Assembly (NCBI GenBank): GCA_041686075.1
Contig: JAWLEO010000017.1
Span: 12,256-76,255 of the forward strand
Length of the DNA stretch: 64,000 nucleotides
Source: Bacteroidales bacterium
Lineage (GTDB): Bacteria; Bacteroidota; Bacteroidia; Bacteroidales; VadinHA17
Direction: 5' to 3'
The notes under the pieces were generated by a model that ran no database searches, was not told the DNA's origin, and saw only the letters and a list, made by a program, of their open reading frames with translations. This document shows, one piece after another, positions 1-64,000 of this stretch. Position 1 is the first letter of the stretch. The number at the start of each line of letters is the position of its first letter. Both the position numbers and the translations under genes were made by a program.

Positions 1-389
1 CTGACAGTTACAGGATCATGGTTAAAAATGAGATAAATACTGACCGGGAGAAGCATACCTCCCAGTGCTGCAAAAACGGGGAATGATGCTTTCTTAGCGG
101 TATTAAGATGACCTATCAACATTTCTCTCTTTATCTCAAGGCCTATCATAAAGAAGAAAATAGCCATCAGTCCGTCATTGATCCACAAGAGAACAGGTTC
201 TTCCAGTTTAAAATAGTCTGATTCTATTCCGATCTGATAATTAAATACTGCATCATATATGTAAGCCAGAGGCGAGTTTGCCCATATAAGTGCCAGGACA
301 GTAGCCGCCATTAGCAATACTCCACCATATATTTCGGGCTTTATAAGTCTACGTCTCGGGCTTGAAGAACGAACGTTTTGCTTAACCAT
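1..389 (-). CDS. nhaA: Na+/H+ antiporter NhaA, N-terminal part (gene runs off the window edge)
   Basis: Not in the ORF track. My own reverse-strand translation from ATG (rc of 387-389) gives MVKQNVRSSSPRRRLIKPEIYGGVLLMAATVLALIWANSPL...LLWINDGLMAIFFFMIGLEIKREMLIGHL. The WINDGLMAIFFF.IGLEIKRE block is the NhaA signature. Confidence 0.75.
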   Translation of the reverse strand, partial: MVKQNVRSSSPRRRLIKPEIYGGVLLMAATVLALIWANSPLAYIYDAVFNYQIGIESDYFKLEEPVLLWINDGLMAIFFFMIGLEIKREMLIGHLNTAKKASFPVFAALGGMLLPVSIYLIFNHDPVTV

Positions 390-643
390 AATATTTATCG
401 ATAAAAAATATCCGGCAATTATAATTAATTAAAACTTGAAAAACAATACATACTTCCACATCCCGGTCCTCACCGAATGGTTATTCTCTTGAAATGTTGT
501 TATGGCGATCTCTGCCCTCGTATGGCTTCAGCTGTCCGAATCCATGATAATGCATGGAAAATTTTACTTCCCTACGGCATGATATTATAGGTAAAAAACA
601 GAAGAAGAAATAACAAGCAGTATTTTCGCATATTTTGTTTTAA

Positions 644-3007
644 TTATTTTACAACGGAAATCCTATATATATTTATACTAACAGGATCCACTTCCAGTGT
701 CTTCATATGCGATAATCTGATGGGACCGGTAATTGTTACACTTTCCGGCCTTCCGGGTTCGTTATATGCCATATCATCAGGTGCTTTAATCGACCAGTAC
801 TCAGCCACAAAACCTGCTTCAGCATTTTCGACATCGATATTGAGGGTAATCTCATTCCATGTAGGGTTAACAACTGAAATGGTCAGGGTATCTGCCGATT
901 CATCCAAAGCGGCAGCGATATCCAGGGGTCGTGTTTCACCACTTATCTTTACCGGGGTAGTCCCATAGGTTGAGCGATATAATTTAAGCACCTTGCCTGT
1001 TGAGGCCATAACTGAATGAGTTGTATTAGTCTTAATGCATCCAATAACATTGACAGTCTGGGCATAGTTTGCCATATAAATTATATCTGACTGTCTGTAA
1101 AACTCGTTCATACCGGCAGCAATGCCGAGAGCATCCCTCATAAAGTACCTTGTGCCGAGCTCCCCGTATATATGGGGACCATACCAGTAATTATACTCAT
1201 CAAGGCATATTTTTATATCCTTTTCAGCCAATCCCGGTATTTCTTCCCTGTATTTACGGTGAGCATCAGCCTTCGCTTTTATTGCTCGGGGTATCTGCAG
1301 GATGTGTGTCATCAAGCCACCACCATGCCAGTCCTGGCGATAAAAATGTTCACTAATAAGATCCATATTATCAGCACAGTTAGAGAGTATTATTTCGTCC
1401 CACTCTCCCACATTGCCAACTGCCACGATAACAATATCAGGATCAACTGATTTCATTGCCTCGGCAAAATCATTATGTTTCTGTACAAAAGCTTCGGTTG
1501 GCATATGTCCCAGTTGCCAGCTGCCATACATTTCATTTCCCACTGACCAGAATTTGACATTCCATGGTTCAGGCTCACCGTTAGCAGTTCGTAATCTGCC
1601 CATAGGCGTATTCTGGTGGCCATTACAATACTCGACCTGCTGACGAGCTTCTTCCGCAGTTCCGAGTCCTGCATTTACAGCGATATAAGGCTCTGTATCC
1701 AGTATGCGGCAAAAGTTGATAAATTCATGCATCCCAACATCATTATGCTCAATGCCGGTCCATGCAGGATTTTTCCGCGGTGGCCTTTTATCCCTCGGCC
1801 CAATACCGTCCTTCCAATCATAGCCACTCACAAAGTTACCACCTGGCCACCTGTAGACTGGTGAGTTAAGTTCTTTCAAGAGGTCCAGTACGTCTTTTCT
1901 GAAACCATCCACATTATCAGCGGGCATAAGGCTGAGAGTCCCTACGTAGAGCTTACCGGTGCCTGTACCGCCAATTTCAATCGAGGCATTATGGCTAAAA
2001 ACACCAGAGGTAAAATTCAAGGGATATTCGTTATAACCAGGATCAAACGAATCCAGGGTAAGGGTTTCAGTGTAATCGCCCGATGAAAGTGTAACTCTTA
2101 CTTCTTCAATTCCCCTGTCAGCCTTGAGTATTATTCTCCCGGTATACTGCATACCATTTTTTAATCCAAGCTCATTCTGCACAAGAGAAACATCACCTCC
2201 CGGCATAATATTCAGAACAGGGGTAATTTCACCAACATATGAATTTATGTCTGTTATTTCAAAGAAATCATTTTCCCCATGGATTTCCCATTCCGATTCT
2301 TCAGCGCCCGGTTCATAAAAGAACTTCCTGTCTTTGATCATCTCCGCCCATATACCTCCATAGATGCAGCGGCCCAGGTGCTCGATAAACTGTCCGTAGA
2401 TATATTTCGATATAGGCGCACCTGTTTCTCCTGCATTTATAGTTATTGCTGTATTAAATTTTTCCTCTTTCAATAATTCGAATCTCATATCATCAAACCA
2501 TACTCTTCCGCTTGCTCTTCCATCGAGACTGAAGACGCAGGATACAATCGCAGCATCGTTCTCACCCGTTTCAAAAATATATTCTACTTTCTGCCAGTCA
2601 TGTGTTCCCGTTAAACCTGTTGGTTCCACAGGCATGCCGTCGATTCTGATACCCGCACCCTTTTTTCCCACAGGAACAAGGTTTTCGGTTTTTATCCACC
2701 CGGTAAAGGCATATTTTGACCATGGTTTCAGGTTAACTTTATTATACCACCTGCCATATGAGGGTGTATTACTGTAAATTGTAAGGCTTTTATTTCCATG
2801 TTTTGCGTCGAAGTCATAGAAGTGAATAGCGCCATCCCTTCGGCTTTCCGGTGGAACCTTCCAGAAAAATATTTCCGACGACATTACATCTTCGGCCGAA
2901 CCATTTCTCAATTCGCCCCATTTGGATCCTGTCCAGGGCTGATTTTCATAGCTGTCGCATGAAGCCATGAATAGAACTGCAAGAATAAAAAATAATAATT
3001 TTTTCAT
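644..3007 (-). CDS. GH51-type alpha-L-arabinofuranosidase with N-terminal carbohydrate-binding-like domain, lipoprotein
   Basis: Track ORF 644..3076. The WSVGNEMYGSWQLGHM motif matches the GH51 catalytic GNEM..WQ.GH block. I moved the start to the ATG at 3007 (MKKLLFFILAVLFMASC lipoprotein signal). Confidence 0.7.
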   Translation of the reverse strand: MKKLLFFILAVLFMASCDSYENQPWTGSKWGELRNGSAEDVMSSEIFFWKVPPESRRDGAIHFYDFDAKHGNKSLTIYSNTPSYGRWYNKVNLKPWSKYAFTGWIKTENLVPVGKKGAGIRIDGMPVEPTGLTGTHDWQKVEYIFETGENDAAIVSCVFSLDGRASGRVWFDDMRFELLKEEKFNTAITINAGETGAPISKYIYGQFIEHLGRCIYGGIWAEMIKDRKFFYEPGAEESEWEIHGENDFFEITDINSYVGEITPVLNIMPGGDVSLVQNELGLKNGMQYTGRIILKADRGIEEVRVTLSSGDYTETLTLDSFDPGYNEYPLNFTSGVFSHNASIEIGGTGTGKLYVGTLSLMPADNVDGFRKDVLDLLKELNSPVYRWPGGNFVSGYDWKDGIGPRDKRPPRKNPAWTGIEHNDVGMHEFINFCRILDTEPYIAVNAGLGTAEEARQQVEYCNGHQNTPMGRLRTANGEPEPWNVKFWSVGNEMYGSWQLGHMPTEAFVQKHNDFAEAMKSVDPDIVIVAVGNVGEWDEIILSNCADNMDLISEHFYRQDWHGGGLMTHILQIPRAIKAKADAHRKYREEIPGLAEKDIKICLDEYNYWYGPHIYGELGTRYFMRDALGIAAGMNEFYRQSDIIYMANYAQTVNVIGCIKTNTTHSVMASTGKVLKLYRSTYGTTPVKISGETRPLDIAAALDESADTLTISVVNPTWNEITLNIDVENAEAGFVAEYWSIKAPDDMAYNEPGRPESVTITGPIRLSHMKTLEVDPVSINIYRISVVK

Positions 3008-3033
3008 AGTTATTATAGTTTTATAATGTTTGT

Positions 3034-4641
3034 TTATTTTGGCAACACGGCTGTTCTCCATGCCCATCTTTCCCATTCATCTTTTAGCTTCTCCACCAGA
3101 TCGGGATATTCATCCGACAGGTCATTCAACTCGGTCCTGTCCTTTTCCATATCATATAATTCCCATTCGCCATTCGATAAAGCAACGAGTTTCCATTTCC
3201 CTTTTCTTATATACCTGTTCCATTCATGTTCGAAATAATATGTATCCCTGCCGGTATTGGAATTATTTTGTGCAACATCAACAAGGCTTATGCCTTCCGT
3301 TGGTATTATGGCATTACCGTGATAAAGCAGGGGGTATTCAGCTCCTGCTATATCCAAAACGGTGGCCATTATATCTATTATTCCTGAGACCTGTCTCCTC
3401 AGGCTGTTAGTGTCAGTTAATACTTCAGGCCAGTGCATTATAAAGGGTGATGCCACACCTCCTTCATGACCATAATGTTTATACCACCTGAAGGGAGTAT
3501 TACTCAGGTTTGCCCATTCGGTTTCATAACTTGAATAAGTACTGTCGGGCCCCGGTACAATTGAAGGATTATTACCAAACCGTAATTGTACACCATCAAA
3601 GGTGTATTTCGGCGCATACCTCCTTATCCATTGTGTTTCGGTATCCCATCCTTCGGCACAGCCGCCATTATCAGAAAGGAAAAATACAATTGTATTTTCA
3701 AGCTGTTTATTTTCTTTCAGGGTACTTAATATCCGACCTATACCCCGGTCCATCATATCCACCTGTGCCGCATATGTTGCCATCCTTCTTGCCTGCCATT
3801 CTTTTGCTTCCACCGATTCCCATGGGGGAACCCTGAAGTCCCTGTCAGACAAGACAAGGTGCTCGCCTATTATATCCATTTCTTTGAGTCGATCAAACCT
3901 TTTCTGTCTCAAGACATCCCAGCCCTCTTCATATAAATCCTGGTATTTTTGTATTACATCTTCGGGGGCATGAAGGGGCCAGTGAGGTGCTGTATAAGCT
4001 ACATACAGGAAGAATGGCTCTCCCCCGTTATTGCGGTTGTGTGTCTCAATAAATTTACAGGCTGTATCAGATATGGCATCGGTATAATAAAATCCCGGCC
4101 GTGCTTCTATCGGATCATTCATGTAGGTGAGTGTTGCAGGGTCATAAAAGCTCCCGGCACCTGTTATTGTTCCGAAAAAGCGATAGAATCCTCTCTGCAG
4201 CGGCCAGTTGCTTTTATCTTCAGGTATCACTGAATGTGCTACATGCCATTTTCCGGACATATATGTTGAGTAAGCCGATGATCCCAAGACTTCGGCTATT
4301 GTAACACAATTTCTGCCGATTTCACCCCGGTATCCCCTTTCTACTTGTTTTCCACCAACCATATGGCCCAATCCGGTCTGATGAGGGTAAAGGCCTGTTA
4401 ACAGGGCAGCCCTGGTAGGGCAACAACGTGCATTGTTATAAAATTGGGTGAAACGTATTCCCTTAGATGCAAGACGGTCAAGATTGGGTGTTTCTATCTC
4501 ACCGCCATAACAACCTATATCTGAAAATCCCATATCATCAGCCATGATGAGTACTATATTTGGTCTATCATCTGACTTACTGCATGAGAATACCAGGATG
4601 GCAATAGCCAGCAGGAAAAGGTTTTTTGTTTCTCTTGTCAT
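3034..4641 (-). CDS. Arylsulfatase-family sulfatase (formylglycine-dependent)
   Basis: Signal/lipobox LVFSCSKSD. The CCPTRAALLTGLYPHQTG segment fits the C-x-P-x-R sulfatase signature. IVLIMADDMGFSD is a metal-binding N-terminal block. Confidence 0.85.
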   Translation of the reverse strand: MTRETKNLFLLAIAILVFSCSKSDDRPNIVLIMADDMGFSDIGCYGGEIETPNLDRLASKGIRFTQFYNNARCCPTRAALLTGLYPHQTGLGHMVGGKQVERGYRGEIGRNCVTIAEVLGSSAYSTYMSGKWHVAHSVIPEDKSNWPLQRGFYRFFGTITGAGSFYDPATLTYMNDPIEARPGFYYTDAISDTACKFIETHNRNNGGEPFFLYVAYTAPHWPLHAPEDVIQKYQDLYEEGWDVLRQKRFDRLKEMDIIGEHLVLSDRDFRVPPWESVEAKEWQARRMATYAAQVDMMDRGIGRILSTLKENKQLENTIVFFLSDNGGCAEGWDTETQWIRRYAPKYTFDGVQLRFGNNPSIVPGPDSTYSSYETEWANLSNTPFRWYKHYGHEGGVASPFIMHWPEVLTDTNSLRRQVSGIIDIMATVLDIAGAEYPLLYHGNAIIPTEGISLVDVAQNNSNTGRDTYYFEHEWNRYIRKGKWKLVALSNGEWELYDMEKDRTELNDLSDEYPDLVEKLKDEWERWAWRTAVLPK

Positions 4642-4704
4642 TATTAATCATTATCGATTTCGAAATAAATCATTATTATCAGGATTACAGTAATTACCTG
4701 TTGA

Positions 4705-7494
4705 TTATTGTTCTTTTTCATTTACAAAGGTATTATGATGATCACCGGCTCTTATTTTTTTCTTAAGTGTAAGAATATGAGTGCTAGCTGACATATTTAG
4801 GTCGGCATATAGTTCGTTACCTGCTTCCTGTAAATTATATTTTTCACCATCAAGTTTCAATTCCCATTGGTACGGGGAACTAATAAATATGCGGGTGGTA
4901 TGTTTGTCTCCTGTCCTGTTTTCTATCAACGCATTGATGGTACCTTTAACAGGGTCATAGACAATGCCCGATTTTTTTTCAAAGCCATCCCGTTCAAGCT
5001 CCAATCCCACACGTTCATTTTCACTTACCACCCAGAACCTGCACCTGAGGCCATCTTTAGGGGTAACATGAAATTTTTCATCCTCCCTGTTCATAGATCC
5101 CCCGTAAGCCAGCCATCCGAACAAGGGATCTTCAGCAAGTATTGTTGATGCTATACGCACTGCCGAACCATGGCCAAGATCCTGTTCTCCATCATAAAAC
5201 CATGCCCCTCTTTCGACATCTTTCCGTATCCATGCCCTCCCTTTCTTGGCCGACATAAAAGCCCATCCTGTGGCACCGTCATTTTCTTTTCCGGGGGCCC
5301 AGTATCCGTAATTGCTTTCCTCTGTTCCTGTGTTCATGAGGGACCATGCACTCAGGTAAGATGCATAACCGAGCTGGAGCCAGTCCCATGGCTCATCTGC
5401 AAACCTTAAGCCGTAATCAAGTATTGACCACCCACCCATTCTTGCCATATATGATAGGCAATGCCTGTCGGAACTGGTCGTGAAGTCTGAACCCAGCAGG
5501 AAGTATTTTGTTTCGAGCCAGCCTCTCACCGCCAGTCCTGCATAGTGCTGTTGTTCCATGAACTCGAGTGCATCTTCTTTGCTCACTTCCGGATGCGACC
5601 ACCATTTTTCGAGTTTTACATCATACCACAGGTTTGAATCGGGCTCCATATCTGTTGTTGCCCCATAACATGCAAAGGCATAGGATGATTCAAATGCTGT
5701 ACGGTCAATAGCATATTCTGACCTGTAAGGATAATCATCGTCGTAAATAAAGTACTTAACCTTTTTCTCGTATTCATTCCTGAGCCAGGATGCTTCATCC
5801 TTTCTTCCTTCTTCCTCAAGGTCATCAATAAGATCTTCTATTACAAGCTCGTTATAGCAGCCCCATTTATACGTATCGTACCATGGCAGTATCTCATAGG
5901 GATAAGTGAAATATGCCCTTGCTGTCTGCCATGCCCTTTCCAGATATCCGTCAGCATCGAGATAATCAACTTTATCAGGATACATTCTGGCAATCTGGTA
6001 CATGTGATAATAAAGCATTACGATATGGGGGTAATCATATGAACGCCATATATTCATCTTATCCAGGTTTGTGTTCTTAACACCCGCCCTCAGGAGGGGA
6101 TCACGGTTTACCTTCCAGTTAGGAGTGCCATATATACCATATGGATAGGGAATCTCTTCATCTGTTCGCTGGAGACCTCCCCAGACAAAATTTTCGAGAT
6201 AATATTCAACCGAGGCAATTTCTTCTTCATCGGGATAATAAACATTTTTCGCCGCCACATATGGAGCCTTGCAGAGGGCCGGATCATCGCATGCCAGGAC
6301 ATAACCCCACCAGTAATCAAAACCGTCGGTATTGTCAGGGCCGCGCAGCACACCGTTTTTCATATCGTATACAGAAAACAATCCGTCATACCATTTATCG
6401 GGCACTTTATGTTGCTGGCTGTTCACTATGAACGATGATCTCTTTTTGAAGAGTGTTTCCAGGTTCTCAGTGCAGAAGAACTCGAGGTGATTGGTAAGAT
6501 TATCACCATAATCGACATAAAGCATATTTTCGCCGAGTTTATTGAACTTAAGCCGGTACAAGTAATGATCGCCGGCGGTTTTTTCAAGAAATTCAATCTC
6601 AGTCTGGTCAGGGTATTCAGCTCTTATTTCATTTATCCTGTTTTTTGAGCGGATTGCTATTTTTGCATCAAGGTCATATGGCACACTCATACCCGGTACA
6701 ACCCGTATATCAAGTAATCCGTTCCTGTAAAGTATTTCACGCAGTTCATCATAGCTGCTGGCCCATTCCATCCTGAATTTATATTCAACTTCAGAACCCT
6801 CCTCACCGGCAGGTTCAAGGTCGGCATAAGTATGTTCATAACGCCAGTTTCCTTCCTGGAGGTTACCTGCATGGCCTGAATGGATAAAGACCTGGTATCT
6901 GTTTTCAGAATCAAAATATTCAAGTCTTGTTCCTGGCATAGCCATAAGGATAAAATAAGGAGGTTTTCCAGAAGGTCTTGTGAAATAAATGAATGAGCCA
7001 TCCCCGGCAATATAATGATGTTTGGTGTATCCTTTTTCAAAAATATCCACAGGCTTACCACCACGTGGTGTGTTCCATGGTACAGGAATAGCGAAATCAC
7101 CTATTTTCACGGGGAATTCCATTTCGGTTTTCAGCTTCATTTTCCAGTTAATACCCCCATTCTCTGCCCGGAACTCCTGTTCAAGACTCATCGGCATGCC
7201 TTTAATGTAATGCCTGTAATTAACAGTATTATCACTGGAGGTCATTTCAGTGCTGCCCATATTATGAGACAACCAGTCGCCTTCACCAATTCGGTATCTT
7301 ATGACCGGTCGACCGAATGAGCCCGCAACAGGACTTGCCCGGTAAGGGTCGTCATTGCAAATAATTGATGTTATTCCACGGCGGGTAAAATCGGCTTTGA
7401 TATTACCACTTGAGATGGTAACACCCCTTTGTGGTAAAATACCTGTGGCTGAACTAAAGAATAACACAAGGAATAGAAAAAATAAACGGAACAT
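4705..7494 (-). CDS. Large secreted protein of unknown function (possible uncharacterised glycan-active enzyme)
   Basis: 929-aa ORF with N-terminal signal peptide (MFRLFFLFLVLFFSSATG). It is co-directional with the sulfatase and GH51. I recognise no catalytic motif. Confidence 0.4.
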   Translation of the reverse strand: MFRLFFLFLVLFFSSATGILPQRGVTISSGNIKADFTRRGITSIICNDDPYRASPVAGSFGRPVIRYRIGEGDWLSHNMGSTEMTSSDNTVNYRHYIKGMPMSLEQEFRAENGGINWKMKLKTEMEFPVKIGDFAIPVPWNTPRGGKPVDIFEKGYTKHHYIAGDGSFIYFTRPSGKPPYFILMAMPGTRLEYFDSENRYQVFIHSGHAGNLQEGNWRYEHTYADLEPAGEEGSEVEYKFRMEWASSYDELREILYRNGLLDIRVVPGMSVPYDLDAKIAIRSKNRINEIRAEYPDQTEIEFLEKTAGDHYLYRLKFNKLGENMLYVDYGDNLTNHLEFFCTENLETLFKKRSSFIVNSQQHKVPDKWYDGLFSVYDMKNGVLRGPDNTDGFDYWWGYVLACDDPALCKAPYVAAKNVYYPDEEEIASVEYYLENFVWGGLQRTDEEIPYPYGIYGTPNWKVNRDPLLRAGVKNTNLDKMNIWRSYDYPHIVMLYYHMYQIARMYPDKVDYLDADGYLERAWQTARAYFTYPYEILPWYDTYKWGCYNELVIEDLIDDLEEEGRKDEASWLRNEYEKKVKYFIYDDDYPYRSEYAIDRTAFESSYAFACYGATTDMEPDSNLWYDVKLEKWWSHPEVSKEDALEFMEQQHYAGLAVRGWLETKYFLLGSDFTTSSDRHCLSYMARMGGWSILDYGLRFADEPWDWLQLGYASYLSAWSLMNTGTEESNYGYWAPGKENDGATGWAFMSAKKGRAWIRKDVERGAWFYDGEQDLGHGSAVRIASTILAEDPLFGWLAYGGSMNREDEKFHVTPKDGLRCRFWVVSENERVGLELERDGFEKKSGIVYDPVKGTINALIENRTGDKHTTRIFISSPYQWELKLDGEKYNLQEAGNELYADLNMSASTHILTLKKKIRAGDHHNTFVNEKEQ

Positions 7495-7658
7495 GGCTAT
7501 ATATTTGGTTGAACATCTATACCACGGATATAATCAGGCAGGTGATAAATGTTAATCATACACTTTACCCCTTATGCTAATTTATGACAAAAAAAGGACT
7601 TATAAAAAGTTTTTCGATGTTTCGGGTTTGCCATCGGCGAGCCCCGCTACGCTCCCCT

Positions 7659-9449
7659 TCAAAGGGGGAGTGTGGATCTTGAGATCCAGTTGACTAGCCC
7701 TTTGCTTTGTATTATCTCTTTGAGCTTATCCGGGAGGGGCTCGAAATTTATAGTCTTTTCACCCACGGTAAGCTCTCCCCTTTCAAAATCAATATCAACC
7801 CTGTCTCCTTCCTTATATGTCTTAACGGCTTCGGGGAGAACAATCAGGGGCAAACCCTGGTTGATGGAGGAGCGGTAAAATATCCTGTTAACAGACTTAA
7901 CAATGACTGCCTTAATACCTATATGTGCGAGTCCCACCGCCGGATGTTCGCGTGAACTGCCACATCCGAAATTATCCCCTGCGAGTATTATATCTCCTTT
8001 TTTCGCTTTCTCACTGAACGATTTATCAAATCCTTCGAAAAGGTGAGGTATTATAGCTTCAGGGTCTGAGCTGAGGATATTATATGTAAGGTTCCCGGCA
8101 AACATCTGGTCGGTATTCAGGTTATCGCAGTCAGTATAATTCCATACTCCGTTAATTTTTCTGTTCTCGTTTTCCTCGATAAAAACACTGCGAGATTCTT
8201 TTCTGTCGGTAACATATTTTTCCTTACCAGGTTTATCCCTGGGGTCGGATATCACTCCTTTCAATGCTGACAATGCCACGGTAGCAGGAGATGCAAGGTA
8301 TATCTCTGCATTCTTATTTCCCATACGTCCCGGGAAGTTACGGTTAGCCGTTGATATAACGGTATATCCATCAGCAGGTATTCCCTGGCCTGTGCCCAGG
8401 CATGGACCGCAGCTGGGCCCCAGTATATTCGCACCGGCTCTTATCAAATCCTGTATCAAGCCCTCTTCCATGGCCTGGAGGTATATTTCCCTGCTGGCCG
8501 GAAGCACCAGGAGCTGGAATCCTTTTTTAACTTTATTACCCCTGATTATTTCTGTTGCCACACGTATATCTTCAATCCTGCCATTTGTACATGTCCCTAT
8601 CAATCCCTGTTGAACAGTCTTGCCTGCCACTTCGGAAATTCCCTTTACATTATCCACATTATGGGGGGCTGCAACAAGGGGAAACACTTCACCAAGGTCA
8701 ATTTCAATCTCACGTGCATATTTTGCCCCTTCATCTGCCCATACTATATTATAGCTATTGCTGCCGAGGAAGTCATCAAGAACATCATCTGCCGGGAAAA
8801 CTGCATTTTTCGCACCCATTTCAGAAGCGAGGTTCGCAATAGTCATCCTGTCGGATATACTTAAAGACTTCACTCCATCACCATGATATTCTATTGACAT
8901 GTAGTTTGCCCCGGCTGTCCCTATCATTCCAATTATCCAGAGTGACAAATCCTTTGCATAAACATTATCAACAAGTTCTCCGTGCAATGTTATTTTCAAT
9001 GATTCAGGCACACGGAACCATGTTTCACCGCGCGTCCATATCCCTGCCGATTCTGTCCTGTCTATTCCTGCAGCCAGGGTATTGAATGCCCCTGCCGTAC
9101 ATGTATGGCTGTCGCTGCCCACAATGATCATTCCCGGCAATGCATGATAAGACATTACCTGGTGGCATATTCCACTGCCGACATCATAAAATTTTTCAAT
9201 CTTATGTTTTCTCACAATGTCACGTATCTGCTCATATTGATTGGCAAGTTTTGAATTTGTAGGTGGGGCGTTATGGTCCAGGACTACAAGTAGCTGGTCG
9301 GGATCATGTATCTTGGCGGACCCCATCTTTTCAAAGGTCTTATAAATGCTGGCTGTATTATCATGGGTCAATACAATATCCGGTTTTTTAAATACAATTG
9401 CTCCGGCTGGTGCGTCAAGTATTTTTTCTACAAATGTTCGGGATTTCAT
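7659..9449 (-). CDS. Aconitase-family hydro-lyase, fused LeuC-like (catalytic) + LeuD-like (swivel) domains, paralog 1
   Basis: Fe-S ligand blocks GTCTNGRIEDI and GPSCGPCLG. C-terminal swivel motif GDNFGCGSSREHPA. 596 aa, so large and small subunits sit in one chain. Confidence 0.75.
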   Translation of the reverse strand: MKSRTFVEKILDAPAGAIVFKKPDIVLTHDNTASIYKTFEKMGSAKIHDPDQLLVVLDHNAPPTNSKLANQYEQIRDIVRKHKIEKFYDVGSGICHQVMSYHALPGMIIVGSDSHTCTAGAFNTLAAGIDRTESAGIWTRGETWFRVPESLKITLHGELVDNVYAKDLSLWIIGMIGTAGANYMSIEYHGDGVKSLSISDRMTIANLASEMGAKNAVFPADDVLDDFLGSNSYNIVWADEGAKYAREIEIDLGEVFPLVAAPHNVDNVKGISEVAGKTVQQGLIGTCTNGRIEDIRVATEIIRGNKVKKGFQLLVLPASREIYLQAMEEGLIQDLIRAGANILGPSCGPCLGTGQGIPADGYTVISTANRNFPGRMGNKNAEIYLASPATVALSALKGVISDPRDKPGKEKYVTDRKESRSVFIEENENRKINGVWNYTDCDNLNTDQMFAGNLTYNILSSDPEAIIPHLFEGFDKSFSEKAKKGDIILAGDNFGCGSSREHPAVGLAHIGIKAVIVKSVNRIFYRSSINQGLPLIVLPEAVKTYKEGDRVDIDFERGELTVGEKTINFEPLPDKLKEIIQSKGLVNWISRSTLPL

Positions 9450-9539
9450 ATGTTAATAATCTTTAAGTGTTGAATCGTTTAATTGTTTAACCGGGGGTAT
9501 ATCATAAGTACACATTTTTATCATCCTGAGCGATGAGAA

Positions 9540-9557
9540 GCCTGCCTTCCGGCAGGC
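9540..9557 (-). terminator. GC-rich hairpin (gcctgcc-ttcc-ggcaggc) between the two aconitase-family paralogs; weak terminator or REP-like element
   Basis: Perfect 7-bp stem with a tetraloop, read directly. It lies 46 nt downstream of the stop of the 9603..11414 gene on the minus strand. The T-tract is poor. Confidence 0.3.
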
Positions 9558-9602
9558 GGGTTGAATCTGATTCGTTAATCTTCAATCTAATATCATAAAG
9601 GC

Positions 9603-11414
9603 CTATTGTAGGAGGCCCCCCTTCTTGTATATTTCCATTTGCACCTCACTGAAGGGGTTCACCCTGCTTATTTCGCCTGTGCGAATATTTTTAATGGTTC
9701 CATCTGCCAGGTCCAGTTCAATTTGATCTCCGTTTTCCAGGTTTATTCCGCTCAGGACATCATAGGTAAGTACGGGGAAGGCAGCATTTATGGCATTCCT
9801 TTCATATATTGCCCCGAATGATTCAGCTATAATAGCCTGTACTCCGAGGGATATGAAACAATCCACTGCCTGTTGTCTTGAACTGCCTGAACCGAAATTT
9901 TTGCCTGTAATGATTATATCACCTTTTTCGGCCTTCTGAGAAAAGTCTTCATAGCCTTCAAGGTTATCGAAGGCATATTTACCCATTTCATCTATATCAG
10001 TTATAGACAGGTACCTGTTATGAAATATCATATCGGTATCAATATTATCTCTTTCAATAATCCAGCATCTGCCTTGTAGTTTTTCAGGCCTGGCAGCTTT
10101 CTTTTCTTTCTTTTTCTTTCTAAGCTTTTCACTTTTTTCTGCAGCTCCTTCAAAGGATGCCGGTTTATCAGGGATATCGCTTGCATCTGTAATATATCCT
10201 GCCACGGCGGACGCAGCCACTGTTGACGGTGAAGCAAGATATACACTCCCTTTACCCTGCTTGCCTGGGAAGTTCCTGTTACCGGTACTGATGCTTATCT
10301 CGCCGGGTCCGTTCTGTCCTACCTGTCCTGCTGCACAGCCCGCACATCCAGCATTTGACAGCAGTGCCCCTGCTTCCTTGAATATTTTCACCAGTCCTTC
10401 ATTCAAGCATGCATTCCATACTGCATCTGTGGATGGGACTATTTTTAGAATTACACCCGGAGCAAGCTTGCGGTTTCGTAATATTTCAGCTACCACCCTC
10501 ATATCTTCAATCCTGCCATTTGTACAGCTTCCAATAAAAGCTGAATCTATTTTTGTACCCTTTTCGTGATCCACCGTAACATTATCATGTGGTTTGCCGG
10601 GCTTTGCAAGCATCGGTTTGAATTTACTTACATCAATATTGAATGACTTCTCATAATGAGCTCCTGCATCGGCATAAATGGCTTCAAATTTTTTATCTGT
10701 TCGGTCGCTGCAATATTTTATTACTTCATTATTAGGAGGAAACAGTATTATAATAGCTCCCATTTCAGTAGCCATTGACGATATTGTAATCCTGTCTCCT
10801 ATTCCCATTTGCTCAACACAATCTCCATATATTTCAACTGATTGTCCCAATAGGGAATTAGCACCAAATTCATTAAGGAGGTTAAGAACAACATCCTTGG
10901 CATAAACATTATCGGGCAGGTTCCCTTCAAGGGTGAGCTTAACCGAGGGAGGTACTTTGAACCACACTTTACCTTTATTCCAGGCAGCCGCGATATCCTT
11001 GTCACCCATACCCTGTCCAAAGGCACCTACCGCACCCAGTATGTTTGCGTGGGAATCGGTTGATATCGCCGTGGCACCGGAGTATACATACCCCTCATCA
11101 ATCAAAATATGTGTACCTATACCAGAGTTTATATCATATACACGTATTCCCTTTTCTCTGGCGAATAAACGGCATATATGTTGATTGACAGCATATTTTT
11201 GGTCCGAACCGGTCGGATTACAATCAAATGTAAACATGGTTTTCTCAGGATCGTCAATACCCAGGTTATACTCCCGGATATTCTTAACCACGTTTGCTCC
11301 CCCAAAGTCCCGTGCAACCCTGGCATCAATAGTAACATCCACAATATCACCGGGACTGACAAACACTTTTTCAGAATGATTTGAGATGATTTTTTCAATT
11401 ATTGTCATATCCAT
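9603..11414 (-). CDS. Aconitase-family hydro-lyase, fused LeuC-like + LeuD-like domains, paralog 2
   Basis: Fe-S ligand blocks GSCTNGRIEDM and NAGCAGCAAGQ. Swivel motif GKNFGSGSSRQQAV. Lys-rich interdomain linker EKSEKLRKKKKEKKAARPEK. Confidence 0.75.
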   Translation of the reverse strand: MDMTIIEKIISNHSEKVFVSPGDIVDVTIDARVARDFGGANVVKNIREYNLGIDDPEKTMFTFDCNPTGSDQKYAVNQHICRLFAREKGIRVYDINSGIGTHILIDEGYVYSGATAISTDSHANILGAVGAFGQGMGDKDIAAAWNKGKVWFKVPPSVKLTLEGNLPDNVYAKDVVLNLLNEFGANSLLGQSVEIYGDCVEQMGIGDRITISSMATEMGAIIILFPPNNEVIKYCSDRTDKKFEAIYADAGAHYEKSFNIDVSKFKPMLAKPGKPHDNVTVDHEKGTKIDSAFIGSCTNGRIEDMRVVAEILRNRKLAPGVILKIVPSTDAVWNACLNEGLVKIFKEAGALLSNAGCAGCAAGQVGQNGPGEISISTGNRNFPGKQGKGSVYLASPSTVAASAVAGYITDASDIPDKPASFEGAAEKSEKLRKKKKEKKAARPEKLQGRCWIIERDNIDTDMIFHNRYLSITDIDEMGKYAFDNLEGYEDFSQKAEKGDIIITGKNFGSGSSRQQAVDCFISLGVQAIIAESFGAIYERNAINAAFPVLTYDVLSGINLENGDQIELDLADGTIKNIRTGEISRVNPFSEVQMEIYKKGGLLQ

Positions 11415-11519
11415 GGTAGAAGTATTTTTAATAATAAAGCATAATCAAAGTTAAGATTAAGAATACAAATTATTAAGCTTTGCCTTTAATTTATCCGTGG
11501 AGAATAAGAAGGAATTGTT

Positions 11520-12980
11520 CTATTTGTTTTCCATGTATTTGATATTGCTGTATATAGCTTTATCAAATATCATATTATTGAATTCCGTAATATCATCAAT
11601 TGCTTCAGACTTATTATCCTGCCACAGGCTATGAATACCCTGGTCAAATTTTTCAGCCAGGTCAAAATATTCCTGCTGGAGCTTGTTCTTAAATTCCTTC
11701 CTCTCTCCTATTCTCTCATTATAATCTTCATCAAGGTATTCAGTTACTTGTATAAATGACCACCATGCTTTACCGTTTTCACGGTTATACATATCAGCGG
11801 GAGGTTGAAAATGCATTCGATAGACCTTGTTTTTGTCTTCATAATACCGGTAAGGAGGTGGAAATTCTTTAATGCCATAATATACAGGCATATATGCATG
11901 GACGCAGCCTCTTCTCGGTGCCATCCACAGCCTGCATCCTATTTCCACAGGTAGACCGTTCCTGAGTTCAGCAACAAAGGAAAGCTGTTGATGTCCTGCA
12001 CATATATTCATAATCTCATTCTCATGAGGATTATGCAGGCTATAGTGTTTTGAATTATCCAGAGGTGTTCCTTCGTAATGATTTCCCAGTACATATATGA
12101 GGTCTTCAATGGTCACAGGCTCGTCCGGCACGAAACTCACGGGCAGTTCATCCTGAAGGTCATATTCTTTAGCTGAGAGCATATTAACACCCATCCACAT
12201 GCGTCCTATGTTTGACATACTTTTTGCTGATCGCGGGTTGCCATATACTTTCCTGAAATTAAATTCACCATTTTCAGGATTATACCATCCCCTGGTGATG
12301 GCATATTCTTTAAGTTCAGGTGAACATAAATAATTCTCCTTATCCTCAAAATCAAATTCCCTTATTATATAAAAGTTTGGTAAGTATACCACGTGATTAT
12401 CAGGTATTCTCATAGCCACCCAGTGCCTGCCCCTGACAACCGAAAGCATCCATGCTTCCTCTGTATCAGCCAGGGTGTATGTTCTTCCGGAAGCATTATA
12501 TCCTACGGAGGATATTATTTCGCCTGCAATTATAACCCCGTGGCGGGCAGATTTTGCCCTTTCAGCAACTATTTTCCTCAGGTTATAACCAAGACCACCA
12601 TCAGTTATTTCACCATATCTTTCAATCGAGGGACATGAATTCGATGTAATAAGCACCCCATTTTCATTCAGGAAGCTGTCGGCAAAATCCTGTCCCGGCA
12701 TTTCAAGCCAAATATATTCCAATGTATTTTCGGCCTGCTCTATGAGAGCACCATTCTTCAATACTAACTTGTCGGCGGGATTATTATCAGCATATATCTT
12801 ATAGAAATTTACCACCTGCCTGCCGCCGTCATCTTCATTATGACCTATAAGGACATGCCCCGTAGCCGAAGCATCTTTACCAACCATTATAGTGGAGCAG
12901 TTGAATCCTCCAGGCAATGGCTGTGCGTTTACGAATATGGCAGCTGCTAAAAAAACCAGAAATAGAGATATTTTCTTCAT
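11520..12980 (-). CDS. Peptidase family C69 dipeptidase (secreted)
   Basis: A signal peptide is followed by the FNCSTIMVGKDASATGHVLIGHNEDD block. This is the N-terminal nucleophile Cys context typical of C69. Confidence 0.7.
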   Translation of the reverse strand: MKKISLFLVFLAAAIFVNAQPLPGGFNCSTIMVGKDASATGHVLIGHNEDDGGRQVVNFYKIYADNNPADKLVLKNGALIEQAENTLEYIWLEMPGQDFADSFLNENGVLITSNSCPSIERYGEITDGGLGYNLRKIVAERAKSARHGVIIAGEIISSVGYNASGRTYTLADTEEAWMLSVVRGRHWVAMRIPDNHVVYLPNFYIIREFDFEDKENYLCSPELKEYAITRGWYNPENGEFNFRKVYGNPRSAKSMSNIGRMWMGVNMLSAKEYDLQDELPVSFVPDEPVTIEDLIYVLGNHYEGTPLDNSKHYSLHNPHENEIMNICAGHQQLSFVAELRNGLPVEIGCRLWMAPRRGCVHAYMPVYYGIKEFPPPYRYYEDKNKVYRMHFQPPADMYNRENGKAWWSFIQVTEYLDEDYNERIGERKEFKNKLQQEYFDLAEKFDQGIHSLWQDNKSEAIDDITEFNNMIFDKAIYSNIKYMENK

Positions 12981-13233
12981 TTGTAAATCCTTTTGATTAT
13001 TAATAACTAAAAATATAAAATGTTATTGAAACAAAAAGCGTCTTATATAACAATCTGTTCATCAGCATAAAATAATATCAATATATAACTATTAAGAAGT
13101 ATTATATTAATTTTATTCATCTGTTTATTATTTTTTATTAATTTTTTATGGCATATATCAATTATTATTATTTATTGTACATTTGATTTTGGATCAATTC
13201 CTCTGGTTCAAAGTCAGGGTTCAATTGGGTACT

Positions 13234-13325
13234 TGGTTGTTCGGTCATTTCAAAATAGACCTTATCAAAAATCACATCCAAAGCATTTAAATTTCATTGA
13301 GGCATGAATAAAGACCGAACAACCA
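13234..13325. repeat. 13-bp perfect inverted repeat (tggttgttcggtc ... gaccgaacaacca) enclosing a 66-nt AT-rich loop
   Basis: Read directly: 13234-13246 is the reverse complement of 13313-13325. It sits in a 670-bp AT-rich intergenic region. Confidence 0.6.
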
Positions 13326-13345
13326 TTTCTTTTTTAACAACAATA

Positions 13346-13377
13346 TTTGAAATTTTAATAATAAAAGTGTATATTTG
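13346..13377 (+). promoter_or_regulatory. Bacteroidota sigma-A type promoter (TTTG-N20-TAtaTTTG)
   Basis: TTTG at 13346-13349, a 20-nt spacer, then TATATTTG at 13370-13377. This matches the -33/-7 consensus TTTG / TAnnTTTG. The predicted TSS is near 13384. Confidence 0.55.
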
Positions 13378-13401
13378 TTCAGAAGCTCATGCTATTAGCA
13401 T

Positions 13402-13586
13402 AAGAGGAGTGCATTGAGGTAATGGTTATGTGAAAGAACAGGATTGTATTGCAGACATTGACTTTCACAATTAGGACCTCCTGGAAAAAGGAGAGTCTTC
13501 CTTATTATCAGACAGTAGATTCCGGGATTATCTTTTAAGAGAACCCGTTCCCTTCTTCCATAACCACTCATCACTCCTCTTTTTTT
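13402..13586 (+). promoter_or_regulatory. Candidate structured 5' leader / cis-regulatory RNA upstream of bioG
   Basis: Three helices were read directly.
- Closing helix: AAGAGGAGTG (13402-13411) pairs with CACTCCTCTT (13572-13581) and is followed by a T-run to 13586.
- Internal hairpin: TGTGAAAG (13429-13436) pairs with CTTTCACA (13462-13469).
- Internal hairpin at 13473-13499: 10 bp, one bulge, GGAAAA loop. Confidence 0.3.
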
Positions 13587-13653
13587 ATATAAAAAAGCAT
13601 GAAAGCATACTGTTAAAAAATCTATTTATATTAGTAAAAAAATTATTTCCCTC

Positions 13654-14355
13654 ATGAAAACTCATATAAGGCGCAGGGAGGCGAATGAGAAATTGATTAT
13701 TGTCTTCGGGGGTTGGGGAATAGATCAGAATGCTTTTATCCCCCTGTGCGAAGAGTCTCATGATTTTATTCTCTATTATAATTATTCGGCTGATGAGCCG
13801 CTGGTGTTACCCGATCGAAAAACCTACAGCCAGATTGTTTTGATAGGATGGTCCCTGGGAGTTTGGGCAGCAGAGTACATGTCGGAATCGATGAACCTGA
13901 ATGCTGACCTGGCAATAGCGGTTAACGGTACGCCGGTCCCGGCCAATGATAAATATGGTATACCACTTGAAATATTTGAAGGTACACTTAATAAAATTGA
14001 TGAGTCGGGAATGTACAAATATCGGGTAAGGTTATTCGGCAGCAAGTCAGTGCTTGAAAGTAACAGGGACAAGTTATCCGGAAGAAGCATTGACTCCCGG
14101 CTATCTGAACTCCGGTGGCTTTACAACAGGATAATGGAAAATCCTGACCGGAAATACAGGTGGGACATTGCAGTCTCCAGCCGTAACGACCGTGTTTTCC
14201 CCTCGTCAAACCAGATTAATTACTGGCGCCAGAGGGAGGACACAAGACACATCATCATTGACCAGCCCCATTATCCTTTTCACTTCTGGGGCAGCTTCGA
14301 TAATATGATAAATGACCTGGTTGACAGGAGCGGTTTAAATTTCGCTTATAAGTAA
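13654..14355 (+). CDS. bioG: Pimeloyl-ACP methyl ester esterase BioG (DUF452 family)
   Basis: LIIVFGGWGIDQNAF, LIGWSLGVWAAE (nucleophile Ser context) and AVNGTPVPANDKYGIPLEIFEGTL closely parallel the Haemophilus BioG sequence as I remember it. Confidence 0.75.
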   Translation: MKTHIRRREANEKLIIVFGGWGIDQNAFIPLCEESHDFILYYNYSADEPLVLPDRKTYSQIVLIGWSLGVWAAEYMSESMNLNADLAIAVNGTPVPANDKYGIPLEIFEGTLNKIDESGMYKYRVRLFGSKSVLESNRDKLSGRSIDSRLSELRWLYNRIMENPDRKYRWDIAVSSRNDRVFPSSNQINYWRQREDTRHIIIDQPHYPFHFWGSFDNMINDLVDRSGLNFAYK

Positions 14356-15672
14356 ATTAACATCACTATCCTTCAGCTTCTTGCCAAATTCACCAATGAG
14401 TTTGTTGATTTTCTTATATTCATCTGTTTGCTTAACCGGGATATTTTCGCCTCCGGCCTTATCTATCCTGGCAAGAACATAATCCATACTCATTTTGCCA
14501 GGATCCATTGCAGGCTGGTAAAGCCTTTCCCTTGATTTCTCGATATTAATTTCAGTTATCAGTCCGGCCTTATTAAGGTTATACAATATGTCCCTTGCCA
14601 GGCGGACCGGGATCTGTATATTTTTGGATATCTCGGAAGCACTAACGGGATCAGCCCCGGCAATAAATCTTTTTACTATTATATTTAATATTAGTAGTGT
14701 AAGAATCCTCTTCTGATATGAATTAATATTCAGTGATTCATAATCAAACTCGTATCTGTTGACATTCTGGTTTGCAAATGATATCTCTGCCCCCATCAGT
14801 ACCACCAACCAGCTTATCTGCATCCATATAATAAAGAGGGGAAAGGCAGCAAAGCTTCCATATATAACGGAATATCTTGACACCCCAATCTGAAAATTAA
14901 TATAAAGAAGCTGTATGAGCTGGAATATTGTACCAGCAATGATACCGGCTACAAGGGCTGATTTAAATTTAACCCGTGAATTAGGCATAACCATGTACAG
15001 CAATGTTAGTACGAGCCACATTATGACATAAGGAATTAATTTTAGCAGGAATATCAGGACGGGTTTCAGAGTGCTCATTATCACAGCCTGGTCAGATATA
15101 TTGTTCATCGTTGTATTAAGGTAGACAGTAAAGCTCCCGGAAAGAACAATGAATACAGGTGCAAGGACCAATATGGAAATATAATCGGCAAATTTACGCA
15201 CCCATGGTCTTGATTTTTTTATCTGCCAGATATGGTTGAATGATTTCTCAATATGATTAAGCACCTGCATTACCGACCAGAGAAGAATAACCAGGCCTAT
15301 ACCAGCAATGAAGCCACCGCTGCTTGTTTCGAGGAAATTCTCTGTTATCTGTAATATCCAGTTCATTACTTCCTCATGGCCTTCCAATGCTTTGCGTATC
15401 TCGATTTCCAATCTTTCCTTAAATCCAAAGCTTTGAGCTATCCCAAAAGCTATTGCTGCCACCGGAATAATCGACAGCAAGGTATTAAAAGTAAGAGCAG
15501 AAGCTCTCAGCTGTACTTTATCTTCCCTGAATCCTTTGAATGCAAGTACCAGTATGCGTATTTCCCTGATGAGAAATGTTTTACGTTTTGGGAGTTCGCC
15601 AAGTGGTATGCGCCAGATGTCTTGTGTTATATATTTTATCTTACGCCTGATCCATTCATTTATCTTTTTCAT
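14335..15672 (-). CDS. YihY/BrkB-family inner-membrane protein with C-terminal winged-helix-like domain
   Basis: RASALTFNTLLSIIPVAAIAFGI motif and multiple TM segments. I moved the start to the ATG at 15672 (MKKINEWIRRK). The track's upstream extension is low-complexity. Confidence 0.7.
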   Translation of the reverse strand: MKKINEWIRRKIKYITQDIWRIPLGELPKRKTFLIREIRILVLAFKGFREDKVQLRASALTFNTLLSIIPVAAIAFGIAQSFGFKERLEIEIRKALEGHEEVMNWILQITENFLETSSGGFIAGIGLVILLWSVMQVLNHIEKSFNHIWQIKKSRPWVRKFADYISILVLAPVFIVLSGSFTVYLNTTMNNISDQAVIMSTLKPVLIFLLKLIPYVIMWLVLTLLYMVMPNSRVKFKSALVAGIIAGTIFQLIQLLYINFQIGVSRYSVIYGSFAAFPLFIIWMQISWLVVLMGAEISFANQNVNRYEFDYESLNINSYQKRILTLLILNIIVKRFIAGADPVSASEISKNIQIPVRLARDILYNLNKAGLITEINIEKSRERLYQPAMDPGKMSMDYVLARIDKAGGENIPVKQTDEYKKINKLIGEFGKKLKDSDVNLLISEI

Positions 15673-15766
15673 TGATCGATTATTAGTAATGGTTACAAAG
15701 ATAGTAATTGAGAAAATAATTGTCTTTACGCTAAATTTATTTATTTTCGAATAAAAGTAGAATACT

Positions 15767-16894
15767 ATGGAAAGTGGTAGCATAAGCGGTCCTCAATTAG
15801 TTATTGATAAGGATAAGTGCCTGGCGAATATCGAGTTCATGACACAGAAGGCAAAGGATAACAATTTAATATTCAGGCCTCACTTTAAAACTCATCAATC
15901 AATAGTCATAGGCAGGTGGTTCAAAAAATATGGAGTGGACAGGATCACCGTCTCATCTCTTAAGATGGCTTATTACTTTGCCAATGATGGATGGGAGGAT
16001 ATCCTGGTTGGAATAGCATATAATCCGAGAGAGTATTCCTTATATGAAAAATTATCGGAAAGATGTGCGATACAGGCTACTGTAAGCTGCCCGGAAACAT
16101 GTCGCATCCTGGCCGGTCAGTGCCGCTTCCCCCTTACAGTAATGATAAAAATTGATACCGGCTATAACAGAACAGGTATCAGGTGGGATGATCTTGAAAG
16201 TTTGAGGCAAAGCATCAAACACCTCAGCAGTAACAAGAAAATAAGGATCCGCGGTTTAATGACACATGATGGCAGCACCTATGGTTTGAACAGCAGGGCA
16301 AAGATCCTGGAACAATATGAAAAATCTATTCAGAGACTTAATTACTGTCGCGAAAATTCAGGCATCGAAGGACTTGAGATATCCATTGGTGACACTCCTT
16401 CTGCTTCAGTCGTCGAAAATTTCAATGACATAGATGAATTAAGGCCCGGTAATTTCATTTTTTATGACCTGATGCAGTATATTAACGGTTCCTGCCAATT
16501 TGATAATATTGCCATGGCACTTTTCTGTCCTGTAATTGATATCAGGCCAGGTTCCGGGACGGTTGTTGTACACGGGGGAGCCGTTCACTTCTCAAAAGAT
16601 AATATAGTTATTAACGGGAAAAAAGTATATGGACTGGTAGCAGGATTTGATAAGAGTGCCTGGAAAAAACCGGTGGATGAATATTTTATATCATCACTTT
16701 CACAGGAACATGGCATAATTGATTGCCCGGAAAGCAAACTTCTGGAAAAAGCTATGCCGGGAGATCTTCTGGCTATAATACCCGTTCACTCCTGCCTTAC
16801 TGCAGACTGTATGGGGAGTTACATGCTCAGGACGGGTGAAATCATAGAGCATATGCGCCAGGTTCCTCAGGATTCTGAATATTCTTTATTATAA
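15767..16894 (+). CDS. D-TA/DSD1-family PLP enzyme (D-threonine aldolase / D-serine dehydratase-like, alanine racemase N-terminal fold)
   Basis: FRPHFKTHQS matches the PLP-lysine motif RPH.KTH. Length 375 aa. Confidence 0.6.
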   Translation: MESGSISGPQLVIDKDKCLANIEFMTQKAKDNNLIFRPHFKTHQSIVIGRWFKKYGVDRITVSSLKMAYYFANDGWEDILVGIAYNPREYSLYEKLSERCAIQATVSCPETCRILAGQCRFPLTVMIKIDTGYNRTGIRWDDLESLRQSIKHLSSNKKIRIRGLMTHDGSTYGLNSRAKILEQYEKSIQRLNYCRENSGIEGLEISIGDTPSASVVENFNDIDELRPGNFIFYDLMQYINGSCQFDNIAMALFCPVIDIRPGSGTVVVHGGAVHFSKDNIVINGKKVYGLVAGFDKSAWKKPVDEYFISSLSQEHGIIDCPESKLLEKAMPGDLLAIIPVHSCLTADCMGSYMLRTGEIIEHMRQVPQDSEYSLL

Positions 16895-17790
16895 CGATGA
16901 TAGCAGAAGAGCCCCAGCTTATATATCTTGAATATCCGGAGAGAGCATTTTGTTGATCGCAGCATTATCTCTATCCTTCTTTGTCTTTTCCTGTATATGT
17001 AAGCAAGGAGTCTGGTAATGCCTAATAATCTCAACCTACGATAATTTCTAAGAAGCCTTACAACACTGGCAAAGGTTTTCTTATCCGTTACCTTGTCATA
17101 TAAAATATTCAGATTACTTATACTGTCTCTTGTTTTAAGCACATAATCCCGGTTTGATTCAAGCCCGTCATGTATAAGCCTGTTATCTATATGTTCAACA
17201 GGTATGCCTGCCTTTTTAAGCTGGTATGCAAAGAGTGTGTCTTCGTGGCCGTATTTCTTTAATTCTTCATTAAACTTAAATTTATCCAAGACAGATCGTT
17301 CAATGAGAAAGTTAAATCCTGAGAAGCTTGAATAAGGGCGTTTCCGTCTTTTTTTAACGGATTTTTTTTCATTATGGTAGCCGTAATGCCATCTCAGGTA
17401 TTTATCGGGATTGTCAGGAGGTATCTTATGGTAATCTGTTCCACCGAAAATCACAGGTGCTATTTTATGATATTCGAGCCATCTCGCAAGATACTCTTTT
17501 GGATTACCCTGGATAAGGGCATCAGCATCAATATAAAGAAGGTAATCTCCACTGGCTTCTTTTGCCAGCATGTTTCTTATAGTTGCCCTCCCCACGTTAT
17601 CTTCACTTATAAGCAAACTCACTTTATCCAGCTTGCTGAATGCTTTATACATACTAATGTAATCATCCGAACAACCATCAGCACCTATAATTATTTCCTC
17701 ATACTCCTCAATATCTTTCACTCCCTGCTGAAGACCTGTAAGCAGTGGTGCGATATCATAGTTAAATACCGGGATTAATATTGAAATCAT
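16867..17790 (-). CDS. Family 2 glycosyltransferase
   Basis: N-terminal ISILIPVFNYD plus a DAD motif (YIDADALI), typical of the GT2 fold. Confidence 0.7.
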   Translation of the reverse strand: MISILIPVFNYDIAPLLTGLQQGVKDIEEYEEIIIGADGCSDDYISMYKAFSKLDKVSLLISEDNVGRATIRNMLAKEASGDYLLYIDADALIQGNPKEYLARWLEYHKIAPVIFGGTDYHKIPPDNPDKYLRWHYGYHNEKKSVKKRRKRPYSSFSGFNFLIERSVLDKFKFNEELKKYGHEDTLFAYQLKKAGIPVEHIDNRLIHDGLESNRDYVLKTRDSISNLNILYDKVTDKKTFASVVRLLRNYRRLRLLGITRLLAYIYRKRQRRIEIMLRSTKCSLRIFKIYKLGLFCYHRYNKEYSES

Positions 17791-17905
17791 ACCCCTCTAA
17801 ATTGAACTTCTAATATAGAAAATATTGCTTAACGAAACCAGTAAAATTTGGAAAGGTATTTGTAAGAGTTATTTTTGTTCTGTCATTTCAGAAAAAAACT
17901 TGAAA

Positions 17906-19321
17906 ATGCTAAGAGGAATAATATCGTTTATAATACTTATTCTTGCCGTTGTAACAACAGCCCAGGATAAAGACGGGTGCAATATATCACTTAATTTAGA
18001 GGGTCATGGCGACAGTTATGTGAGTCTTGCCTATCACCTGGGTAACAAGCAATATATAAAGGATACCCTTTTCACGGATAAAAATGGCCATGCATCATAT
18101 CATGAGAAGGAGCCTCTTGAAAAGGGTCTTTATATGATAGTATTCCCTGACAATAATCTTTTTGAGCTTATAATTTATGACGACCAGGAATTCATGATCA
18201 GCTGTAACAGCGACGACATTAAAGGCACCCTTCGTTTTACAGGCTCAGAAGAAAACAGTGCTTTTCTTGCCTACAGGAAGGAATGGATGGATTTTCAGGA
18301 AAAAGCCACCAGGCACAGACAGGAGTTAAAGAATCTGACCAGTGAGGACTCAATAAATATGTGCCGGGAAGATATCAGGAATATTGAGAAGAAGATGCTG
18401 GGATATATTGAAAAAACGGCTGAAAAGTATGAGGGGAGCCTGCTGTCTGCCATACTTTACTCCATGTTACCGGTTGAAATGCCTGATTTCAAAATTCCCG
18501 ATAACTCATCCAACAGGGATTCGATCAGGTGGTTGATGGGGTATAACTATAATAAGAACCATTTCTTTGATAAAATCAATCTGGATGACCCCAGGCTTAT
18601 ACGAACCCCTATACTTCACAACAAGCTCAGAACATTTTTCAGTGATGTAATTATCCAGGCCCCTGACTCTGTAATCCCGGAGATAAGGAAGGTTGTAAGT
18701 ATGGCCGACGACAATCCTGAAACATTCCGGTATGTATTGTCATTTATTTTCAACCACTTCCGCGACAGCCAGATAATGGGACATGATGCTGTCCTGGTAA
18801 TGCTCGCAGACGAATACTATTTAAATGGTAAGGCTGACTGGGCAGACGAGAAATTTCTGAACGATTTAAAAAAGGACGTAGCACGCGTAAGACCAAGCCT
18901 TATCGGCAAAAAGGCTATGAACATCACGATGGAAACTTTTTCTGGTTCCTGGAGGTCACTATATGACATTAATTCTGAATTTACAATACTTTATTTCTGG
19001 GAACCGAATTGCGGACATTGCGAAACAGTAACTCCAAAGTTACGGGAGTTTTACTCTAAATACAGAGATCGGGGAATTGAAGTTTTTTCCATATGTACCC
19101 AGGATAACAGGGAAGAATGGAAGAATTATATCATTGATAACAGGCTGGAATGGATAAATGGATGGGATCCCACGAGGGCTACCAATTATGATTTCTATTA
19201 TAATGTAAGGGCTACTCCCATGCTGTACATCTTGAATGAGGATAAGGAAATTATTGCCAAGAAATTGCCTGTTGATAACCTGGAAGCGTTTATAGAAACC
19301 TACAGGCGCCTGAACCGTTAA
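17906..19321 (+). CDS. Secreted thioredoxin-fold (TlpA/AhpC-like) protein with N-terminal accessory domain
   Basis: C-terminal FWEPNCGHCE CxxC motif. I moved the start from the TTG at 17825 to the ATG at 17906 (MLRGIISFIILILAVVTTAQ signal peptide). Confidence 0.65.
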   Translation: MLRGIISFIILILAVVTTAQDKDGCNISLNLEGHGDSYVSLAYHLGNKQYIKDTLFTDKNGHASYHEKEPLEKGLYMIVFPDNNLFELIIYDDQEFMISCNSDDIKGTLRFTGSEENSAFLAYRKEWMDFQEKATRHRQELKNLTSEDSINMCREDIRNIEKKMLGYIEKTAEKYEGSLLSAILYSMLPVEMPDFKIPDNSSNRDSIRWLMGYNYNKNHFFDKINLDDPRLIRTPILHNKLRTFFSDVIIQAPDSVIPEIRKVVSMADDNPETFRYVLSFIFNHFRDSQIMGHDAVLVMLADEYYLNGKADWADEKFLNDLKKDVARVRPSLIGKKAMNITMETFSGSWRSLYDINSEFTILYFWEPNCGHCETVTPKLREFYSKYRDRGIEVFSICTQDNREEWKNYIIDNRLEWINGWDPTRATNYDFYYNVRATPMLYILNEDKEIIAKKLPVDNLEAFIETYRRLNR

Positions 19322-19327
19322 TGGTCT

Positions 19328-20347
19328 TTAACCTTTCAGCACTTCTTTCATGTAGAGGATAAGCTTGTAGATATCAGTAAATTGTTTTTTTGCCACCGAA
19401 CTCTCATATACCCATAGGTACTTGCCCTTATCCGGTAAAATTTTTACATATGGGCTTCCCTCCCCGGGTTTTGCCTTTATGCCCAGCCGGTTCAAAGCCC
19501 TTTCGGTCCAGTACCTGACAAGGCCCTCCCCCTCAAGTTTTATTGTCATCCTGGTATGCACAGGGTAGGTAAAAATACCCTCGTCCGGCACAAAGCTGAG
19601 ATCTGAATCAGCAAAAAGATTATTGAAACTTCCTTCCATGGCAAGATCTTCAGGCGAACCCTGTACAATGCCATTTCTGGAAGCCAGCCATACCTTATCA
19701 ACCTCCCTTATTGCAATATGGATATCGTGAGATGAGAAAACAACTGATTTCTCGTTTTCCACAGACAGCTTCCTCAGCAGAGAAATCAACTCATACCTGT
19801 TAGGAAGGTCGAGGAAGGCCGTTGGCTCATCGAGCAGGATTAGTTCTGTATCCTGGGCCAGTGCCCTTGCTATCATTGCCCTCTGCCTTTCACCATCTGA
19901 TAATTCGCTAATATTACTGCCGGCATGTCTTTCCAGTCCGACACTGCTAATTGAGCTTTCAACAATTTTCCTGTCTGAATTGGTCAGTTGACCCAACCAG
20001 TTTGTATGGGGAAAGCGTCCCAGGGAAACAATTTCAAAAACAGACATATTATACACATTTACAGCACCCGTGAAAACAAAACTAATTTTCCTTGCCAGCT
20101 CTGAGTTTGAATATTGTTCGAGCTTTCGCTTCGAAAGCATTACCTTACCCTTTATGCCCGGGTGCAGCCCTGCTATTGTACGCAAGAGTGTACTTTTCCC
20201 TATACCGTTAGGCCCCAATAAAGCAAGCATTTCACCCTTCCTTACCGATAAAGTCAAAGGAGGCAATAATATTTTCTCATTAGGGGTTCCGGCGTTATAA
20301 CCTATAGTGAGTAATTCTATATTTAATATTTCATCTGTAAAAGCCAT
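19328..20347 (-). CDS. ABC transporter ATP-binding protein (FepC/BtuD type) with ~80-aa C-terminal extension
   Basis: Walker A GPNGIGKST, signature LSDGERQR, Walker B ILLDEP. Its start overlaps the permease stop by 1 nt. Confidence 0.85.
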   Translation of the reverse strand: MAFTDEILNIELLTIGYNAGTPNEKILLPPLTLSVRKGEMLALLGPNGIGKSTLLRTIAGLHPGIKGKVMLSKRKLEQYSNSELARKISFVFTGAVNVYNMSVFEIVSLGRFPHTNWLGQLTNSDRKIVESSISSVGLERHAGSNISELSDGERQRAMIARALAQDTELILLDEPTAFLDLPNRYELISLLRKLSVENEKSVVFSSHDIHIAIREVDKVWLASRNGIVQGSPEDLAMEGSFNNLFADSDLSFVPDEGIFTYPVHTRMTIKLEGEGLVRYWTERALNRLGIKAKPGEGSPYVKILPDKGKYLWVYESSVAKKQFTDIYKLILYMKEVLKG

Positions 20348-21420
20348 TATGAGAGCCTGATAAATTTATTTCTCCTTACAATTATCCAGATCAGCACCGG
20401 TATGCCTATTAATGCAGTCACAGAGTTAACTGGAAGTATTTTTCCATTTCCCGGAAGCTGGCTTATAATATCGCTGGCCAGCAAGACAATGCTTCCGCTC
20501 AAAACAGTAGCAGGTAGAAGGTAATTATGCGATGAGGTCGCAAATACCAGTCGACAGATATGAGGAACGGCTATTCCTATAAAGGCAAGAGGACCACAGA
20601 ATGCCGTTGCACTACCGGCCAGTATACTTGTACTCACAAAGATCAATATTCTAGCTGTCCGGATCTTCAATCCCATGCTCCTGGCATGATCCTCGCCAAG
20701 CAGAAGAGCATTCAGCATCTTGATAGTGAATACACTAAATATCAGTCCGCATAAAATGCAAATAATCAATATTTTTAATTGCGGCCATGAAAGATTACCA
20801 AGACTACCCATGGTCCATATCACGAAGGATTTCAACATAGATTCATCACTAAAGTACTGCATAATGCTGACTATGGCAGATACTGCACTGGCAAACATAA
20901 TACCGAGGATAAGTACTGTCATTATATCCCTGACCCTTACTGACACTATCATTATAAGAACAAGAACGAGACCTGACCCTAGCCATGCTGCCCCAACTAT
21001 TGCCCAGTTATTATAGGCCATTGAAATTTTTCCCGGCACCACAGATGACAATCCAAGTATAAGGATAGCAACCCCGAGACTTGCACCCGAACTGATACCC
21101 AGAACATAGGGCCCGGCCAGCGGATTGCGGAATACCGTCTGCATCTGCAGTCCGCTCACTGACAATGCCATGCCGGCCAGCAGGGCGGTAAGAGCCCTGG
21201 GGATCCGAAAATCGTGTACTATGTTTATTATACCGGGCTCTCCTTTTCCCGCCAGTGCCCGTATCAGTTCTGCCAGGCTAATTTTTACAGATCCCGTAAG
21301 CAGGTCAACGAAGAATAATACAAGCACTATAAAACCGAGAAATATGAAAATATATGGGCGGGGAACCGACGTGCGTCCATTCTGACTTGTATTAATATCA
21401 TTCATTTTCATCCGAGCCAT
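20347..21420 (-). CDS. FecCD/BtuC-family ABC permease (iron-chelate or corrinoid type)
   Basis: Polytopic membrane protein with RNPLAGPYVLGISSGASLG, typical of the FecCD family. Confidence 0.8.
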   Translation of the reverse strand: MARMKMNDINTSQNGRTSVPRPYIFIFLGFIVLVLFFVDLLTGSVKISLAELIRALAGKGEPGIINIVHDFRIPRALTALLAGMALSVSGLQMQTVFRNPLAGPYVLGISSGASLGVAILILGLSSVVPGKISMAYNNWAIVGAAWLGSGLVLVLIMIVSVRVRDIMTVLILGIMFASAVSAIVSIMQYFSDESMLKSFVIWTMGSLGNLSWPQLKILIICILCGLIFSVFTIKMLNALLLGEDHARSMGLKIRTARILIFVSTSILAGSATAFCGPLAFIGIAVPHICRLVFATSSHNYLLPATVLSGSIVLLASDIISQLPGNGKILPVNSVTALIGIPVLIWIIVRRNKFIRLS

Positions 21421-22567
21421 CGGGTTTGTCTTTCAATGCGGTATAATATACCAGTTTATGTTCCGGGAAAAGATCAGAACTAAGTATACTGGCAATGTCT
21501 TTTAATAAAAGGTGTGGATTGACACTAGCCGATTCCCAGTAATCATTACCGCCATATTCATTTACCCTTTTATTATTATTATACACCGAACCCTCTGATG
21601 TAACCGGTAAATCAGCCAGCCTTGGATCGACCATTCGTATGTCATTTATTGACCGGGCATTACCAGTGTTGAGCCAGAATTCTGCATTCATTGCTTTCAG
21701 ACACACTGCTTCCAAACTCATGGGAATGGATACATCTGATTGGGATTCATGCCATAAATAACGTCCACCTGCATCTTCTATTAATTTAGAGATATAGGAA
21801 TTACCCGGTGATATAAACCATTTATCTTTGAAGGGTAAGCCTAACAAGACTTCGGGTCTTGAATTTGATTCTTCTTTTATTTTCTTGACAATACCTTTAT
21901 ATTCATCACTTACATTACGGAATATTTTTTCAGCCATATCCTGCTTGTCGAGTAACGCTCCGAATACCTTAATCCATTCTGTCCGGGCCAGTGGATGGTC
22001 CTCAAGGTAGTCTGCAACATACAAAACGGTTATACCCATATCCGAAAGCCTGTTAAAAGCCGGGACTAACTCATTGCCAACACCGTAAACCATGACAATA
22101 TCGGGCTTAATGTTATATATAAGCTCAATATCGTAACCGTTTTCATATCCTACATCGGATACCATCCCCTTATCTATTCTGTTTCTCAGCTTTTTATTGT
22201 ATATAAAGCCGGAACCCGATACGCCTTTTACAAGTTCTATACCACCTAAAATATCCAGCATGGCAAGGTGTGTTGTGGAGGTGCAAATAATTGATTTAAT
22301 AGGTCTTATAATTATTTTTGATGCTTCTATATCCTCGGGTATTTTCGATCTATCATCAGTAATATAATATTCGAAAAGCTTGTCGCTGGCGCCCTGCCAG
22401 GGGTCAATTATTTTGAGCATACTGTATCCGTCATAATCTATGATGGTAAAACGCTCTGAATATTCATTATCACTTCCCGCACCTGCTGAAGCCTCATCAA
22501 CAGGCAATGTTTTGCAATGTGATAAGAGAATTATTATAAGAATTGCTATATACTTTGAATCCCTCAT
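21398..22567 (-). CDS. Periplasmic-binding-protein type 2 lipoprotein (BtuF/FhuD-like substrate-binding protein)
   Basis: Lipobox LLSHC. Domain-length and motif pattern (IICTSTTHLAMLDILG, DIVMVYG) fit Peripla_BP_2. It sits in the operon with the permease and ATPase. Confidence 0.7.
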   Translation of the reverse strand: MRDSKYIAILIIILLSHCKTLPVDEASAGAGSDNEYSERFTIIDYDGYSMLKIIDPWQGASDKLFEYYITDDRSKIPEDIEASKIIIRPIKSIICTSTTHLAMLDILGGIELVKGVSGSGFIYNKKLRNRIDKGMVSDVGYENGYDIELIYNIKPDIVMVYGVGNELVPAFNRLSDMGITVLYVADYLEDHPLARTEWIKVFGALLDKQDMAEKIFRNVSDEYKGIVKKIKEESNSRPEVLLGLPFKDKWFISPGNSYISKLIEDAGGRYLWHESQSDVSIPMSLEAVCLKAMNAEFWLNTGNARSINDIRMVDPRLADLPVTSEGSVYNNNKRVNEYGGNDYWESASVNPHLLLKDIASILSSDLFPEHKLVYYTALKDKPDGSDENE

Positions 22568-24787
22568 TTATTTTATGATCATTTTGTGAACAGAATAGCT
22601 GTAGTCATTTTCCAGGGTCAGGTAGTATATTCCCGGATGCAGTTGTGAGACATCAATTTCGTGCACAGATCCGGCTGCATAGCTGTTAAAAATACCTTTC
22701 AGCAAATGTATCCCTGAATTATTAATTAGAGAATACCTGGTTTCCCCAAGGTTGGCATCCAGAGTTCTTAAAATGATTTTATCAGAGGCGGGATTAGGAT
22801 AAATGTACACCATCTCTGTGCTGCCCGGAAGTGTATCAAGGCTGGTATATACAAGGCTATCAGCAGCTATCACCCTGACACAAAGGTTCAGTGGATCGGG
22901 CTGGTATGGATGATCATAAAAGGGATGCCAGTTTACATTGTCCTTAAAATATGCGGTGTTCTCCGAGACACTTACCGGGGGGCCGTGATAAACAGCAAAT
23001 TGTTGTTGTTCAGCAGAAGCTTCCTGGCTGTACCACAGGTGCCAGGTAACAAAGAAAACCTCCGGTACGGTCACCGGGGAAAAGAAATCGAAGTATAAAT
23101 CGGTAGAATCACGGCTATCCCTGATATACATTGAACGCCGGGCAAGAACAGATTCGGGTTCAGTAAGGCCCGACATGATAAATACGGTAATACTGTCATA
23201 ATTATTTATCACCCTGCTATCGCCTATTTCCATTATAATTTCTGTAATTTCCTTTTCACCACTGACAGTAAATTTTTCTGCATACATTACTATGCTATCG
23301 CTGTTAAAGCCCGTTGTATAACCTGTCCCGGGCAGGTCATATTCAGTGAGGTATCTTTTATTATCTCTACAGTTACACAGGGTATCGAAGTCCAACTTAA
23401 TTTCCTGGTAAGGATCGCGTCCATCGAGTATCAGAGCTCCTGTTTTTGCAGGATCCAGCCATGGCTTCAGACTATTATATATATCAGGATTGATGTCATA
23501 GGCTACATCCATGCGCGCAAAATAATCATTCACACTATTGCCGCATACGGCTTCACCCCCTGAAAGGAAGCCCACCGCCCTGTGGTTCTGGTCAAAAAGT
23601 GGGGATCCCGATGAGCCTCCTTCTGTGGTTCCCTCGTCCCACTGCAAGATTTTCCAGAATCCATCCTGGTATAAATCCTGGAATGTAGAAATAACGGGTG
23701 GGTCATTATCGGTGCTGATTTTTTTTACATCCCCGGATGGATGATGGATGGTGACAGTGTTGGCTGGTGTTACACCCCTTACATCCCATCCTGCAAGGTA
23801 TGGTTTATATATCAGGGGAGGAAAATCATCGAGCCTGACTATAGTAAAGTCAGTGTTTACATCCTCGGCCATCATCTCCGCACCGGATAAGCTGTAATTT
23901 ATTATTCCGTCAGGCCCGTTGCAATATGGACTTTCATACCTGAATACATAAACAGAATTAATTGCATTCTCGGGGGTTCTTATCACATGATTGGCAGTGA
24001 TAACAAAGGGTATATTTTCCTCTCTTGTATTATTTACCAGGAAACCGCTTCCCAGTTCTGTTCCTCCGGCAATTATTCTCATCACAGAATTTTTTTCCAC
24101 CTGCCATTCATCTCCCGACTCACAATTTATATCAACATTGCATGGCTGAGAGCTACCATAATATATATCCTTTGTTTTACCAGGGCCGCTTACACCTATA
24201 AAATCATGTGCCACCTGCCCTACTTCCAGCCTATTGTTTCCTCCCGGAGAAGCCATATGATATTCTATAATGATTTCATCGCCTTCAACAGGCATTACAG
24301 CAAGGCTAGCGGTGGTTTTGTTGTTCATCCGGGTGAAAGGACCCAGGTGCGTTGGAGTACTCTTAGAATAAATATATACTTCTTCGCCTTTCAATAAACG
24401 AAAATATCTAAAAATGATATTAAGAGACCTGGCATTTTTAGATTTGATACCCAGATACCATACCATCTCCCCTTTTTCATTTTTAATAACCTTGCCCGAA
24501 TTATCGGGCTTATAATTAACTTCCTGCTTTATCGCAAATGTTGTATTTCCCGGAATTTCGTAAAAGGCAATACGCATGCTGTCAATTACACCGGTGTCAA
24601 AGGATAGCTCTTTCACTATGGCATCGGAAAAAATAATTTTATCAGCATCGGGAATCCCCGGTCTATGCACTATTTGTGAGTTTCCAGCCAGGGATAAGAT
24701 CAGTAAGATATTTATTGTCAGCACATTTTTTATAGCGCTGCGCTTGTAGATCTTAACATCTGATATTTGACGGTAAATATTCACCAT
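22568..24787 (-). CDS. Trypsin-like (S1) serine endopeptidase with T9SS C-terminal sorting domain
   Basis: Catalytic Ser block TTEGGSSGSPLFD and His block VITANHV. The C-terminus VYIYPNPASDKIIL...GIYYLTLEN...HKMIIK is a type-A T9SS CTD. Confidence 0.75.
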   Translation of the reverse strand: MVNIYRQISDVKIYKRSAIKNVLTINILLILSLAGNSQIVHRPGIPDADKIIFSDAIVKELSFDTGVIDSMRIAFYEIPGNTTFAIKQEVNYKPDNSGKVIKNEKGEMVWYLGIKSKNARSLNIIFRYFRLLKGEEVYIYSKSTPTHLGPFTRMNNKTTASLAVMPVEGDEIIIEYHMASPGGNNRLEVGQVAHDFIGVSGPGKTKDIYYGSSQPCNVDINCESGDEWQVEKNSVMRIIAGGTELGSGFLVNNTREENIPFVITANHVIRTPENAINSVYVFRYESPYCNGPDGIINYSLSGAEMMAEDVNTDFTIVRLDDFPPLIYKPYLAGWDVRGVTPANTVTIHHPSGDVKKISTDNDPPVISTFQDLYQDGFWKILQWDEGTTEGGSSGSPLFDQNHRAVGFLSGGEAVCGNSVNDYFARMDVAYDINPDIYNSLKPWLDPAKTGALILDGRDPYQEIKLDFDTLCNCRDNKRYLTEYDLPGTGYTTGFNSDSIVMYAEKFTVSGEKEITEIIMEIGDSRVINNYDSITVFIMSGLTEPESVLARRSMYIRDSRDSTDLYFDFFSPVTVPEVFFVTWHLWYSQEASAEQQQFAVYHGPPVSVSENTAYFKDNVNWHPFYDHPYQPDPLNLCVRVIAADSLVYTSLDTLPGSTEMVYIYPNPASDKIILRTLDANLGETRYSLINNSGIHLLKGIFNSYAAGSVHEIDVSQLHPGIYYLTLENDYSYSVHKMIIK

Positions 24788-24795
24788 AAATGCCT

Positions 24796-27015
24796 TTAAT
24801 TTTTTCTATCGCTCATCTGAAATACCAGCAAGCCGCCAGACATAATTTCATCATGGCTGATATAGTTGCGATTGAGAACTTTACCGTTCAGTGACACTTT
24901 ATTCACATATACATTTTCAGGGCTATTATTCTCAACCTTTATTATAAACTCTTTATTTTCCGGCAGGTTTATGGTCGCTTCATCAAGAATAGGACTACCA
25001 AAATTATATGCCCCATCAGCAGGGTTAAAGGGATAAAATCCCATGGCTGAAAACACATACCATGCCGACATCTGCCCGCAGTCTTCATTGCCACACAGTC
25101 CATCTTTGCCTGAATGATACATCTCGGTCATAATTTTACGCACCAGTTCCTGGGTACGGTGTGGCATACCTACCCTGCTAAAAATATATGTCGTATGGTG
25201 ACCGGGCTCGTTGCCATGGGCATATGCACCGATCAGTCCTGAAATATCCGATGAGGCATTTTCACCTGTGACCCCTTCTTCCTGGAGAAACAAGGAATCC
25301 AACTTTTGAACCAGGGATGGCACGCCACCCATTAACTCTGCCAGTCCATATATGTCATGGGGCACAAACCACGTATATTGCCATGCATTACCTTCGGTAT
25401 ATTCGTCCTGGCGATGACTGGAATAAAGGGGATCGAAAGGAACTTTCCAGTTACCGTCTGCCAATCTTCCCCTCATAAATCCTGTTTCAGCATCAAAAAG
25501 GTTCTTATAAAATGCTGACCGGCGCATATAGTAATTATAATCTTCCTCCTTGGCCAGTAGTTGTGCCATCTGGGCTATGCACCAATCATCATAAGAGTAT
25601 TCAAGGGTCTTTGAAACGGATTCATTTTCCATATCCGCAGGTATATAGCCATAACGTTTGTAATAATAAAGGCCCTCGAAATTAAGCATAGCCGAATGCT
25701 TCGCGGCTTCAAGGGCAAGTTCATAATCAAATCCTTTTATTCCTTTTTTCATGGCATCGGCAATAACCGGTACGGAATGATATCCTATCATAGTGTTTGT
25801 CTCATTGGCCATCAGTGACCAGACAGGCAACTTACCCTGCTCAAGGTAAATATTCAACATTGCATTTATCATATCGCTTACCCTTTCAGGCTGGCTTATG
25901 GTGAATAAGGGATGGGCTGCCCTGAAAGTATCCCACAATGAGAAGACAGTGTAATTAGTAAAGGATTCTGAACGATGAACTTTCCCGTCGGCCCCCCTGT
26001 ATCGACCATCCAGGTCCGAATAGGTATAGGGAGCTATAAAGCTATGGTAAAGAGCGGTATAAAACACTTTAAGTATTTCGGGATCGCTTGAATACGCATT
26101 TATTACGGATAATTCTTTGTTCCATTCCCCCGATGCAGATGTTCTGACACTATCGAAGTCCCAGCCCGGGATTTCTGCCACCAGGTTTTTTTCAGCTCCT
26201 TCTTCATCGACTGCTGAAAGGCCGGTCTTTACTAATATCTCCTCCCCCTCTTTAACATTGAATGACAATATCATACCTACTTTTTCACCTCTGACCGATA
26301 AATTATCATTGAATTTACCATTTATTATACCCGTAACTCTCTCAGGTTGCTTTGAAAACATTGAGGCAAAATACTGATATTGCTTTGGAGCCCATCCCGT
26401 GGATATCCGTTTGCCTTTCATTATATTATGATCATACTCAATTGAGCAGTCGATGGGCTTGTCCCAGTTAATGGCAAAACCAAGATCGAGGAGAATATTC
26501 ATAACGCCATCATATTCAGCAACATACTTTTGCAGGCCGGCTCTCCTGGTAGCTGTAAGGTGGACGGTAACACCATTGTCAAGTTTCACTGAATAATATC
26601 CAGGTTCTGCTTCCTCATTATCGTGGCTGAAGGAAGACCTGTTTTCGTAAGCAACAGAAGAATTTTCATCCTCATATCCTTCGCTGAACTCATGCATTGA
26701 GGGAAGGAATACGATATCGGCCAGATCACCTATACCTGTTCCTGAGAGGTGGGTATGACCGAAGCCTGCTATCACTGTATCGGAATAATGATATCCTGAG
26801 CACCAGTCCCATCCACTGGTTCCGTTATCCGGACTTAGCTGTACCATACCGAAGGGAAGTGTTGCTCCTGGAAATACATGTCCGTGATAATCTGTACCGA
26901 TAAAAGGATCTACATAATCAACAGGATCAGCCTCTTCTATGTCATTGGATTCTTCCTCCTTGCATGAGCTAATTATCAATAGAAGGATCATTGAAAAAAT
27001 GGTGACCTTTTTCAT
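24796..27015 (-). CDS. GH92 alpha-mannosidase lipoprotein
   Basis: Lipobox IISSCKE. GH92 blocks GHVFPGATLPFGMVQLSPDN, HGNEPGHH and NEDCGQMSAWYVFSAMGFYP. Confidence 0.85.
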   Translation of the reverse strand: MKKVTIFSMILLLIISSCKEEESNDIEEADPVDYVDPFIGTDYHGHVFPGATLPFGMVQLSPDNGTSGWDWCSGYHYSDTVIAGFGHTHLSGTGIGDLADIVFLPSMHEFSEGYEDENSSVAYENRSSFSHDNEEAEPGYYSVKLDNGVTVHLTATRRAGLQKYVAEYDGVMNILLDLGFAINWDKPIDCSIEYDHNIMKGKRISTGWAPKQYQYFASMFSKQPERVTGIINGKFNDNLSVRGEKVGMILSFNVKEGEEILVKTGLSAVDEEGAEKNLVAEIPGWDFDSVRTSASGEWNKELSVINAYSSDPEILKVFYTALYHSFIAPYTYSDLDGRYRGADGKVHRSESFTNYTVFSLWDTFRAAHPLFTISQPERVSDMINAMLNIYLEQGKLPVWSLMANETNTMIGYHSVPVIADAMKKGIKGFDYELALEAAKHSAMLNFEGLYYYKRYGYIPADMENESVSKTLEYSYDDWCIAQMAQLLAKEEDYNYYMRRSAFYKNLFDAETGFMRGRLADGNWKVPFDPLYSSHRQDEYTEGNAWQYTWFVPHDIYGLAELMGGVPSLVQKLDSLFLQEEGVTGENASSDISGLIGAYAHGNEPGHHTTYIFSRVGMPHRTQELVRKIMTEMYHSGKDGLCGNEDCGQMSAWYVFSAMGFYPFNPADGAYNFGSPILDEATINLPENKEFIIKVENNSPENVYVNKVSLNGKVLNRNYISHDEIMSGGLLVFQMSDRKN

Positions 27016-27016
27016 A

Positions 27017-27691
27017 TCATTTACTTTTTAATATACTTTTCAGAATTTGCTCTCCCATGCCTATACGGTAACCTTCTGACATATAGTAAATTTTATCAAT
27101 TTCGCCGAGCACTTCTGCAAGCTTCATCTCTTGCCTTAGCTCTACTTTCAGAGTCTTTCGTTCACCAGGTTCAAGGTCAAAGAATCTGACCGAACTGAGG
27201 ACTTTTGATTCGTCTGTTCTATTACCCGTAACAAGCATATATTTGCCTGGCGTACGGGATAAGTATTTATCAAAAGAACTTATTTCTTTGTTATAATCAT
27301 AATCGAGCGTTATGTACTTCCCCTCTTCAAATTTTGCCAGTGTGAAATGAATATAATACTCAGGTACGGGTATACCTCCCCGGTTTGTTTCTTCACGTAC
27401 TTTCAAAGATAACCTGATATTATCAAGGAAGAAGCTCCCGGAGTAGTCTGCGATGTCACTGAGTGGCATATAGGCATAGAGAAATTTAAGGGCTTCTGTT
27501 TCTTCAAGGTTAAGATTTTTGTCAAACACCGAAAATAATTCTTTCTCCTTATCGGAAAACATTTCTTTACGCTCGAGGAAGTCAGTGTTCACTTTATCAA
27601 GGTAATCACTGTCATTTATCAGGTGATTATTATTGCAAGACATAATGAAAAATAGGAATAGGGCAAGAGCTGGATATATCCGGGTATTCAT
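27017..27691 (-). CDS. Small lipoprotein resembling only the N- and C-terminal parts of Bacteroidota transglutaminase-like lipoproteins
   Basis: ATG at 27691 gives the MNTRIYPALALFLFFIMSC lipobox. ALKFLYAYMPLSDIADYSG is the N-terminal block I associate with the long transglutaminase-like proteins. No Cys-His-Asp core is present. Confidence 0.4.
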   Translation of the reverse strand: MNTRIYPALALFLFFIMSCNNNHLINDSDYLDKVNTDFLERKEMFSDKEKELFSVFDKNLNLEETEALKFLYAYMPLSDIADYSGSFFLDNIRLSLKVREETNRGGIPVPEYYIHFTLAKFEEGKYITLDYDYNKEISSFDKYLSRTPGKYMLVTGNRTDESKVLSSVRFFDLEPGERKTLKVELRQEMKLAEVLGEIDKIYYMSEGYRIGMGEQILKSILKSK

Positions 27692-27705
27692 AATGGTATT
27701 CAGTT

Positions 27706-28740
27706 TTATAATATTGCTCCGCACGACTTCTCGATAATTAACTCGGGTCGGATAGTGACAGACCGTTTATATTTACTTCTCCCGTTGTTTTTAACCTCGG
27801 ACCACAACATTTGAGATGTCTTAAGTGCCAGGGATGAATATTTCCGGTTTATTCTTGTTACGGGTGGATCGAGCAAGTTAAAGCCCACTCCATTATCCAT
27901 AGCCATTACTGCAAGGTCAGATGGCACCCTGATATTCTTCTTCCTGAAAAAGGTAAGCAAGGGATACACAAGTTCAGAATGTTTAACCACAAATAATTGG
28001 GAAGCCTCAGGTGGCCGCAAAGCCCTTACTATCTCTCCTGAATCAGTAACATCCATTATTAGATTACCGGCAACAGAATGTCTTGAAATATTAATGCCAG
28101 GAATTATACTTTCTATGGTCTTAATTAAGAGGCTGGTTTCAACCATACAGTTCATGCAATTTTTCTGTTCAATCACGCTTATATTTGTATAAGCCAGTTT
28201 GTGTATATGGAGAGCTACAAGCCTGCATGCTTCTGCATAATCACTATTTACTTCATTTATTCTGTGCCTGGTTATTTTTTTTTCAAGTACAACAAAGGGG
28301 TAATGTGTTTTTTTAAGAGAGCGAACCGTGTTGTCATCTGCGGCATCTCCATAAAGGATTAAACCGCTGAACATTTTTTTCAGGTCTTTAATAATAGCTT
28401 CGAACCTCTCTTCATTTTGATTCTTAGAGATAATACTGAATGTCAGTCCTATGCTTGAGAAGGCTTTACTGAGAAGAGGTCCTATTTCGAAGATGAAGTG
28501 GTTATGAAGATCAGGGACTATCATACCCACAATGCTTCCTGCGGATTTGCGAGGTATTTTGCTTTCGATTGATGCATCTTCAAAATAACCCATCTGCCGT
28601 GCAATAAAAAGCACTTTTTCCTGGGTGTCAGGTTTTATCCCATGCAAAGAAGCCTTGTCATTAAGCACAAGGGAAACCAGTGTATTTGAAAAGCCACACT
28701 TCTCGGCTATGTCTTTTATTTTAACCTTTTTTCCCATCAT
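27706..28740 (-). CDS. LacI-family transcriptional regulator
   Basis: N-terminal HTH VKIKDIAEKCGFSNTLVSLVLND followed by a periplasmic-binding-fold effector domain. Confidence 0.8.
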   Translation of the reverse strand: MMGKKVKIKDIAEKCGFSNTLVSLVLNDKASLHGIKPDTQEKVLFIARQMGYFEDASIESKIPRKSAGSIVGMIVPDLHNHFIFEIGPLLSKAFSSIGLTFSIISKNQNEERFEAIIKDLKKMFSGLILYGDAADDNTVRSLKKTHYPFVVLEKKITRHRINEVNSDYAEACRLVALHIHKLAYTNISVIEQKNCMNCMVETSLLIKTIESIIPGINISRHSVAGNLIMDVTDSGEIVRALRPPEASQLFVVKHSELVYPLLTFFRKKNIRVPSDLAVMAMDNGVGFNLLDPPVTRINRKYSSLALKTSQMLWSEVKNNGRSKYKRSVTIRPELIIEKSCGAIL

Positions 28741-28825
28741 ATGATGTTTTTACAGGTCAGTTTCAGTTTATATTCGGTGCATTTTGATTCTTATGTTTTC
28801 TCACCCTTCGTCAATTTCTTTAAGC

Positions 28826-30835
28826 CTATTTCTTTTTAGATGGCGAATAACCTCTTTGTTTTGCTGCCTCCTCAAGCCGCTGCTGAAATTTTGATTTCTT
28901 AGGTGGTTTTTTCTTATTCTCATTAAGTTTTTTCAGAACAGCTTCTTCATCTATAAACTTTTTAGAAATCATATTCTGTCCAAATGTTATCAGGTTTGCC
29001 AGGAAATAATAATATGTAAGGCCGGCTGAAAAGTTATTCAGTATAAGCATGAACATGATAGGCATTATGTAAGTCATCATTTTCATTCCGGGCATCTGCT
29101 CCTGACCTGTTGATGAGGGGCTGTTTATCTTCATGGTGATAATTGTGGATGCGGTCATCAGAAGAGTAAACAGGCTTATGTGATCACCATAAAGCGGTAT
29201 ATTGAATGGAAGATCCAGTATGGAATCATATGTTGACAGGTCCTCGGCCCACAAAAAGCTTTGCTGCCTCAATTCAATGGAAGTGGGGAAGAATCTGAAC
29301 ATTGCGAACAATATAGGCATCTGCAGGAGCATGGGCAGGCATCCTCCCATCGGGCTCACACCGGCCTTTTTATATAGATCCATTGTTGCCTGCTGCTTTT
29401 TCATGGCATCTTCCTTCTTAGGGTACTTTTTGCCTATCTCATCAACCAGTGGTTTAAGTACTTTCATCTTAGCCTGTGACTGGTATGACTTAAAAGTTAG
29501 TGGGAACAATACTATTTTTATTATAAGCGTAAGAATCAGTATTATTATACCGTAATTACCTATCGAATTATCCAGCCAGTTGAATATTGGCACTATCACA
29601 TATTTATTGAAAAATTTGATAATGTTTCGTCCCAGCATTACCAGCTCTTCGAGGCCAGCTTCATACTTTTTCAGGGTGTTATAATGGTTTGGCCCGAAAT
29701 AAAGATCCATATCATAATCAACTTTATCAGCCGGGTCAAATGGGAGGCTAAGCTCTGCGGTGCAATACCTCAGGTATTTACTGTCCTCGGGCATGGTTTT
29801 ATACGATACATATCCATTGCTGAAATTCTCTCCGGCAAGTAAGACTGATGAGAAAAACTGATCCTTGAAGGCCACCCACTTTAATGGAGTTGATATGTCT
29901 GCTTCCTCAAAATCTTTTGTCGACCGGGTCCTGAAGCCATCTACATTATCCTGGTAATGCTTGTATTTAATATTTGCCCAGTTATTTTCATTCTGTCTTC
30001 CTTTTTCCTGCTGCGGCATGTAGGATCTCCAGTCAAAGGAAATAGAATTCATATTGGAAGGTATAATACCGGATAATCCCACGAAATTAACATCAAAATC
30101 AAGCATATAATGTTCTGGCTCAAGGGTATAGATATATTCTATATATTCGTCTTCGGAAACTTCCAACCTAAATGTAGCCCTACCTTCTGAACTGGTGGCA
30201 TCGGTGAGCTTAGAGGTATTTACAGGCTTAAAATACAGGTTGTTTGTTTCTATTCGTTTATTGTCACTCGTAAAGAATTTAAAGCCGAAGATTGTGGAAT
30301 CGCCGTCAAAAAGTACCAATGGACGTTGATCGTAAGTAGTATATTCTTTTAAGAGGGCTGAATAGATACGTCCTCCTTTAGTTGATATTGTTAATTGCAC
30401 TTTGTCATTCTCAAGTACATAAAATTCCTGATCACCACTGTATGCCTCTGCAAAAGGACCTGTAGGCTGAACGGCTGGTTCAGCTTCCTGGATTTCAGTC
30501 GGTACCTCTTCAGCCTGCTCCATTACCTGTTCTTGCTGTCCGTATATTGTATCTTTTTGCTGTCCTGATATTGTATCTTTCCGACTTGCTGTGTCAGGCT
30601 GGATGATCCTGTTGATTTCGTTAACCCTATCAACAGCTTCCTCGGTGCCTGGCTTAAACTCCAGTGCTTTAAGATATTGAAGCTTAGCTGCCTCATACTC
30701 ACCTTCCTCGTACAGTGAATCGGCTACACTGACAGCCGATTCGTATGATTTTTTCAGTTTGCTGCTGTTATATAAACTGAAGCCTATAAAAACCAGGAAA
30801 ATCAGTGCAAGTCCTAATATTGTATTTTTGTCCAT
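28826..30835 (-). CDS. yidC: Membrane protein insertase YidC (long Bacteroidota form)
   Basis: C-terminal core GVSPMGGCLPMLLQMPILFAMFRFF, a large periplasmic P1 domain and a basic C-terminal tail. Confidence 0.9.
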   Translation of the reverse strand: MDKNTILGLALIFLVFIGFSLYNSSKLKKSYESAVSVADSLYEEGEYEAAKLQYLKALEFKPGTEEAVDRVNEINRIIQPDTASRKDTISGQQKDTIYGQQEQVMEQAEEVPTEIQEAEPAVQPTGPFAEAYSGDQEFYVLENDKVQLTISTKGGRIYSALLKEYTTYDQRPLVLFDGDSTIFGFKFFTSDNKRIETNNLYFKPVNTSKLTDATSSEGRATFRLEVSEDEYIEYIYTLEPEHYMLDFDVNFVGLSGIIPSNMNSISFDWRSYMPQQEKGRQNENNWANIKYKHYQDNVDGFRTRSTKDFEEADISTPLKWVAFKDQFFSSVLLAGENFSNGYVSYKTMPEDSKYLRYCTAELSLPFDPADKVDYDMDLYFGPNHYNTLKKYEAGLEELVMLGRNIIKFFNKYVIVPIFNWLDNSIGNYGIIILILTLIIKIVLFPLTFKSYQSQAKMKVLKPLVDEIGKKYPKKEDAMKKQQATMDLYKKAGVSPMGGCLPMLLQMPILFAMFRFFPTSIELRQQSFLWAEDLSTYDSILDLPFNIPLYGDHISLFTLLMTASTIITMKINSPSSTGQEQMPGMKMMTYIMPIMFMLILNNFSAGLTYYYFLANLITFGQNMISKKFIDEEAVLKKLNENKKKPPKKSKFQQRLEEAAKQRGYSPSKKK

Positions 30836-30860
30836 TTAATTCTCGTGTAAATAATTCATA

Positions 30861-34663
<3,803 letters not shown>

Positions 34664-34881
34664 AATTAATCCTTTTATTTGAGCACATTAGCAGATTTAT
34701 TAATTACTTAAATCTGAGACCAATCAAGATTGCTAAAATATTGAATTATTTAGAAAAACTCAAAGATTAAAAGTTTTTATACTTAGCAACTGATAATCAA
34801 TAGATTACCTGGTAAAATAAATTTTAGTTACAATCTTTAAAATACTAAAAATCTAAATTTTTGTAATAAAACAATATTTTC

Positions 34882-36198
34882 TTATGGATTCCCCTGTCTT
34901 TTATTTTTTTCAACAAGGTATTTAAAGGGGTATATGAATCTTTCAATCAACCTCATATCTTCGGTTATTATTTCAGCCCTGCCTGACATATTCTGGGTGA
35001 AATCAAGTTTTTTACCATAAAATGTTGATAAGCCCTCAGGTAGATTAACATCCAGCACATATGAATTATCCTGTGGCACCAGTGATCGTGTTTCCACTTT
35101 TCCCTGCACCATTCCATATTCCAGGTAAGGATATCCTTCAAGCTGGATATTTACATCCTGTCCTTCTTTCACCTTACCCGAGCCTGCCATAGGGATCATG
35201 ATGCGGGCAATTATTTCATTTTCACCTTCCGGCACAACGGTCATCACTGTTTCTCCCTCTTTTACAGTTTGATTTTCTGACCAGTACCTTGTAAAAGTCA
35301 CATTACCGTCAATAGGTGCAAGCAAAAGGTAATTTTGTATCCACCACTCCATTCTTGCCTTGAGTTTCATAAGCTCATCATCAAGATTTGAGAGTAATTT
35401 TTGTCTTTCTTCTTCGCGTGCGGCAGTCAGATCCTGTAATTCTTGTTTTTTAGATGCCAGATCAATGCGCCTTGAAGCAGCTTCCAGGACAACCTGTACA
35501 AGTTCAATTTTAAGGGAATAAAATTTCTGTTTCGAATTTTCGAGTTGAGCATCAGGTAATATGTCCTGAGTATGGAGAAGTGAGTCCCTTAGATATTTTC
35601 TCCTTTCCACTTCAAGGTTAGACCCTGTAAGGGCTTCTTTACTTTTTAACTGCCTTATATAATCTTCAATGCTTTTTATCTCCTCCTTTACAGCCCCGAT
35701 TTTTTTTCCGTAGTAATCAATCTCAATATGATTCTTATAGTTATAATAGCTTTTACGAAAAGCCGAATATTGATCCTGTATCTCTCCAAGAACAGAATTA
35801 TCGGGCAGTTGACGGTTAATAGCCTTATATCTTGATGATATATCCTCTGTTTTTATGGAGTCGAGCATTGAACTCAACCACTGTATGCTTTCATATGAAG
35901 CGGTGGTCTCCATTACTCCCAGGATGGATCCTGCAGTCACCTGTTCACCATCGCTCACAAAAAGGTGTTCAATTTTACCGGAAATCCTTGCCACAATATT
36001 TGCAGGTGGTTTTTCTGTTGTTATTACAGCTTCGGCCCTGATTATATATGGATATTTTATAAGCCATGAAAATATCAAAAGTAATATGATTACTGTGGCA
36101 ACTATAGCTGTACCCCATCTAATAAGAGACCCGGGCGGTTTATTCATTATATCTTCCACGGGTCTTGAGTACCTTATTTCATGTAATTGTCTTTTCAT
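34882..36198 (-). CDS. HlyD-family membrane-fusion (periplasmic adaptor) protein of a peptide exporter
   Basis: Single N-terminal TM (WGTAIVATVIILLLIFSW), a long coiled-coil centre and a beta-barrel C-terminus. I chose the ATG at 36198 (the track start at 36207 is TTG). It lies 5 nt downstream of the ABC gene stop. Confidence 0.7.
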   Translation of the reverse strand: MKRQLHEIRYSRPVEDIMNKPPGSLIRWGTAIVATVIILLLIFSWLIKYPYIIRAEAVITTEKPPANIVARISGKIEHLFVSDGEQVTAGSILGVMETTASYESIQWLSSMLDSIKTEDISSRYKAINRQLPDNSVLGEIQDQYSAFRKSYYNYKNHIEIDYYGKKIGAVKEEIKSIEDYIRQLKSKEALTGSNLEVERRKYLRDSLLHTQDILPDAQLENSKQKFYSLKIELVQVVLEAASRRIDLASKKQELQDLTAAREEERQKLLSNLDDELMKLKARMEWWIQNYLLLAPIDGNVTFTRYWSENQTVKEGETVMTVVPEGENEIIARIMIPMAGSGKVKEGQDVNIQLEGYPYLEYGMVQGKVETRSLVPQDNSYVLDVNLPEGLSTFYGKKLDFTQNMSGRAEIITEDMRLIERFIYPFKYLVEKNKRQGNP

Positions 36199-36203
36199 AT
36201 ACT

Positions 36204-38390
36204 TCAACTACCAAGTTCCAGCTGTTCACGTACCAGATTATAATATACACCTTTTTTATCTATCAGCTCATTATGAGTCCCGCTTTCTATCATACGGCCT
36301 TTATCAATAACCATGATATTATCGGCATTACGCACCGTACTAAGCCTGTGTGCAATTACCAGCACTGTCTTGCCCGAGAAAAACTCATCGAGGTTTTCAA
36401 CTATCTGCTTTTCATTAACGGCATCCAGTGAATTTGTAGCTTCGTCAAAAAACAGGTATTCAGGATTCTTGTACACTGCCCTCGCTATTAATATCCGTTG
36501 TTTTTGTCCCTGACTCAATCCATGACCATTATGCCCTATTCTTGTATTTATCCCCAGGGGCAGCGTCTCCACAAATTCACTTATATTAGCTATTGAGATG
36601 GCTTTGTTTAATTTCTCCCTGTCGATTATATCCACACCGGGACTAATATTATTGGCTATACTATCAGGAAAAATATAACCATCCTGCATTACCACCCCCA
36701 CCCTGCTCCTCCATAATTTGAGGCTTAAGTTTTTGAGGCGGGTGTCACCAACCATTATATCACCTTCAACAGGCTTATAGAATCCGAGTATTAGTTTTAA
36801 TAAGGTAGTTTTGCCGCTACCGCTGGTGCCGACCAATGCAGTAACCTTACGTTCAGGTATCACTATATCAATATCCTTCAGTACATAGGGTGAACGTGGT
36901 CCTTCATATTGGAATGAAAGGCTATTCACATATATACTTTTGTTTGCCGGCAGGCTTTTCACTTTCATTTCCTCTTCTGATTCTTCAGGTTGACTGGAGT
37001 GTACCTCCGAGATCCTGTCCAGGCTCATCCTGGCGTCCTGGGCTGTCCGGAAAAAGACGACCATCTGGTTTACAGGGATATTTAACTGGCCTATAATAAA
37101 TTGCACGGCAAGCATCATGCCGAGAGTCATACTCCCTGATAATACGGCAGTGGCAGCAATAATTGTAATAATAATATTTGAGGCCTCATTAATAAATTTC
37201 CCCCCGGCAAGCTGGTATTGGGAAAGACTCATCGCCTTAACCCTTGTCTTGAAGAGTGAAGCCTGGATATTCTCCCAGTCCCATCTCTTACTTGTTTCGC
37301 TCTGTGTAAGCTTTATTTCCTGTATACCGGTGATTATATCAATCAGCCTGGCATTGTTATCAGACAATTGCTTAAACCTTCTATGATCAAGCTGGGCACG
37401 CGACCGCATGAAAAAGGACACCCAGGCAATGTAAGCAGTTGTACCCGCAATGAAGACAAGCAATATGGTGATATTGTAAATTGCCAGCACGATGCCAAAA
37501 ACCACCAGATTAACAAAGGAAAACAGTACACTTAATGACGTATTACTGAGAAATGATTCGATGCGTTGATTATCTTCTATCCTCTGCAAGAGGTCGCCAC
37601 TTAATTTAGTATCGAAATACGACAACGGCAATGTCATCAATTTATATAGGAAACCTGATATTATAGCCACATTAACCCTTGTGCTTATATGCAATAAAAG
37701 CCAACCGCGTACAAACTCAACTGTCATCCTGCCTATAACCAGGGCAAGTTGTGCGAACAGTATAAGGTAAATAAATCCAAGGTCATTGTTATTTATTCCT
37801 ATATCTATAATCGATTGTGTAAGAAAGGGGAAAATCAATTGTATGAGACTCCCTATAAACAGGCCCAGAAAGATCTGGAAAAAATACTTTCTGTACATAT
37901 TTACATACCGGAAAAGAAAACCAAATCCCGATTTTCTTTTTTTTGTTTCTTCCTGATCATAAAATTCAGGGCTTGGTTGAAGTATCAATACCAGCCCCAC
38001 CTTCTCCTCGTCGATCTTTGTCGTAGCCCAGTTTTTCTCAAATTCATCCCTTGAATATTTTATCAGGCCTTTTGCGGGATCGGCAACATAAACTGTGTTT
38101 TTCTTTATCTTATACACTACGACAAAATGCTTTTGCCTCCAGTGCACAATACAGGGTAAGGGAGTTTCTTCAACCAATTTATTGAAGGGTATGCGCACAC
38201 CTATAGTCCTGAATCCTATCGCCTCCGCCGCCTCGGATATACCCAGGAAAGACACTCCTTCCCGGCTTATGTAGCTCTTTTCCCTCAAATCAGTGAGGCT
38301 GAACTTTTTACCATAAAAGCGTGCAACCATCTGTAGACAGGATGGACCACAATCCATTGCATCTGCTTGCCTTTCGAAAGGGAACGACAT
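36204..38390 (-). CDS. Peptidase-C39-domain ABC transporter (double-glycine leader cleaving peptide exporter)
   Basis: N-terminal RQADAMDCGPSCLQMV (catalytic Cys context) and KHFVVVYKI...VYVADPA (His/Asp context). Six-TM domain. Walker A GTSGSGKTT, signature LSQGQKQR, Walker B LFFDEATN. I chose the ATG at 38390 (track start is TTG at 38396). Confidence 0.85.
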   Translation of the reverse strand: MSFPFERQADAMDCGPSCLQMVARFYGKKFSLTDLREKSYISREGVSFLGISEAAEAIGFRTIGVRIPFNKLVEETPLPCIVHWRQKHFVVVYKIKKNTVYVADPAKGLIKYSRDEFEKNWATTKIDEEKVGLVLILQPSPEFYDQEETKKRKSGFGFLFRYVNMYRKYFFQIFLGLFIGSLIQLIFPFLTQSIIDIGINNNDLGFIYLILFAQLALVIGRMTVEFVRGWLLLHISTRVNVAIISGFLYKLMTLPLSYFDTKLSGDLLQRIEDNQRIESFLSNTSLSVLFSFVNLVVFGIVLAIYNITILLVFIAGTTAYIAWVSFFMRSRAQLDHRRFKQLSDNNARLIDIITGIQEIKLTQSETSKRWDWENIQASLFKTRVKAMSLSQYQLAGGKFINEASNIIITIIAATAVLSGSMTLGMMLAVQFIIGQLNIPVNQMVVFFRTAQDARMSLDRISEVHSSQPEESEEEMKVKSLPANKSIYVNSLSFQYEGPRSPYVLKDIDIVIPERKVTALVGTSGSGKTTLLKLILGFYKPVEGDIMVGDTRLKNLSLKLWRSRVGVVMQDGYIFPDSIANNISPGVDIIDREKLNKAISIANISEFVETLPLGINTRIGHNGHGLSQGQKQRILIARAVYKNPEYLFFDEATNSLDAVNEKQIVENLDEFFSGKTVLVIAHRLSTVRNADNIMVIDKGRMIESGTHNELIDKKGVYYNLVREQLELGS

Positions 38391-38529
38391 AGCCAATAAT
38401 AGTTAAGCCTGTAAATATATCTATTATTTGATTCTATTCAAACATAGTGCTCTTACAGCTTATTATTGATATTAAATCATTGAGTTAATCCTTTGGAAAT
38501 AGTATATTTGCCTCAAATATTACTATTAA

Positions 38530-39096
38530 GTGTTAAAAAAACACTCTGATAAGAAATTAATAGAGGGAATACGAAAAGGGGACGACAAATCTGTTAATTA
38601 CCTCTATGAATCATTTTTCGATACCATAAAATCTCATGTACTGAAAAATACAGGAACGGAAGATGATGCATATGATATATTCCAGGATGCCCTGATGGTA
38701 CTTTTCAAAAAGGTACAGCTCAATCACCTTGATGAAAATACTGATATCAGAGCTTATGTCTTTGGTGTTTCCAGAAACTTATGGTATGAGCATCTCCGAA
38801 GGAAGAGGAAAAGTGTAGAAATGAATGAGGAATTGGTTGACGACTGTGATCCCTCGAAATTGCTTGATACACCCCTGGAACAAATTGTGCAGCGTTCTTT
38901 TCTTAAACTCAAGACTGAATGCCAAAAAGTCCTCAATATGGCAATTAAGGGATATGAATACAGTGAGATAGCACGTAAAATGAAATACAAATCAGAAGAA
39001 TATGCGCGTCGAAAAAAGTATCTGTGTAAGGAAGCACTTATTAAAATAGTAAAAGCCGACCCTGAATACAGTGACTATACAGACCTGGATTTGTAA
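38530..39096 (+). CDS. ECF-like sigma-70 family RNA polymerase sigma factor
   Basis: Region 2 (DAYDIFQDALMVLFKK...YVFGVSRNLWYEHLRRKRK) and region 4 HTH (YEYSEIARKMKYKSEEYARRKKYLCKEAL). GTG start. A TATATTTG -7 box lies at 38503-38510. Confidence 0.75.
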   Translation: MLKKHSDKKLIEGIRKGDDKSVNYLYESFFDTIKSHVLKNTGTEDDAYDIFQDALMVLFKKVQLNHLDENTDIRAYVFGVSRNLWYEHLRRKRKSVEMNEELVDDCDPSKLLDTPLEQIVQRSFLKLKTECQKVLNMAIKGYEYSEIARKMKYKSEEYARRKKYLCKEALIKIVKADPEYSDYTDLDL

Positions 39097-42080
39097 TAAT
39101 ACCAGCCAGCAAAAAAGAGGATGACAACAAGCATTGCCATTAGCAAATACCTTTTAACAGGAAAATAGACCGGGGCGTCATTGCCCATTATCACCAGGGT
39201 GCTCCAGAAATATGGGTGTGACCTCATCTGATCTGCATCTTCCAGGTAGTCCATTCTTGCTTTACGCAACGATTCACTTTTTGTGAGTCCTTTCTTAAGA
39301 TTATAATAAAAATCCTTAACTATATCGCTCCCGGAGCGGTCATCCACCTCCCACAAAGACATTATCACACAAGGACTTCCGGAATAGAAAAATCCCCTGG
39401 CCAGGCTCATAACGCCCTCACCGGCCTGTAGATAACCGGTACCGGTATTACAGGAACTGAGAAAAACCATTTTAGCTTTAATAGGTATGTTGTAAACCTC
39501 ATAGGTATTAAGCATTCCATCTTCAAGGGTATCGTTTTCCATGTTGAAGAACATCTTAGAGTACATAGGTTCATTATCGTTCAACCGTGTGTGCATGGCA
39601 AGGTGGATCAGGTCTCCTTCGAGTACCTTTGATTTAAAAACGCTTTCAGTGGCCTTATCATCAATATACAGTTTCCCTCCAAGCAGTTTATTTATATATA
39701 TTGCTTCCTCCCTTGCTCCAGGTATATTGGCCAGGCTGTCACGGTAATATTGCCTACTTTCCATAAGTTCTTCAATATCTAAACTCCCGCTATAGTCCGG
39801 GGCGAAAGTCAGCACATTGTTAGATGCACTGCGGCGGGACGATAATGCTTCAGACAGTAATGTACCGGAGTATTCATATATTATCTCGAAATCCTTGATG
39901 AGATAAGTCAAATGACGGTAATTTACTTCCTTATACCCGGGCATTTCGCTTATCAGTGTTTCAAAGGGTATATAAGAAAGCAGATCATCTGCAGATATTA
40001 TTAACCTATCGGAGTTCAAGTAATCCCGGACAGGGAGTAACAGCTTTTTATACAGATTGAAAGCCAGCTCAACATACTCCCTGTACTGTTCGCCTGCACC
40101 ACTTACTATTGCCGGCCCGGTCAGAATATCTCTGAAAGTAAGGATCATTTCCCTGAATTCATCACCCACGGGCACCGATTTAATCTTAAAACAGTCTTTG
40201 TTTATAAGAAATATATATAAAATACTGTCAGACAGGTAGTATTCAATGAAGTTGCTATTGCTGGTAATACTGTTTCGTATATCATCTACAGTGCTTACCG
40301 ATGTATTATATTTCAAGTTATAATACCTTGGGTACTCCTTTTCAAAAACACCTACAAGGGAATCATATTTTGCAGATGCCAGCGCGCTCAAAATATGGTA
40401 ACGGTCAATAAGTTCCCTATCCGGTTTTATTTTTGCTGATTCATTGTATATAACCTCGTTGTAGTCTCTTATATCACCAATCAGTGCCCTTTCAATTGCG
40501 GCTAGATCGGGCGGGAGGTGGAAATTCATTGCCCTGATATTCCTTGTTGCAGTTAGGAGGCCGGCAGCTTTTGACTTTTCTGAAATTGCAAAAGCCCGGT
40601 CAAGGTACTTTTCTTCACCGGTAAGATTGAACAGCTCATTTAATATGGACAATGTCATATCATAAGCATTGATATACCGTCCTGACAACATGCTCCTGCT
40701 ATCGTCCTGCTGTATCCTGAGCCTGGTGCTTTCAATATTTTCTATAGCTTGCTCAGCTGCGTTTAAAGCACCTTTGAGATTCTGTATGTCATGTCCCACC
40801 CTGTATGTTTGATATAATATCCTGCTTTTGTGCATGAATGATGCCGTCCTGATCTTTGATGACAGCACCAGGGAATCATTAATTATATCATTGATATATC
40901 TTAAAGCTTCTGCATATCTGCCGGTATTATACATCAATCGTGATAAATACAGGGTGGCCTCACTTTTAACTTTGTTATCCTGCGGATTACCGGACATATA
41001 TGATTTAATAATGCCTGACATATCCCCTGCCCTATCATAATCCTTTCTGTAATACATCAGAAAGTCACAAAAAGTCAGTAACTGCACAATGTAATCTCTA
41101 CTCCCTTCTCCATATTCATTTTCAGCTTCTTCGACTGCTAATAATAAATAATCTTCTGCCTTATCCAGCATTTCTATTTCAGCCAGTAAATAGGCATAAT
41201 TCTCATATACCGAATTAAGAGTCCTTCCCCTGAATCCTTTTGAATCAATTAATTTCAACGCTTCCCGGAAAAAATAATCTGCCCGGTCCAGGTTTTCAAG
41301 CTCATAATTACACACAGCCAATGAATTATATAAGAGTAAAAGCTTGGTGGGATCGAGGCCTACGCTTTCCCCGGCAAGGGAATATGCAATTTCAAAGTTT
41401 CTATTTGCCCTGTTATAATCAAGGTTATTGATATATGACACTCCGGAATTATAATATAGATCAGCCAGCATCCCTCTCGCAATTTCATCTGGCTCCCTTT
41501 CCACAATCTGTATACCCCTGAGTGATGTTGATAAGGCACGTTCATACATGTTTAAATCAATATACAAAGCCGAAAGATTGAGTAAGGTTCTTAAGAGAAA
41601 GGGTGAAGCCATTCCAAAAAGTTTTTCCCTGGTGGAAAGAGCTATTTCGAGATTTACACGAGCCTCCTCAGGCCTGCCTGTATACATGTACGAAAGAGCC
41701 AAATTGCTTCGAGCCCTTGCATAAATATCATCAATACTATCTGAAGCAATCCTGTATCTTATAGACTGGACCAGCATTTCAATTGCCTCATTGTATGAAT
41801 TCTTTAAATAATTATATGTTCCGGCATAGTAATAACAATCCGATATAAGAATGCTATCGTTGACGAGGCCAGAGTCAAGGCAGGTGCGTATCCATTCATA
41901 ATATTCCCCTGCTTCCGGACTGCTTTTCAGCATTGCTGATTTGAAATTATCGAGTTTTATTATTATTAGGGTATCTCGCCTGGCTCCATGATAAATATTA
42001 CTGGCTGTTGATTTTATGCCCGAATTGAAACAAAAGACAGCACTAATCAGTATGACAGTATATCTGAATAAATCTTTCAT
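39075..42080 (-). CDS. TPR-repeat CHAT-domain (caspase-like) protein with N-terminal signal/anchor and C-terminal TM helix
   Basis: Long array of TPR-like repeats. The C-terminal CHAT core has LIHLAMHT (His) and VFLSSCNTGTG (Cys) and ends HPYFWSTLVIMGN. The C-terminal TM is YLLMAMLVVILFFAGWYYY. The N-terminus is MKDLFRYTVILISAVFCF. Confidence 0.8.
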   Translation of the reverse strand: MKDLFRYTVILISAVFCFNSGIKSTASNIYHGARRDTLIIIKLDNFKSAMLKSSPEAGEYYEWIRTCLDSGLVNDSILISDCYYYAGTYNYLKNSYNEAIEMLVQSIRYRIASDSIDDIYARARSNLALSYMYTGRPEEARVNLEIALSTREKLFGMASPFLLRTLLNLSALYIDLNMYERALSTSLRGIQIVEREPDEIARGMLADLYYNSGVSYINNLDYNRANRNFEIAYSLAGESVGLDPTKLLLLYNSLAVCNYELENLDRADYFFREALKLIDSKGFRGRTLNSVYENYAYLLAEIEMLDKAEDYLLLAVEEAENEYGEGSRDYIVQLLTFCDFLMYYRKDYDRAGDMSGIIKSYMSGNPQDNKVKSEATLYLSRLMYNTGRYAEALRYINDIINDSLVLSSKIRTASFMHKSRILYQTYRVGHDIQNLKGALNAAEQAIENIESTRLRIQQDDSRSMLSGRYINAYDMTLSILNELFNLTGEEKYLDRAFAISEKSKAAGLLTATRNIRAMNFHLPPDLAAIERALIGDIRDYNEVIYNESAKIKPDRELIDRYHILSALASAKYDSLVGVFEKEYPRYYNLKYNTSVSTVDDIRNSITSNSNFIEYYLSDSILYIFLINKDCFKIKSVPVGDEFREMILTFRDILTGPAIVSGAGEQYREYVELAFNLYKKLLLPVRDYLNSDRLIISADDLLSYIPFETLISEMPGYKEVNYRHLTYLIKDFEIIYEYSGTLLSEALSSRRSASNNVLTFAPDYSGSLDIEELMESRQYYRDSLANIPGAREEAIYINKLLGGKLYIDDKATESVFKSKVLEGDLIHLAMHTRLNDNEPMYSKMFFNMENDTLEDGMLNTYEVYNIPIKAKMVFLSSCNTGTGYLQAGEGVMSLARGFFYSGSPCVIMSLWEVDDRSGSDIVKDFYYNLKKGLTKSESLRKARMDYLEDADQMRSHPYFWSTLVIMGNDAPVYFPVKRYLLMAMLVVILFFAGWYYYKSRSV

Positions 42081-42304
42081 ATAAAAAGTTATATGCTAAA
42101 AGCTATCAAATATCAAAATAAGAACTCAAAAAGCCAAAAAAATACCTCAATCTATTTAACTGTATATCTGCCTTTTACGAACCATCTCAAAAAAATGTTC
42201 ACTTTTTTATGTCACAAAACGGTTAAATACGACATGTATATATGTAACGTAATTAGATAACCCGATTAATTTAAAAAAGTGTAACCAACAAAAAATTTAG
42301 AAAA

Positions 42305-42445
42305 ATGAAAACACTGAATCAGGAAAATTTTGAGAATTTCAAAGACTTTTTACTTTCAGACGAAGAAATGATTCTTGTTCGAGGTGGTGACGATGATGGC
42401 GACAGAGGAATGACAGTACCTCCTATCACAGAACCTGAAATCTAA
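42305..42445 (+). CDS. Double-glycine-leader precursor peptide (46 aa; predicted 18-aa acidic mature peptide)
   Basis: Not in the ORF track (below its size cutoff). My translation is MKTLNQENFENFKDFLLSDEEMILVRGG|DDDGDRGMTVPPITEPEI*. Positions -12 to -1 (LSDEEMILVRGG) fit the LSxxELxxIxGG leader consensus. A C39 ABC exporter lies 3.9 kb away. Confidence 0.65.
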   Translation: MKTLNQENFENFKDFLLSDEEMILVRGGDDDGDRGMTVPPITEPEI

Positions 42446-42671
42446 ACACAGGATCAAAGCCAGCTTATTAAAGGAAATACGGCGATCTGTAAAATATTGT
42501 AACCGCAACATTTCGGTTAGAGCTAAATAAAGCATAGCCGGAAAGGTAAGGATATGGCATAAATATAAGGTGCCACAGTTACAGGGTGCATTGCATCCGG
42601 ATGGTAACGGCAGGATGTGAAAATATATATTTATCTGTCCACATTATGCTTATAATGTGATGGTTAAGATG

Positions 42672-42695
42672 GATATAAGAAATGATATAAGAAAT
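42672..42695 (+). repeat. Perfect 12-bp tandem direct repeat (gatataagaaat x2) 33-56 bp upstream of the anti-sigma-like gene
   Basis: Read directly: 42672-42683 is identical to 42684-42695. Confidence 0.8.
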
Positions 42696-42727
42696 ATTAC
42701 TAATTCGCATGAAATATTATAAAAATT

Positions 42728-43465
42728 ATGAAAAAAATTGAGTTCACCCGCTTTATCGAGAGATATCTCGAGGGCAAGATGCAAAGCTCCGAAAAAAAGT
42801 GGTTCGAGGCGGAGCTTGAGGGCAATCCAGGTTTAAAGAAAGAACTGGAATTGCGCAGGAATGTAGACAAATATGTTGACAACCAGGATGCTATAGCATT
42901 CCGACAAAGCCTGATGAATGCTGAAGCCAGGCACAGAAAAGCTGCTGCCAGAAAAAGGGCTGCCACAAAGCAGATAATCCAGTACGCGGCTATATTTGCG
43001 GGCTTGATATTAATCGGCGCCGTCGGCTTTTATATTTTCAGGAATGACAACAATGGTGACATTGCAAGTACTTTTAAACCTGAGTATACTCCGCTTGCAT
43101 CATACCGTTCATCATCCGCAGAGCTGGATAAGGCATATACCAGGGCAACAGAATACTATAATTCAGGCAATTATACTGAAGCTATCAAGTGGTTTAATAT
43201 GATAGTGAACCCGGACATGCAGGTTGAATTCCTTAAAGGCTCATCCCATATGCAAATCAGTCAGTATATCGAAGCCATAGGGTCATTCACCAAGGTTGTT
43301 AAAGATAATGATAACCTCTTTATTGAAGATGCCAGGTTTTACCTGGGTGTTTGTTATATCCAAACAGGTCAGGAAAATAAGGCAAGAGAGTTGCTGGAGG
43401 ATATAATCAACTCTGAAAGCAGGCACAAGAAAGAAGCAAGAAAACTTCTAAGAAAAATCAACTAA
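42728..43465 (+). CDS. Single-pass membrane protein with periplasmic TPR domain (anti-sigma-factor-like)
   Basis: The cytoplasmic N-terminus FIERYLEGKMQSSEKKWFEAELEGNPGLKKELELRRNV is the pattern seen in Bacteroidota anti-sigma-like proteins. TM helix IIQYAAIFAGLILIGAVGFYIF. C-terminal TPRs (YNSGNYTEAIKWF, FYLGVCYIQTGQENKARELL). Confidence 0.55.
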   Translation: MKKIEFTRFIERYLEGKMQSSEKKWFEAELEGNPGLKKELELRRNVDKYVDNQDAIAFRQSLMNAEARHRKAAARKRAATKQIIQYAAIFAGLILIGAVGFYIFRNDNNGDIASTFKPEYTPLASYRSSSAELDKAYTRATEYYNSGNYTEAIKWFNMIVNPDMQVEFLKGSSHMQISQYIEAIGSFTKVVKDNDNLFIEDARFYLGVCYIQTGQENKARELLEDIINSESRHKKEARKLLRKIN

Positions 43466-43491
43466 GAGGATCTAGTTAACGCAAGGAGAAA

Positions 43492-44319
43492 ATGTTTATG
43501 ACTTTTGGAAATAATATGGAGAAAGAAAGAAGACATAGTGAGAATGATAAGTCAGAAAATATAAATCCTGTACATAATACCGATATGCTGAATACTCCTT
43601 CCATATTAACCGGCTTATCTCACGAAGTGCGAACTTACATGAACTCAATAGTAGCATTTACCTTCCTGAGCAATAATGATAACTGTACGGCAGAACAAAG
43701 GAATGAGTATAATAAGCATATCATGAATTCATGCGACCAGCTAATTACATTATTTGATAATTTTCTTGATTCAGCTTTAATTGATTCCGATGAACCCAGG
43801 ACAACCATCACCAGATGCGAGCTTCGGTCTTTCATGAAAGACCTTCTGAGTGATTTAAAAAATTCAATCAGCAGGTTCGACAAGAAAAAGGTTACACTGC
43901 TGCTGGATGAACGATCCGGGAATGATTCCATGTTCATTGACAGGGAGAAGATTAATCGGGTTTTGAGAAATCTCTTTTTCAATGCGCTGGAAAATACGGA
44001 ATCAGGATATATTAAAATGGGTTACAGGAAGCAAAAAAGCAAGGTTGAATTTTACGTTATTGATTCAGGCAATGCTTACACTAAGAACCGGGAACTGCTT
44101 ACCTGTGAAGACCTAACTAAATACATTGGTGAACACCAGAACACATTTACCACTGTGTCATTCTTATTTTCACAAAAACTCATTGAAAGCATGAACGGTG
44201 AATTATGGATACGGCCAAATGGTGTGGACGGGACTGCTATGTATTTCTCGGTCCCTGACCACACTAATGCTATAAAAAAGAATAAGTCTGAAAGTATTTC
44301 ATCGAGAATCGCAATCTGA
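43492..44319 (+). CDS. Soluble, sensor-less histidine kinase (HisKA + HATPase_c only)
   Basis: H-box LSHEVRTYMNSI, N-box RNLFFNALENT, G-box-like VIDSGNAY. No TM or sensor domain. No response regulator in the window. Confidence 0.6.
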   Translation: MFMTFGNNMEKERRHSENDKSENINPVHNTDMLNTPSILTGLSHEVRTYMNSIVAFTFLSNNDNCTAEQRNEYNKHIMNSCDQLITLFDNFLDSALIDSDEPRTTITRCELRSFMKDLLSDLKNSISRFDKKKVTLLLDERSGNDSMFIDREKINRVLRNLFFNALENTESGYIKMGYRKQKSKVEFYVIDSGNAYTKNRELLTCEDLTKYIGEHQNTFTTVSFLFSQKLIESMNGELWIRPNGVDGTAMYFSVPDHTNAIKKNKSESISSRIAI

Positions 44320-44368
44320 TAATCTATGGCATCCTTTCACCCACTCTAATATGTCTGCCACAATGGGT

Positions 44369-44395
44369 AAAGAGCACCTCGTGAAGGTGCTCTTT
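44369..44395. terminator. Bidirectional stem-loop terminator between convergent HK-like and OmpA-family genes
   Basis: aaagagcacc (44369-44378) pairs perfectly with ggtgctcttt (44386-44395) around a 7-nt loop. The flanks are T/A-rich. Confidence 0.65.
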
Positions 44396-44408
44396 CTCTT
44401 TATGCTTC

Positions 44409-46391
44409 TTATTTTGATATTTTCAGTATGCGTATATCGGTGCGCCTGTTTTTTCTTCTTCCTTCTTCATTGGTATTGTCATAGAGTGGAACTGCTTCAC
44501 CATAGCCTTTATAATGAAGGCGATCAGGAGATATACCGCGTTTTACGAGATAATTTTTCACAGCCAGCGCACGTTTCTCGGAGAGGACAAGGTTATGTTC
44601 ATCAGATCCTGTTGAATCAGTGTGTCCTCCTATCTCAACTACCAGGTCTTCATTGCTTGCAAGCAAATCAAAAAGTTTTTCCAGCTCGGGTAAGGATTGA
44701 TCACGCAGCTCCCATGAATCAAGGGCAAAAAATACATTATGCAGAGACATCTGTTGTCCAACCTGTATAGGGCTGAGGGAGATAGTTTTTTCAAATGGTT
44801 CAATTGAACTGTGTTCACCTTCCAGCATAAAATTCTCTGAATAGAAAAGGTAGTCTTTGCTGCTAACATTTATTCCGTAATTCTGACCTGTGGGTAAGCA
44901 TACCAGGAAATTACCTCCTGAATCGGAAAATGACTGAATCACTCGTTTACCTGTACTGAGGTTTATCAGTTCATACGTAGCTTTTAATGGCCTGCCCGTA
45001 ACTTTATCTATAACACTTCCTTTCAGGTAAGACACCGGGTCAGGCCTGAGAGATTCAGGCATTTCAAAATAGAACAGGTCCCTACCCTTCATTGTATTTA
45101 TTTTTGATGAGAAATAAGCAACTTCTCCCGAGGAATTGATTATAAGTCCTATTTCATCTGTCTGTGTGTTTATTGGATAGCCAAGGTTTTCAGGTTCTGA
45201 CCATGTACTGTCTTCTTTGTTAAATCTCGACATAAAAATATCAAAACCTCCCATACAGGGTCGACCATTAGATGAAAAATACAATGTTTTACCATCAAAG
45301 TGAATGAAAGGAGACATCTCATCACCCGGTGTATTGATCACCTCACCCAGGTTCACCGGCTCCGACCACCGGCCGTCTTTAACCTGGTTACTCACCCAGA
45401 TATCCATCCCCCCATAGCCACCAGGGCGGTTACTTACAAAGAAAAGTTTTGAGCCATCAGATGAAAGAGATGGTTGTGATTCCCAGTTAGCTGTATTTAT
45501 CGGTCCACCAATATTTATACCCTTCTTCCATCCCTTATCTGTCCTTGCTGAATAGTATATATCACAACTGCCTTTACCATCCTCCCTGTTGCATGCTGTA
45601 TAATACATATAATTACCAGCCGGTTCGAGTGTCTGAGCACCTTCATTATATGATGTATTCAACGGTGGCCCTGCATTTCTGGCAACAGTCCATTCACCGT
45701 CAATCCTGTAACTGTAATAAAAATCCTCCTGGTACTTCTTACCCATCAGGCTACTGCTTCGTATCGTATTTTGCCTGGTAAAGAGCAACATATTATCGTC
45801 TGCAGTTATCGCCGGCCAATATTCATCATCACCGGTATTAATTGATTCCCCAAGATTAACAGGATTAAAATCAACAGGACTCTTAATTGCTTCCAGCGCA
45901 AAATCACAATCCCTGATGTACTTTCTTGCTTTTTGTGCATTAATGGATTTTTGACCTGTCAGATCCAGGTATAATGAGAAACTGCTTCGTGCTCCCGAAT
46001 AATTACCGCTAAGGAATTGCACCTCCCCATATCCGAACCAGGCCGGGATAAAGAAGGTGGAATCAATAGTTAATGCCTGGCGGTAGGCATTGGCTGACTG
46101 GCGGTATTTAAGCATATCCTTTGATAGCTCAGCAAGCAACAGGTGGGCTTCAATGAATCCAGGGTCTTTCTCAACTGCATCAAGAAGATGTCGCTCAGCT
46201 TCTTTATAATTAATAAAATCGTAAGCTTGCTTACCATCGTTATATGCCTTCAGGGCTTTATTTGATTTTGTATGAAGCTCCTGCGACAACAGACAGTATG
46301 GCTGACCAATAATAATAAGCAGCAACAAAACCCTAATAAGAGTATTTAAGGTATACCCATGTATTTGTGACTTTGAATTGATATTGACCAT
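44409..46391 (-). CDS. OmpA-family protein with TPR, TolB-like beta-propeller repeats and C-terminal OmpA peptidoglycan-binding domain
   Basis: The C-terminus IGGHTDSTGSDEHNLVLSEKRALAVKNYL is the OmpA_C motif. Repeated W..P.NLG..IN motifs indicate WD40-like/TolB repeats. N-terminal TPRs. Confidence 0.8.
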   Translation of the reverse strand: MVNINSKSQIHGYTLNTLIRVLLLLIIIGQPYCLLSQELHTKSNKALKAYNDGKQAYDFINYKEAERHLLDAVEKDPGFIEAHLLLAELSKDMLKYRQSANAYRQALTIDSTFFIPAWFGYGEVQFLSGNYSGARSSFSLYLDLTGQKSINAQKARKYIRDCDFALEAIKSPVDFNPVNLGESINTGDDEYWPAITADDNMLLFTRQNTIRSSSLMGKKYQEDFYYSYRIDGEWTVARNAGPPLNTSYNEGAQTLEPAGNYMYYTACNREDGKGSCDIYYSARTDKGWKKGINIGGPINTANWESQPSLSSDGSKLFFVSNRPGGYGGMDIWVSNQVKDGRWSEPVNLGEVINTPGDEMSPFIHFDGKTLYFSSNGRPCMGGFDIFMSRFNKEDSTWSEPENLGYPINTQTDEIGLIINSSGEVAYFSSKINTMKGRDLFYFEMPESLRPDPVSYLKGSVIDKVTGRPLKATYELINLSTGKRVIQSFSDSGGNFLVCLPTGQNYGINVSSKDYLFYSENFMLEGEHSSIEPFEKTISLSPIQVGQQMSLHNVFFALDSWELRDQSLPELEKLFDLLASNEDLVVEIGGHTDSTGSDEHNLVLSEKRALAVKNYLVKRGISPDRLHYKGYGEAVPLYDNTNEEGRRKNRRTDIRILKISK

Positions 46392-46969
46392 TCAGTATGG
46401 TTTTTAACGTATTCAACTATTAAGGGTATTATTTTCTTAAAATTGCTCCACTCTGGCTGCAGATAGAGTTTGCAAGCTAAAGGTACCCTGTTTTTGTATT
46501 TTTCAGCCCAGGCAAAATCATCTTCCTCTCTTATTATCACCTTCAATTCTCCTGCCAAAGTACAAATGTTTTTGTAAGGAGGTCGATTTTTTTTTGGAGA
46601 AAGGCAAATCCAATCCCAGCAACCAGTTAATTGATGAGAACCTGAAGTTTCAAGATAAGTTTTAATATTCGATTTTTTTAATTTTCTGCATAAGGGATCG
46701 AGGTTATACATCAAGGGCTCCCCGCCGGTTAAAACAACCGAATCAGCACCTGAATCATCAACAGCCCTCATCAGTGAATCAATATGGGTCATTTTATGAT
46801 ACCTGGGATCCCATGCAAATTTGGTGTCACACCAGCTACAACCAACATCACATCCACCCACACGTATAAAATATGCAGCCTTGCCTGTATGAAAGCCTTC
46901 ACCCTGTATTGAATAGAAATGTTCAACCACCGGAAGGTAAATTCCCTCTTTACCTCTTTCTTCCTTCAT
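46346..46969 (-). CDS. queE: 7-carboxy-7-deazaguanine synthase (radical SAM)
   Basis: FYSIQGEGFHTGKAAYFIRVGGCDVGCSWCDTKF and VVLTGGEPL parallel QueE over the full ~207-aa length. Confidence 0.8.
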   Translation of the reverse strand: MKEERGKEGIYLPVVEHFYSIQGEGFHTGKAAYFIRVGGCDVGCSWCDTKFAWDPRYHKMTHIDSLMRAVDDSGADSVVLTGGEPLMYNLDPLCRKLKKSNIKTYLETSGSHQLTGCWDWICLSPKKNRPPYKNICTLAGELKVIIREEDDFAWAEKYKNRVPLACKLYLQPEWSNFKKIIPLIVEYVKNHTEWSISIQSHKYMGIP

Positions 46970-47834
46970 TCTTCTTTAATCCTGAAACACGTATCCTGTA
47001 AATGGCCTGTTCCTTATAAGTTCTTTCCGACGCAAGGTAGATATAATTCCCCCTAACAAAAAGTGATTCGACCTGTGTGAATTTCAATTCAGGAACAATA
47101 TATTTAGTGTAATCATCAGAAAATGCATCCTTATCGTTATTCCTGAATTGCATCAAATAGGTTTCGTTTTCATAATATCCACATAGAAAAAGAGATTTTT
47201 CGGGGATGTGGTAAAAAGCCCCGGTTACCAGGAAGCCTGTGTCAAATGAATCCACAGGACTTAATATATTAGCCTCCCCTTCAGTAAGCCGGTACATCAT
47301 GGTAACATGATTTTTCCTGTTCTTGGAGAAACAATATAGTCCATGATCTGTTGCTGCCATAGCCTCACAATCCCATTCGTGCTTGCGTTTTACCTTCTTG
47401 ATGTTATCCCTTAATAAATAATCAAGAGGTGTTTTTTCTACAGGAGGTTCCGGAACGTCCAGACTGTCAATACTTATCCTGTAGATTGCCAGGTCTTTTC
47501 TTTTCCCACTGTTATTACCAAAATCACCTATATATAAATAACCACCGTATATAGATAGTTCTTCCCAGTCATTATTTCTTATATTAAAAAAGCGATATCT
47601 ATCTTGGAGTTCACCGGTATTAAGATCAAGTTTAAAAATATAAGGGCCGTTTCCTCCGTCATTCAGGGCGTAAATATTATTTCTAAAACATGCCATGCCT
47701 GATATTTCAACCAGCATCGGGCTGATATTCCACCGGGAATCAACATCAAGGACGTGGGGATTTTGGGCCTTAAGATCACCGGTGATAAGCAATAAACAAA
47801 ACGGCAATATAAGAAGCACTTTTCTAAATTGCAT
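46950..47834 (-). CDS. Secreted beta-propeller-like protein (SdiA-regulated/YjiK-like, tentative)
   Basis: The ATG at 47834 gives an MQFRKVLLILPFCLLLITG signal. EISGMACFRNNIYALNDGG resembles the E.SGL...D motif of that family. The call is weak. Confidence 0.35.
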   Translation of the reverse strand: MQFRKVLLILPFCLLLITGDLKAQNPHVLDVDSRWNISPMLVEISGMACFRNNIYALNDGGNGPYIFKLDLNTGELQDRYRFFNIRNNDWEELSIYGGYLYIGDFGNNSGKRKDLAIYRISIDSLDVPEPPVEKTPLDYLLRDNIKKVKRKHEWDCEAMAATDHGLYCFSKNRKNHVTMMYRLTEGEANILSPVDSFDTGFLVTGAFYHIPEKSLFLCGYYENETYLMQFRNNDKDAFSDDYTKYIVPELKFTQVESLFVRGNYIYLASERTYKEQAIYRIRVSGLKKNEGRKR

Positions 47835-47873
47835 TTTATCCTGGAGGTAATTATTAAGCCTTATTGATTGCAT

Positions 47874-48992
47874 TTACCGCAGCCTCATTGCTTCACTCAT
47901 CTTCTTAAAAAGATCGGTGTTATCGTAGAAGCCGGTAAACTCTTCTGCCCCCGCACCAAAGGCAAAAACAGGTACAATAACTCCCGTGTGACCTGTTGTA
48001 GCAAATTTGGGCATTATGGAATTTGTTTCCAGTATACCATCGGGGAGCGCCATACCTCCACATTCGTGATCAGCTGTTACAATAACCAGTGTGTTACGGT
48101 CCCTTGCGGCAAATCTCAGGGCCACACCTACCGCAATGTCAAAATCCAGAGTTTCTTCTACCAGGTAGAGCGCATCGTTTGCATGCCCTGCCCAATCAAT
48201 CTGTGATCCTTCAACCATAAGAAAGAAACCATTTTTATTGCGGTCAAGCAGTTGAATGGCTTTCCGTGTAGCTTCGCTAAGCATGTAATCCCTACCCCCT
48301 GAAAACCTTGGCATATGGTCGTCAGCCAGCAGTCCGGCTACTTTATCAGCACTTGCTTGATTCAATTCGTCCATTGTATAGGCAACTTCGTAACCATCAT
48401 TTTCTAATAATTTTATCAGGTTACGTTTATCTGTCCTGTCGGCAAAATCTGACTTGCCACCACCGATAAAAACATCGGGCTGGTTCCTGACAAATTCAAG
48501 TGCAATTGATTCATAATCGGCCCTTGATGCGATATGAGCAACAAAGGACGCCGGTGTTGCGTGAGTGACGGCACTGGTACTTACAACTCCGTATGACATA
48601 TTCTTCTGATCCCTTATTAACTCAGAAATATTAGCTACTCTGTTACTGTCGGGATCCATACCAATCATACCGTTACGCGTTTTTGTGCCCGTTGCCATGG
48701 CTGTTCCCGAAGCGGCGGAATCAGTCGTATAATCATCATACGACTGTGTCTTTATAAAGCCTATATGCCTGGTGGTTGTCATGTGCAGATGGTCTTCGCT
48801 TACTGCCATGGCCGCCGAAACCTGGGTAATACCCATACCATCACCGATCATTAATATTATCTTTTTAACTCTTGGTGCCGGTTCATTTTCTTTTACATAA
48901 GTGTAGGTGAACGATGAAATAACAAAGCCAAGAACTAATAAGAGTGCTGTTGTTTTTAGCCTGATTGATATTATATTATTTTTCTTTATCAT
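47874..48992 (-). CDS. Alkaline phosphatase (PhoA family)
   Basis: ILMIGDGMG, the active-site block DSAASGTAMATGTKT, and the C-terminal VTADHECGG and GHTG metal ligands. Confidence 0.85.
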   Translation of the reverse strand: MIKKNNIISIRLKTTALLLVLGFVISSFTYTYVKENEPAPRVKKIILMIGDGMGITQVSAAMAVSEDHLHMTTTRHIGFIKTQSYDDYTTDSAASGTAMATGTKTRNGMIGMDPDSNRVANISELIRDQKNMSYGVVSTSAVTHATPASFVAHIASRADYESIALEFVRNQPDVFIGGGKSDFADRTDKRNLIKLLENDGYEVAYTMDELNQASADKVAGLLADDHMPRFSGGRDYMLSEATRKAIQLLDRNKNGFFLMVEGSQIDWAGHANDALYLVEETLDFDIAVGVALRFAARDRNTLVIVTADHECGGMALPDGILETNSIMPKFATTGHTGVIVPVFAFGAGAEEFTGFYDNTDLFKKMSEAMRLR

Positions 48993-49190
48993 TTTGGGTT
49001 TAAGCTGTTTTATGTACTTCCATAAAGTATTTGGTATTTACTATGTCTCCTATAAATTATTACAAAGTTATAATCTTAAACTGTTTTTCCATTATTTATC
49101 TTTATTTTGCTATTTATAAGTAAATAACAAAATTTGATATGCATATGTTTTGACGTACATAACTTGGTAACCTTTAGCTATTATACGATT

Positions 49191-50360
49191 ATGGTAACAA
49201 CAGGTTTAGATAACTTCAACAGGGATGTACTTCCAATGATTAGGAATAAGAAAACAGGCGTAGTATGTCATGCACCAAGTATAAGCAGGCGATTTGAGCA
49301 TATTATTGACATGGTGCATCATGCTGCATCGTTTGAGCTGGCAGCTATATTCGGACCACAACATGGTTTATTTGGTCAGACCCAGGATAATATGATAGAA
49401 TGGGAAGGATATATCCATCCACGCTACAGGGTGCCGGTTTACAGTTTATATGGTAAAACGCGTAAGCCGACCGAAGAGATGCTGGAAAAATCAGAAATTA
49501 TGTTGATTGATCTTCAGGATGTGGGGGCAAGACCCTATACCTATGTATGGACACTGAAGCAATGCATGGAAGCATGTGCCAGGAAAAACATACCTGTCAT
49601 GGTAATTGACAGACCTAATCCAATCGGTGGAATAAAAAGAGACGGAGCACTGTTAAAAAGGGAATTTTACACCTTCGTTGGAGGGGCAGAGATTCCCCTC
49701 TGTCATGGAATGACAATGGGGGAAATGGCTCAGTGGATCAATAGTAAAGAGGATATCAACTGCGAGCTTACTGTCATCAAAATGAAAGGATGGCAAAGGG
49801 CAATGACCTGGCATGATACCGGTTTACCATGGGTACTCCCATCACCAAACATGCCGTCTGTTAATACGGCAATGGTATACCCGGGTATGGTACTTATAGA
49901 AGCCCTTAATATTTCGGAGGGCCGGGGAACCACCCTTCCATTTGAATTATGTGGCGCTCCTTTCCTTGATATAGATAAGATAATTACGGAACTTGATAAA
50001 ATGAAAATACCGGGCTGTGCTTTCAGGTTGCATAACTTTATCCCTACTTTTCACAAATTATCAGGCGAATACTGCCGTGGGATGCAAATTCATATTACTG
50101 ATTATGATGTATACGAACCTGTATATACAGCCGCCTGCATTTTTAAAAAGATCAATGATATATCAGGTGAGCTTCAATTCAACGATCCTCCCTACGAATA
50201 TGAAGAAGTATTAATGCCCTTTGACATATTATCCGGCGACAGCAATCTGAGAAAAGCTATTTCAGGAAATGGTTCACTTAACCATGAAAGAGAAAGATGG
50301 AGGTATGAAATAAAAGAATTTAACAGGGAATTTGAAGAAATTTCCCTTTACGAATCCTGA
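49191..50360 (+). CDS. DUF1343-family protein (NamZ-like exo-beta-N-acetylmuramidase)
   Basis: TGLDNF...KKTGVVCHAPSI and IDLQDVGARPYTYVWTL resemble the DUF1343 pattern as I remember it. I moved the start from the TTG at 49134 to the ATG at 49191. Confidence 0.55.
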   Translation: MVTTGLDNFNRDVLPMIRNKKTGVVCHAPSISRRFEHIIDMVHHAASFELAAIFGPQHGLFGQTQDNMIEWEGYIHPRYRVPVYSLYGKTRKPTEEMLEKSEIMLIDLQDVGARPYTYVWTLKQCMEACARKNIPVMVIDRPNPIGGIKRDGALLKREFYTFVGGAEIPLCHGMTMGEMAQWINSKEDINCELTVIKMKGWQRAMTWHDTGLPWVLPSPNMPSVNTAMVYPGMVLIEALNISEGRGTTLPFELCGAPFLDIDKIITELDKMKIPGCAFRLHNFIPTFHKLSGEYCRGMQIHITDYDVYEPVYTAACIFKKINDISGELQFNDPPYEYEEVLMPFDILSGDSNLRKAISGNGSLNHERERWRYEIKEFNREFEEISLYES

Positions 50361-51466
50361 TCTATCAATGGCCTTACAGCATCAAGTTCAATTTCAAACA
50401 TTAAATCATCCCTGCATACCGTGCCACCAACAGAAAGAAAATATGAAGGATCAATTTCCTTTGACAGACAGTAATCTGTTAAATGCTTTACATGACCGGG
50501 ATCAGGGAAGTAAGCAATAGCACGTACAATATCATCCCACTTGTAATGCTCACTTATCAAGATAGATTTTACAACTCCCATGGTATGCTCTATTTGTTTT
50601 ACAACGTTTTCCTTATATAGTGTTTCTCCGGTGCTGCCTATTGAAGCTGTTCCACTTATTACCAGTCTTTTTGATGTTTGAAAACTGATCTCCACAGCCC
50701 TGCTGAAGGAGCTCTTATAGTTGATGGCATCACATTGCATAGGGGAATCAACCATTCTAACCATTTCTTTTTCATCCTTCGGATTAATCGCAAAAGCACT
50801 GAGCGAAAGGTTCTTCTTATAAATATTGCTAAGGCCTATGCCGGTGCTGGAAGGAATAATTCCTTCAAAGATATTTTCTTCTGTGAAAAAATCATTCCGC
50901 CCTTTGTTTAAGATATCATACCAGTCGAGGATATTATTAATATAAAGCCAGGTACGGACCAGATTATTATAGCTGACATTGTTATCCTTAAGTATTTTCC
51001 CGAGTGATTCGAAGGATGAAAATGCCTCCATGTAATAATTATCCGACTTGCTTGCCCGGATATTACTTATATAATAAAGTTCCGAGCCATAATGATCAAA
51101 CACTTTAACAGTGGTATGTTCTGGTGCATTTAATGATTTAACCGCCCTGTCATTGGCACAAATCAATTGTATCTGGTAACCAGATGAAACATTATGGTGG
51201 AGGAAGATCATAGTGCCAAGCCTGTTGAAAGGAGCATTAATAATATTAGCACCAGGACCAGTACCAAAACCAAAAGCAAAACCAATTAGCACCTCCAGAT
51301 AATTGTCCTTTAGGTATGATGATAAATATTTGGTAGCCTTACAAATATTGCCATCGGGCTGCACATCTAGATTAATATAGAAAAACGAATGATCCGGATA
51401 TTCTTCTTCTACTATGATTAAATCTGATTTTTCGCAGATAGAAATTTTTTCCCTGTTAATGTTCAT
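50348..51466 (-). CDS. FkbO/Hyg5/XanB2-like chorismatase-family protein (RidA-fold C-terminus)
   Basis: RTWLYINNIL, IPSSTGIG, FSRAVEI and VISGTASIGSTGETLY match the family blocks R.WNYIP.I, PAATGIG, FSRA and ISGTASI. The ATG at 51466 overlaps the upstream gene's end by 11 nt. Confidence 0.5.
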   Translation of the reverse strand: MNINREKISICEKSDLIIVEEEYPDHSFFYINLDVQPDGNICKATKYLSSYLKDNYLEVLIGFAFGFGTGPGANIINAPFNRLGTMIFLHHNVSSGYQIQLICANDRAVKSLNAPEHTTVKVFDHYGSELYYISNIRASKSDNYYMEAFSSFESLGKILKDNNVSYNNLVRTWLYINNILDWYDILNKGRNDFFTEENIFEGIIPSSTGIGLSNIYKKNLSLSAFAINPKDEKEMVRMVDSPMQCDAINYKSSFSRAVEISFQTSKRLVISGTASIGSTGETLYKENVVKQIEHTMGVVKSILISEHYKWDDIVRAIAYFPDPGHVKHLTDYCLSKEIDPSYFLSVGGTVCRDDLMFEIELDAVRPLIDQDS

Positions 51467-53831
51467 TTTTTTCAAGCTGTTCTAACCTGCTTAGGATTGC
51501 CTGTTTCTGTTCATCTGCCAGATTCTCATTCTTGAGTGCTTTTTCGAGAATAATTTTTGCCCTATCCAGATTACCTTCATTGATGTAAATGCCTGACAGA
51601 AGAAAGTAAGAATCAAAGAAAGAACCATCCTCATCTATAATATCCTCAAGTATTTTCTTTGCAGAGGCCGTTTTGTCCGATCTAACAAGGTAAAAGGCAT
51701 GTGTATAGGTATATTTCATATTTCCGGGATCCCATTTCATTGCTCTCCGGCTAAGGTCAACGGCCTTCTCCAGGTCATCATCTGATACAAGTACTGCAAG
51801 GTTATAAGCAGCTACTGCATTTTCATCGCTAACAGCCATCAGTCGCTTAAAGTGTTGTTTGGCCATCTCGCTATTCCCTGTTTCACCATATAAGAGTGCC
51901 AGGTTTAGCAATGCCGCCTCATGGTTGGGAGCATAAGAAAGAACCCTGGTAAACAATTCCTCAGCCCTCTTATAATTACCCAGTATTGAATTAACATAAC
52001 CGGCATTAACCATTGGCATTATGGCTTCAGGATATATCTTTATCGATGTATTATATGCTTCCAGTGCCTTTTCAAAGTCATTCACATTGCTATAGTAATT
52101 CCCAAGATTATAATGTGCCGACCAGTCGTCAGGGTGAGTGACCAGTGAATTTTCATATTCAGCCAGTGCAGCCGATATAATTGAACTGTTTGATTCATCG
52201 ATGTAATTATCAGGATATGAACTTAGAGAAAATGCTGCATTCAGTCTCACAAGCCTGTAGTCGTCCTTAACGAGCTCCAAAAGACGCTCGAAGGCCTGTT
52301 TTGAATTATCGGCGTAAAGGCTGTGGGCAGCAGCACCTCTAACCAGTGGTGATTCATGATAAGTAAGCTTCAGCATCACATCCCATTTTGAAGGATCATC
52401 GCAGTTCTCCAGTAACCTGATGAATGAAGTTGTATAAACTTTATCAAACCTTTCTGATTCAAGACCTGTTAATATTGTATCAAGATCAGACCAGTCGCCT
52501 TCCCTGGCTTTCCGTATAAGATATCCATTCCGAATTGTCTCAGCCTGGTACTCACGCTTATGTGTATCCTGAATTACTTTTTCGGCCCATTCAGCTGTCA
52601 TATCATCATGGCAGATATTGCAGGCATTTGGTGAACCAAAAGCTATTGTGGCCGCGGGCATAGGAGGACGGAATGAATGATCACTTCTGTCCATTCGGGC
52701 AAAAGTTGTTTTGGGCATATGGCAAGCAATACACTTACTTCCCTCAGAATCAGGTTTATGAAATGTATGAGCACTAACATTATTTACTCTGTCTGAGTGA
52801 CATGGCATGCAGGCATCATTGGCGTTTTCCCCTCCAAAACGATACCTGCCGCTGGAGGTATGACAGCTTACGCAGTGCATACCACTGCTTTCAGCACATT
52901 TGTTCATTTCCCATGTGGTCATGGTATAGTTCTCACCCAGGTCCCGACCATCGGCATAAAAGTCAGGGTTTTCGAGTGTAATGAGATCAAAGTAATCGTA
53001 AAATGGTGCACCGGGCTTATATGACTCGGCAATAACCGTTGCCTTGGCATGGCATGAACCGCAGGCAGCATTATGTTGCTCCGGGGTAAATATACTTGTT
53101 TGTACCAGTTTAAGATCTTCAGGCATATTCCCCTCCCCCGCTTTAACACATTCTACTATGTGTTCATAACTTGGCCCGTGGCATGTTTCACAGTTAATTC
53201 CCGGTTCCCGCCACTTTGTATTATAGGTGTTATCCTCCAGGTCATAATTAGTTTCAAGCTGGCTTACATGACAATTATAGCATGTAGTATTAAAAGTATA
53301 GAGGTGATTCATCCAGTCAAGGGGAGCGTCTTCCATAGCCTCAAAATGTCTCACCCCGCTTTCCGGGTTATTATACCAGGTATCGGTATCACAGTCGTAA
53401 GCAAGAGGCAAAACCTGCAGTCGACCACGTGATAAAGGTGTTAGGAAATAATATATATATTTACCACCCATAGTATGAATGGCAGGATATTCATTAGTTT
53501 CACCCGACCTCTTCATTTCCTCAAAAACAAGGGTGTCATTCTTCAACAGAACCTTAAATTTATCAGTACCCACCTTTATTTCCTGGTTAAATGACCTGAT
53601 ATTCTCTTCAATAAAATCACCTGTAACAGGCTGCATTGCCAGGCCGTGATACGAGTCATGCCATAAATCATAAAACCTTTCGTGACATGGACGACAGCTT
53701 TCGCTACCCGAATATGCAGCGACTTCATTTTGCAGCCTGTCGGATTTTATACTGTGCAGAACGGCAATTGACACAACGCCTGTAACCATTACTATTAAAA
53801 TGAAAATAATAAGAATTAATCTGTTTTTCAT
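51456..53831 (-). CDS. Membrane-anchored octaheme c-type cytochrome fused to HEAT/TPR repeat domain
   Basis: Eight CxxCH motifs: CRPCH, CYNCH, CETCH, CGSCH, CVSCH, CMPCH, CIACH, CNICH. N-terminal TM helix LILIIFILIVMVTGVVSIAVL. C-terminal TPRs. I chose the ATG at 53831 (track start at 53873 is TTG). Confidence 0.75.
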   Translation of the reverse strand: MKNRLILIIFILIVMVTGVVSIAVLHSIKSDRLQNEVAAYSGSESCRPCHERFYDLWHDSYHGLAMQPVTGDFIEENIRSFNQEIKVGTDKFKVLLKNDTLVFEEMKRSGETNEYPAIHTMGGKYIYYFLTPLSRGRLQVLPLAYDCDTDTWYNNPESGVRHFEAMEDAPLDWMNHLYTFNTTCYNCHVSQLETNYDLEDNTYNTKWREPGINCETCHGPSYEHIVECVKAGEGNMPEDLKLVQTSIFTPEQHNAACGSCHAKATVIAESYKPGAPFYDYFDLITLENPDFYADGRDLGENYTMTTWEMNKCAESSGMHCVSCHTSSGRYRFGGENANDACMPCHSDRVNNVSAHTFHKPDSEGSKCIACHMPKTTFARMDRSDHSFRPPMPAATIAFGSPNACNICHDDMTAEWAEKVIQDTHKREYQAETIRNGYLIRKAREGDWSDLDTILTGLESERFDKVYTTSFIRLLENCDDPSKWDVMLKLTYHESPLVRGAAAHSLYADNSKQAFERLLELVKDDYRLVRLNAAFSLSSYPDNYIDESNSSIISAALAEYENSLVTHPDDWSAHYNLGNYYSNVNDFEKALEAYNTSIKIYPEAIMPMVNAGYVNSILGNYKRAEELFTRVLSYAPNHEAALLNLALLYGETGNSEMAKQHFKRLMAVSDENAVAAYNLAVLVSDDDLEKAVDLSRRAMKWDPGNMKYTYTHAFYLVRSDKTASAKKILEDIIDEDGSFFDSYFLLSGIYINEGNLDRAKIILEKALKNENLADEQKQAILSRLEQLEKNEH

Positions 53832-53865
53832 AGCACTTTTTATGATTACTGTAGTGCCAAATGGC

Positions 53866-54249
53866 TCATTCAAATAAGCTTTCGTCCCTTACCAGTAGCA
53901 GTATACTTGATTGCGATACAACCACATATTTTTCCTTATTGAATTCTATCTCCACAGCTGTGTTCTGCATATAAACAGCAAGGTCACCTTCCTTTGGTTG
54001 TAGTGGTACATATTGTGGCTCCTCACTTCTTTTCTTCCATGGCTCATCCACATCGGTAATGGAGGGGATAGGGTATCCAGGGCCCACCTTCAAGACGTAA
54101 CCTAGCTGTACCTTTTCATTCTCATGCACTCCGGGTGGGAGATATAGTCCTGATTTAGTTTTGGATTGTGGAGTTTTGGGTTTGATCAATATCCTGTCTC
54201 CGACAACTATTAGTTTATTCAGATCTTTTTCATCTAAAAGCACATTCAT
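53866..54249 (-). CDS. GroES/Cpn10-like family protein
   Basis: VVGDRILIKPK...TKSGLYLP...GYVLKVGPG follows the GroES beta-barrel pattern, with a longer C-terminus than GroES. Confidence 0.5.
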   Translation of the reverse strand: MNVLLDEKDLNKLIVVGDRILIKPKTPQSKTKSGLYLPPGVHENEKVQLGYVLKVGPGYPIPSITDVDEPWKKRSEEPQYVPLQPKEGDLAVYMQNTAVEIEFNKEKYVVVSQSSILLLVRDESLFE

Positions 54250-54337
54250 TACCTCATTTTTACAGTAAGTACGGACAAATTTATATATTATTTTCTGATA
54301 AGGTATTTTTTAGGAATATTTGTAAAAAATTTATCAG

Positions 54338-55036
54338 GTGCATATATCATTTATACTCGTAGAGCCAAAAGTCCCGGAAAACGTCGGAGCGGCAGCAAGA
54401 GCAATGAAAACCATGGGCTTCAAGAGACTTTGCCTTGTCAGGCCATGTGAATATCGAACCGGCAAAGCCAGGTGGCTTGCTCATGGCTCAGAAGATATCC
54501 TCGATAATGCAGAAGTATTTACCAGCCTGGAAACAGCTGTTGCGAATAATGATCTAGTCATTGGAACCACAGCCAGGCAGAGAATATCAAAAAGTGAATA
54601 TATTGATATTTCGGGACTCAGGTCCTTCCTGGAAGAAAGGAAGGAAGAATACAAAATAATTGCTGTGGTTTTCGGGAGGGAAGAATACGGTTTAAGCAAT
54701 GAAGAAATGGAACTGTGTGACATAACAAGTACCATTCCAATGGCATCTTCCTATCCATCCCTTAACCTGTCCCAGGCTGTGATGATATATTCATATATGC
54801 TGAGTGAAAAGACGGAATCAGGCTTTGTTCATAATGATCCGCTACCTGGAAATGAGAGCCTGAGCTTACTGAAAAACAAAATAGAGACCCTTTTTTCAGG
54901 AACAACGATAGATAAAAACAAAGCTCTAAAAGGAAGGATTATGGAACGCCTGGCACTGGCTAAGGGAAAGGATATTAGATTAATACATTCATTAACAAAT
55001 TCTTTAATCAGCAAATACGAAAAAGGACACGAATGA
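54338..55036 (+). CDS. SpoU/TrmJ-like tRNA/rRNA 2'-O-methyltransferase
   Basis: FILVEPKVPENVGAAARAMKTMGF, VFGREEYGLSNEE and SLNLSQAV are SPOUT class motifs. GTG start. Confidence 0.7.
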   Translation: MHISFILVEPKVPENVGAAARAMKTMGFKRLCLVRPCEYRTGKARWLAHGSEDILDNAEVFTSLETAVANNDLVIGTTARQRISKSEYIDISGLRSFLEERKEEYKIIAVVFGREEYGLSNEEMELCDITSTIPMASSYPSLNLSQAVMIYSYMLSEKTESGFVHNDPLPGNESLSLLKNKIETLFSGTTIDKNKALKGRIMERLALAKGKDIRLIHSLTNSLISKYEKGHE

Positions 55037-55893
55037 TTTACCTTCTGTTATGCATAATATCAAATGCAGGCATATATGTTGTTTTCAAAATAGCCGGCAA
55101 CTTAAAGCTGGATACTTTCAGGATCATTATCATAAATTACATTGCTGCTGCCATACTGGGATTTTCCATAGGTGAGCTTCCGGAGAAGACTGATCTCAAT
55201 GCCGGCTGGATGCCAATGGCAATTATCATCGGTATTCTTTTTATTGTAGTGTTTTTTATAATAGCCCTATCGACGCAAAAGGCAGGCATAGCCGTTACGT
55301 CCGTTGCCACAAAGATGTCAGTTGTAATACCAATAACCTTCTCCTTATTTTATTTTAATGAGCCAATAAGCGCATTAAAAATAATAGGTATAATCTCAGC
55401 CATTGTAGCGGTCTTTATGACAACATATAACAGGGATAAGAGTAAAAAGAGAGGTATCCAGGCGTTATTATTACCCTTTATACTTTTCTTCAGCGCGGGC
55501 ATTATAGATTCACTTATAAAATATACCCAGGAAGTCCATATCGCTGATCAAAGTGCTTTAATGTTTTCTTCTATATTGTTTTCAATATCTGCCATGACAG
55601 GGTTGATCTCCAGTCTATTCAGAAAGGGTGTCCTGAAAACTGAAAAACTTATTCAATCAATAGTTGCGGGAATTACACTGGGCATAGTGAATTTTTTCTC
55701 GCTATATGCTATTATAATGGCTCTCGAGAGTTATGTATTCGACAGTTCAATTGTCTTTGGCATTAATAATATGGGTATAGTGGTATTATCTGTTATAATT
55801 GCTCTTGTTTTCTTTAATGAGAAACTGAGTAAACTCAATGTAGCAGGTATTTTATTGTCAATATTGACTATTATTTTCCTGAGTTATATTTAA
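55033..55893 (+). CDS. DMT/EamA-like 10-TM membrane transporter
   Basis: Hydrophobic 286-aa protein with two similar halves. ATGA overlap with the upstream stop. Confidence 0.45.
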   Translation: MIYLLLCIISNAGIYVVFKIAGNLKLDTFRIIIINYIAAAILGFSIGELPEKTDLNAGWMPMAIIIGILFIVVFFIIALSTQKAGIAVTSVATKMSVVIPITFSLFYFNEPISALKIIGIISAIVAVFMTTYNRDKSKKRGIQALLLPFILFFSAGIIDSLIKYTQEVHIADQSALMFSSILFSISAMTGLISSLFRKGVLKTEKLIQSIVAGITLGIVNFFSLYAIIMALESYVFDSSIVFGINNMGIVVLSVIIALVFFNEKLSKLNVAGILLSILTIIFLSYI

Positions 55894-55902
55894 TGTAAAT
55901 CC

Positions 55903-56511
55903 GTGAAAGACGAATACAGGACAATACGCAAGGAATCGGAGGGGATTTTCAAAGACAGGGGCAGCAAATTTATAGCCATTGCAAGTCCCGTGTATTCAAC
56001 TGAAGAAATAGACGGGATCCTGGAAAATGTAAAAAAGAAATATCATAATGCCCGTCATCATTGCTACGCATATAAACTGGGTACCGGTGATGATAGGTGG
56101 AGGGTAAGTGATGATGGTGAACCACCGGGAACGGCGGGGAATCCAATTATGGGTCAGATAAGGTCTTTTAGGCTCACAAATATTTTAATTATTGTTATAA
56201 GGTATTTCGGCGGGACGCTTCTTGGTACGGGAGGACTCATAAAGGCTTATCGTAGTGCAGCCAGGGACGCACTTGAAAATGCTGATATAATCAAAAGAAC
56301 CCTGGACTGCACCTACCGCTTACATTTTCCCTATTCAGCCATGAATGAAGTTATGAAGATAATAAAGGAAGAAAATCTAAGGCAAAGTGACCAGGTTTTC
56401 GAAGTCGACTGTAGGATGAAGATACACTTCAGGGCATCGTGGGAAGAAAGGATAAAGAGAAGGTTTCAATTGGTAGAGAAGCTTGAATTTGAAAGGGTAT
56501 TTATCAATTAA
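55903..56511 (+). CDS. yigZ: YigZ / IMPACT-family protein
   Basis: KDRGSKFIAIASPV...ARHHCYAYKLG...DDGEP.GTAG is the UPF0029 signature. GTG start. Confidence 0.75.
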   Translation: MKDEYRTIRKESEGIFKDRGSKFIAIASPVYSTEEIDGILENVKKKYHNARHHCYAYKLGTGDDRWRVSDDGEPPGTAGNPIMGQIRSFRLTNILIIVIRYFGGTLLGTGGLIKAYRSAARDALENADIIKRTLDCTYRLHFPYSAMNEVMKIIKEENLRQSDQVFEVDCRMKIHFRASWEERIKRRFQLVEKLEFERVFIN

Positions 56512-56595
56512 TTATTAACAAATAAGTGTAAATATTTCATTGTTTATAACTTTGTCAAATGAACAAATTATAATCACATAAATCACCGATTAATT

Positions 56596-57501
56596 ATGAA
56601 TAAGAGCCTGGTTTCGATCGATGATCTCAGTACCGATGAAATGGTATCCATACTTGATCTGGCCGAAGAATTTGAAAGAGAATCCAGCCAACCACTCCTT
56701 GAGGGTAAAGTTATAGCCACACTTTTTTTTGAGCCCTCAACGCGCACACGCCTGAGCTTTGAGAGTGCCATATCACGGCTGAGCGGTAAGATAGTCGGCT
56801 TTACAGATGCCTCATCCTCAAGTGTTACCAAGGGTGAAACGCTTAATGACACTATCCGTACGGTTAATAATTATTGTGACCTGATTGTAATGAGACATCC
56901 AATAGAGGGCAGTGCACGTTTCGCGAGTGAAATAGCTGATGTCCCAGTAGTCAATGCAGGTGACGGGGCCAACCAACACCCTACACAGACGATGCTTGAC
57001 CTCTACTCAATAAGGAAAACACAGGGTGGTCTTGATAAGCTGAATATCTTTCTGGTTGGTGACCTTAAATACGGGCGCACGGTGCATTCACTATTAATGG
57101 CAATGTCGAGGTGGAATACCACTTTTAACTTTATATCACCTGAAGAACTGAGGATGCCCGTTGAATATAAGCTTTACCTTGATAAGCTCGGATTAAAATA
57201 TTATGAGCATTCAGATTTTACGGATATAATAAACGAAGCTGATATAATTTACATGACAAGGGTTCAGAAAGAGCGTTTCAGTGACCCCATGGAGTACGAA
57301 AAAGTGAAGAATGTCTACGTATTGCATAACAGCATGCTGCATAGCACAAAGGACAATATGAAGGTCTTGCATCCCTTGCCCAGGGTTAATGAAATACACA
57401 CTGATGTTGATCTAAATAAGAAATCATACTACTTCCAGCAGGCCTTAAATGGTGTCTACACCCGGCAGGCTATTTTAACCCGTTTACTTGATCTTAAATA
57501 A
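56596..57501 (+). CDS. pyrB: Aspartate carbamoyltransferase catalytic subunit
   Basis: [19 protein letters not shown] and HPLPR motifs. Confidence 0.95.
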
Positions 57502-57513
57502 ACAACTGCAATT

Positions 57514-57972
57514 ATGAAAGAACCGAAACAATTAAGTGTAAGTGCAATTGAAAACGGTACAGTAATTGATCATATACCGGCATCCAGCCTTTTCAAGGTT
57601 ATACAGATACTCGGACTGGATAAAATAAATAATCAAATCACCTTCGGAACAAACCTTGAAAGCAAGAAACTGGGACATAAGGCAATTATTAAGCTGGCAG
57701 GTATATTTTTTGAAGACGACGATATCAATCGCATAGCCCTTGTAGCACCGGAGGCTAAACTTAATATAATAAAAGGATACGAGGTGGTTGAAAAAAGCAT
57801 TGTAAAGGTGCCGGACGAAATTATCGGTATAGCAAAATGTGTAAATCCAAAGTGCATTACCAATTACGAAGCTGTTACCACCAGATTCACAGTTGTTGCA
57901 AAAAAGAATGTGGCACTAAAATGTCATTATTGCGAAAAAATTACTGACCAGGAGCATATGGTCATACTATGA
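57514..57972 (+). CDS. pyrI: Aspartate carbamoyltransferase regulatory subunit
   Basis: IENGTVIDHI N-terminus and a C-terminal zinc domain CVNPKCIT...CHYCEK. Confidence 0.9.
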   Translation: MKEPKQLSVSAIENGTVIDHIPASSLFKVIQILGLDKINNQITFGTNLESKKLGHKAIIKLAGIFFEDDDINRIALVAPEAKLNIIKGYEVVEKSIVKVPDEIIGIAKCVNPKCITNYEAVTTRFTVVAKKNVALKCHYCEKITDQEHMVIL

Positions 57973-57975
57973 TAA

Positions 57976-58446
57976 TCATTTACGTAGCCTGTCGTAGGTT
58001 TTAATCAGCAATTCATCTTTTAAGATATTCCTGAATGCCAGGTATCCAAAAATTGCACCGACAATAGGAAACGTAAGTTTTATATTGAAAATTAGCTCCG
58101 CTTCCAGCTTACGTCCTGTATAAAATATATAATATAACATAAGCAGAAAGGCACCTATCAAAAGAAGGCTTGAAAAAACAGTAAGCCGCATCTGTAATTT
58201 TCGCCGTTTATAAAGGAAAATTGCCACAAAGAATAATACGGGCACTACTATGAGTAATAATGTCAGCGGCAGGCTCTTCTCAATCAGCGCAGTAATGTCC
58301 CCGTTATAAACAGAATATATACCTTTAAAATTCAATTCATAGGTCTCATTGGCATCACTTACCAGCCTGACTATAGCCCCGTTGAGTAAAAAACCCGATA
58401 AAGCAGTAGCAATCGCCAGGTACAGCGTTTGTATTCTCTGTATCAT
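57976..58446 (-). CDS. DUF4293-like small membrane protein
   Basis: MIQRIQTLYL N-terminus and four predicted TM helices, typical of that Bacteroidota family as I remember it. Confidence 0.4.
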   Translation of the reverse strand: MIQRIQTLYLAIATALSGFLLNGAIVRLVSDANETYELNFKGIYSVYNGDITALIEKSLPLTLLLIVVPVLFFVAIFLYKRRKLQMRLTVFSSLLLIGAFLLMLYYIFYTGRKLEAELIFNIKLTFPIVGAIFGYLAFRNILKDELLIKTYDRLRK

Positions 58447-58474
58447 ATATTACCCTGTTTAATGCTCTGCTAAA

Positions 58475-60973
58475 TTAACTCCTTTTTTGGAAATACATCC
58501 AGTCAAGGTAGTATAATATTTTGAGTGATAAACTGTTTGTCATGCCGGTATCAAACATATGGCGCATGTTATCCATGAAATCATAGAATATCTGGTCAGA
58601 ACTGGAGTAAATCGAATTCTTCCATACCAGTGACATCTCGCTGCCAGGTGCAAACCTCCAGGTATATTTAACATCAATATTCCAGGCATTATAATTATAA
58701 TCGTAGTTGTCATCCAGTGTGGTCTCAGTAAGGGAGCCATCATCGTTAAGGGTGTAATATTGATCCAGGTAGTCGGCCTTGGACCAGTAATGGCGTAAAC
58801 GCACTGATAGGTATGAATTTGCAGAGAATATAAAACCCGACTGAATCTTATTTTCGATAGTCTTGTTATTTCTAAGGCCGAAATAAATCATTTCCGTTTC
58901 TTCCCGGTAGCTGACATAGCCGATATCATTTATCCTGTTACGTACTTCAATTTCATAATCTAATGAAAATCTGTCAGATATCTTGAATGTAGGGCTTACG
59001 GAAAATGAGTATTGATATTGATCATAGGGCGACCATATTTTATTATAGCTAAGTCTCACATTTGCAGAAAGCTTCTTACTGCGGTCAGAACTGATAAATG
59101 CACTTGTTGAAAGCTCTTTTCCACGATGATAATACCACCCATCAACCCGGGGCTCATAGTAATCATCTTCTCCCCTTGGTTTATATTCTGCCCTAAGGAA
59201 AAAGGACAGGTGGTTAACGAAGGTTACGTATGAACTGAGGTTGAACTCAGAACCGGTAAAAACCCTGGGCCTATACAACATCATATGCCTGTACGATAAA
59301 GAATTTCTTGCACTCAGAATCTTACCAAAAGGTTGGTATATATTATAGGAAACACTCAACCGGTTCTGTAATTCATTGTTACGCCTCATATATCCCATGT
59401 CATTATGATCATAGGTATCAGACATAGCTTCCATCTGATATTCAAGCCTGAAGGCGCCTCCCGTTTTACCTCCGCTCATTTGGAAAGCATGGCCATAATC
59501 GTTTTCAATATCTTTATAATATTTCTGTGAAACAGCTGCTTGCCCTGATATTGAATAGTGCCTGCTTTTATCCTGTATAGTGAATTCGGTGCCCGTTACG
59601 TTAGCATTGTAGAAATTCTCATCATTCTCTGCATTTCTCCATACATTTGTATTCACCAGGCTTATGTAAGAATTATTTTTCAGGCTCTGGTCCAATACAA
59701 TCATATTATAGTTTGTGAAGGGATCGGTCATCACCCGCCTGGTTTCAGCGCTTTCACTATCCTCAATAGTAGCATACATCGTATTGGTCATTGCATTGAA
59801 CACGCCGATTCCCAGACCTGACTTTGTTCTTCCTGATACCTTTGATGCGTTAATCAAGGACGATTCAGAAGGATTATGTACAACATCTTCAGTAGGATCA
59901 AGATCATTGTAAACCTCATAATACCCTTTTGGCCTTGATCCCACACGCCTGGAATAAAAAATATTGCCCTTATTGAATAATTCTGTTCCTTCCATGAAGA
60001 AGGGCCGCTTTTCGTTATAACGCACCTCATATGGACTCAGGTTCAGTACCCGGTCATCCGATTGCACCTGCCCGAAATCCGGGACAAGAGTAGCATCAAG
60101 TGTAAAAGACTCATTAATGCCATATTTCAGGTCAAGCCCGCCATTATAGGTAAATTGTGGTCCACTTTCACCCGGAGCCTGCTCAAGGTAGCCCGAGACG
60201 TAAGGAGTGAAAGACAACCTCAATGGTGGTTCGATATCCCTTATCTGTGTCATTTCCCCGAGATGATTGAAGGTTGAACCCACCTCCCTGTTGACATAGT
60301 TCCATGATGATTGCTCACGATTCCTTCTTACTTCTCTCCAGAAGTTAATACCCCAGGTTTGAACTTCATCTTTGGGAAACCTCAATGCTGAATATGGTAT
60401 TTTTATTTCTGCTATCCATCCATTCTCAACTACGGAGGTGCTGCTCTCCCATACAGCATCCCATGTGTCCCCGTTACGCCTGTAATCCGAACCTGATCGC
60501 GGTGGACTGTCAGACTGCACCCCGGACACGGAAACTTTGAATACTGCCCCATTTATACCGTCATTGTAAGGGCTTATATCAATTGCAAACTGGTCAGCAT
60601 TAAGCCCATGATCAGAATCCCTTTCCCCGAGCTCCGTGTATATGCTGTCAGGACTGGGATCATACATCATAGCCCCCACATACAATGCTGAATTATCATA
60701 TAGCACCCTCACTTCTGTCTTATATTTACTCGGAGATCCGTTAAAGGGTGTATACTGGATGAAATTGTCAGCTATATCTGCTGACAACCATGCCTGGTCA
60801 TCGAGTTTACCATCAATAAGGGGCGGATCGTCGATTTTTATTGCAGCTATACTCTTTTGCATCAGCAATGGTTTATCCTTCCTGTCCTTCCTGTCTGCGT
60901 ACATATTAGATGCAGTCACAAAAAACAAAAGCATTAGCAACAATAAAATTCGACTGAGGCCTATATCTCTCAT
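58475..60973 (-). CDS. Secreted CBM9-like / DUF5916-type beta-barrel-like protein
   Basis: Signal peptide. IDGKLDDQAW is a CBM9-like start. The long C-terminal region is rich in alternating aromatic residues and ends ...YFQKRS. Confidence 0.45.
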   Translation of the reverse strand: MRDIGLSRILLLLMLLFFVTASNMYADRKDRKDKPLLMQKSIAAIKIDDPPLIDGKLDDQAWLSADIADNFIQYTPFNGSPSKYKTEVRVLYDNSALYVGAMMYDPSPDSIYTELGERDSDHGLNADQFAIDISPYNDGINGAVFKVSVSGVQSDSPPRSGSDYRRNGDTWDAVWESSTSVVENGWIAEIKIPYSALRFPKDEVQTWGINFWREVRRNREQSSWNYVNREVGSTFNHLGEMTQIRDIEPPLRLSFTPYVSGYLEQAPGESGPQFTYNGGLDLKYGINESFTLDATLVPDFGQVQSDDRVLNLSPYEVRYNEKRPFFMEGTELFNKGNIFYSRRVGSRPKGYYEVYNDLDPTEDVVHNPSESSLINASKVSGRTKSGLGIGVFNAMTNTMYATIEDSESAETRRVMTDPFTNYNMIVLDQSLKNNSYISLVNTNVWRNAENDENFYNANVTGTEFTIQDKSRHYSISGQAAVSQKYYKDIENDYGHAFQMSGGKTGGAFRLEYQMEAMSDTYDHNDMGYMRRNNELQNRLSVSYNIYQPFGKILSARNSLSYRHMMLYRPRVFTGSEFNLSSYVTFVNHLSFFLRAEYKPRGEDDYYEPRVDGWYYHRGKELSTSAFISSDRSKKLSANVRLSYNKIWSPYDQYQYSFSVSPTFKISDRFSLDYEIEVRNRINDIGYVSYREETEMIYFGLRNNKTIENKIQSGFIFSANSYLSVRLRHYWSKADYLDQYYTLNDDGSLTETTLDDNYDYNYNAWNIDVKYTWRFAPGSEMSLVWKNSIYSSSDQIFYDFMDNMRHMFDTGMTNSLSLKILYYLDWMYFQKRS

Positions 60974-61105
60974 AAATATCTATTTAACTCTAAAACAATA
61001 TATTACAATATTTGTTTAAGAATGCTTACAAAAATAGACTAAAAATCTAATTAATGGCTCGCATTGCGGCCAATTGTGGAAGGGCTTAACATTTTTTAAC
61101 AGCAG

Positions 61106-61134
61106 AAAAAAAAAGGTGCCTTCCTGGAGACACC
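61106..61134 (-). terminator. Rho-independent terminator downstream of the SPFH gene
   Basis: The minus strand reads ggtgtct-ccagga-aggcacc (7-bp stem including one G-U) followed by T9 (plus-strand A-run 61106-61114). Confidence 0.65.
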
Positions 61135-61171
61135 CCTTGATCTATTTTATCAGTTATTTATTAGATATTAA

Positions 61172-61984
61172 TTAATAATTACCTAATATCAAAGGCAGGC
61201 CATTGTCACCCGCACCGACTATCACAATTTTTGAATTCTGCGATTCAGCAAGCTGGAGGGTAGCATCTATGCCTTTCTGGGTAAGTATTCTGTCAGTGAG
61301 GCTTGCGCTTATTGTCCTGTTGTAATTGGCAATACCATTAGCCTCGATTTGTTTTCTCTCGGCTTCCAGCCTTTCCCTCTCATTAATATAAGTCATTGCC
61401 AGTGCTTCCTGCTCTCTTGTAAGCTTGGTCTCAATAGCTTTTTTTATATCAGGTGGAAGGCCTATAGAACGTATGAGGAGGGCGCGCATATCAATATTGT
61501 TTTTTCGCAATATTGCACCGGTTTCTTCAATAATGGTTGCTTCAACTTCAGACCGCTTTGTTGAATATATCTCCTCGGCTGTGAAGCGCCCGGTAACCTG
61601 CCTCACTGTTGACCTGACCTCAGGTACCACAAGCCTGGCAACATAGTTCTCGCCGAAAGTTTCATGTAAAAATCCAATCCTGTCATAAATAGGGTTGAAC
61701 CTTACGGTAATGTCAACATTTATACTCAATCCGTTTTTATCCAAAACATCCATTGTCTCCTCACTCTTCTGTTCTTTAACATCATATTTGTAGAGCGAAT
61801 TCCAGGGTGCGACTATCTTAAAACCTGTACCCATTATATCGTCCTTCCTTAATTCCCCTGTGAGAGTCTTGAATAAAACCGCTCTTTCACCGGGCTTTAT
61901 AACGTAAAACATCCTGCTGCCGAACAGTAAAAAAAGTACGACTATAACTACCAGTGAAATAATAATTGTCTGTCTTTGTTTCAT
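61172..61984 (-). CDS. SPFH/band-7 (prohibitin/HflC-like) membrane protein
   Basis: N-terminal TM IIISLVVIVVLFLLFG, then an SPFH core (VIKPGERAVLF...) and a coiled coil. I moved the start to the ATG at 61984. Confidence 0.8.
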   Translation of the reverse strand: MKQRQTIIISLVVIVVLFLLFGSRMFYVIKPGERAVLFKTLTGELRKDDIMGTGFKIVAPWNSLYKYDVKEQKSEETMDVLDKNGLSINVDITVRFNPIYDRIGFLHETFGENYVARLVVPEVRSTVRQVTGRFTAEEIYSTKRSEVEATIIEETGAILRKNNIDMRALLIRSIGLPPDIKKAIETKLTREQEALAMTYINERERLEAERKQIEANGIANYNRTISASLTDRILTQKGIDATLQLAESQNSKIVIVGAGDNGLPLILGNY

Positions 61985-62109
61985 GGCTATAATAATTATT
62001 TTGTGTTTCTTAGAATTACAAATGTAGGCTAAAATTGTTTTCTTTCTTAATATTAGGGGACTTTTTTCTATATTGAGAACAAGATGCGAATCTATAATCA
62101 AACCAGGAA

Positions 62110-62970
62110 ATGAAAGAAACTGAGCTTATTACCAATAATGACGGTAGTATTTTCCATTTGAGGCTCAAGCCCGGAGAACTATCTGATAAAATTATAATAG
62201 TAGGCGACCCGGGTCGTGTTGAGTTGATAGGAAAAAACCTTGACAGCATAATTGTAGAGAGGAAAAACAGGGAGTTTTTCACAATTACGGGCACTTACAG
62301 GAATAAAGAGGTAAGTATTATCTCAAGTGGGATTGGTACTGATAATATAGATATTCTTTTGAATGAAGTGGATGCCCTCTTCAATTACGACATGGAGAAC
62401 AAAGTACCATTAGATGAAAGAAGATCACTGACTCTAGTAAGATTGGGCACTTCCGGGGGTCTTCAGCCTGATCTGTTGCCCGGCCAGGCAATAATTACTG
62501 AAAAGGCCATTGGCTTTGATTCAGTAATGAATTACTACAGTGGCATAGAAGAAATAACAGATATTGAATTTGAATCAGAATTTATTAGACATACATCATG
62601 GTCTGACAGGCTACCCTCTCCATATATAATTGATGGAAGCAGGGACCTCCTGGAAAAATTTTCCTCTGCCGGTTTCATAAGGGGGATGACTATTTCAACT
62701 CCTGGTTTTTATGCTCCCCAGGGCCGTAAGCTTACCCTTAAGCCCTATGATGATAAGCTCAATGATAAGATAATGGCTTTCAGGTACAGGGGCAGCCGCA
62801 TCCTGAACTATGAAATGGAAAGTTCAGCTATTTACGGCCTGTCTAAATTACTTGACCACAAGGCCATTACTATCTGTGCAGCTATCGGAAACAGGGTCAC
62901 GGGTAAGTTTATAAATGATTACAAACCGATTATGAATAGCCTGGCGATTACAATACTTGATACTATTTGA
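62110..62970 (+). CDS. PNP/UDP-family nucleoside phosphorylase
   Basis: IIIVGDPGRV, VRLGTSGG and YEMESSA blocks are characteristic of the PNP_UDP_1 fold. Confidence 0.7.
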   Translation: MKETELITNNDGSIFHLRLKPGELSDKIIIVGDPGRVELIGKNLDSIIVERKNREFFTITGTYRNKEVSIISSGIGTDNIDILLNEVDALFNYDMENKVPLDERRSLTLVRLGTSGGLQPDLLPGQAIITEKAIGFDSVMNYYSGIEEITDIEFESEFIRHTSWSDRLPSPYIIDGSRDLLEKFSSAGFIRGMTISTPGFYAPQGRKLTLKPYDDKLNDKIMAFRYRGSRILNYEMESSAIYGLSKLLDHKAITICAAIGNRVTGKFINDYKPIMNSLAITILDTI

Positions 62971-63019
62971 TTATTTGGCACCTTAATATCACCCTTATTT
63001 CCGGCAGCTATATAATTCC

Positions 63020-64000
63020 TTATTTTGCATAACTAACTGCCCTGGTTTCCCTTATAACGGTTATTTTTACCTGGCCGGGGTATGTCATTTCATCCTGAAT
63101 CTTTCTTGCAATATCATTCGACATTGCTTCTGCTTCCTTGTCTGTAACAGCCTCGGCCCCTACTATTACCCGTAATTCTCTTCCGGCCTGTATTGCATAT
63201 GTTTTCAACACTCCGGGGTATTCCAGTGCCACTGCTTCCAGTTCTTTCAGACGTTTTATATATAGTTCAACCACTTCCCTCCTTGCCCCGGGTCTTGCAC
63301 CGGATATGGCATCACATACCTGAACCACAGGTGCAATCAGTGATGTCATTTCAATCTCATCATGGTGTGCACCTATAGCATTATATACTTCAGGTTTTTC
63401 CTTATATTTTTCTGCCAGTTTCATACCATAGACAGCATGAGGTAATTCAGGTTCATCGTCAGGCACCTTGCCGAGGTCATGGAGTAAGCCTGCGCGTTTG
63501 GCAAGCTTGGCATTAAGCCCGAGTTCGGAGGCCATTATTGCACTTAAGTTAGCCACTTCGCGACTGTGTTGAAGGAGGTTTTGCCCGTAAGATGACCTGT
63601 ACTTCATCTTGCCCACCAAACGAATAAGCTCGGGATGTAAGCCATGTATGCCCAGGTCTATTGCTGTTCGCTTTCCTACTTCCACTATCTCCTCTTCTAT
63701 TTGCTTCCTTGTTTTCTCAACTATCTCTTCTATACGTGCGGGGTGTATTCTTCCGTCACTTACCAGTTGATGCAGTGATAAGCGTGCAATCTCCCGTCGC
63801 ACCGGGTCAAAGGCTGACAGGACTATGGCTTCAGGTGTGTCATCCACTATTATCTCCACACCGGTAGCAGCTTCAAGAGCTCTTATATTACGTCCTTCCC
63901 GCCCTATTATCCTTCCTTTTATTTCGTCGGATTCGATATGAAATACAGTAACTGCATTTTCAATAGCTGCTTCTGTTGCCACCCTCTGTATAGTCATCAT
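63020..64000 (-). CDS. rny: Ribonuclease Y, C-terminal ~326 aa (N-terminus beyond window)
   Basis: KH domain [19 protein letters not shown] domain LLQHSREV...LLHDLGK...HH. The ORF is open at the window edge. Confidence 0.9.

Follow-up and report, generated by a model that had tools for sequence, protein, structure and literature searches.

A candidate envelope switch of an ECF sigma factor, a TPR anti-sigma-like protein and a TPR-CHAT protease around a double-glycine peptide gene in a Bacteroidales bacterium

The locus lies at positions 34882-44319 of the window, the 64-kb stretch of Bacteroidales DNA that was analysed, and comprises the following features.

34882-36207, minus strand: HlyD-family membrane-fusion adaptor (Pfam HlyD_3, NCBIfam type_I_hlyD; alternative ATG start at 36198)
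36204-38396, minus strand: PCAT ABC exporter with C39 peptidase, ABC membrane domain and ATPase (Pfam)
38411-38419, minus strand: housekeeping-type -7 box variant of the exporter operon, TATATTTAC (TAnnTTTA in 77/77 unique intergenic sequences)
38503-38510, plus strand: -7 box of the sigma gene, Bacteroidetes sigma-A type, TATATTTG, located 19 nt 5' of the start codon
38530-39096, plus strand: ECF-type sigma factor of 188 aa, divergently transcribed, with a GTG start codon (Sigma70_r2, Sigma70_ECF, TIGR02937)
39075-42080, minus strand: TPR-CHAT protease, 1001 aa, predicted extracytoplasmic (TPR; Pfam CHAT, E 1.1e-51)
42201-42238, plus strand: peptide-gene promoter, a T-tract and then TGTCACAAA-N11-CGACATGTA
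42260-42269, plus strand: conserved 5'-untranslated motif of the peptide gene, ACCCGATTAA (ACCC(T)GA(A/T)TTA kept across loci)
42305-42445, plus strand: double-glycine precursor peptide, 46 codons (leader 42305-42388; predicted 18-aa core DDDGDRGMTVPPITEPEI, 42389-42442)
42500-42519, plus strand: hairpin 3' of the peptide gene, probable terminator or attenuator
42728-43465, plus strand: single-pass anti-sigma-like protein, 245 aa (TPR domain and one TM helix)
43492-44319, plus strand: sensor-less, cytoplasmic histidine-kinase-like protein, 275 aa (HisKA and HATPase_c)

ORF and domain-profile searches recovered every ORF of an earlier sequence-only reading in its place and with its assigned domains, and the layout proposed there held as well. 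The exporter is divergent from the sigma gene across 133-139 bp, the choice of start codon setting the value (139 bp had been claimed), and the CHAT gene converges on the sigma gene with a 22-bp overlap. Domain searches found neither an immunity gene nor a maturase at the locus; the earlier statement on maturases holds within 34882-44319, the sole radical-SAM gene nearby (46346-46969) being QueE, of queuosine synthesis. The exporter carries the Pfam domains Peptidase_C39 (E 2.5e-38), ABC_membrane (4.9e-29) and ABC_tran (2.3e-29), and the Cys (DCGP) and His motifs of its C39 peptidase are kept in 67 orthologues. It is present in 67/68 related loci and HlyD in 52/62, with one subclade lacking HlyD.

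By its conservation and its coding-type substitutions, the 46-codon ORF is a genuine gene, as had been proposed. Its leader follows the canonical pattern L(-12)xxxE(-8)M(-7)xxV(-4)xGG, and it is the only GG-leader ORF of this type in the 64-kb window. A homologous GG-leader ORF occupies the same position, between the CHAT and anti-sigma-like genes, in 63/63 related loci covering the site. The relatives hold 64 distinct peptide sequences; codon diversity in the gene is 0.50 at position 3, 0.27 at position 1 and 0.20 at position 2, and single-base differences between codons are synonymous in 63% of cases. The cores across relatives have 13-22 aa and are acidic or neutral, proline-rich, linear and Cys-free; their C-terminal half is conserved and they end in a hydrophobic residue. 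Hairpins recur at the equivalent site downstream of the gene in the relatives, with different stem sequences.

The promoter of the peptide gene is a two-part element of non-housekeeping type, TGTCACAAA-N11-TGACATGTA. It was observed once in the 64-kb window, where 0 copies are expected by chance, and once per related locus, and neither half nor the 11-nt spacer varies in 63-64 of 64 unique sequences. We read it as possibly TGTCAC, 16 nt and ACATGT, the usual ECF -35/-10 spacing. The 5'-untranslated motif downstream of it had no Rfam match. The exporter and sigma genes, in contrast, carry housekeeping-type -7 boxes: TAnnTTTG is found 19-27 nt from the sigma start codon in 75/77 unique intergenic sequences, and both genes lack the peptide-type motif. 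Thus the earlier proposal that the sigma factor drives the exporter is unsupported, whereas it is plausible from these promoters that the sigma factor drives the peptide gene; the exporter is apparently constitutive. Autoregulation is usual for ECF sigmas, and since the sigma gene has no peptide-type promoter it would not be autoregulated in that way. Nor did the motif turn up at the outgroup loci, so it has no independent tie to the sigma family.

The sigma factor scored 43.3 bits against TIGR02937 (cutoff 42.9), and 448 homologues were found, with residues in the DNA-binding regions 2.4 and 4.2 invariant across the alignment. The 245-aa protein is predicted to comprise a cytoplasmic N-domain of 3-4 helices (residues 1-80), one TM helix (residues 86-104; 42983-43039), a membrane-adjacent disordered linker, in which Arg127 (43106-43108) is invariant, and, in the periplasm, a 3-TPR module (residues 130-245). 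Anti-sigma HMMs gave weak, sub-threshold matches to the N-domain. The linker, modelled at low confidence, shows conservation of an aromatic motif and an Arg/Lys position that is invariant, outgroups included, and the gene in the outgroups sits directly 3' of the sigma gene in a shared operon. The 245-aa protein is likely, from its sequence and context, to be a membrane-bound inhibitor of the sigma factor. Its periplasmic domain is most like 3-TPR modules whose ligands are short or C-terminal peptides (SycD/PcrH/IpgC, RPAP3-Hsp90).

The TPR-CHAT protein starts with an N-terminal signal sequence, followed by ~14 TPR-like repeats spanning ~600 aa, the CHAT domain (672-967), a TM anchor (973-991) and a basic tail. 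The catalytic dyad is His829 (~39594-39596) and Cys876 (~39453-39455); signal peptide, C-terminal anchor and dyad are conserved in all orthologues compared, the dyad being invariant. This agrees with the earlier placement of a caspase-like TPR-CHAT protein outside the cytoplasm, as does the predicted topology, in which the CHAT and 245-aa proteins are both extracytoplasmic. The CHAT domain immediately precedes the membrane anchor, which in the predicted model brings it near the conserved linker of the anti-sigma-like protein. A Foldseek search with the CHAT model (AF2, pLDDT 84.9) gave Csx29 (E 3e-15), separase and DdvA (E 7e-13) as best matches.

In the window's clade, CHAT and the anti-sigma-like gene are linked to the sigma gene in 63/63 and 61/61 related loci, respectively. 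The YidC, PyrG, DUF349, PorE-like and QueE flanks hold their position as well as the module genes do, so within this clade the attachment of exporter, peptide and kinase to the other three genes speaks through position and logic and not through independent lineages. The outgroups supply the latter for three genes. Although the outgroup sigmas share 28-34% identity with the window's sigma, sigma, anti-sigma-like protein and TPR-CHAT occur together in 9/9 loci with enough flank; gene order varies among them, often in a tight operon with overlapping stop and start codons, and the linkage is kept in four divergent lineages. The conserved core, as judged from this linkage, is the triad of ECF sigma, anti-sigma-like protein and TPR-CHAT, and the evidence supports the three acting as a functional unit. 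No exporter, peptide or kinase was seen at the outgroup triad loci. The conserved core is thus smaller than the set first proposed, leaving out exporter and peptide, and the peptide would not be needed for the triad's basic input.

The best explanation, to which we assign a probability of about 0.5, is that the locus is built round a three-protein envelope switch in which CHAT frees the sigma factor and the peptide gene is a likely sigma target. The sigma factor would be held by the single-pass anti-sigma through its cytoplasmic helical domain, with the TM helix and 3-TPR module leading to the periplasm, while the separate TPR-CHAT cysteine protease would be tethered by its C-terminal anchor to the periplasmic side of the inner membrane. 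Upon a periplasmic cue, CHAT may make a site-1 cut in the disordered linker, near Arg127; a site-2 protease and cytoplasmic proteases would then clear the remaining anti-sigma and free the sigma factor. Its most likely local target would be the peptide gene, via the invariant non-housekeeping promoter. The C39-ABC exporter would cut the precursor after GG and export the core, with HlyD present where export crosses both membranes, and the product would be a short, unmodified, proline-rich linear peptide. Against this reading stand the sub-threshold anti-sigma matches of the N-domain, the lack of a peptide-type promoter at the sigma gene, the absence of the motif from the outgroup loci, its alternative reading as an activator site and the equal synteny of the housekeeping flanks.

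It is conceivable, though we hold it only tentatively, that the exported peptide is itself the cue: bound by the TPR array of the anti-sigma or of CHAT, it would trigger the CHAT cut, sigma release and more peptide, an autoinduction loop that, if true, would be a quorum-sensing-like circuit. The special promoter and the position of the peptide gene within the triad fit such a loop, as do the cores, whose short linear Cys-free form and hydrophobic last residue are typical of signalling peptides and not of toxins, the likeness of the 245-aa periplasmic domain to peptide-binding modules, and the HlyD-less subclade, which would keep the peptide in the periplasm. Within the block, moreover, the triad proteins evolve fastest, with the peptide classes changing alongside; however, peptide class and TPR divergence both track phylogeny, which makes co-evolution inseparable from shared descent. 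Against the loop, too, the outgroup triads work without peptide or exporter, and the exporter lacks the peptide-type promoter.

We consider it unlikely that the peptide promoter is sigma-independent, that is, a weak housekeeping promoter with an activator on two 9-bp direct repeats, the candidate being a response regulator partnering the adjacent sensor-less kinase. The element can indeed be parsed as a pair of imperfect 9-bp direct repeats and a weak -7 box, which would make it an activator site: TGTCACAAA and TGACATGTA, 20 bp apart, agree at 5/9 positions (TGnCAnnnA) and are followed by a degenerate box, TAnnWWTG. The kinase gene, which starts 26 nt after the anti-sigma-like gene, is kept in the block (59/60 related loci; absent from the outgroups), and the sigma gene is not autoregulated via the peptide motif. 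But no response regulator was found within +/-10 kb in any locus, the kinase-like protein, for which no TM helix is predicted, has a degenerate, RetS-like G2 box (ATP lid), and base-for-base invariance of both halves and spacer across ~64 species is more typical of a sigma -35/-10 element than of an activator site.

Equally doubtful is that CHAT spares the anti-sigma, acting on another substrate (envelope proteins, for example, or the exported peptide) or serving only as a TPR scaffold or receptor while a different protease inactivates the anti-sigma. The long TPR array could bind other partners, and the dyad of DdvA is in a resting state, dyad mutants having no phenotype absent the signal (PMC11506125); yet the dyad here is strictly conserved, the outgroup CHAT genes share an operon with sigma and anti-sigma, and the predicted CHAT domain abuts the anchor beside the linker. 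Least probable is that the genes are mere neighbours by inherited synteny, with exporter and peptide a stand-alone bacteriocin- or RiPP-like module and the kinase unrelated: the equally conserved housekeeping flanks and the bare outgroup triads would allow it, but CHAT and anti-sigma genes flank the peptide gene in every covered locus, immunity gene and maturase are absent, the cores are unlike known class II bacteriocins, and a regulated peptide promoter stands against a constitutive-looking exporter.

The full combination of parts matches no characterised system, and to that extent the earlier statement stands; it had missed two close precedents for the release of an ECF sigma by a TPR-CHAT protease, DdvA/DdvS and craspase-Csx30-CASP-sigma (PMC11506125, PMC10028731). 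In Myxococcus DdvA, anti-sigma and TPR-CHAT are fused in one protein (PMC11506125), and the three-protein switch preferred here would work like DdvA/DdvS, what DdvA unites being divided between two polypeptides. Each system has an ECF sigma; an anti-sigma whose single TM helix joins a cytoplasmic domain to a periplasmic part; and, in the periplasm, a TPR-CHAT bearing a His/Cys dyad, proposed in both as the site-1 protease on a membrane-adjacent flexible linker. They differ in that the anti-sigma (245 aa, small 3-TPR module) is here separate from the TPR-CHAT (1001 aa), which has a signal peptide and a C-terminal anchor of its own; the CHCC zinc motif is absent, the host is of the Bacteroidota and not the Myxococcota, the output at the locus would be a GG-leader peptide instead of a CBASS/CRISPR defence island, and phmmer detected no sequence similarity to the DdvA/DdvS system.

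In the type III-E CRISPR craspase, the TPR-CHAT protease Csx29 cuts Csx30, the inhibitor of an ECF-like CASP-sigma (PMC10028731). Inhibition of an ECF-type sigma would likewise be lifted here by cutting the inhibitor, and Csx29 is the top structural match to our CHAT model. Craspase, however, works in the cytoplasm, guided by RNA, within a CRISPR effector complex, whereas this locus has no cas genes and its protease and inhibitor are both predicted to be membrane-anchored and to face the periplasm. Escherichia coli RseA is a single-pass anti-sigma from which sigma-E is freed by a site-1 cut by DegS, itself activated by C-terminal peptides, and then a site-2 cut by RseP. The same order of cuts is proposed here, but DegS is a PDZ serine protease and not a clan-CD caspase-fold enzyme with TPR sensors, and a site-2 protease gene is absent from this locus.

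Among solved structures, the non-canonical histidine kinase RetS of Pseudomonas aeruginosa matches the 275-aa protein best (E 5e-11), and its ATP-lid region is similarly degenerate; RetS differs by its periplasmic sensor and receiver domains, the 275-aa protein consisting of DHp and catalytic domain, and no partner kinase was identified for the latter. The Gram-positive GG pheromone systems (ComC/ComAB/ComDE, class II bacteriocin loci) share with this locus a GG-leader precursor, a C39-ABC exporter dedicated to it along with an accessory protein, a mature peptide that is short, linear and unmodified (predicted here) and a specially regulated peptide promoter. They differ from it in having a membrane sensor kinase, response regulator and immunity gene, in place of which this Gram-negative host offers the TPR/anti-sigma/protease set as candidate receptor. 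In this lineage, a sigma/inhibitor/protease switch would be wired to a small exported peptide with a special promoter, and the locus may represent a new kind of Gram-negative peptide-linked signalling.

Each of the seven ORFs that the sequence-only reading had listed was recovered in its place, and an HMM domain check bore out the CHAT, C39, sigma and TPR assignments. The genes of the locus are the following, GG denoting double-glycine.

Genes of the locus (window positions, strand)
34882-36207, minus: HlyD-type adaptor (domain matches)
36204-38396, minus: exporter with C39 peptidase (E 2.5e-38), ABC membrane domain and ATPase
38530-39096, plus: divergent ECF sigma factor (Sigma70_r2, Sigma70_ECF, TIGR02937)
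39075-42080, minus: 1001-aa TPR and CHAT protein (CHAT E 1.1e-51)
42305-42445, plus: GG-leader peptide ORF (leader consensus and conservation)
42728-43465, plus: TPR protein of 245 aa (domain matches)
43492-44319, plus: kinase-like protein with HisKA and HATPase_c (domain matches)

A gap of 133-139 bp separates the divergent exporter and sigma genes, and the sigma and CHAT genes, which converge, share 22 bp at their 3' ends (39075-39096). These two ends likewise abut or overlap in many related loci, where the CHAT match begins at or near the end of the sigma gene. The remainder of the window is ordinary housekeeping chromosomal DNA. It includes a 715-aa protein (32516-34663) with five DUF349 repeats and a long acidic and basic N-terminal region, which matches no NCBIfam family and adjoins the module in most relatives. 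It also includes an 805-aa protein with multihaem cytochrome c motifs and HEAT and TPR repeats (51456-53873) and a trypsin-like peptidase of 739 aa that carries a type IX secretion sorting domain (22568-24787).

Which of these genes belong together was judged from 80 sigma-anchored loci in separate species-level genomes, all Bacteroidales-type MAGs; the sigma family has at least 444 genome hits, and sigma identity falls to 44% inside the window's clade.

Presence among loci of the window's clade that cover the site
CHAT protein: 63/63
GG-leader peptide: 63/63
Anti-sigma-like protein (245 aa): 61/61
Kinase-like protein: 59/60
Exporter: 67/68
HlyD adaptor: 52/62

Synteny alone is no proof of linkage here, because the housekeeping flanks (YidC, PyrG, DUF349, a PorE-like protein and QueE) are equally conserved in the 80 loci. 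The window's clade by itself thus cannot delimit the module, and outgroups were needed. At the distant locus L083, a CHAT homologue (26% identity) adjoins an operon that encodes a sigma factor (27% identity to that of the window) and a 246-aa protein built like the 245-aa protein. A metagenome search with the L083 sigma as query gave ten further outgroup loci. The three genes (sigma, anti-sigma-like and CHAT, hereafter the triad) are adjacent in all nine outgroup loci with enough flank, often with overlapping stop and start codons. The outgroup anti-sigma-like proteins have 233-246 aa; the TPR-CHAT proteins, 1008-1080 aa long, carry a signal peptide and are anchored at the C-terminus. Order and orientation vary.

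Gene order of the triad
Window: sigma> <CHAT, peptide> anti-sigma>
L083: <anti-sigma <sigma, CHAT>
L088 (outgroup): sigma> anti-sigma> <CHAT
L089 group (outgroup): sigma> anti-sigma> CHAT>

A linkage that persists through rearrangement argues for functional coupling, and we regard the triad as quite probably a functional unit. Across the outgroup loci (~165 kb) there is no C39 exporter, HlyD, kinase or GG-leader ORF; applied to the window's clade, the same GG-leader search pattern finds the peptide in 64 of 65 loci. The core is thus the triad, and the exporter, peptide and kinase are lineage-specific additions. The co-occurring set proposed from the sequence alone therefore stands in part: its sigma and CHAT genes are linked in the outgroups as well, but the exporter and peptide are absent there. 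The CHAT homologues of two other loci, L084 and L085 (24-27% identity, as a set with L083), have no adjacent sigma gene, so not every TPR-CHAT protein belongs to a triad.

Small secreted products also lie beside outgroup triads. An acidic, lipoprotein-like ORF of 63-67 aa is found ~800 nt upstream of sigma in four of them (L089, L091, L093 and L095), and Cys-containing secreted proteins of 130-159 aa adjoin the CHAT gene in two (L083, 9664-10056; L086, 9265-9744). A small exported product may be a general companion of such triads. Another outgroup locus, L092, has two tandem TPR-CHAT paralogues after the sigma and anti-sigma-like genes (1949-8049). At the related locus L075, DUF349 lies directly beside sigma, with neither exporter nor HlyD; L075 comes from the same MAG as locus L054, and this MAG has a second sigma-CHAT contig.

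The CHAT protein is a predicted protease of the clan CD caspase fold (PF12770, E 1.1e-51). Its His829 (IHLAMHT) and Cys876 (LSSCNTG) motifs do not vary among 58 orthologues, distant homologues and the outgroups, and its TPR region is weakly conserved. Because the protein begins with a hydrophobic signal sequence and ends with a TM helix (973-991) and a basic tail, two ends that the outgroup proteins share, its bulk is predicted to be periplasmic. The CHAT domain directly precedes the anchor, which would place the active site near the outer face of the inner membrane. The AF2 model (pLDDT 84.9, pTM 0.79) gave as best Foldseek matches the craspase protease Csx29 (E 3e-15), separases and the anti-sigma factor DdvA (E 7e-13). 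This kinship with DdvA and craspase is visible at the fold level only; phmmer against the PDB matched only kinesin-light-chain-type TPRs. We propose, tentatively and at slightly less than even odds, that the CHAT protein is a site-1 protease.

Its putative substrate is the 245-aa protein. One TM helix (86-104), with a basic stretch before it, is found in 61 of 62 orthologues. A class I anti-sigma domain (ASD) is an N-terminal helical domain that binds sigma-2 and sigma-4. The AF2 model shows three to four N-terminal helices (6-15, 20-32, 34-50 and 53-90, then the TM helix), a low-confidence linker (101-128) and a confident module of three TPRs. This module resembles the peptide-binding TPRs of SycD/PcrH/IpgC, YbgF and RPAP3-Hsp90, and Foldseek with the whole model returned TPR matches only. 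Sequence and profile searches of the N-domain against the PDB, Pfam and NCBIfam gave nothing significant; the matches that recur are to anti-sigma families, all sub-threshold (zf-HC2, E 0.07; NF052375, E 0.002; NF010501, E 0.009), and weakly suggest an anti-sigma role. The strongest evidence for this identity is gene position, as the gene lies immediately 3' of sigma, in one operon, in the outgroups. Two features of the linker (residues 105-128, window 43040-43111) are conserved: an aromatic motif, and Arg127, which is invariant but for a Lys in one outgroup and precedes small residues (Ser/Gly). Aromatic motif and Arg127 persist even in outgroups at ~20-25% overall identity, and the Arg127 linker is a candidate site-1 cleavage site.

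The sigma factor belongs to the ECF (group IV) class, with matches to Sigma70_r2 (E 1.3e-7) and Sigma70_ECF (E 1.8e-5), a TIGR02937 score of 43.3 bits, just above the cutoff of 42.9, and a precomputed Sigma70_r4_2 match in many orthologues. Its DNA-binding regions contain invariant residues, and it scores under the cutoff of every named subfamily. Only in the window's clade is the kinase-like protein conserved as part of the block; it has neither TM segment nor sensor domain. A two-component kinase is expected to pair with a response regulator and to have an H-box together with N, G1 and G2 boxes that are intact. Here, the H-box, N-box and G1 (DSGxG) are kept, G2 is replaced by a non-glycine sequence, and no response regulator is found within +/-10 kb. 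The same replacement occurs in RetS, the best solved-structure match, which is a non-canonical kinase whose lid is degenerate in a similar way. The last three residues of the protein, IAI, are kept in at least 90% of 58 orthologues.

The exporter has the architecture of a PCAT, with an N-terminal C39 peptidase, ABC membrane domain and ATPase, and its catalytic Cys (DCGP) and His motifs are kept in 67 orthologues. The HlyD gene is absent beside the exporter in one subclade (loci L038, L040, L051, L053, L055, L058, L063, L067 and L079). Wherever the peptide site is covered in this subclade (all but L051), the peptide has a distinct core class, NG...GPT[RK]PPxIIE[LF]. Release of the peptide in these loci may be confined to the periplasm.

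The ORF at 42305-42445 encodes a leader, MKTLNQENFENFKDFLLSDEEMILVRGG, and a core, DDDGDRGMTVPPITEPEI. With a leader of the form L(-12)xxxE(-8)[LM](-7)xx[IV](-4)xGG, a core and a PCAT nearby, it has the features of a double-glycine precursor, and it is the only match to the GG-leader consensus in the 64-kb window. A homologous ORF lies between the CHAT and TPR membrane-protein genes in all 63 loci that cover the site, and 64 distinct peptide sequences occur among the related loci. The leader is conserved as ...EEMIxVRGG; of 66 peptides, 60 have VRGG as cleavage motif. The cores, of 13-22 aa, are proline-rich and almost Cys-free, with a net charge of -5 to +1 and a hydrophobic C-terminus (Ile in 51/66). 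Three core classes occur: PPxTEPEI, which is acidic and is that of the window's clade, PPPxKI and GPTRPPxIIE[LF]. Because codon diversity is highest at the third position (0.50, vs 0.27 at the first and 0.20 at the second) and 63% of single-base codon differences are synonymous, the ORF is, on its substitution pattern, a protein-coding gene under purifying selection. The 46-codon ORF proposed earlier is thus real.

Upstream of the peptide gene, a T-tract is followed by TGTCACAAA-N11-TGACATGTA, which across relatives reads TGTCACAAA-N11-(T/C)GACATGTA. The two halves are invariant, and of 64 unique sequences 63 keep the 11-nt spacer. The 64-kb window contains a single copy of the motif, against none expected by chance, and each related locus likewise has one. 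It belongs to the peptide gene only, being absent upstream of the sigma, exporter, CHAT, anti-sigma-like and kinase genes, and a search of the outgroup loci found none. ECF promoters have two parts, -35 and -10, separated by 16-17 nt. The peptide promoter fits when read as TGTCAC, 16 nt, ACATGT; geometry and invariance agree with this reading, under which the sigma factor would recognise it. A rival reading takes the same stretch as an activator site, formed by two imperfect 9-bp direct repeats 20 bp apart and followed by a weak -7 box. We lean modestly towards the sigma factor driving the peptide promoter.

Under neither reading is there support for the earlier proposal that sigma drives the exporter, as the exporter operon is preceded by a TAnnTTTA box in 77/77 loci and lacks the peptide-type motif. 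In 75 of 77 loci, TAnnTTTG, the -7 box of Bacteroidetes housekeeping promoters, stands before the sigma gene. Neither the anti-sigma-like gene nor the kinase gene shows a clear box of its own, and the peptide gene is followed by a hairpin, so attenuated read-through into these two genes from the peptide promoter is possible. Within the peptide 5'-untranslated region, ACCC(T)GA(A/T)TTA is conserved (window 42260-42269; equivalent site in L003-L082). One subclade alone has a hairpin here (AGTATTGAAA...TTTCAATACT), with the motif in its loop; an Rfam search of the region gave no match.

The best-supported reading of the locus, to which we assign a probability of about 0.5, is a switch of the DdvA kind divided between two proteins. 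A periplasmic cue would lead the CHAT protease to cut the linker of the anti-sigma-like protein, sigma would be released and would transcribe the peptide gene, and the apparently constitutive exporter would process and export the peptide. The split switch makes testable predictions: cleavage near Arg127, catalysis by H829 and C876, and the promoter TGTCACAAA-N11-TGACATGTA.

That the peptide feeds back on its own synthesis (autoinduction) we consider unlikely. Equally doubtful is the full autoinducer circuit, in which a PCAT-exported GG peptide is sensed by periplasmic TPRs, CHAT cleaves the anti-sigma and the ECF sigma turns on the peptide gene. If true, this circuit would be the first peptide-pheromone system described in Bacteroidota and the first case of a CHAT protease as a ligand-gated site-1 protease; with the peptide as input, it would bring peptide quorum sensing to a phylum with none known. 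Two other readings of the peptide are rejected. A class II bacteriocin locus, for which a cationic or amphipathic core beside an immunity gene is expected, is contradicted by the charge, proline content and length of the cores and by the lack of any conserved small membrane-protein (immunity-type) gene in the block; the sequence-only reading, too, had called the mature peptide acidic and not bacteriocin-like. An rSAM-modified RiPP of the TIGR04149 type known from Bacteroidota, which would have a radical-SAM/SPASM maturase next to it, is rejected by the leader score (E 0.038, 13.9 bits vs a cutoff of 25), by the scarcity of Cys in the cores and by QueE being the sole radical-SAM gene nearby, which also upholds the earlier failure to find a maturase.

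That TPR-CHAT proteases can gate ECF sigmas is known from DdvA/DdvS (PMC11506125) and from craspase-Csx30-CASP-sigma (PMC10028731). Searches of the literature on CHAT and ECF in Bacteroidetes and on C39 exporters with ECF sigmas gave no account of the present arrangement; the split, membrane-anchored form was not found in the literature searched, and the triad combined with a GG-leader peptide and a PCAT appears to be undescribed. In DdvA of Myxococcus, one polypeptide holds the cytoplasmic anti-sigma domain, the TM helix and the periplasmic TPR-CHAT, whereas separate genes encode the two halves in the window and in all related loci; the locus would thus function like DdvA by analogy, outside the DdvA family. 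Craspase, a CRISPR system, is cytoplasmic, and the CHAT/anti-sigma form of the window is split and extracytoplasmic. The split form is conserved in many uncultured Bacteroidales and in distant lineages, in both genome and metagenome assemblies, which argues that the pairing of a CHAT protease with a sigma factor is a general signalling theme and not an oddity of defence islands. Unlike DdvA, for which no ligand is known, the window's locus offers a candidate in its exported peptide, which is unmodified and genetically simple and has an invariant, dedicated promoter.

Follow-up and report, generated by a model that had tools for sequence, protein, structure and literature searches.

The craspase protease Csx29 cleaves the anti-sigma-like protein Csx30. 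The logic of craspase is like the one considered here, in that a ligand-activated TPR-CHAT protease cuts an anti-sigma-like protein and frees an ECF sigma factor (PMC11506125). In Myxococcus xanthus, the transmembrane anti-sigma factor DdvA contains a periplasmic domain of ∼900 residues that is itself of the TPR-CHAT type, and its structure was determined by cryo-EM in 2024 (PDB 8rot) (PMC11506125). Self-cleavage of DdvA in a linker equivalent to the one discussed below was proposed to occur ahead of RseP; cleavage of any substrate was not demonstrated, and the active site was called incomplete (PMC11506125).

The locus described here lies in a window of 64,000 nucleotides, which is the whole stretch of DNA that was analyzed. 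In this locus, a TPR-CHAT protease, an ECF sigma factor and a single-pass anti-sigma-like protein together make up a conserved three-part module.

Architecture and predicted topology of the TPR-CHAT protease

The protease gene (39075..42080, minus strand) is an open reading frame with an ATG start codon encoding 1001 residues, and ORF, Pfam, AlphaFold2 and Foldseek analyses describe a TPR-CHAT protein that is predicted to be exported and C-terminally anchored. Hydropathy, homolog pattern and the structural model mark residues 1-26 (42003..42080, minus strand) as a putative signal peptide, consisting of the n-region MKDLFR, the h-region YTVILISAVFCF and the c-region NSGIKSTA, with a probable cut at STA26|S27. 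The AlphaFold2 model (pLDDT 86.7, pTM 0.81) contains a helix at residues 2-18 followed by disorder at residues 19-30. Residues 27-604 (40269..42002, minus strand) are all-helical in this model and form a TPR/helical array that is predicted to be periplasmic; the Pfam models TPR_12, TPR_2 and TPR_10 match within residues 60-400. Given that the helical region of the model amounts to ∼580 residues, the “about 650” residues of TPR-like repeats proposed in the initial annotation are roughly right. The strings on which that annotation relied were all located, namely MKDLFRYTVILISAVFCFNSG (residues 1-21), LIHLAMHT (containing H826 and H830), LSSCNTG (containing C877), LLMAMLVVILFFAGWYYY (residues 979-996) and the KSRSV tail.

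The CHAT caspase-like domain (residues 672-967; 39180..40067, minus strand) was matched by PF12770 with E=1.1e-51 and 176 bits against a cut-off of 24 bits, the alignment covering positions 3-289 of the 289 in the HMM. Inspection of the codons placed His830 at 39591-39593 and Cys877 at 39450-39452. Across 85 aligned sequences, down to 25% identity, H826, H830 and C877 do not vary, and neither do many of the residues around the His/Cys dyad. Foldseek matches of the protease model included separase and DdvA (E=4.5e-12), the best being Csx29 (8eey_B, E=1.5e-15) at an identity of ∼10%. When a profile of the CHAT domain was compared with PDB sequences, DdvA was the sole match, and H830/C877 aligned with its catalytic dyad H862/C907. 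The protein retains an intact catalytic dyad.

Topology was assigned from hydropathy and charge heuristics combined with conservation in a family of 85 aligned homologs (25-70% identity). Kyte-Doolittle values of at least 1.5 (19-residue window) were reached only at residues 4-22 and about 969-997, the C-terminal peak rising to 1.94 and the highest internal window, at residues 154-172, to 1.34. An N-terminal uncharged stretch of at least 8 residues (median, 13) was present in 82/85 homologs, with a net-positive n-region in 70 of those 82, and the signal peptides of the homologs contained AXA-like sites and x-x-A at position −1 in 55% of cases, compared with 25% by chance. At the opposite end, hydropathy, the model and the homologs define a transmembrane helix (residues 975-996) and a basic tail, KSRSV (residues 997-1001), that is predicted to be cytoplasmic (39078..39158, minus strand); the helix spans residues 975-1000 in the AlphaFold2 model. 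Lys-Arg precedes the transmembrane helix in this protein, and the positive-inside pattern is clear at the family level only. A C-terminal uncharged run of at least 14 residues was found in 84/85 homologs, with a mean net charge of +3.2 in the tail, and an anchor was present in all 22 strong CHAT ORFs (E<1e-100) from 20 loci in other families of the order, with tail charges of 0 to +8.

The N-terminus is read as a classic tripartite Sec signal peptide that is probably cleaved; its h-region, at 12 residues, falls short of what a stable anchor requires. The C-terminal helix and positive tail occur family-wide, which by the positive-inside rule would place the region between both segments outside the cytoplasm. 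Given that this layout is kept in 82-84 of the 85 homologs, the CHAT domain is almost certainly periplasmic, and we strongly infer from these sequence features that it is tethered to the inner membrane by the C-terminal helix. This agrees with the initial annotation, which had placed both the TPR array and the active site outside the cytoplasm.

The sigma factor, the anti-sigma-like protein and linked genes

The ECF-type sigma factor gene (38530..39096, plus strand) was identified with Pfam Sigma70_r2 and Sigma70_ECF and with NCBIfam TIGR02937 (43.3 bits against a cut-off of 42.9). It is convergent with the CHAT gene, whose 3′ end it overlaps by 22 nucleotides. The anti-sigma-like protein (42728..43465, plus strand), described from Pfam TPR matches, AlphaFold2 and the conservation of Arg127, comprises three short N-terminal helices (residues 7-15, 20-32 and 34-50 in the AlphaFold2 model), a transmembrane segment at ∼83-105, a disordered periplasmic linker and a TPR domain at residues 131-244. 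Arg127 (43106-43108) is invariant in 60 sequences of 24-74% identity and sits in a low-confidence coil of the model between the transmembrane helix and the TPR domain. A fold search with the model returned TPR matches only. Because the N-terminus matched no Pfam anti-sigma domain, the anti-sigma role is putative and is drawn from gene order and the helix pattern; a cognate relation between the two proteins of the pair is presumed. The periplasmic domain of the anti-sigma-like protein is similar to TPR proteins that bind peptides, SycD/PcrH among them. The genome contains one M50/RseP homolog.

Among close relatives, conservation was scored at well-flanked loci, where 5 kb or more of sequence was available on both sides. 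At 45/45 of these loci, homologs of both the sigma factor and the anti-sigma-like protein lay no more than 6 kb from the CHAT gene. They also adjoined it at 17/20 loci taken from different families of the order, where the usual arrangement was a sigma-then-anti-sigma operon running convergent to the CHAT gene. The earlier observation of a CHAT gene beside a sigma/anti-sigma pair is borne out, and the protease gene accompanies such a pair in hundreds of Bacteroidota species. The protease family occurs in 68 of 151 sampled genomes of the order and in 75/201 of the phylum, and exported TPR-CHAT proteins that carry a signal peptide, with or without an anchor, are common across Bacteroidota. Among 45 CHAT ORFs, the C-terminal anchor correlated with adjacency of the sigma/anti-sigma pair (26/33 versus 2/12; Fisher p=2.7e-4, uncorrected for phylogeny); a few anchored relatives lacking an adjacent pair are found at L096, L098, L103, L104 and L122. 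Much of the conserved synteny in close relatives could reflect vertical inheritance.

Divergent from the CHAT gene is a 46-codon gene for a double-glycine-leader peptide (42305..42445, plus strand; ORF and tblastn) with the proline-rich core DDDGDRGMTVPPITEPEI. Homologs of this gene were found by tblastn at 36/80 related loci, including 27/45 well-flanked loci, and the gene is likewise divergent from the CHAT gene at 7/20 other-family loci; among the homologs, the leader is conserved and the core is rich in proline. Upstream of the peptide gene lies a promoter-like motif, TGTCACAAA-N13-GACATGT (42210..42237, plus strand), that is conserved in most of 37 aligned upstream regions and occurs once in the window, where 0 are expected by chance. 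A related motif was seen at other-family loci. The sigma, CHAT and exporter genes have housekeeping-type −7 boxes, unlike the peptide gene, and the motif is a candidate ECF-sigma promoter.

The neighboring genes for a C39-peptidase ABC exporter (36204-38396) and an HlyD-type adaptor (34882-36207), identified with Pfam and NCBIfam, together occupy 34882..38396 on the minus strand. At well-flanked loci, a C39 exporter was present in 37/45 cases and an HlyD-type adaptor in 30/45, and the exporter genes remain linked in rearranged clusters, for example L062 and L080. The exporter and adaptor are likely to export the double-glycine peptide. A soluble histidine-kinase-like protein without a sensor domain (43492..44319, plus strand; Pfam HisKA and HATPase_c) is encoded at 39/45 well-flanked loci and is co-conserved with the module.

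A candidate signaling pathway and its alternatives

The reading that we tentatively prefer, at slightly less than an even chance, is that the protease is a peptide-gated site-1 protease that cuts the linker of the anti-sigma-like protein and so switches the sigma factor on. Gated by a signal, the CHAT protease would make the site-1 cut in the anti-sigma-like protein in trans. After removal of the signal peptide, the single C-terminal helix would keep it on the inner membrane, with the His830/Cys877 site within ∼9 residues of the periplasmic membrane face and the TPR array projecting outward into the periplasm. On activation, the disordered juxtamembrane linker would be cut, the candidate site being the invariant Arg127-Ser128, and an RseP-type site-2 protease would then complete the process, freeing the sigma factor. 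The probable activating ligand would be the proline-rich peptide encoded divergently upstream, which the C39 ABC exporter next door may export and trim at its double-glycine site; an ECF-like promoter on the peptide gene would give positive feedback. What is observed is the domain content, the conserved dyad, the signal peptide and anchor kept throughout the family, and the linkage of the genes; substrate, cleavage site and ligand are candidates. Most proteases of clan CD favor Arg at the P1 position. Csx29 is not known to cut after Arg, and Arg127 could be a structural or binding residue instead of the cut site.

The CHAT protease may alternatively process the exported peptide, either converting the pro-peptide left by double-glycine cleavage to the active signal or breaking it down for turnover or quenching, with the TPR anti-sigma-like protein as the peptide receptor. 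The likeness of the latter's periplasmic domain to SycD/PcrH would suit such a receptor, and in very different lineages the gene directly next to the CHAT gene, in divergent orientation, is that of the peptide, even where the sigma/anti-sigma pair is elsewhere; L098, for instance, has the peptide and CHAT genes with no such pair nearby. Many cores also contain a mid-peptide Lys or Arg (e.g. PIIK-TSIPPIRI and DPTR-PPVIIEI), but core sequences are poorly conserved, so that no common cleavage site stands out. Linkage to the sigma/anti-sigma pair (45/45) is, moreover, tighter than the detected linkage to the peptide (27/45), and the anchor correlates with adjacency of the pair, whereas a peptide processor has no obvious need of one; we regard this reading as rather unlikely. 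Similarly doubtful is a mainly sensory or scaffolding role in the periplasm, in which the TPR array would bind the TPR domain of the anti-sigma-like protein or another envelope protein, the protease activity would serve self-processing or unrelated envelope substrates, and another protease would make the site-1 cut. TPR arrays mediate protein-protein contacts, and the DdvA precedent comes with undemonstrated cleavage and an active site called incomplete (PMC11506125). Relatives that bear a signal peptide but have neither anchor nor sigma/anti-sigma pair indicate that the fold has other extracytoplasmic uses. Against this, the invariance of the dyad and many nearby residues argues for retained catalysis, and the part that the membrane would hold, beside the expected position of the anti-sigma linker, is the catalytic domain rather than the TPR array.

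Two further readings concern the location of the protease. That its C-terminal helix and tail are a sorting signal of the sortase, exosortase or rhombosortase kind, cleaved to free the mature protease or to allow its attachment at another place in the envelope than the inner membrane, is suggested by the conserved motif G-[ND]-D-x-P-[VLI]-[YF] followed by a transmembrane helix and a basic cluster, an arrangement resembling C-terminal sorting signals. The motif, however, simply closes the CHAT domain and is shared by relatives without the helix, NCBIfam C-terminal sorting-domain models gave no match, and exosortase PF09721 was not found in this 95.6%-complete genome, which makes a sorting signal highly improbable. 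The bulk of the protease would be cytoplasmic if it were tail-anchored with a non-functional hydrophobic N-terminal stretch or if the start codon were mis-assigned. The Lys-Arg just before the helix and the cytoplasmic location of the best-studied TPR-CHAT proteases would fit, but the signal-peptide pattern of 82/85 homologs, its presence in anchor-free relatives, tails with a net charge of +3 to +8 for the majority of relatives and the periplasmic location of DdvA, the nearest solved relative, leave a cytoplasmic location scarcely credible.

Comparison with known systems

The proposed site-1 protease has several features in common with DdvA. Both are TPR-CHAT proteins of the separase/craspase type that lie on the inner membrane's periplasmic side and have a genetic link to an ECF sigma factor, and in both systems the proposed cut falls in a disordered juxtamembrane linker upstream of RseP. 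The positions of the anti-sigma-domain helices of DdvA (5-14, 19-29 and 33-46) match those of the three N-terminal helices here. DdvA, however, is one polypeptide with a zinc-binding anti-sigma domain, a transmembrane helix and TPR-CHAT, whereas the protease here is separate and has a signal peptide and a C-terminal anchor, so that any cleavage must be in trans; the anti-sigma-like protein carries a small TPR domain of its own and no Cys/His zinc ligands. Reports of DdvA-like proteins are limited to Myxococcota and one Comamonas, in contrast to the spread of the present family in Bacteroidota. DdvA controls a CBASS/CRISPR island, whereas a double-glycine peptide and exporter are linked here, and no defense genes or PADLOC matches were seen at this locus.

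Comparison with the craspase structures (PDB 8eey and 7y8t; type III-E CRISPR), in which Csx29 is accompanied by Csx30 and the ECF sigma factor, sets a cytoplasmic, Cas7-11-docked and target-RNA-activated protease without signal peptide or transmembrane helix against one that appears exported and anchored, in a neighborhood with no cas genes. The DegS/RseA/RseP/sigma-E pathway and related pathways in which ECF sigma factors are released by regulated intramembrane proteolysis offer a functional analogy without homology: a periplasmic protease anchored to the membrane responds to the C-terminus of a peptide ligand and makes the site-1 cut in a single-pass anti-sigma factor, after which an M50 site-2 protease acts. 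DegS, a serine protease, senses through a PDZ domain, is anchored N-terminally and takes misfolded porin C-termini as ligand; the protein here belongs to the clan CD cysteine proteases, is anchored C-terminally and would sense through its TPR array, the proposed ligand being a dedicated exported peptide.

As in the ComC/ComAB-type systems of Gram-positive bacteria, a short double-glycine precursor is accompanied by an adjacent C39 ABC exporter and an accessory protein, and an autoinduction loop is probable here as well. Those systems sense their peptide through a membrane histidine kinase and a response regulator; the only kinase here is without a membrane or sensor domain, and sensing would instead involve the periplasmic TPR-CHAT protease and the sigma/anti-sigma pair. 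The initial annotation had presented a periplasmic CHAT protease beside such a pair as a different mode of use, a claim that holds only in part in view of the DdvA precedent, the action of Csx29 on an anti-sigma-like protein and the abundance of exported TPR-CHAT proteins in Bacteroidota. What sets the present module apart from these systems is its split architecture, along with a broad distribution and the linkage to a double-glycine peptide.

Domain architecture and membrane topology of the CHAT protein

The 1001-codon open reading frame at 39075-42080 on the minus strand gave a complete match to the Pfam CHAT model (PF12770; residues 672-967, HMM positions 3-289 of 289, E=1.1e-51), scoring 176.4 bits against a curated cut-off of 24 bits, and Pfam TPR models matched between residues 60 and 400. 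No other CHAT gene is present in the source genome. A search of a collection of 5.8 billion proteins returned more than 320 relatives, mostly of ∼1000 amino acids and from Bacteroidales metagenome bins, annotated simply as "CHAT domain-containing protein." Alignment of 85 homologs with 25-70% identity to the query revealed that H826, H830, and C877 are invariant in 85/85 sequences, as are many of the residues around them. In a CHAT-domain profile alignment, H830 and C877 aligned with H862 and C907, respectively, of DdvA, a transmembrane anti-sigma protein of Myxococcus xanthus with a periplasmic TPR-CHAT region (PDB 8rot); H862/C907 is the published catalytic dyad of that protein (PMC11506125). 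All of the strings quoted in the initial annotation (the hydrophobic N-terminus, LIHLAMHT, LSSCNTG, the C-terminal LLMAMLVVILFFAGWYYY, and the tail KSRSV) were located, and the catalytic dyad is retained, as judged from the full HMM match and the invariance of H830 and C877 in the 85 homologs. By sequence, the protein belongs to the CHAT family proper, within the clan CD caspase-like peptidases.

The AlphaFold2 model of the protein (pLDDT 86.7, pTM 0.81) comprises a helix at residues 2-18, a disordered stretch at 19-30, a helical array at 27-604, and an α/β domain at 610-966, which is separated by ∼9 residues from a C-terminal helix at 975-1000. The best structural matches found by Foldseek, each with a probability of 1.00, were the craspase TPR-CHAT protease Csx29 (8eey_B, E=1.5e-15), human and yeast separase, and DdvA (8rot_A, E=4.5e-12). 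The predicted fold thus presents the layout of separase and craspase, with an N-terminal helical superhelix and a C-terminal caspase-like domain in one chain. In sequence-based searches of the PDB, a profile of the CHAT domain alone matched one sequence, DdvA, weakly (E=0.97), the results for the full-length profile were dominated by TPR proteins, and the single sequence of the CHAT half gave no relevant match.

Topology was judged by our own heuristics and by conservation across the homologs. In a 19-residue hydropathy scan, values of at least 1.5 were confined to two segments, residues 4-22 and about 969-997, with the internal maximum being 1.34 at residues 154-172. By heuristic assessment, the N-terminus, which consists of an n-region (MKDLFR), an h-region (YTVILISAVFCF), and a c-region (NSGIKSTA|S), conforms to the Sec type I pattern of a positive n-region, an h-region of 7-15 residues, and a polar c-region in which positions -3 and -1 are occupied by small residues. 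In 82/85 homologs a tripartite signal peptide was recognized, in which the n-region is short and basic, the h-region is uncharged (median of 13 residues), and a helix-breaking N, P, or Q is present. Predicted cleavage sites that follow include KA|S, YA|G, and NA|S, and alanine at -1 (x-x-A) was found in 55%, compared with 25% at random positions. Because 12-13 residues are too few for an h-region to act as a stable anchor, the N-terminus is best read as a cleavable Sec signal, with a probable cut at STA26|S27.

At the other end of the protein, an uncharged run of at least 14 residues followed by a tail with a mean net charge of +3.2 was present in 84/85 homologs. The same anchor was observed in 22/22 open reading frames with strong CHAT matches (E<1e-100) at 20 loci from other families of the order, with tail charges from 0 to +8. 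Given that so strongly positive a tail is expected to stay in the cytoplasm (positive-inside rule), the CHAT domain ahead of the helix would lie on the periplasmic side. The periplasm-facing topology claimed in the initial annotation is borne out, by prediction, by both of these conserved features, and the protein very probably faces the periplasm. A lipoprotein (SPase II) signal was considered and rejected: Cys17 is preceded by A-V-F and so has no lipobox small residue at -1, and in many homologs the Cys is missing or Leu or Phe occupies -1, leaving no consistent lipobox. Five homologs with an apparent internal transmembrane segment (P0082, P0084, P0101, P0112, and P0113) resemble mis-called starts or merged tandem genes rather than anti-sigma-CHAT fusions.

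Gene neighborhood and distribution

The CHAT gene lies within a compact set of genes. On the minus strand, an HlyD adaptor (34882-36207) and a C39-peptidase ABC exporter (36204-38396) precede an ECF sigma gene on the plus strand (38530-39096), which overlaps the 3' end of the CHAT gene by 22 nucleotides. Beyond the CHAT gene, and all on the plus strand, are a 46-codon gene for a double-glycine-leader peptide (42305-42445; leader MKTLNQENFENFKDFLLSDEEMILVRGG, core DDDGDRGMTVPPITEPEI), a gene for a 245-residue anti-sigma-like membrane protein (42728-43465), and a gene for a soluble histidine-kinase-like protein with HisKA and HATPase_c domains and no sensor domain (43492-44319). The sigma and CHAT genes are convergent, sharing nucleotides 39075-39096, and many of the related loci (L002, L003, and L010 among them) also show 3' ends that abut or overlap.

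When each species was represented by a single genome, a scan yielded at least 591 loci with CHAT relatives, of which the best 80 were retrieved. Searching these with the window proteins by tblastn detected the sigma factor in 72/80, the anti-sigma-like protein in 62/80, the kinase in 51/80, the exporter in 52/80, and the peptide in 36/80, many of the misses falling at contig ends. For the 45 well-flanked loci, which have at least 5 kb on either side, genes lying no more than 6 kb from the CHAT gene were counted. Both the sigma and the anti-sigma gene were found in 45/45 of these loci, the exporter in 37/45, and the peptide in 27/45. The kinase, which has no transmembrane helix and no response regulator nearby, is kept with the module in 39/45 and also in several other families. 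A DUF349 gene (32516-34663, minus strand) and an OmpA-PD40-TPR gene (44409-46391, minus strand) flank the module in about 35/45 of the close loci and not in other families; these neighbors are probably conserved by descent and not parts of the system.

Since the 80 loci are close relatives, the order was sampled evenly as well, and the CHAT family was found in 68/151 genomes. Sigma and anti-sigma genes adjoin the CHAT gene in 17/20 loci, each from a different family. The usual layout there is a sigma-then-anti-sigma operon that converges on the CHAT gene, and in other lineages the sigma stop and the anti-sigma start overlap within the operon. This is the classic arrangement of a cognate pair, of which the gene order in the window is a rearranged version, and we infer that the sigma and anti-sigma proteins of the window form such a pair.

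At the level of the phylum, 75/201 genomes contained a match to the family (roughly 40% of sampled Bacteroidota), and cultured carriers include Prolixibacter, Labilibaculum, and Ancylomarina. Inclusion of 20 further loci from other orders and classes revealed that the family divides in two. In one group the C-terminal anchor is present and sigma/anti-sigma neighbors tend to be retained, and members of the second group end directly after the CHAT domain, keep the signal peptide, and have no such neighbors. Adjacency was recorded for 26/33 anchored versus 2/12 anchorless proteins (Fisher p=2.7e-4; 45 CHAT open reading frames at 40 loci, transmembrane calls hand-corrected for proline-containing helices, kinship ignored). 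The sister group of ∼1000-residue TPR-CHAT proteins (L113-L119, L108, and L112, from other orders and classes) has clear signal peptides and no anchor, and sigma/anti-sigma genes are mostly not adjacent; these proteins are presumably soluble exported CHAT proteases. Some genomes hold 2-5 paralogs (L085 (G070:C4), L092 (G094:C4), L117, and L118), among them CHAT genes in tandem and CHAT/anti-sigma/sigma trios that are duplicated within 15 kb.

A candidate substrate, a candidate ligand, and a proposed mechanism

The anti-sigma-like proteins follow a common plan, seen in 60 sequences (24-74% identity), that consists of a conserved N-terminal segment (F..FIERY..GEM...E..WF..EL), a single transmembrane helix, a periplasmic linker, and a TPR domain. 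In the structural model of the window protein, helices at 7-15, 20-32, and 34-50 are followed by a long membrane helix, a low-confidence coil at 106-130, and TPRs at 131-244. Arg127, which lies in this coil, is invariant among the 60 homologs and Ser128 is 90% conserved (residues 127-128; 43106-43111, plus strand). The pair is positioned ∼22 residues past the transmembrane helix in the predicted disordered periplasmic linker, making it a candidate site at which a protease could cut or dock. Comparison of the N-terminus with Pfam at E values up to 10 gave no match to an anti-sigma family, and a fold search with the whole model retrieved TPR proteins only (BamD, YbgF, and SycD) and no anti-sigma fold. 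The "anti-sigma" label is thus inferred from gene order and shape.

The peptide gene is divergent from the CHAT gene and encodes a leader of the pattern MKTLN..F.EF.LSNEEMI.VRGG. Across loci, the core is Pro-rich, 14-20 residues long (18 in the window), and usually ends in PPxKI, PPVIIEI, or PPxTEPEI. Of the 20 loci from other families, 7 likewise have a gene for a double-glycine Pro-rich peptide immediately upstream of, and divergent from, the CHAT gene. Most of 37 aligned upstream regions of the peptide gene contain TTTTTTCGTGTCACAAA-N13-(C/T)GACATGTA. The window copy, TGTCACAAA-N13-GACATGT (42210-42237, plus strand), is situated ∼70 nucleotides upstream of the peptide ATG and is unique in the window, and a related motif, GG(T/G)(T/C)ACCTTTT-N∼12-CGGAATA, was found in other-family loci. 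The spacing and the AC and CG cores resemble those of ECF promoters. By contrast, the sigma, exporter, and CHAT genes carry housekeeping-type TAnnTTTG boxes. This difference suggests that the sensing parts may be made constitutively and that the peptide may be the sigma-controlled output.

These features can be accommodated in the following model. The CHAT protein would be exported and its signal peptide removed, the C-terminal helix serving as the remaining tether. The active site would then be held at the periplasmic face of the membrane, within reach of the juxtamembrane linker of the anti-sigma protein. On receipt of a signal, most plausibly the Pro-rich peptide, which the C39 exporter would release and the TPR array would bind, the CHAT protease would cut the linker, with Arg127-Ser128 as candidate site, and an M50/RseP homolog would complete proteolysis and so free the sigma factor. 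A single such homolog is encoded in the genome. The case for the CHAT protein as site-1 protease is circumstantial and consists of gene linkage, the position of R127 in the predicted disordered linker, and the M50 gene. Taken as a whole, the chain from export through a peptide-triggered anti-sigma cut to sigma release is offered tentatively, as a real possibility that falls somewhat short of probable. A larger reading, more doubtful, is that it constitutes an undescribed and widespread form of cell-cell or self-signaling in Bacteroidota, in which a ribosomally made, C39-exported Pro-rich peptide is sensed in the periplasm by the TPR array of the membrane-tethered protease, the anti-sigma protein is cut after the invariant Arg, and the ECF sigma factor drives the peptide gene. 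If true, a Gram-negative phylum would have peptide quorum sensing that runs through a caspase-type site-1 protease and not a two-component system.

The same components could be related in other ways. The protease might process or destroy the peptide, which we consider unlikely, and it is just as unlikely that the CHAT protein is chiefly a scaffold or a cutter of other substrates. The conserved C-terminal helix could in principle be a sorting signal; exosortase was not found in the genome and no C-terminal sorting model matched, making this reading very improbable. An outright error in the topology call is more improbable still.

To our knowledge, extracytoplasmic caspase-family proteases have barely been studied, and DdvA is the only characterized periplasmic TPR-CHAT protein, its signal and substrate not being known. 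In the module described here, the protease, the candidate substrate, and a candidate ligand that can be synthesized as an 18-residue peptide are separate gene products, which provides a cleaner test system and makes the idea of CHAT as a site-1 protease directly testable in vitro. The module could be a common, unrecognized signaling route in environmental and anaerobic-digester Bacteroidales.

Comparison with known systems

The initial annotation had regarded a periplasmic CHAT protease beside a sigma/anti-sigma pair as a different mode of use, a view overtaken by the 2024 work on DdvA. In a search of the literature, no description was found of exported Bacteroidota CHAT proteins or of CHAT genes in the genomic contexts of ECF groups, nor of the split, C-terminally anchored, peptide-linked form and its breadth in this phylum.

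Two traits are shared with DdvA: a TPR-CHAT region in the periplasm (here by prediction, from the signal peptide and the C-terminal transmembrane helix with its positive tail) and an adjacent ECF sigma gene (45/45 and 17/20 loci). In DdvA, however, a cytoplasmic N-terminal zinc anti-sigma domain is joined through a transmembrane helix to TPR-CHAT, whereas the protein described here has no fused anti-sigma domain, begins with a 26-residue signal peptide, and has its only other transmembrane helix at the C-terminus, so that the anchor is at the opposite end. On these grounds, identity as a DdvA-like anti-sigma protein was ruled out. The anti-sigma-like domain resides instead in the separate protein encoded at 42728-43465, whose first three predicted helices occupy nearly the same positions as those of the DdvA anti-sigma domain. 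A defense-system reading by analogy with DdvA was also rejected, as PADLOC matched none of the four proteins submitted (CHAT, sigma, anti-sigma, and kinase).

In craspase, a TPR-CHAT protease cuts an anti-sigma-like protein, an activity echoed by the mechanism proposed here. The CHAT protein itself was rejected as a craspase component (Csx29 with Cas7-11/gRAMP and Csx30/Csx31), there being no cas genes among its neighbors and no PADLOC match. Peptide activation of the protease, as proposed, would resemble that of DegS, which is activated by porin C-termini. The proposed mechanism amounts to the DdvA model split into two proteins, and the module would represent a third, independent arrangement of the partnership between a TPR-CHAT protease, an anti-sigma protein, and an ECF sigma factor, after craspase and DdvA.

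Follow-up and report, generated by a model that had tools for sequence, protein, structure and literature searches.

Peptide pheromone signaling is well documented in Gram-positive bacteria and is rare and poorly documented in Gram-negatives; to our knowledge, it is essentially undescribed in Bacteroidota. In the Gram-positive double-glycine (GG) systems ComC/ComAB-ComDE, BlpC/BlpAB-BlpRH, and PlnA, a short GG-leader precursor is combined with a full-length C39 ABC exporter and an accessory protein, and the peptide gene is controlled by its own regulated promoter. Short linear peptides, often proline-containing or hydrophobic and with a conserved extreme C-terminus, are also read by TPR domains. 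Among the TPR peptide receptors, the RRNPP proteins act in the cytoplasm, as transcription factors or phosphatases, and depend on re-import of the peptide, and Hop and PEX5 are of the carboxylate-clamp type. A different use of TPR domains is found in the DdvS/DdvA system of Myxococcus xanthus, in which an ECF sigma factor is paired with a transmembrane anti-sigma factor carrying a periplasmic TPR-CHAT domain (PMC11506125). The TPR-CHAT part of DdvA has a His-Cys dyad and was proposed to be a site-1 protease, and the inducing signal is unknown (PMC11506125). GG signals in Gram-negative producers are known from bacteroidetocins and class II microcins, whose small genes, often missed or unnamed, lie near a C39 peptidase-containing ABC transporter (PCAT) (PMC12219008); these peptides have a 15-aa signal and a mature toxin, tens of residues long, that contains disulfides or is hydrophobic in character, and they are encoded at variable accessory loci. 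A GG leader of a Bacteroidota type is further found in the TIGR04149 (GG_sam_targ_CFB) precursors of RiPPs modified by radical-SAM (rSAM) enzymes.

Here, we describe a cassette from dozens of uncultured Bacteroidales species in which a GG-leader peptide, its exporter, an ECF sigma factor, a TPR anti-sigma-like protein, a CHAT protein, and a dedicated promoter occur together; no description of it was found in the literature searched. Judged by sequence and surroundings, the peptide looks more like a signaling peptide than an antibiotic, and we prefer the signaling reading because the peptide adjoins a cleaving exporter and a sigma-factor/protease sensing module.

The window analyzed, the whole 64,000-nucleotide stretch of contig JAWLEO010000017.1, contains at positions 42305-42445 of the plus strand a 46-codon ORF that translates to MKTLNQENFENFKDFLLSDEEMILVRGGDDDGDRGMTVPPITEPEI*, exactly in the frame and with the translation originally proposed for it. 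The precursor consists of a leader of 28 codons (42305-42388, +) that ends in VRGG, a core of 18 codons (42389-42442, +; DDDGDRGMTVPPITEPEI), and a stop codon (42443-42445, +). Numbered from the GG at the leader end (...LLSDEEMILVRGG), the residues L(-12), S(-11), E(-8), M(-7), and V(-4) all match those on which the original prediction had based a double-glycine leader. The leader has the length (about 15 to 30 aa), the GG/GA/GS-type end, the hydrophobic residues at -4, -7, and -12, and the acidic residue at -8 that define such leaders, and these positions are conserved family-wide. The ORF had been expected to escape gene callers; on the contrary, it is annotated by NCBI as hypothetical protein ACQERS_02460, and its homologues are also called by metagenome pipelines.

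Ten close relatives carry the same ORF (66-89% identity), and a profile search yielded 164 family members. An exhaustive search placed the family at about 125 clusters at 50% identity, and our analysis thereby defines a peptide family of Bacteroidales that had no name. Of 80 species loci retrieved via the neighboring CHAT gene and not via the peptide, 64 carried homologues of 42-53 aa at the same position. Over the last 18 leader codons in the 64 species, entropy at the three codon positions was 0.61, 0.57, and 1.23, that is, position 3 was about twice as variable as positions 1 and 2, and pN/pS for the peptide ORF was 0.43. Conservation of the frame and a coding substitution pattern had been proposed as a check of the prediction, and both were thus present. 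Because the ORF is conserved with such a pattern, it is, by the evidence of its sequence, a genuine, conserved gene encoding a small peptide with an export leader. In at least 64 species of uncultured Bacteroidales it occurs once, always at the same place on the chromosome with housekeeping genes on either side, and it is therefore not accessory, unlike strain-variable bacteriocin loci. The family HMM detected no further GG-leader ORF in the 64-kb window, and Rfam returned no family match.

The gene of the putative exporter lies 3.9 kb from the peptide gene within the same conserved cassette (36204-38396, -). It encodes a PCAT with C39 peptidase, transmembrane, and ATPase domains (Pfam E values of 2.5e-38 for C39, 4.9e-29 for ABC_membrane, and 2.3e-29 for ABC_tran), which matches PCAT1 (4ry2; 1.2e-103) and ComA (8hf7; 3.1e-89) over the full length. 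Residues Q8, C14, H88, and D104, which include the catalytic Cys/His, are invariant in 56 of 56 loci, and the conserved N-terminus MSFPFERQ places the ATG start at 38390. An HlyD-family membrane-fusion adaptor with an N-terminal transmembrane segment (residues 25-58) is encoded at 34882-36207 (-; HlyD_3, 5.9e-11; TIGR01843, 3.6e-31). The peptide and the ABC/HlyD genes co-occur in every locus with enough sequence to judge, and the three outgroup loci (L085, L090, and L092) lack both. In the rearranged loci L086 and L093, which have a different genomic context, the genes follow one another in a co-operonic order: peptide, TPR, HisKA, LytTR, LytTR, ABC, HlyD. The association of the peptide with the C39 ABC protein thus holds for a full-length PCAT with invariant catalytic residues. 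Export of the peptide via the nearby PCAT/HlyD pair is well supported by the canonical leader, the full-length PCAT with its invariant catalytic residues, the HlyD adaptor, and the co-occurrence. The C39 domain (residues 1-135 of the ABC protein) would recognize the 28-aa leader and cut after Gly28, and the PCAT and the HlyD adaptor would move the 18-aa product out of the cytoplasm. The cassette encodes no duct through the outer membrane, and therefore the destination of the peptide would be either the periplasm or the medium.

In these features, the locus resembles the Gram-positive GG pheromones: the precursor is short with a GG leader, the C39 ABC exporter is full length (ComA, E value of 3e-89) and accompanied by an accessory protein, the peptide gene appears to have its own regulated promoter, and in the distant L086 variant the peptide gene shares an operon with those of a HisKA kinase and LytTR proteins. 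In contrast to those systems, the host is a Gram-negative member of Bacteroidales, the leader is 28 aa long, and the cassette includes, as integral and conserved parts, an ECF sigma factor, an anti-sigma-like protein of the TPR type, and an exported TPR-CHAT protease.

The peptide could also be a RiPP precursor of the TIGR04149 type, the core of which would be altered before export by a maturase (radical-SAM or another) whose gene lies elsewhere in the genome. The leader does resemble TIGR04149 (E value of 0.038), one family member (P0016) is labeled "rSAM-modified peptide" by NCBI, and Bacteroidales RiPP clusters often combine GG leaders with PCAT, MFP, TPR, and HK/RR genes (PMC10352776). However, the window peptide scored 13.9 bits against a cutoff of 25 and matched positions 1-30 of the model only. 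Just 4 of 50 members reached E<1e-3, and the best of them, P0016, matched with 25.7 bits at positions 1-29 of 43, in the leader only, so that the label on at least this relative is a leader-only call. The core is unrelated to the TIGR04149 cores and contains no Cys, and its few modifiable residues occupy non-conserved positions. No rSAM/SPASM or other maturase is encoded in the 64-kb window, nor was a maturase listed among the genes called up to about 10 kb from the peptide gene in eight related loci, where a 207-aa QueE-like protein was the only rSAM. In the window, the CxxxCxxC motif occurs in a single protein, a 207-aa radical-SAM enzyme (46346-46969), which we rejected as a maturase; it is QueE-like, has no SPASM domain, and belongs to the conserved housekeeping flank. 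Given the sub-cutoff score, the leader-only match, and the missing maturase, TIGR04149 identity was rejected, and we give little credence to a modified core in general.

The family leader follows the consensus MKTLN..F.EF.LS.EEMI.VRGG, which is followed by a short proline-containing core; across the family, the cores are 12-25 aa long and Pro-rich. A variable core behind a conserved leader had been expected. Instead, the C-terminal MTVPPITEPEI is conserved to the same degree as the leader. The core of the window peptide has, on recount, the predicted composition of 4 Asp, 2 Glu, 1 Arg, and 3 Pro, and it is free of Cys, Lys, and aromatic residues; its side-chain net charge is -5, close to the earlier estimate, and it is without a hydrophobic helix. 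Acidity does not define the peptide, though, since it is restricted to one clade: in most family members the C-terminus reads PP[IV][KR][IV] and the core charge is near 0, whereas the acidic-core clade has a core charge of -3 to -5, with neither Cys pairs nor an amphipathic or hydrophobic stretch.

These core properties bear on the reading of the product as an antibacterial peptide without modification, related to bacteroidetocins or class II microcins but shorter, which PCAT/HlyD would export to kill competitors, with the sigma, CHAT, and kinase genes serving only to regulate its production. The combination of GG leader, PCAT, and MFP is indeed the class II microcin/bacteroidetocin architecture (PMC12219008), and bacteriocin genes commonly stand under dedicated regulated promoters. 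Yet the leader here is 28 aa long, and the mature part comprises merely 12-25 acidic or Pro-rich residues, which in this clade carry a charge of -3 to -5, contain no Cys pairs, and are not amphipathic. No immunity gene was found, as there is no conserved ORF between the peptide gene and its neighbors, and no bacteriocin family was matched above threshold. The single-copy gene in a fixed core-genome position also differs from the variable islands in which such toxins reside. We therefore regard an antibacterial function as rather improbable.

The acidic stretch itself, DDDGD, had been read as a possible Ca2+-binding motif, and a secreted peptide that chelates cations through this run could be imagined: acidic residues, five in number, crowd the first five-plus positions of the window core, and several other family members carry long Asp/Glu/Gly runs. 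The run directly after the GG is, however, the least conserved part of the core and variable in length, with variants such as DGDGDGGKQ, DGEKQ, and GPDNEKG; it differs even between close relatives, has shrunk to GE or is missing altogether in many members, and does not keep a DxDxDG-type spacing of acidic ligands across homologues. Moreover, the extracytoplasmic proteins of the acidic-core clade are acid-shifted in general, a shift that is limited to extracytoplasmic proteins, and the acidity of the peptide is therefore partly a lineage trait. Because the DDDGD run is variable and the C-terminus is as conserved as the leader, the Ca2+-binding motif is disfavored, and we consider such a function highly improbable; the Asp/Gly run would rather be a variable spacer than the active part. 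We also asked whether the charge of the peptide tail is complementary to that of the periplasmic TPR or CHAT regions and found the opposite, as the TPR domain and CHAT are likewise more acidic in the acidic-core clade.

The genes around the peptide point to a regulatory module. An ECF-type sigma factor of 188 aa is encoded at 38530-39096 (+; Sigma70_r2, 1.3e-07; Sigma70_ECF, 1.8e-05; TIGR02937 at cutoff). Between it and the peptide gene, at 39075-42080 (-), lies the gene for a predicted exported TPR-CHAT (caspase-like) protease of 1001 aa (CHAT, 1.1e-51; TPR_12), which is transcribed divergently from the peptide gene. The CHAT match spans positions 3-289 of 289, that is, the whole domain, and H826, H830, and C877 are invariant, leaving the His-Cys catalytic dyad intact. 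A signal peptide lies at the N-terminus of the protein, and residues 970-998 form a hydrophobic anchor near its C-terminus. When the CHAT profile was compared with PDB at E<=0.01, all 55 matches fell in the TPR region, with no CHAT-domain, DdvA, or craspase match.

Downstream of the peptide gene, at 42728-43465 (+), a single-pass membrane TPR protein of 245 aa is encoded. Its predicted architecture comprises a cytoplasmic helical N-domain, a transmembrane segment (residues 83-105), a disordered linker (residues 106-130), and a periplasmic TPR domain (residues 131-245; AF2 model of the protein, pTM 0.26). R127 and S128 in the linker are conserved at 98% and 93%, respectively. In the outgroups, the gene for the homologue of this protein comes immediately after the sigma gene, and its start codon overlaps the sigma stop codon, an arrangement of translational coupling. 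Weak matches to the anti-sigma family NF052375 were obtained for 9 of 25 homologues (best E value of 8e-4), while the window protein itself matched curated anti-sigma families at E values of 0.11-0.15, which is not significant. The profile of the periplasmic TPR domain matches the TPRs of PEX5 and Hop, among many others. From its sequence features, we take the 245-aa protein to be a putative anti-sigma factor and/or peptide receptor. The conserved C-terminus of the short Pro-containing peptide next to candidate TPR readers is reminiscent of RRNPP and carboxylate-clamp receptors; in contrast to the cytoplasmic RRNPP proteins, both TPR candidates here are periplasmic, and binding is putative.

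A soluble histidine kinase (HisKA and HATPase_c by Pfam; 43492-44319, +) follows 26 nt 3' of the TPR gene and is present in 58 of the 80 loci. It has neither a transmembrane segment nor a sensor domain, unlike the kinases of the ComCDE/Blp/Pln type with their polytopic sensor, and no cognate response regulator or LytTR protein is encoded in the 64-kb window. In the distant L086 variant, two LytTR genes follow the HisKA gene. The ECF sigma, TPR-CHAT, and TPR membrane protein genes remain linked to one another even in loci that have lost synteny. A wide synteny is common to most of the 64 loci (pyrG, DUF349, cassette, OmpA, queE), and the co-occurrence is therefore partly a matter of inheritance, with independent contrasts provided only by L086/L093 and the three outgroups. 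In a mirror-tree analysis meant to single out the receptor, the divergence of the core showed no higher partial correlation with that of the TPR or CHAT regions than with that of a control gene.

The module shares with DdvS/DdvA the ECF sigma factor, an anti-sigma-like protein that crosses the membrane once and has a small helical domain in the cytoplasm and a flexible linker next to the membrane, and the periplasmic TPR-CHAT with a His-Cys dyad. In contrast to DdvA, TPR-CHAT is here a protein by itself, equipped with a signal peptide, and the TPR part of the anti-sigma-like protein is just a small domain. The cassette here also differs in encoding an exported GG peptide and a PCAT; no Zn-binding CHCC motif was seen, and PADLOC found no defense system at the locus, that is, no defense island is nearby. 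By analogy, the cassette would work like the DdvA family; it is not a member of it, because TPR-CHAT and the anti-sigma-like TPR protein are encoded by separate genes.

Alignment of the upstream regions from 64 species revealed an invariant promoter-like motif, TGTCACAAA-N13-ACATGTA (42210-42238, +), preceded by a T-tract and with the ATG of the peptide gene about 67 nt downstream; the predicted transcription start is near 42245. The 64-kb window contains a single match, against 0.02 expected, and across 71 loci there is one match per locus, upstream of the peptide only. The sigmaA -7 box (TAnnTTTG) is absent upstream of the peptide gene in 58 of 63 loci. The sigma gene has its own housekeeping -7 box (TATATTTG, 38503-38510), and TAnnTTTG is found upstream of that gene in 64 of 70 loci. 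Among the matches listed in a metagenome scan, 20 of 120 were linked to the peptide and the extended context was present in 0 of 101 others; where that context occurred among the listed matches, it always preceded a family peptide. No other target of the motif was found in 1.6 Mb of related loci or among the 120 metagenome matches listed. From the spacing and the missing sigmaA box, the sole basis of this assignment, we infer that the motif is probably a promoter of an alternative (ECF-type) sigma factor.

Taken with its surroundings, the product is best read as an unmodified, linear, exported signaling peptide coupled to sigma/anti-sigma/CHAT signaling, to which we assign a probability of roughly 0.5. 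The original prediction had offered a signal, a metal-binding peptide, or a protease bait; the signal fits the context best, and the metal-binding option fell with the variability of the acidic run. The peptide would be the signal of the accompanying regulatory module and not a toxin. Its proline-containing C-terminal part, with a free Ile/Leu carboxy-terminus, would be bound by a periplasmic TPR domain, either that of the 245-aa anti-sigma-like protein or that of the TPR-CHAT protease. The CHAT protease would then cut the anti-sigma protein in the disordered juxtamembrane linker, with R127-S128 as the candidate site. Cleavage of the linker would free the ECF sigma factor, and the soluble histidine kinase would perhaps also be engaged. 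The freed sigma factor would fire the promoter before the peptide gene, possibly with read-through into the TPR and kinase genes, and the outcome would be an autoinducing loop.

That the parts form such a complete Gram-negative peptide-autoinducer circuit, in which TPR-CHAT is a ligand-gated site-1 protease that cuts the TPR anti-sigma at Arg-Ser and frees the ECF sigma, is a tentative proposal that we hold to be doubtful as a whole. These parts are not known to have been seen together before. If the circuit is real, the peptide would be the first ligand class for CHAT-linked ECF signaling, the question left open for DdvA, and Bacteroidota would have a novel type of quorum sensing by peptide. 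If the product is merely a small secreted peptide, the finding would be a modest one, adding one more GG-leader family.

Because the exported TPR-CHAT protease is the divergent neighbor, a protease bait was still considered, namely a peptide that acts in the envelope of the producer as a substrate, bait, or securin-like pseudo-substrate inhibitor of TPR-CHAT and is not a diffusible signal. The two genes are divergent neighbors in every locus, both products are predicted to be extracytoplasmic, and TPR-CHAT proteases are controlled by bound partners, as in separase-securin (cited in PMC11506125). The acidic-core clade further keeps a conserved [KR][GQ], placed 9-11 residues before the C-terminal end, as a possible site of caspase-like cleavage. 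This [KR]G position is, however, not conserved in the larger PPIKI clade, the peptide has no sequence similarity to the R127-S128 linker site, and the outgroups have CHAT, sigma, and the TPR protein without any peptide. We consider the bait unlikely; mechanistically, it overlaps with the signaling reading.

Some minor elements flank the peptide gene. A 7-bp 5'-UTR helix in the larger clade was 67% paired, and 3-4 of 500 shuffles did as well; RNAalifold did not predict a helix in the 5'-UTR RNA of this clade, and in the window the 5'-UTR RNA is unstructured. Downstream of the peptide stop, a block conserved in the close clade, GAAATACGGCGATCTGTAAAATATT, is followed by a small hairpin (block and hairpin, 42474-42519, +), TAACCG...CGGTTA at 42500-42519, which is weak in the window (z -0.76). 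In the larger clade, a strong 12-bp hairpin directly follows the stop (z -2.7 in locus L036). The block and hairpin possibly form the 3' end or an attenuator of the peptide transcript. They lie in the 282-nt spacer 3' of the peptide gene, which, at 53-76% identity, is the least conserved segment.

The ORF at 42305-42445 of the forward strand, in a window with a G+C content of 40%, was translated as MKTLNQENFENFKDFLLSDEEMILVRGG / DDDGDRGMTVPPITEPEI, exactly as in the original prediction. The double-glycine leader also agreed with the consensus at V-4, M-7, E-8, S-11 and L-12, and the core contained the predicted 4 D, 2 E, 1 R and 3 P residues, with a net charge of -5. The 5′ region of the ORF is A-rich and carries no Shine-Dalgarno sequence, the absence of which is usual in Bacteroidota. 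A protein search recovered an identical sequence already annotated as a hypothetical protein in an NCBI MAG from a Bacteroidota bacterium, and the supposition that gene callers miss this ORF therefore proved wrong. The same search returned ten relatives with 66-89% identity, and a profile built from them retrieved 164 proteins. When 1.84 billion cluster representatives were scanned exhaustively with the HMM, 125 clusters passed a threshold of E<=1e-3 and 41 the stricter one of E<=1e-10; all of these were small (31-93 aa).

Independently of the peptide, 80 species loci were fetched via the neighbouring CHAT protein, and a family ORF was then sought upstream. The family HMM revealed such an ORF in 64 of the 80 loci, and a leader search added one further, divergent copy in the CHAT-retrieved locus L086. 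Among the remaining 15 loci, 12 stop at the CHAT gene without any upstream DNA, and the ORF was truly missing only from L085, L090 and L092, the loci with the most distant CHAT proteins. Across the 64 species that kept the ORF, its length was held at 42-53 aa, pN/pS was 0.43, and the codon-position entropy of the last 18 leader codons was 0.61/0.57/1.23, a coding substitution pattern. Judging by these comparisons, the ORF constitutes a genuine, conserved gene.

All family members share the leader MKTLN..F.EF.LS.EEMI.VRGG, followed by a short tripartite core that opens right after GG with an acidic/Gly stretch of variable length, frequently includes a basic residue and closes with a conserved Pro-containing C-terminal piece terminating in Ile or Leu. 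The window peptide belongs to a minority clade (...[KR][GQ]xxxPP[IV]T[ED]PE[IL]; core charge -3 to -5), and the cores of the larger clade terminate in ...PxxPP[IV][KR][IV] and have a charge near 0. The DDDGD run, which had been proposed to resemble a Ca2+-binding motif, is the least conserved stretch of the window core, and the C-terminal MTVPPITEPEI is conserved to the same degree as the leader; such a motif is therefore disfavoured.

In the acidic-core clade, the HlyD, CHAT and OmpA proteins exceed their sister-clade counterparts in acidity as well, by 1.7-2.8 charges per 100 aa, and no acid shift is seen in QueE, sigma and ABC, which are cytoplasmic (window genes compared: extracytoplasmic, 34882-36207, 39075-42080 and 44409-46391; cytoplasmic, 46346-46969 and 38530-39096). 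Since the extracytoplasmic proteins are shifted as well, the acidity of the core is in part a lineage trait; the shift of the core itself, approximately -19 per 100 aa, is far above that of these proteins. The acid-shifted extracytoplasmic proteins hint at a salt-exposed lineage, and hypersaline or hydrothermal sites are the source of some of the MAGs.

The peptide gene lies in a cassette that further encodes, on the minus strand, an HlyD adaptor (34882-36207), a C39 ABC exporter (36204-38396) and a 1001-aa TPR-CHAT protease (39075-42080) and, on the plus strand, an ECF sigma factor (38530-39096), a 245-aa TPR protein (42728-43465) and a soluble HisKA/HATPase kinase (43492-44319). With matches to ComA (E 3e-89) and, over residues 8-723, to PCAT1 (E 1e-103), the ABC exporter qualifies as a full-length PCAT, and its Gln8, Cys14, His88 and Asp104 are invariant in 56/56 loci. 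A real, conserved gene with a canonical leader co-occurs with an intact PCAT and HlyD. The observation behind the original prediction was confirmed and its interpretation partly supported: the gene, the leader and the link to the C39 exporter stood, and the Ca2+ motif and the oversight by gene callers did not. The peptide works like known GG-leader/PCAT peptides and shows their testable membership features, and we put the probability of its being a genuine substrate of the PCAT at roughly 0.85. With good support, we infer that it would be cleaved after Gly28 and exported as an unmodified 18-mer.

Neither a RiPP maturase nor an immunity-like ORF was found in the window, and the examined flanks of related loci likewise contained no maturase or immunity gene; the sole CxxxCxxC protein in the window is a 207-aa QueE-like enzyme. 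The other window genes are housekeeping ones (YidC, PyrG, DUF349, the QueE-like rSAM protein, alkaline phosphatase, GroES, PyrBI and others). Membership in TIGR04149, the rSAM-modified RiPP precursor family of Bacteroidota, was rejected (13.9 bits versus a cutoff of 25, a match to the leader only, and no rSAM/SPASM). One relative, P0016, owes its NCBI label of "rSAM-modified peptide" to a TIGR04149 match of 25.7 bits (cutoff 25) that covers only the leader, at positions 1-29 of 43; its locus, L011, contains no rSAM maturase, and the label is probably an over-annotation. Bacteroidetocins and class II microcins differ from the window peptide in size, composition, immunity gene and accessory distribution. 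Searches of Rfam and PADLOC gave no family or system match, and no description of this cassette was found in the literature searched. Exported GG-leader peptides of this kind make up an unnamed family confined to the lineage and linked with an ECF sigma/TPR anti-sigma-like/TPR-CHAT/kinase module.

Most loci share a wide synteny of pyrG, DUF349, the cassette, OmpA and queE, which by itself proves little about functional association, and the rearranged loci are the informative cases. In L085, L090 and L092, the CHAT gene precedes an operon whose sigma gene runs into the start of a gene for a homologue of the 245-aa TPR protein (27% identity, E 7e-28), and no ABC, HlyD or peptide gene was found within 10 kb. 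L086 and L093 retained the cassette among different surrounding genes: a single operon encodes the peptide (core EGDNDDDLWPPTTIPPGND, acidic again), the TPR protein, a HisKA kinase, two LytTR proteins, the C39 ABC protein and HlyD, accompanied by a divergent CHAT gene and an adjoining operon of sigma and a TPR paralogue. Collectively, these rearrangements suggest that sigma, the TPR protein and CHAT belong together as a unit in which the TPR protein occupies the classical anti-sigma position, and that the peptide, ABC and HlyD genes are gained and lost together and can be co-transcribed with the kinase and LytTR genes. In agreement with the anti-sigma position, anti-sigma HMMs weakly matched 9 of 25 TPR-protein homologues (best E 8e-4), the matches of the window protein itself not being significant.

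LytTR domains typically occur in regulators of peptide quorum sensing. The window kinase lacks both a TM segment and a sensor domain, and no response regulator cognate to it was found anywhere in the 64-kb window; the system differs from ComCDE-type systems because the kinase is soluble and the window encodes no LytTR regulator. In the distant cassette variant of L086 (span 6977-9583) and L093, the kinase is HisKA-only and the small LytTR-only proteins, of 128 and 111 aa, have no receiver domain; the sigma gene is coupled there to a further, second TPR paralogue.

Upstream of the peptide ORF, TGTCACAAA-N12-14-ACATGTA follows a T-tract in 64/64 species (window copy, 42210-42238), and the spacing of its two blocks resembles that of -35 and -10 elements. 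It occurs once per locus (71 loci) and once in the window, against 0.02 expected. A metagenome scan yielded at least 120 matches, at least 20 of which precede a family peptide; among the matches listed, none of the 101 others had the extended context, and for this reason they are chance occurrences. The Bacteroidetes housekeeping -7 box has the consensus TAnnTTTG. Of 63 loci, 58 lacked this box upstream of the peptide; of 70 loci, 64 had it upstream of the sigma gene (window copy TATATTTG, 38503-38510). The cassette partners are conserved, and the promoter-like motif of the peptide gene is dedicated to it and is not of the housekeeping type. The sensing parts would thus be made constitutively, and an alternative sigma factor presumably has the peptide gene as its dedicated target, the co-encoded ECF sigma being the simplest choice.

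A strong hairpin lies 3′ of the peptide stop codon in the larger clade, and its window equivalent is a conserved block with a weak hairpin (42474-42519). The peptide 5′-UTR of the larger clade (L029-L087) also contains an inverted repeat, AGTATTGA ... TCAATACT, around a conserved AATTACCCTGAATTAGTA, which is absent from the window; some compensatory changes were seen (L077, L072), and 67% of the helix is paired, as matched by only 3-4 of 500 shuffles, with no RNAalifold consensus. An invariant block, CAAATATCAA[AT]ATAAGA...AAAAGCCAAAAAAA (42081-42160), lies in the interval from the CHAT start to the peptide promoter; on the CHAT (minus) strand it reads ...TTGATATTTG, like a housekeeping -7 box, and it is probably the CHAT promoter. 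The convergent sigma (plus) and TPR-CHAT (minus) genes overlap at their 3′ ends by 22 nt (39075-39096), as also in L001, L003, L006 and L011, an arrangement that may permit antisense coupling or transcriptional interference.

The CHAT protein begins with a signal sequence, carries a hydrophobic anchor at its C terminus and has an invariant His/Cys dyad; given the signal sequence and anchor, its bulk should be periplasmic. The TPR protein comprises a helical cytoplasmic N-domain, a TM helix (83-105), a linker (106-130) and seven periplasmic TPR helices, and the AF2 model shows the linker as disordered. Within this linker, R127 (98%) and S128 (93%) are conserved across 60 species and the sigma-adjacent paralogues, flanked by variable residues, and R127-S128 is a candidate for cleavage by a site-1 protease. 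With moderate support, the peptide would act as a signal for the sigma/anti-sigma/CHAT/kinase module and not as a toxin, the odds of a signal against a toxin or RiPP together being about even. Speculatively, a periplasmic TPR domain could bind the conserved C terminus of the peptide, whereupon CHAT would cleave the anti-sigma-like protein within the disordered linker; we regard the complete ligand-gated CHAT/anti-sigma loop as rather unlikely. Receptor searches by charge complementarity and by mirror-tree analysis gave no signal. A published parallel for the proposed cleavage is the Myxococcus xanthus anti-sigma factor DdvA, whose own periplasmic TPR-CHAT was proposed as the site-1 protease, with an unknown signal (PMC11506125); the window system is not a member of the DdvA family because CHAT is here a separate protein.

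The 207-aa radical-SAM protein (46346-46969, minus strand) is nearest to QueE, yet falls under every QueE equivalog cutoff (best 115.6 versus 200 bits), and its synteny is kept in 55 loci. Related loci also share, on the downstream side, an 805-aa protein (51456-53873, minus strand) that has HEAT and numerous TPR repeats in addition to multihaem cytochrome c motifs.
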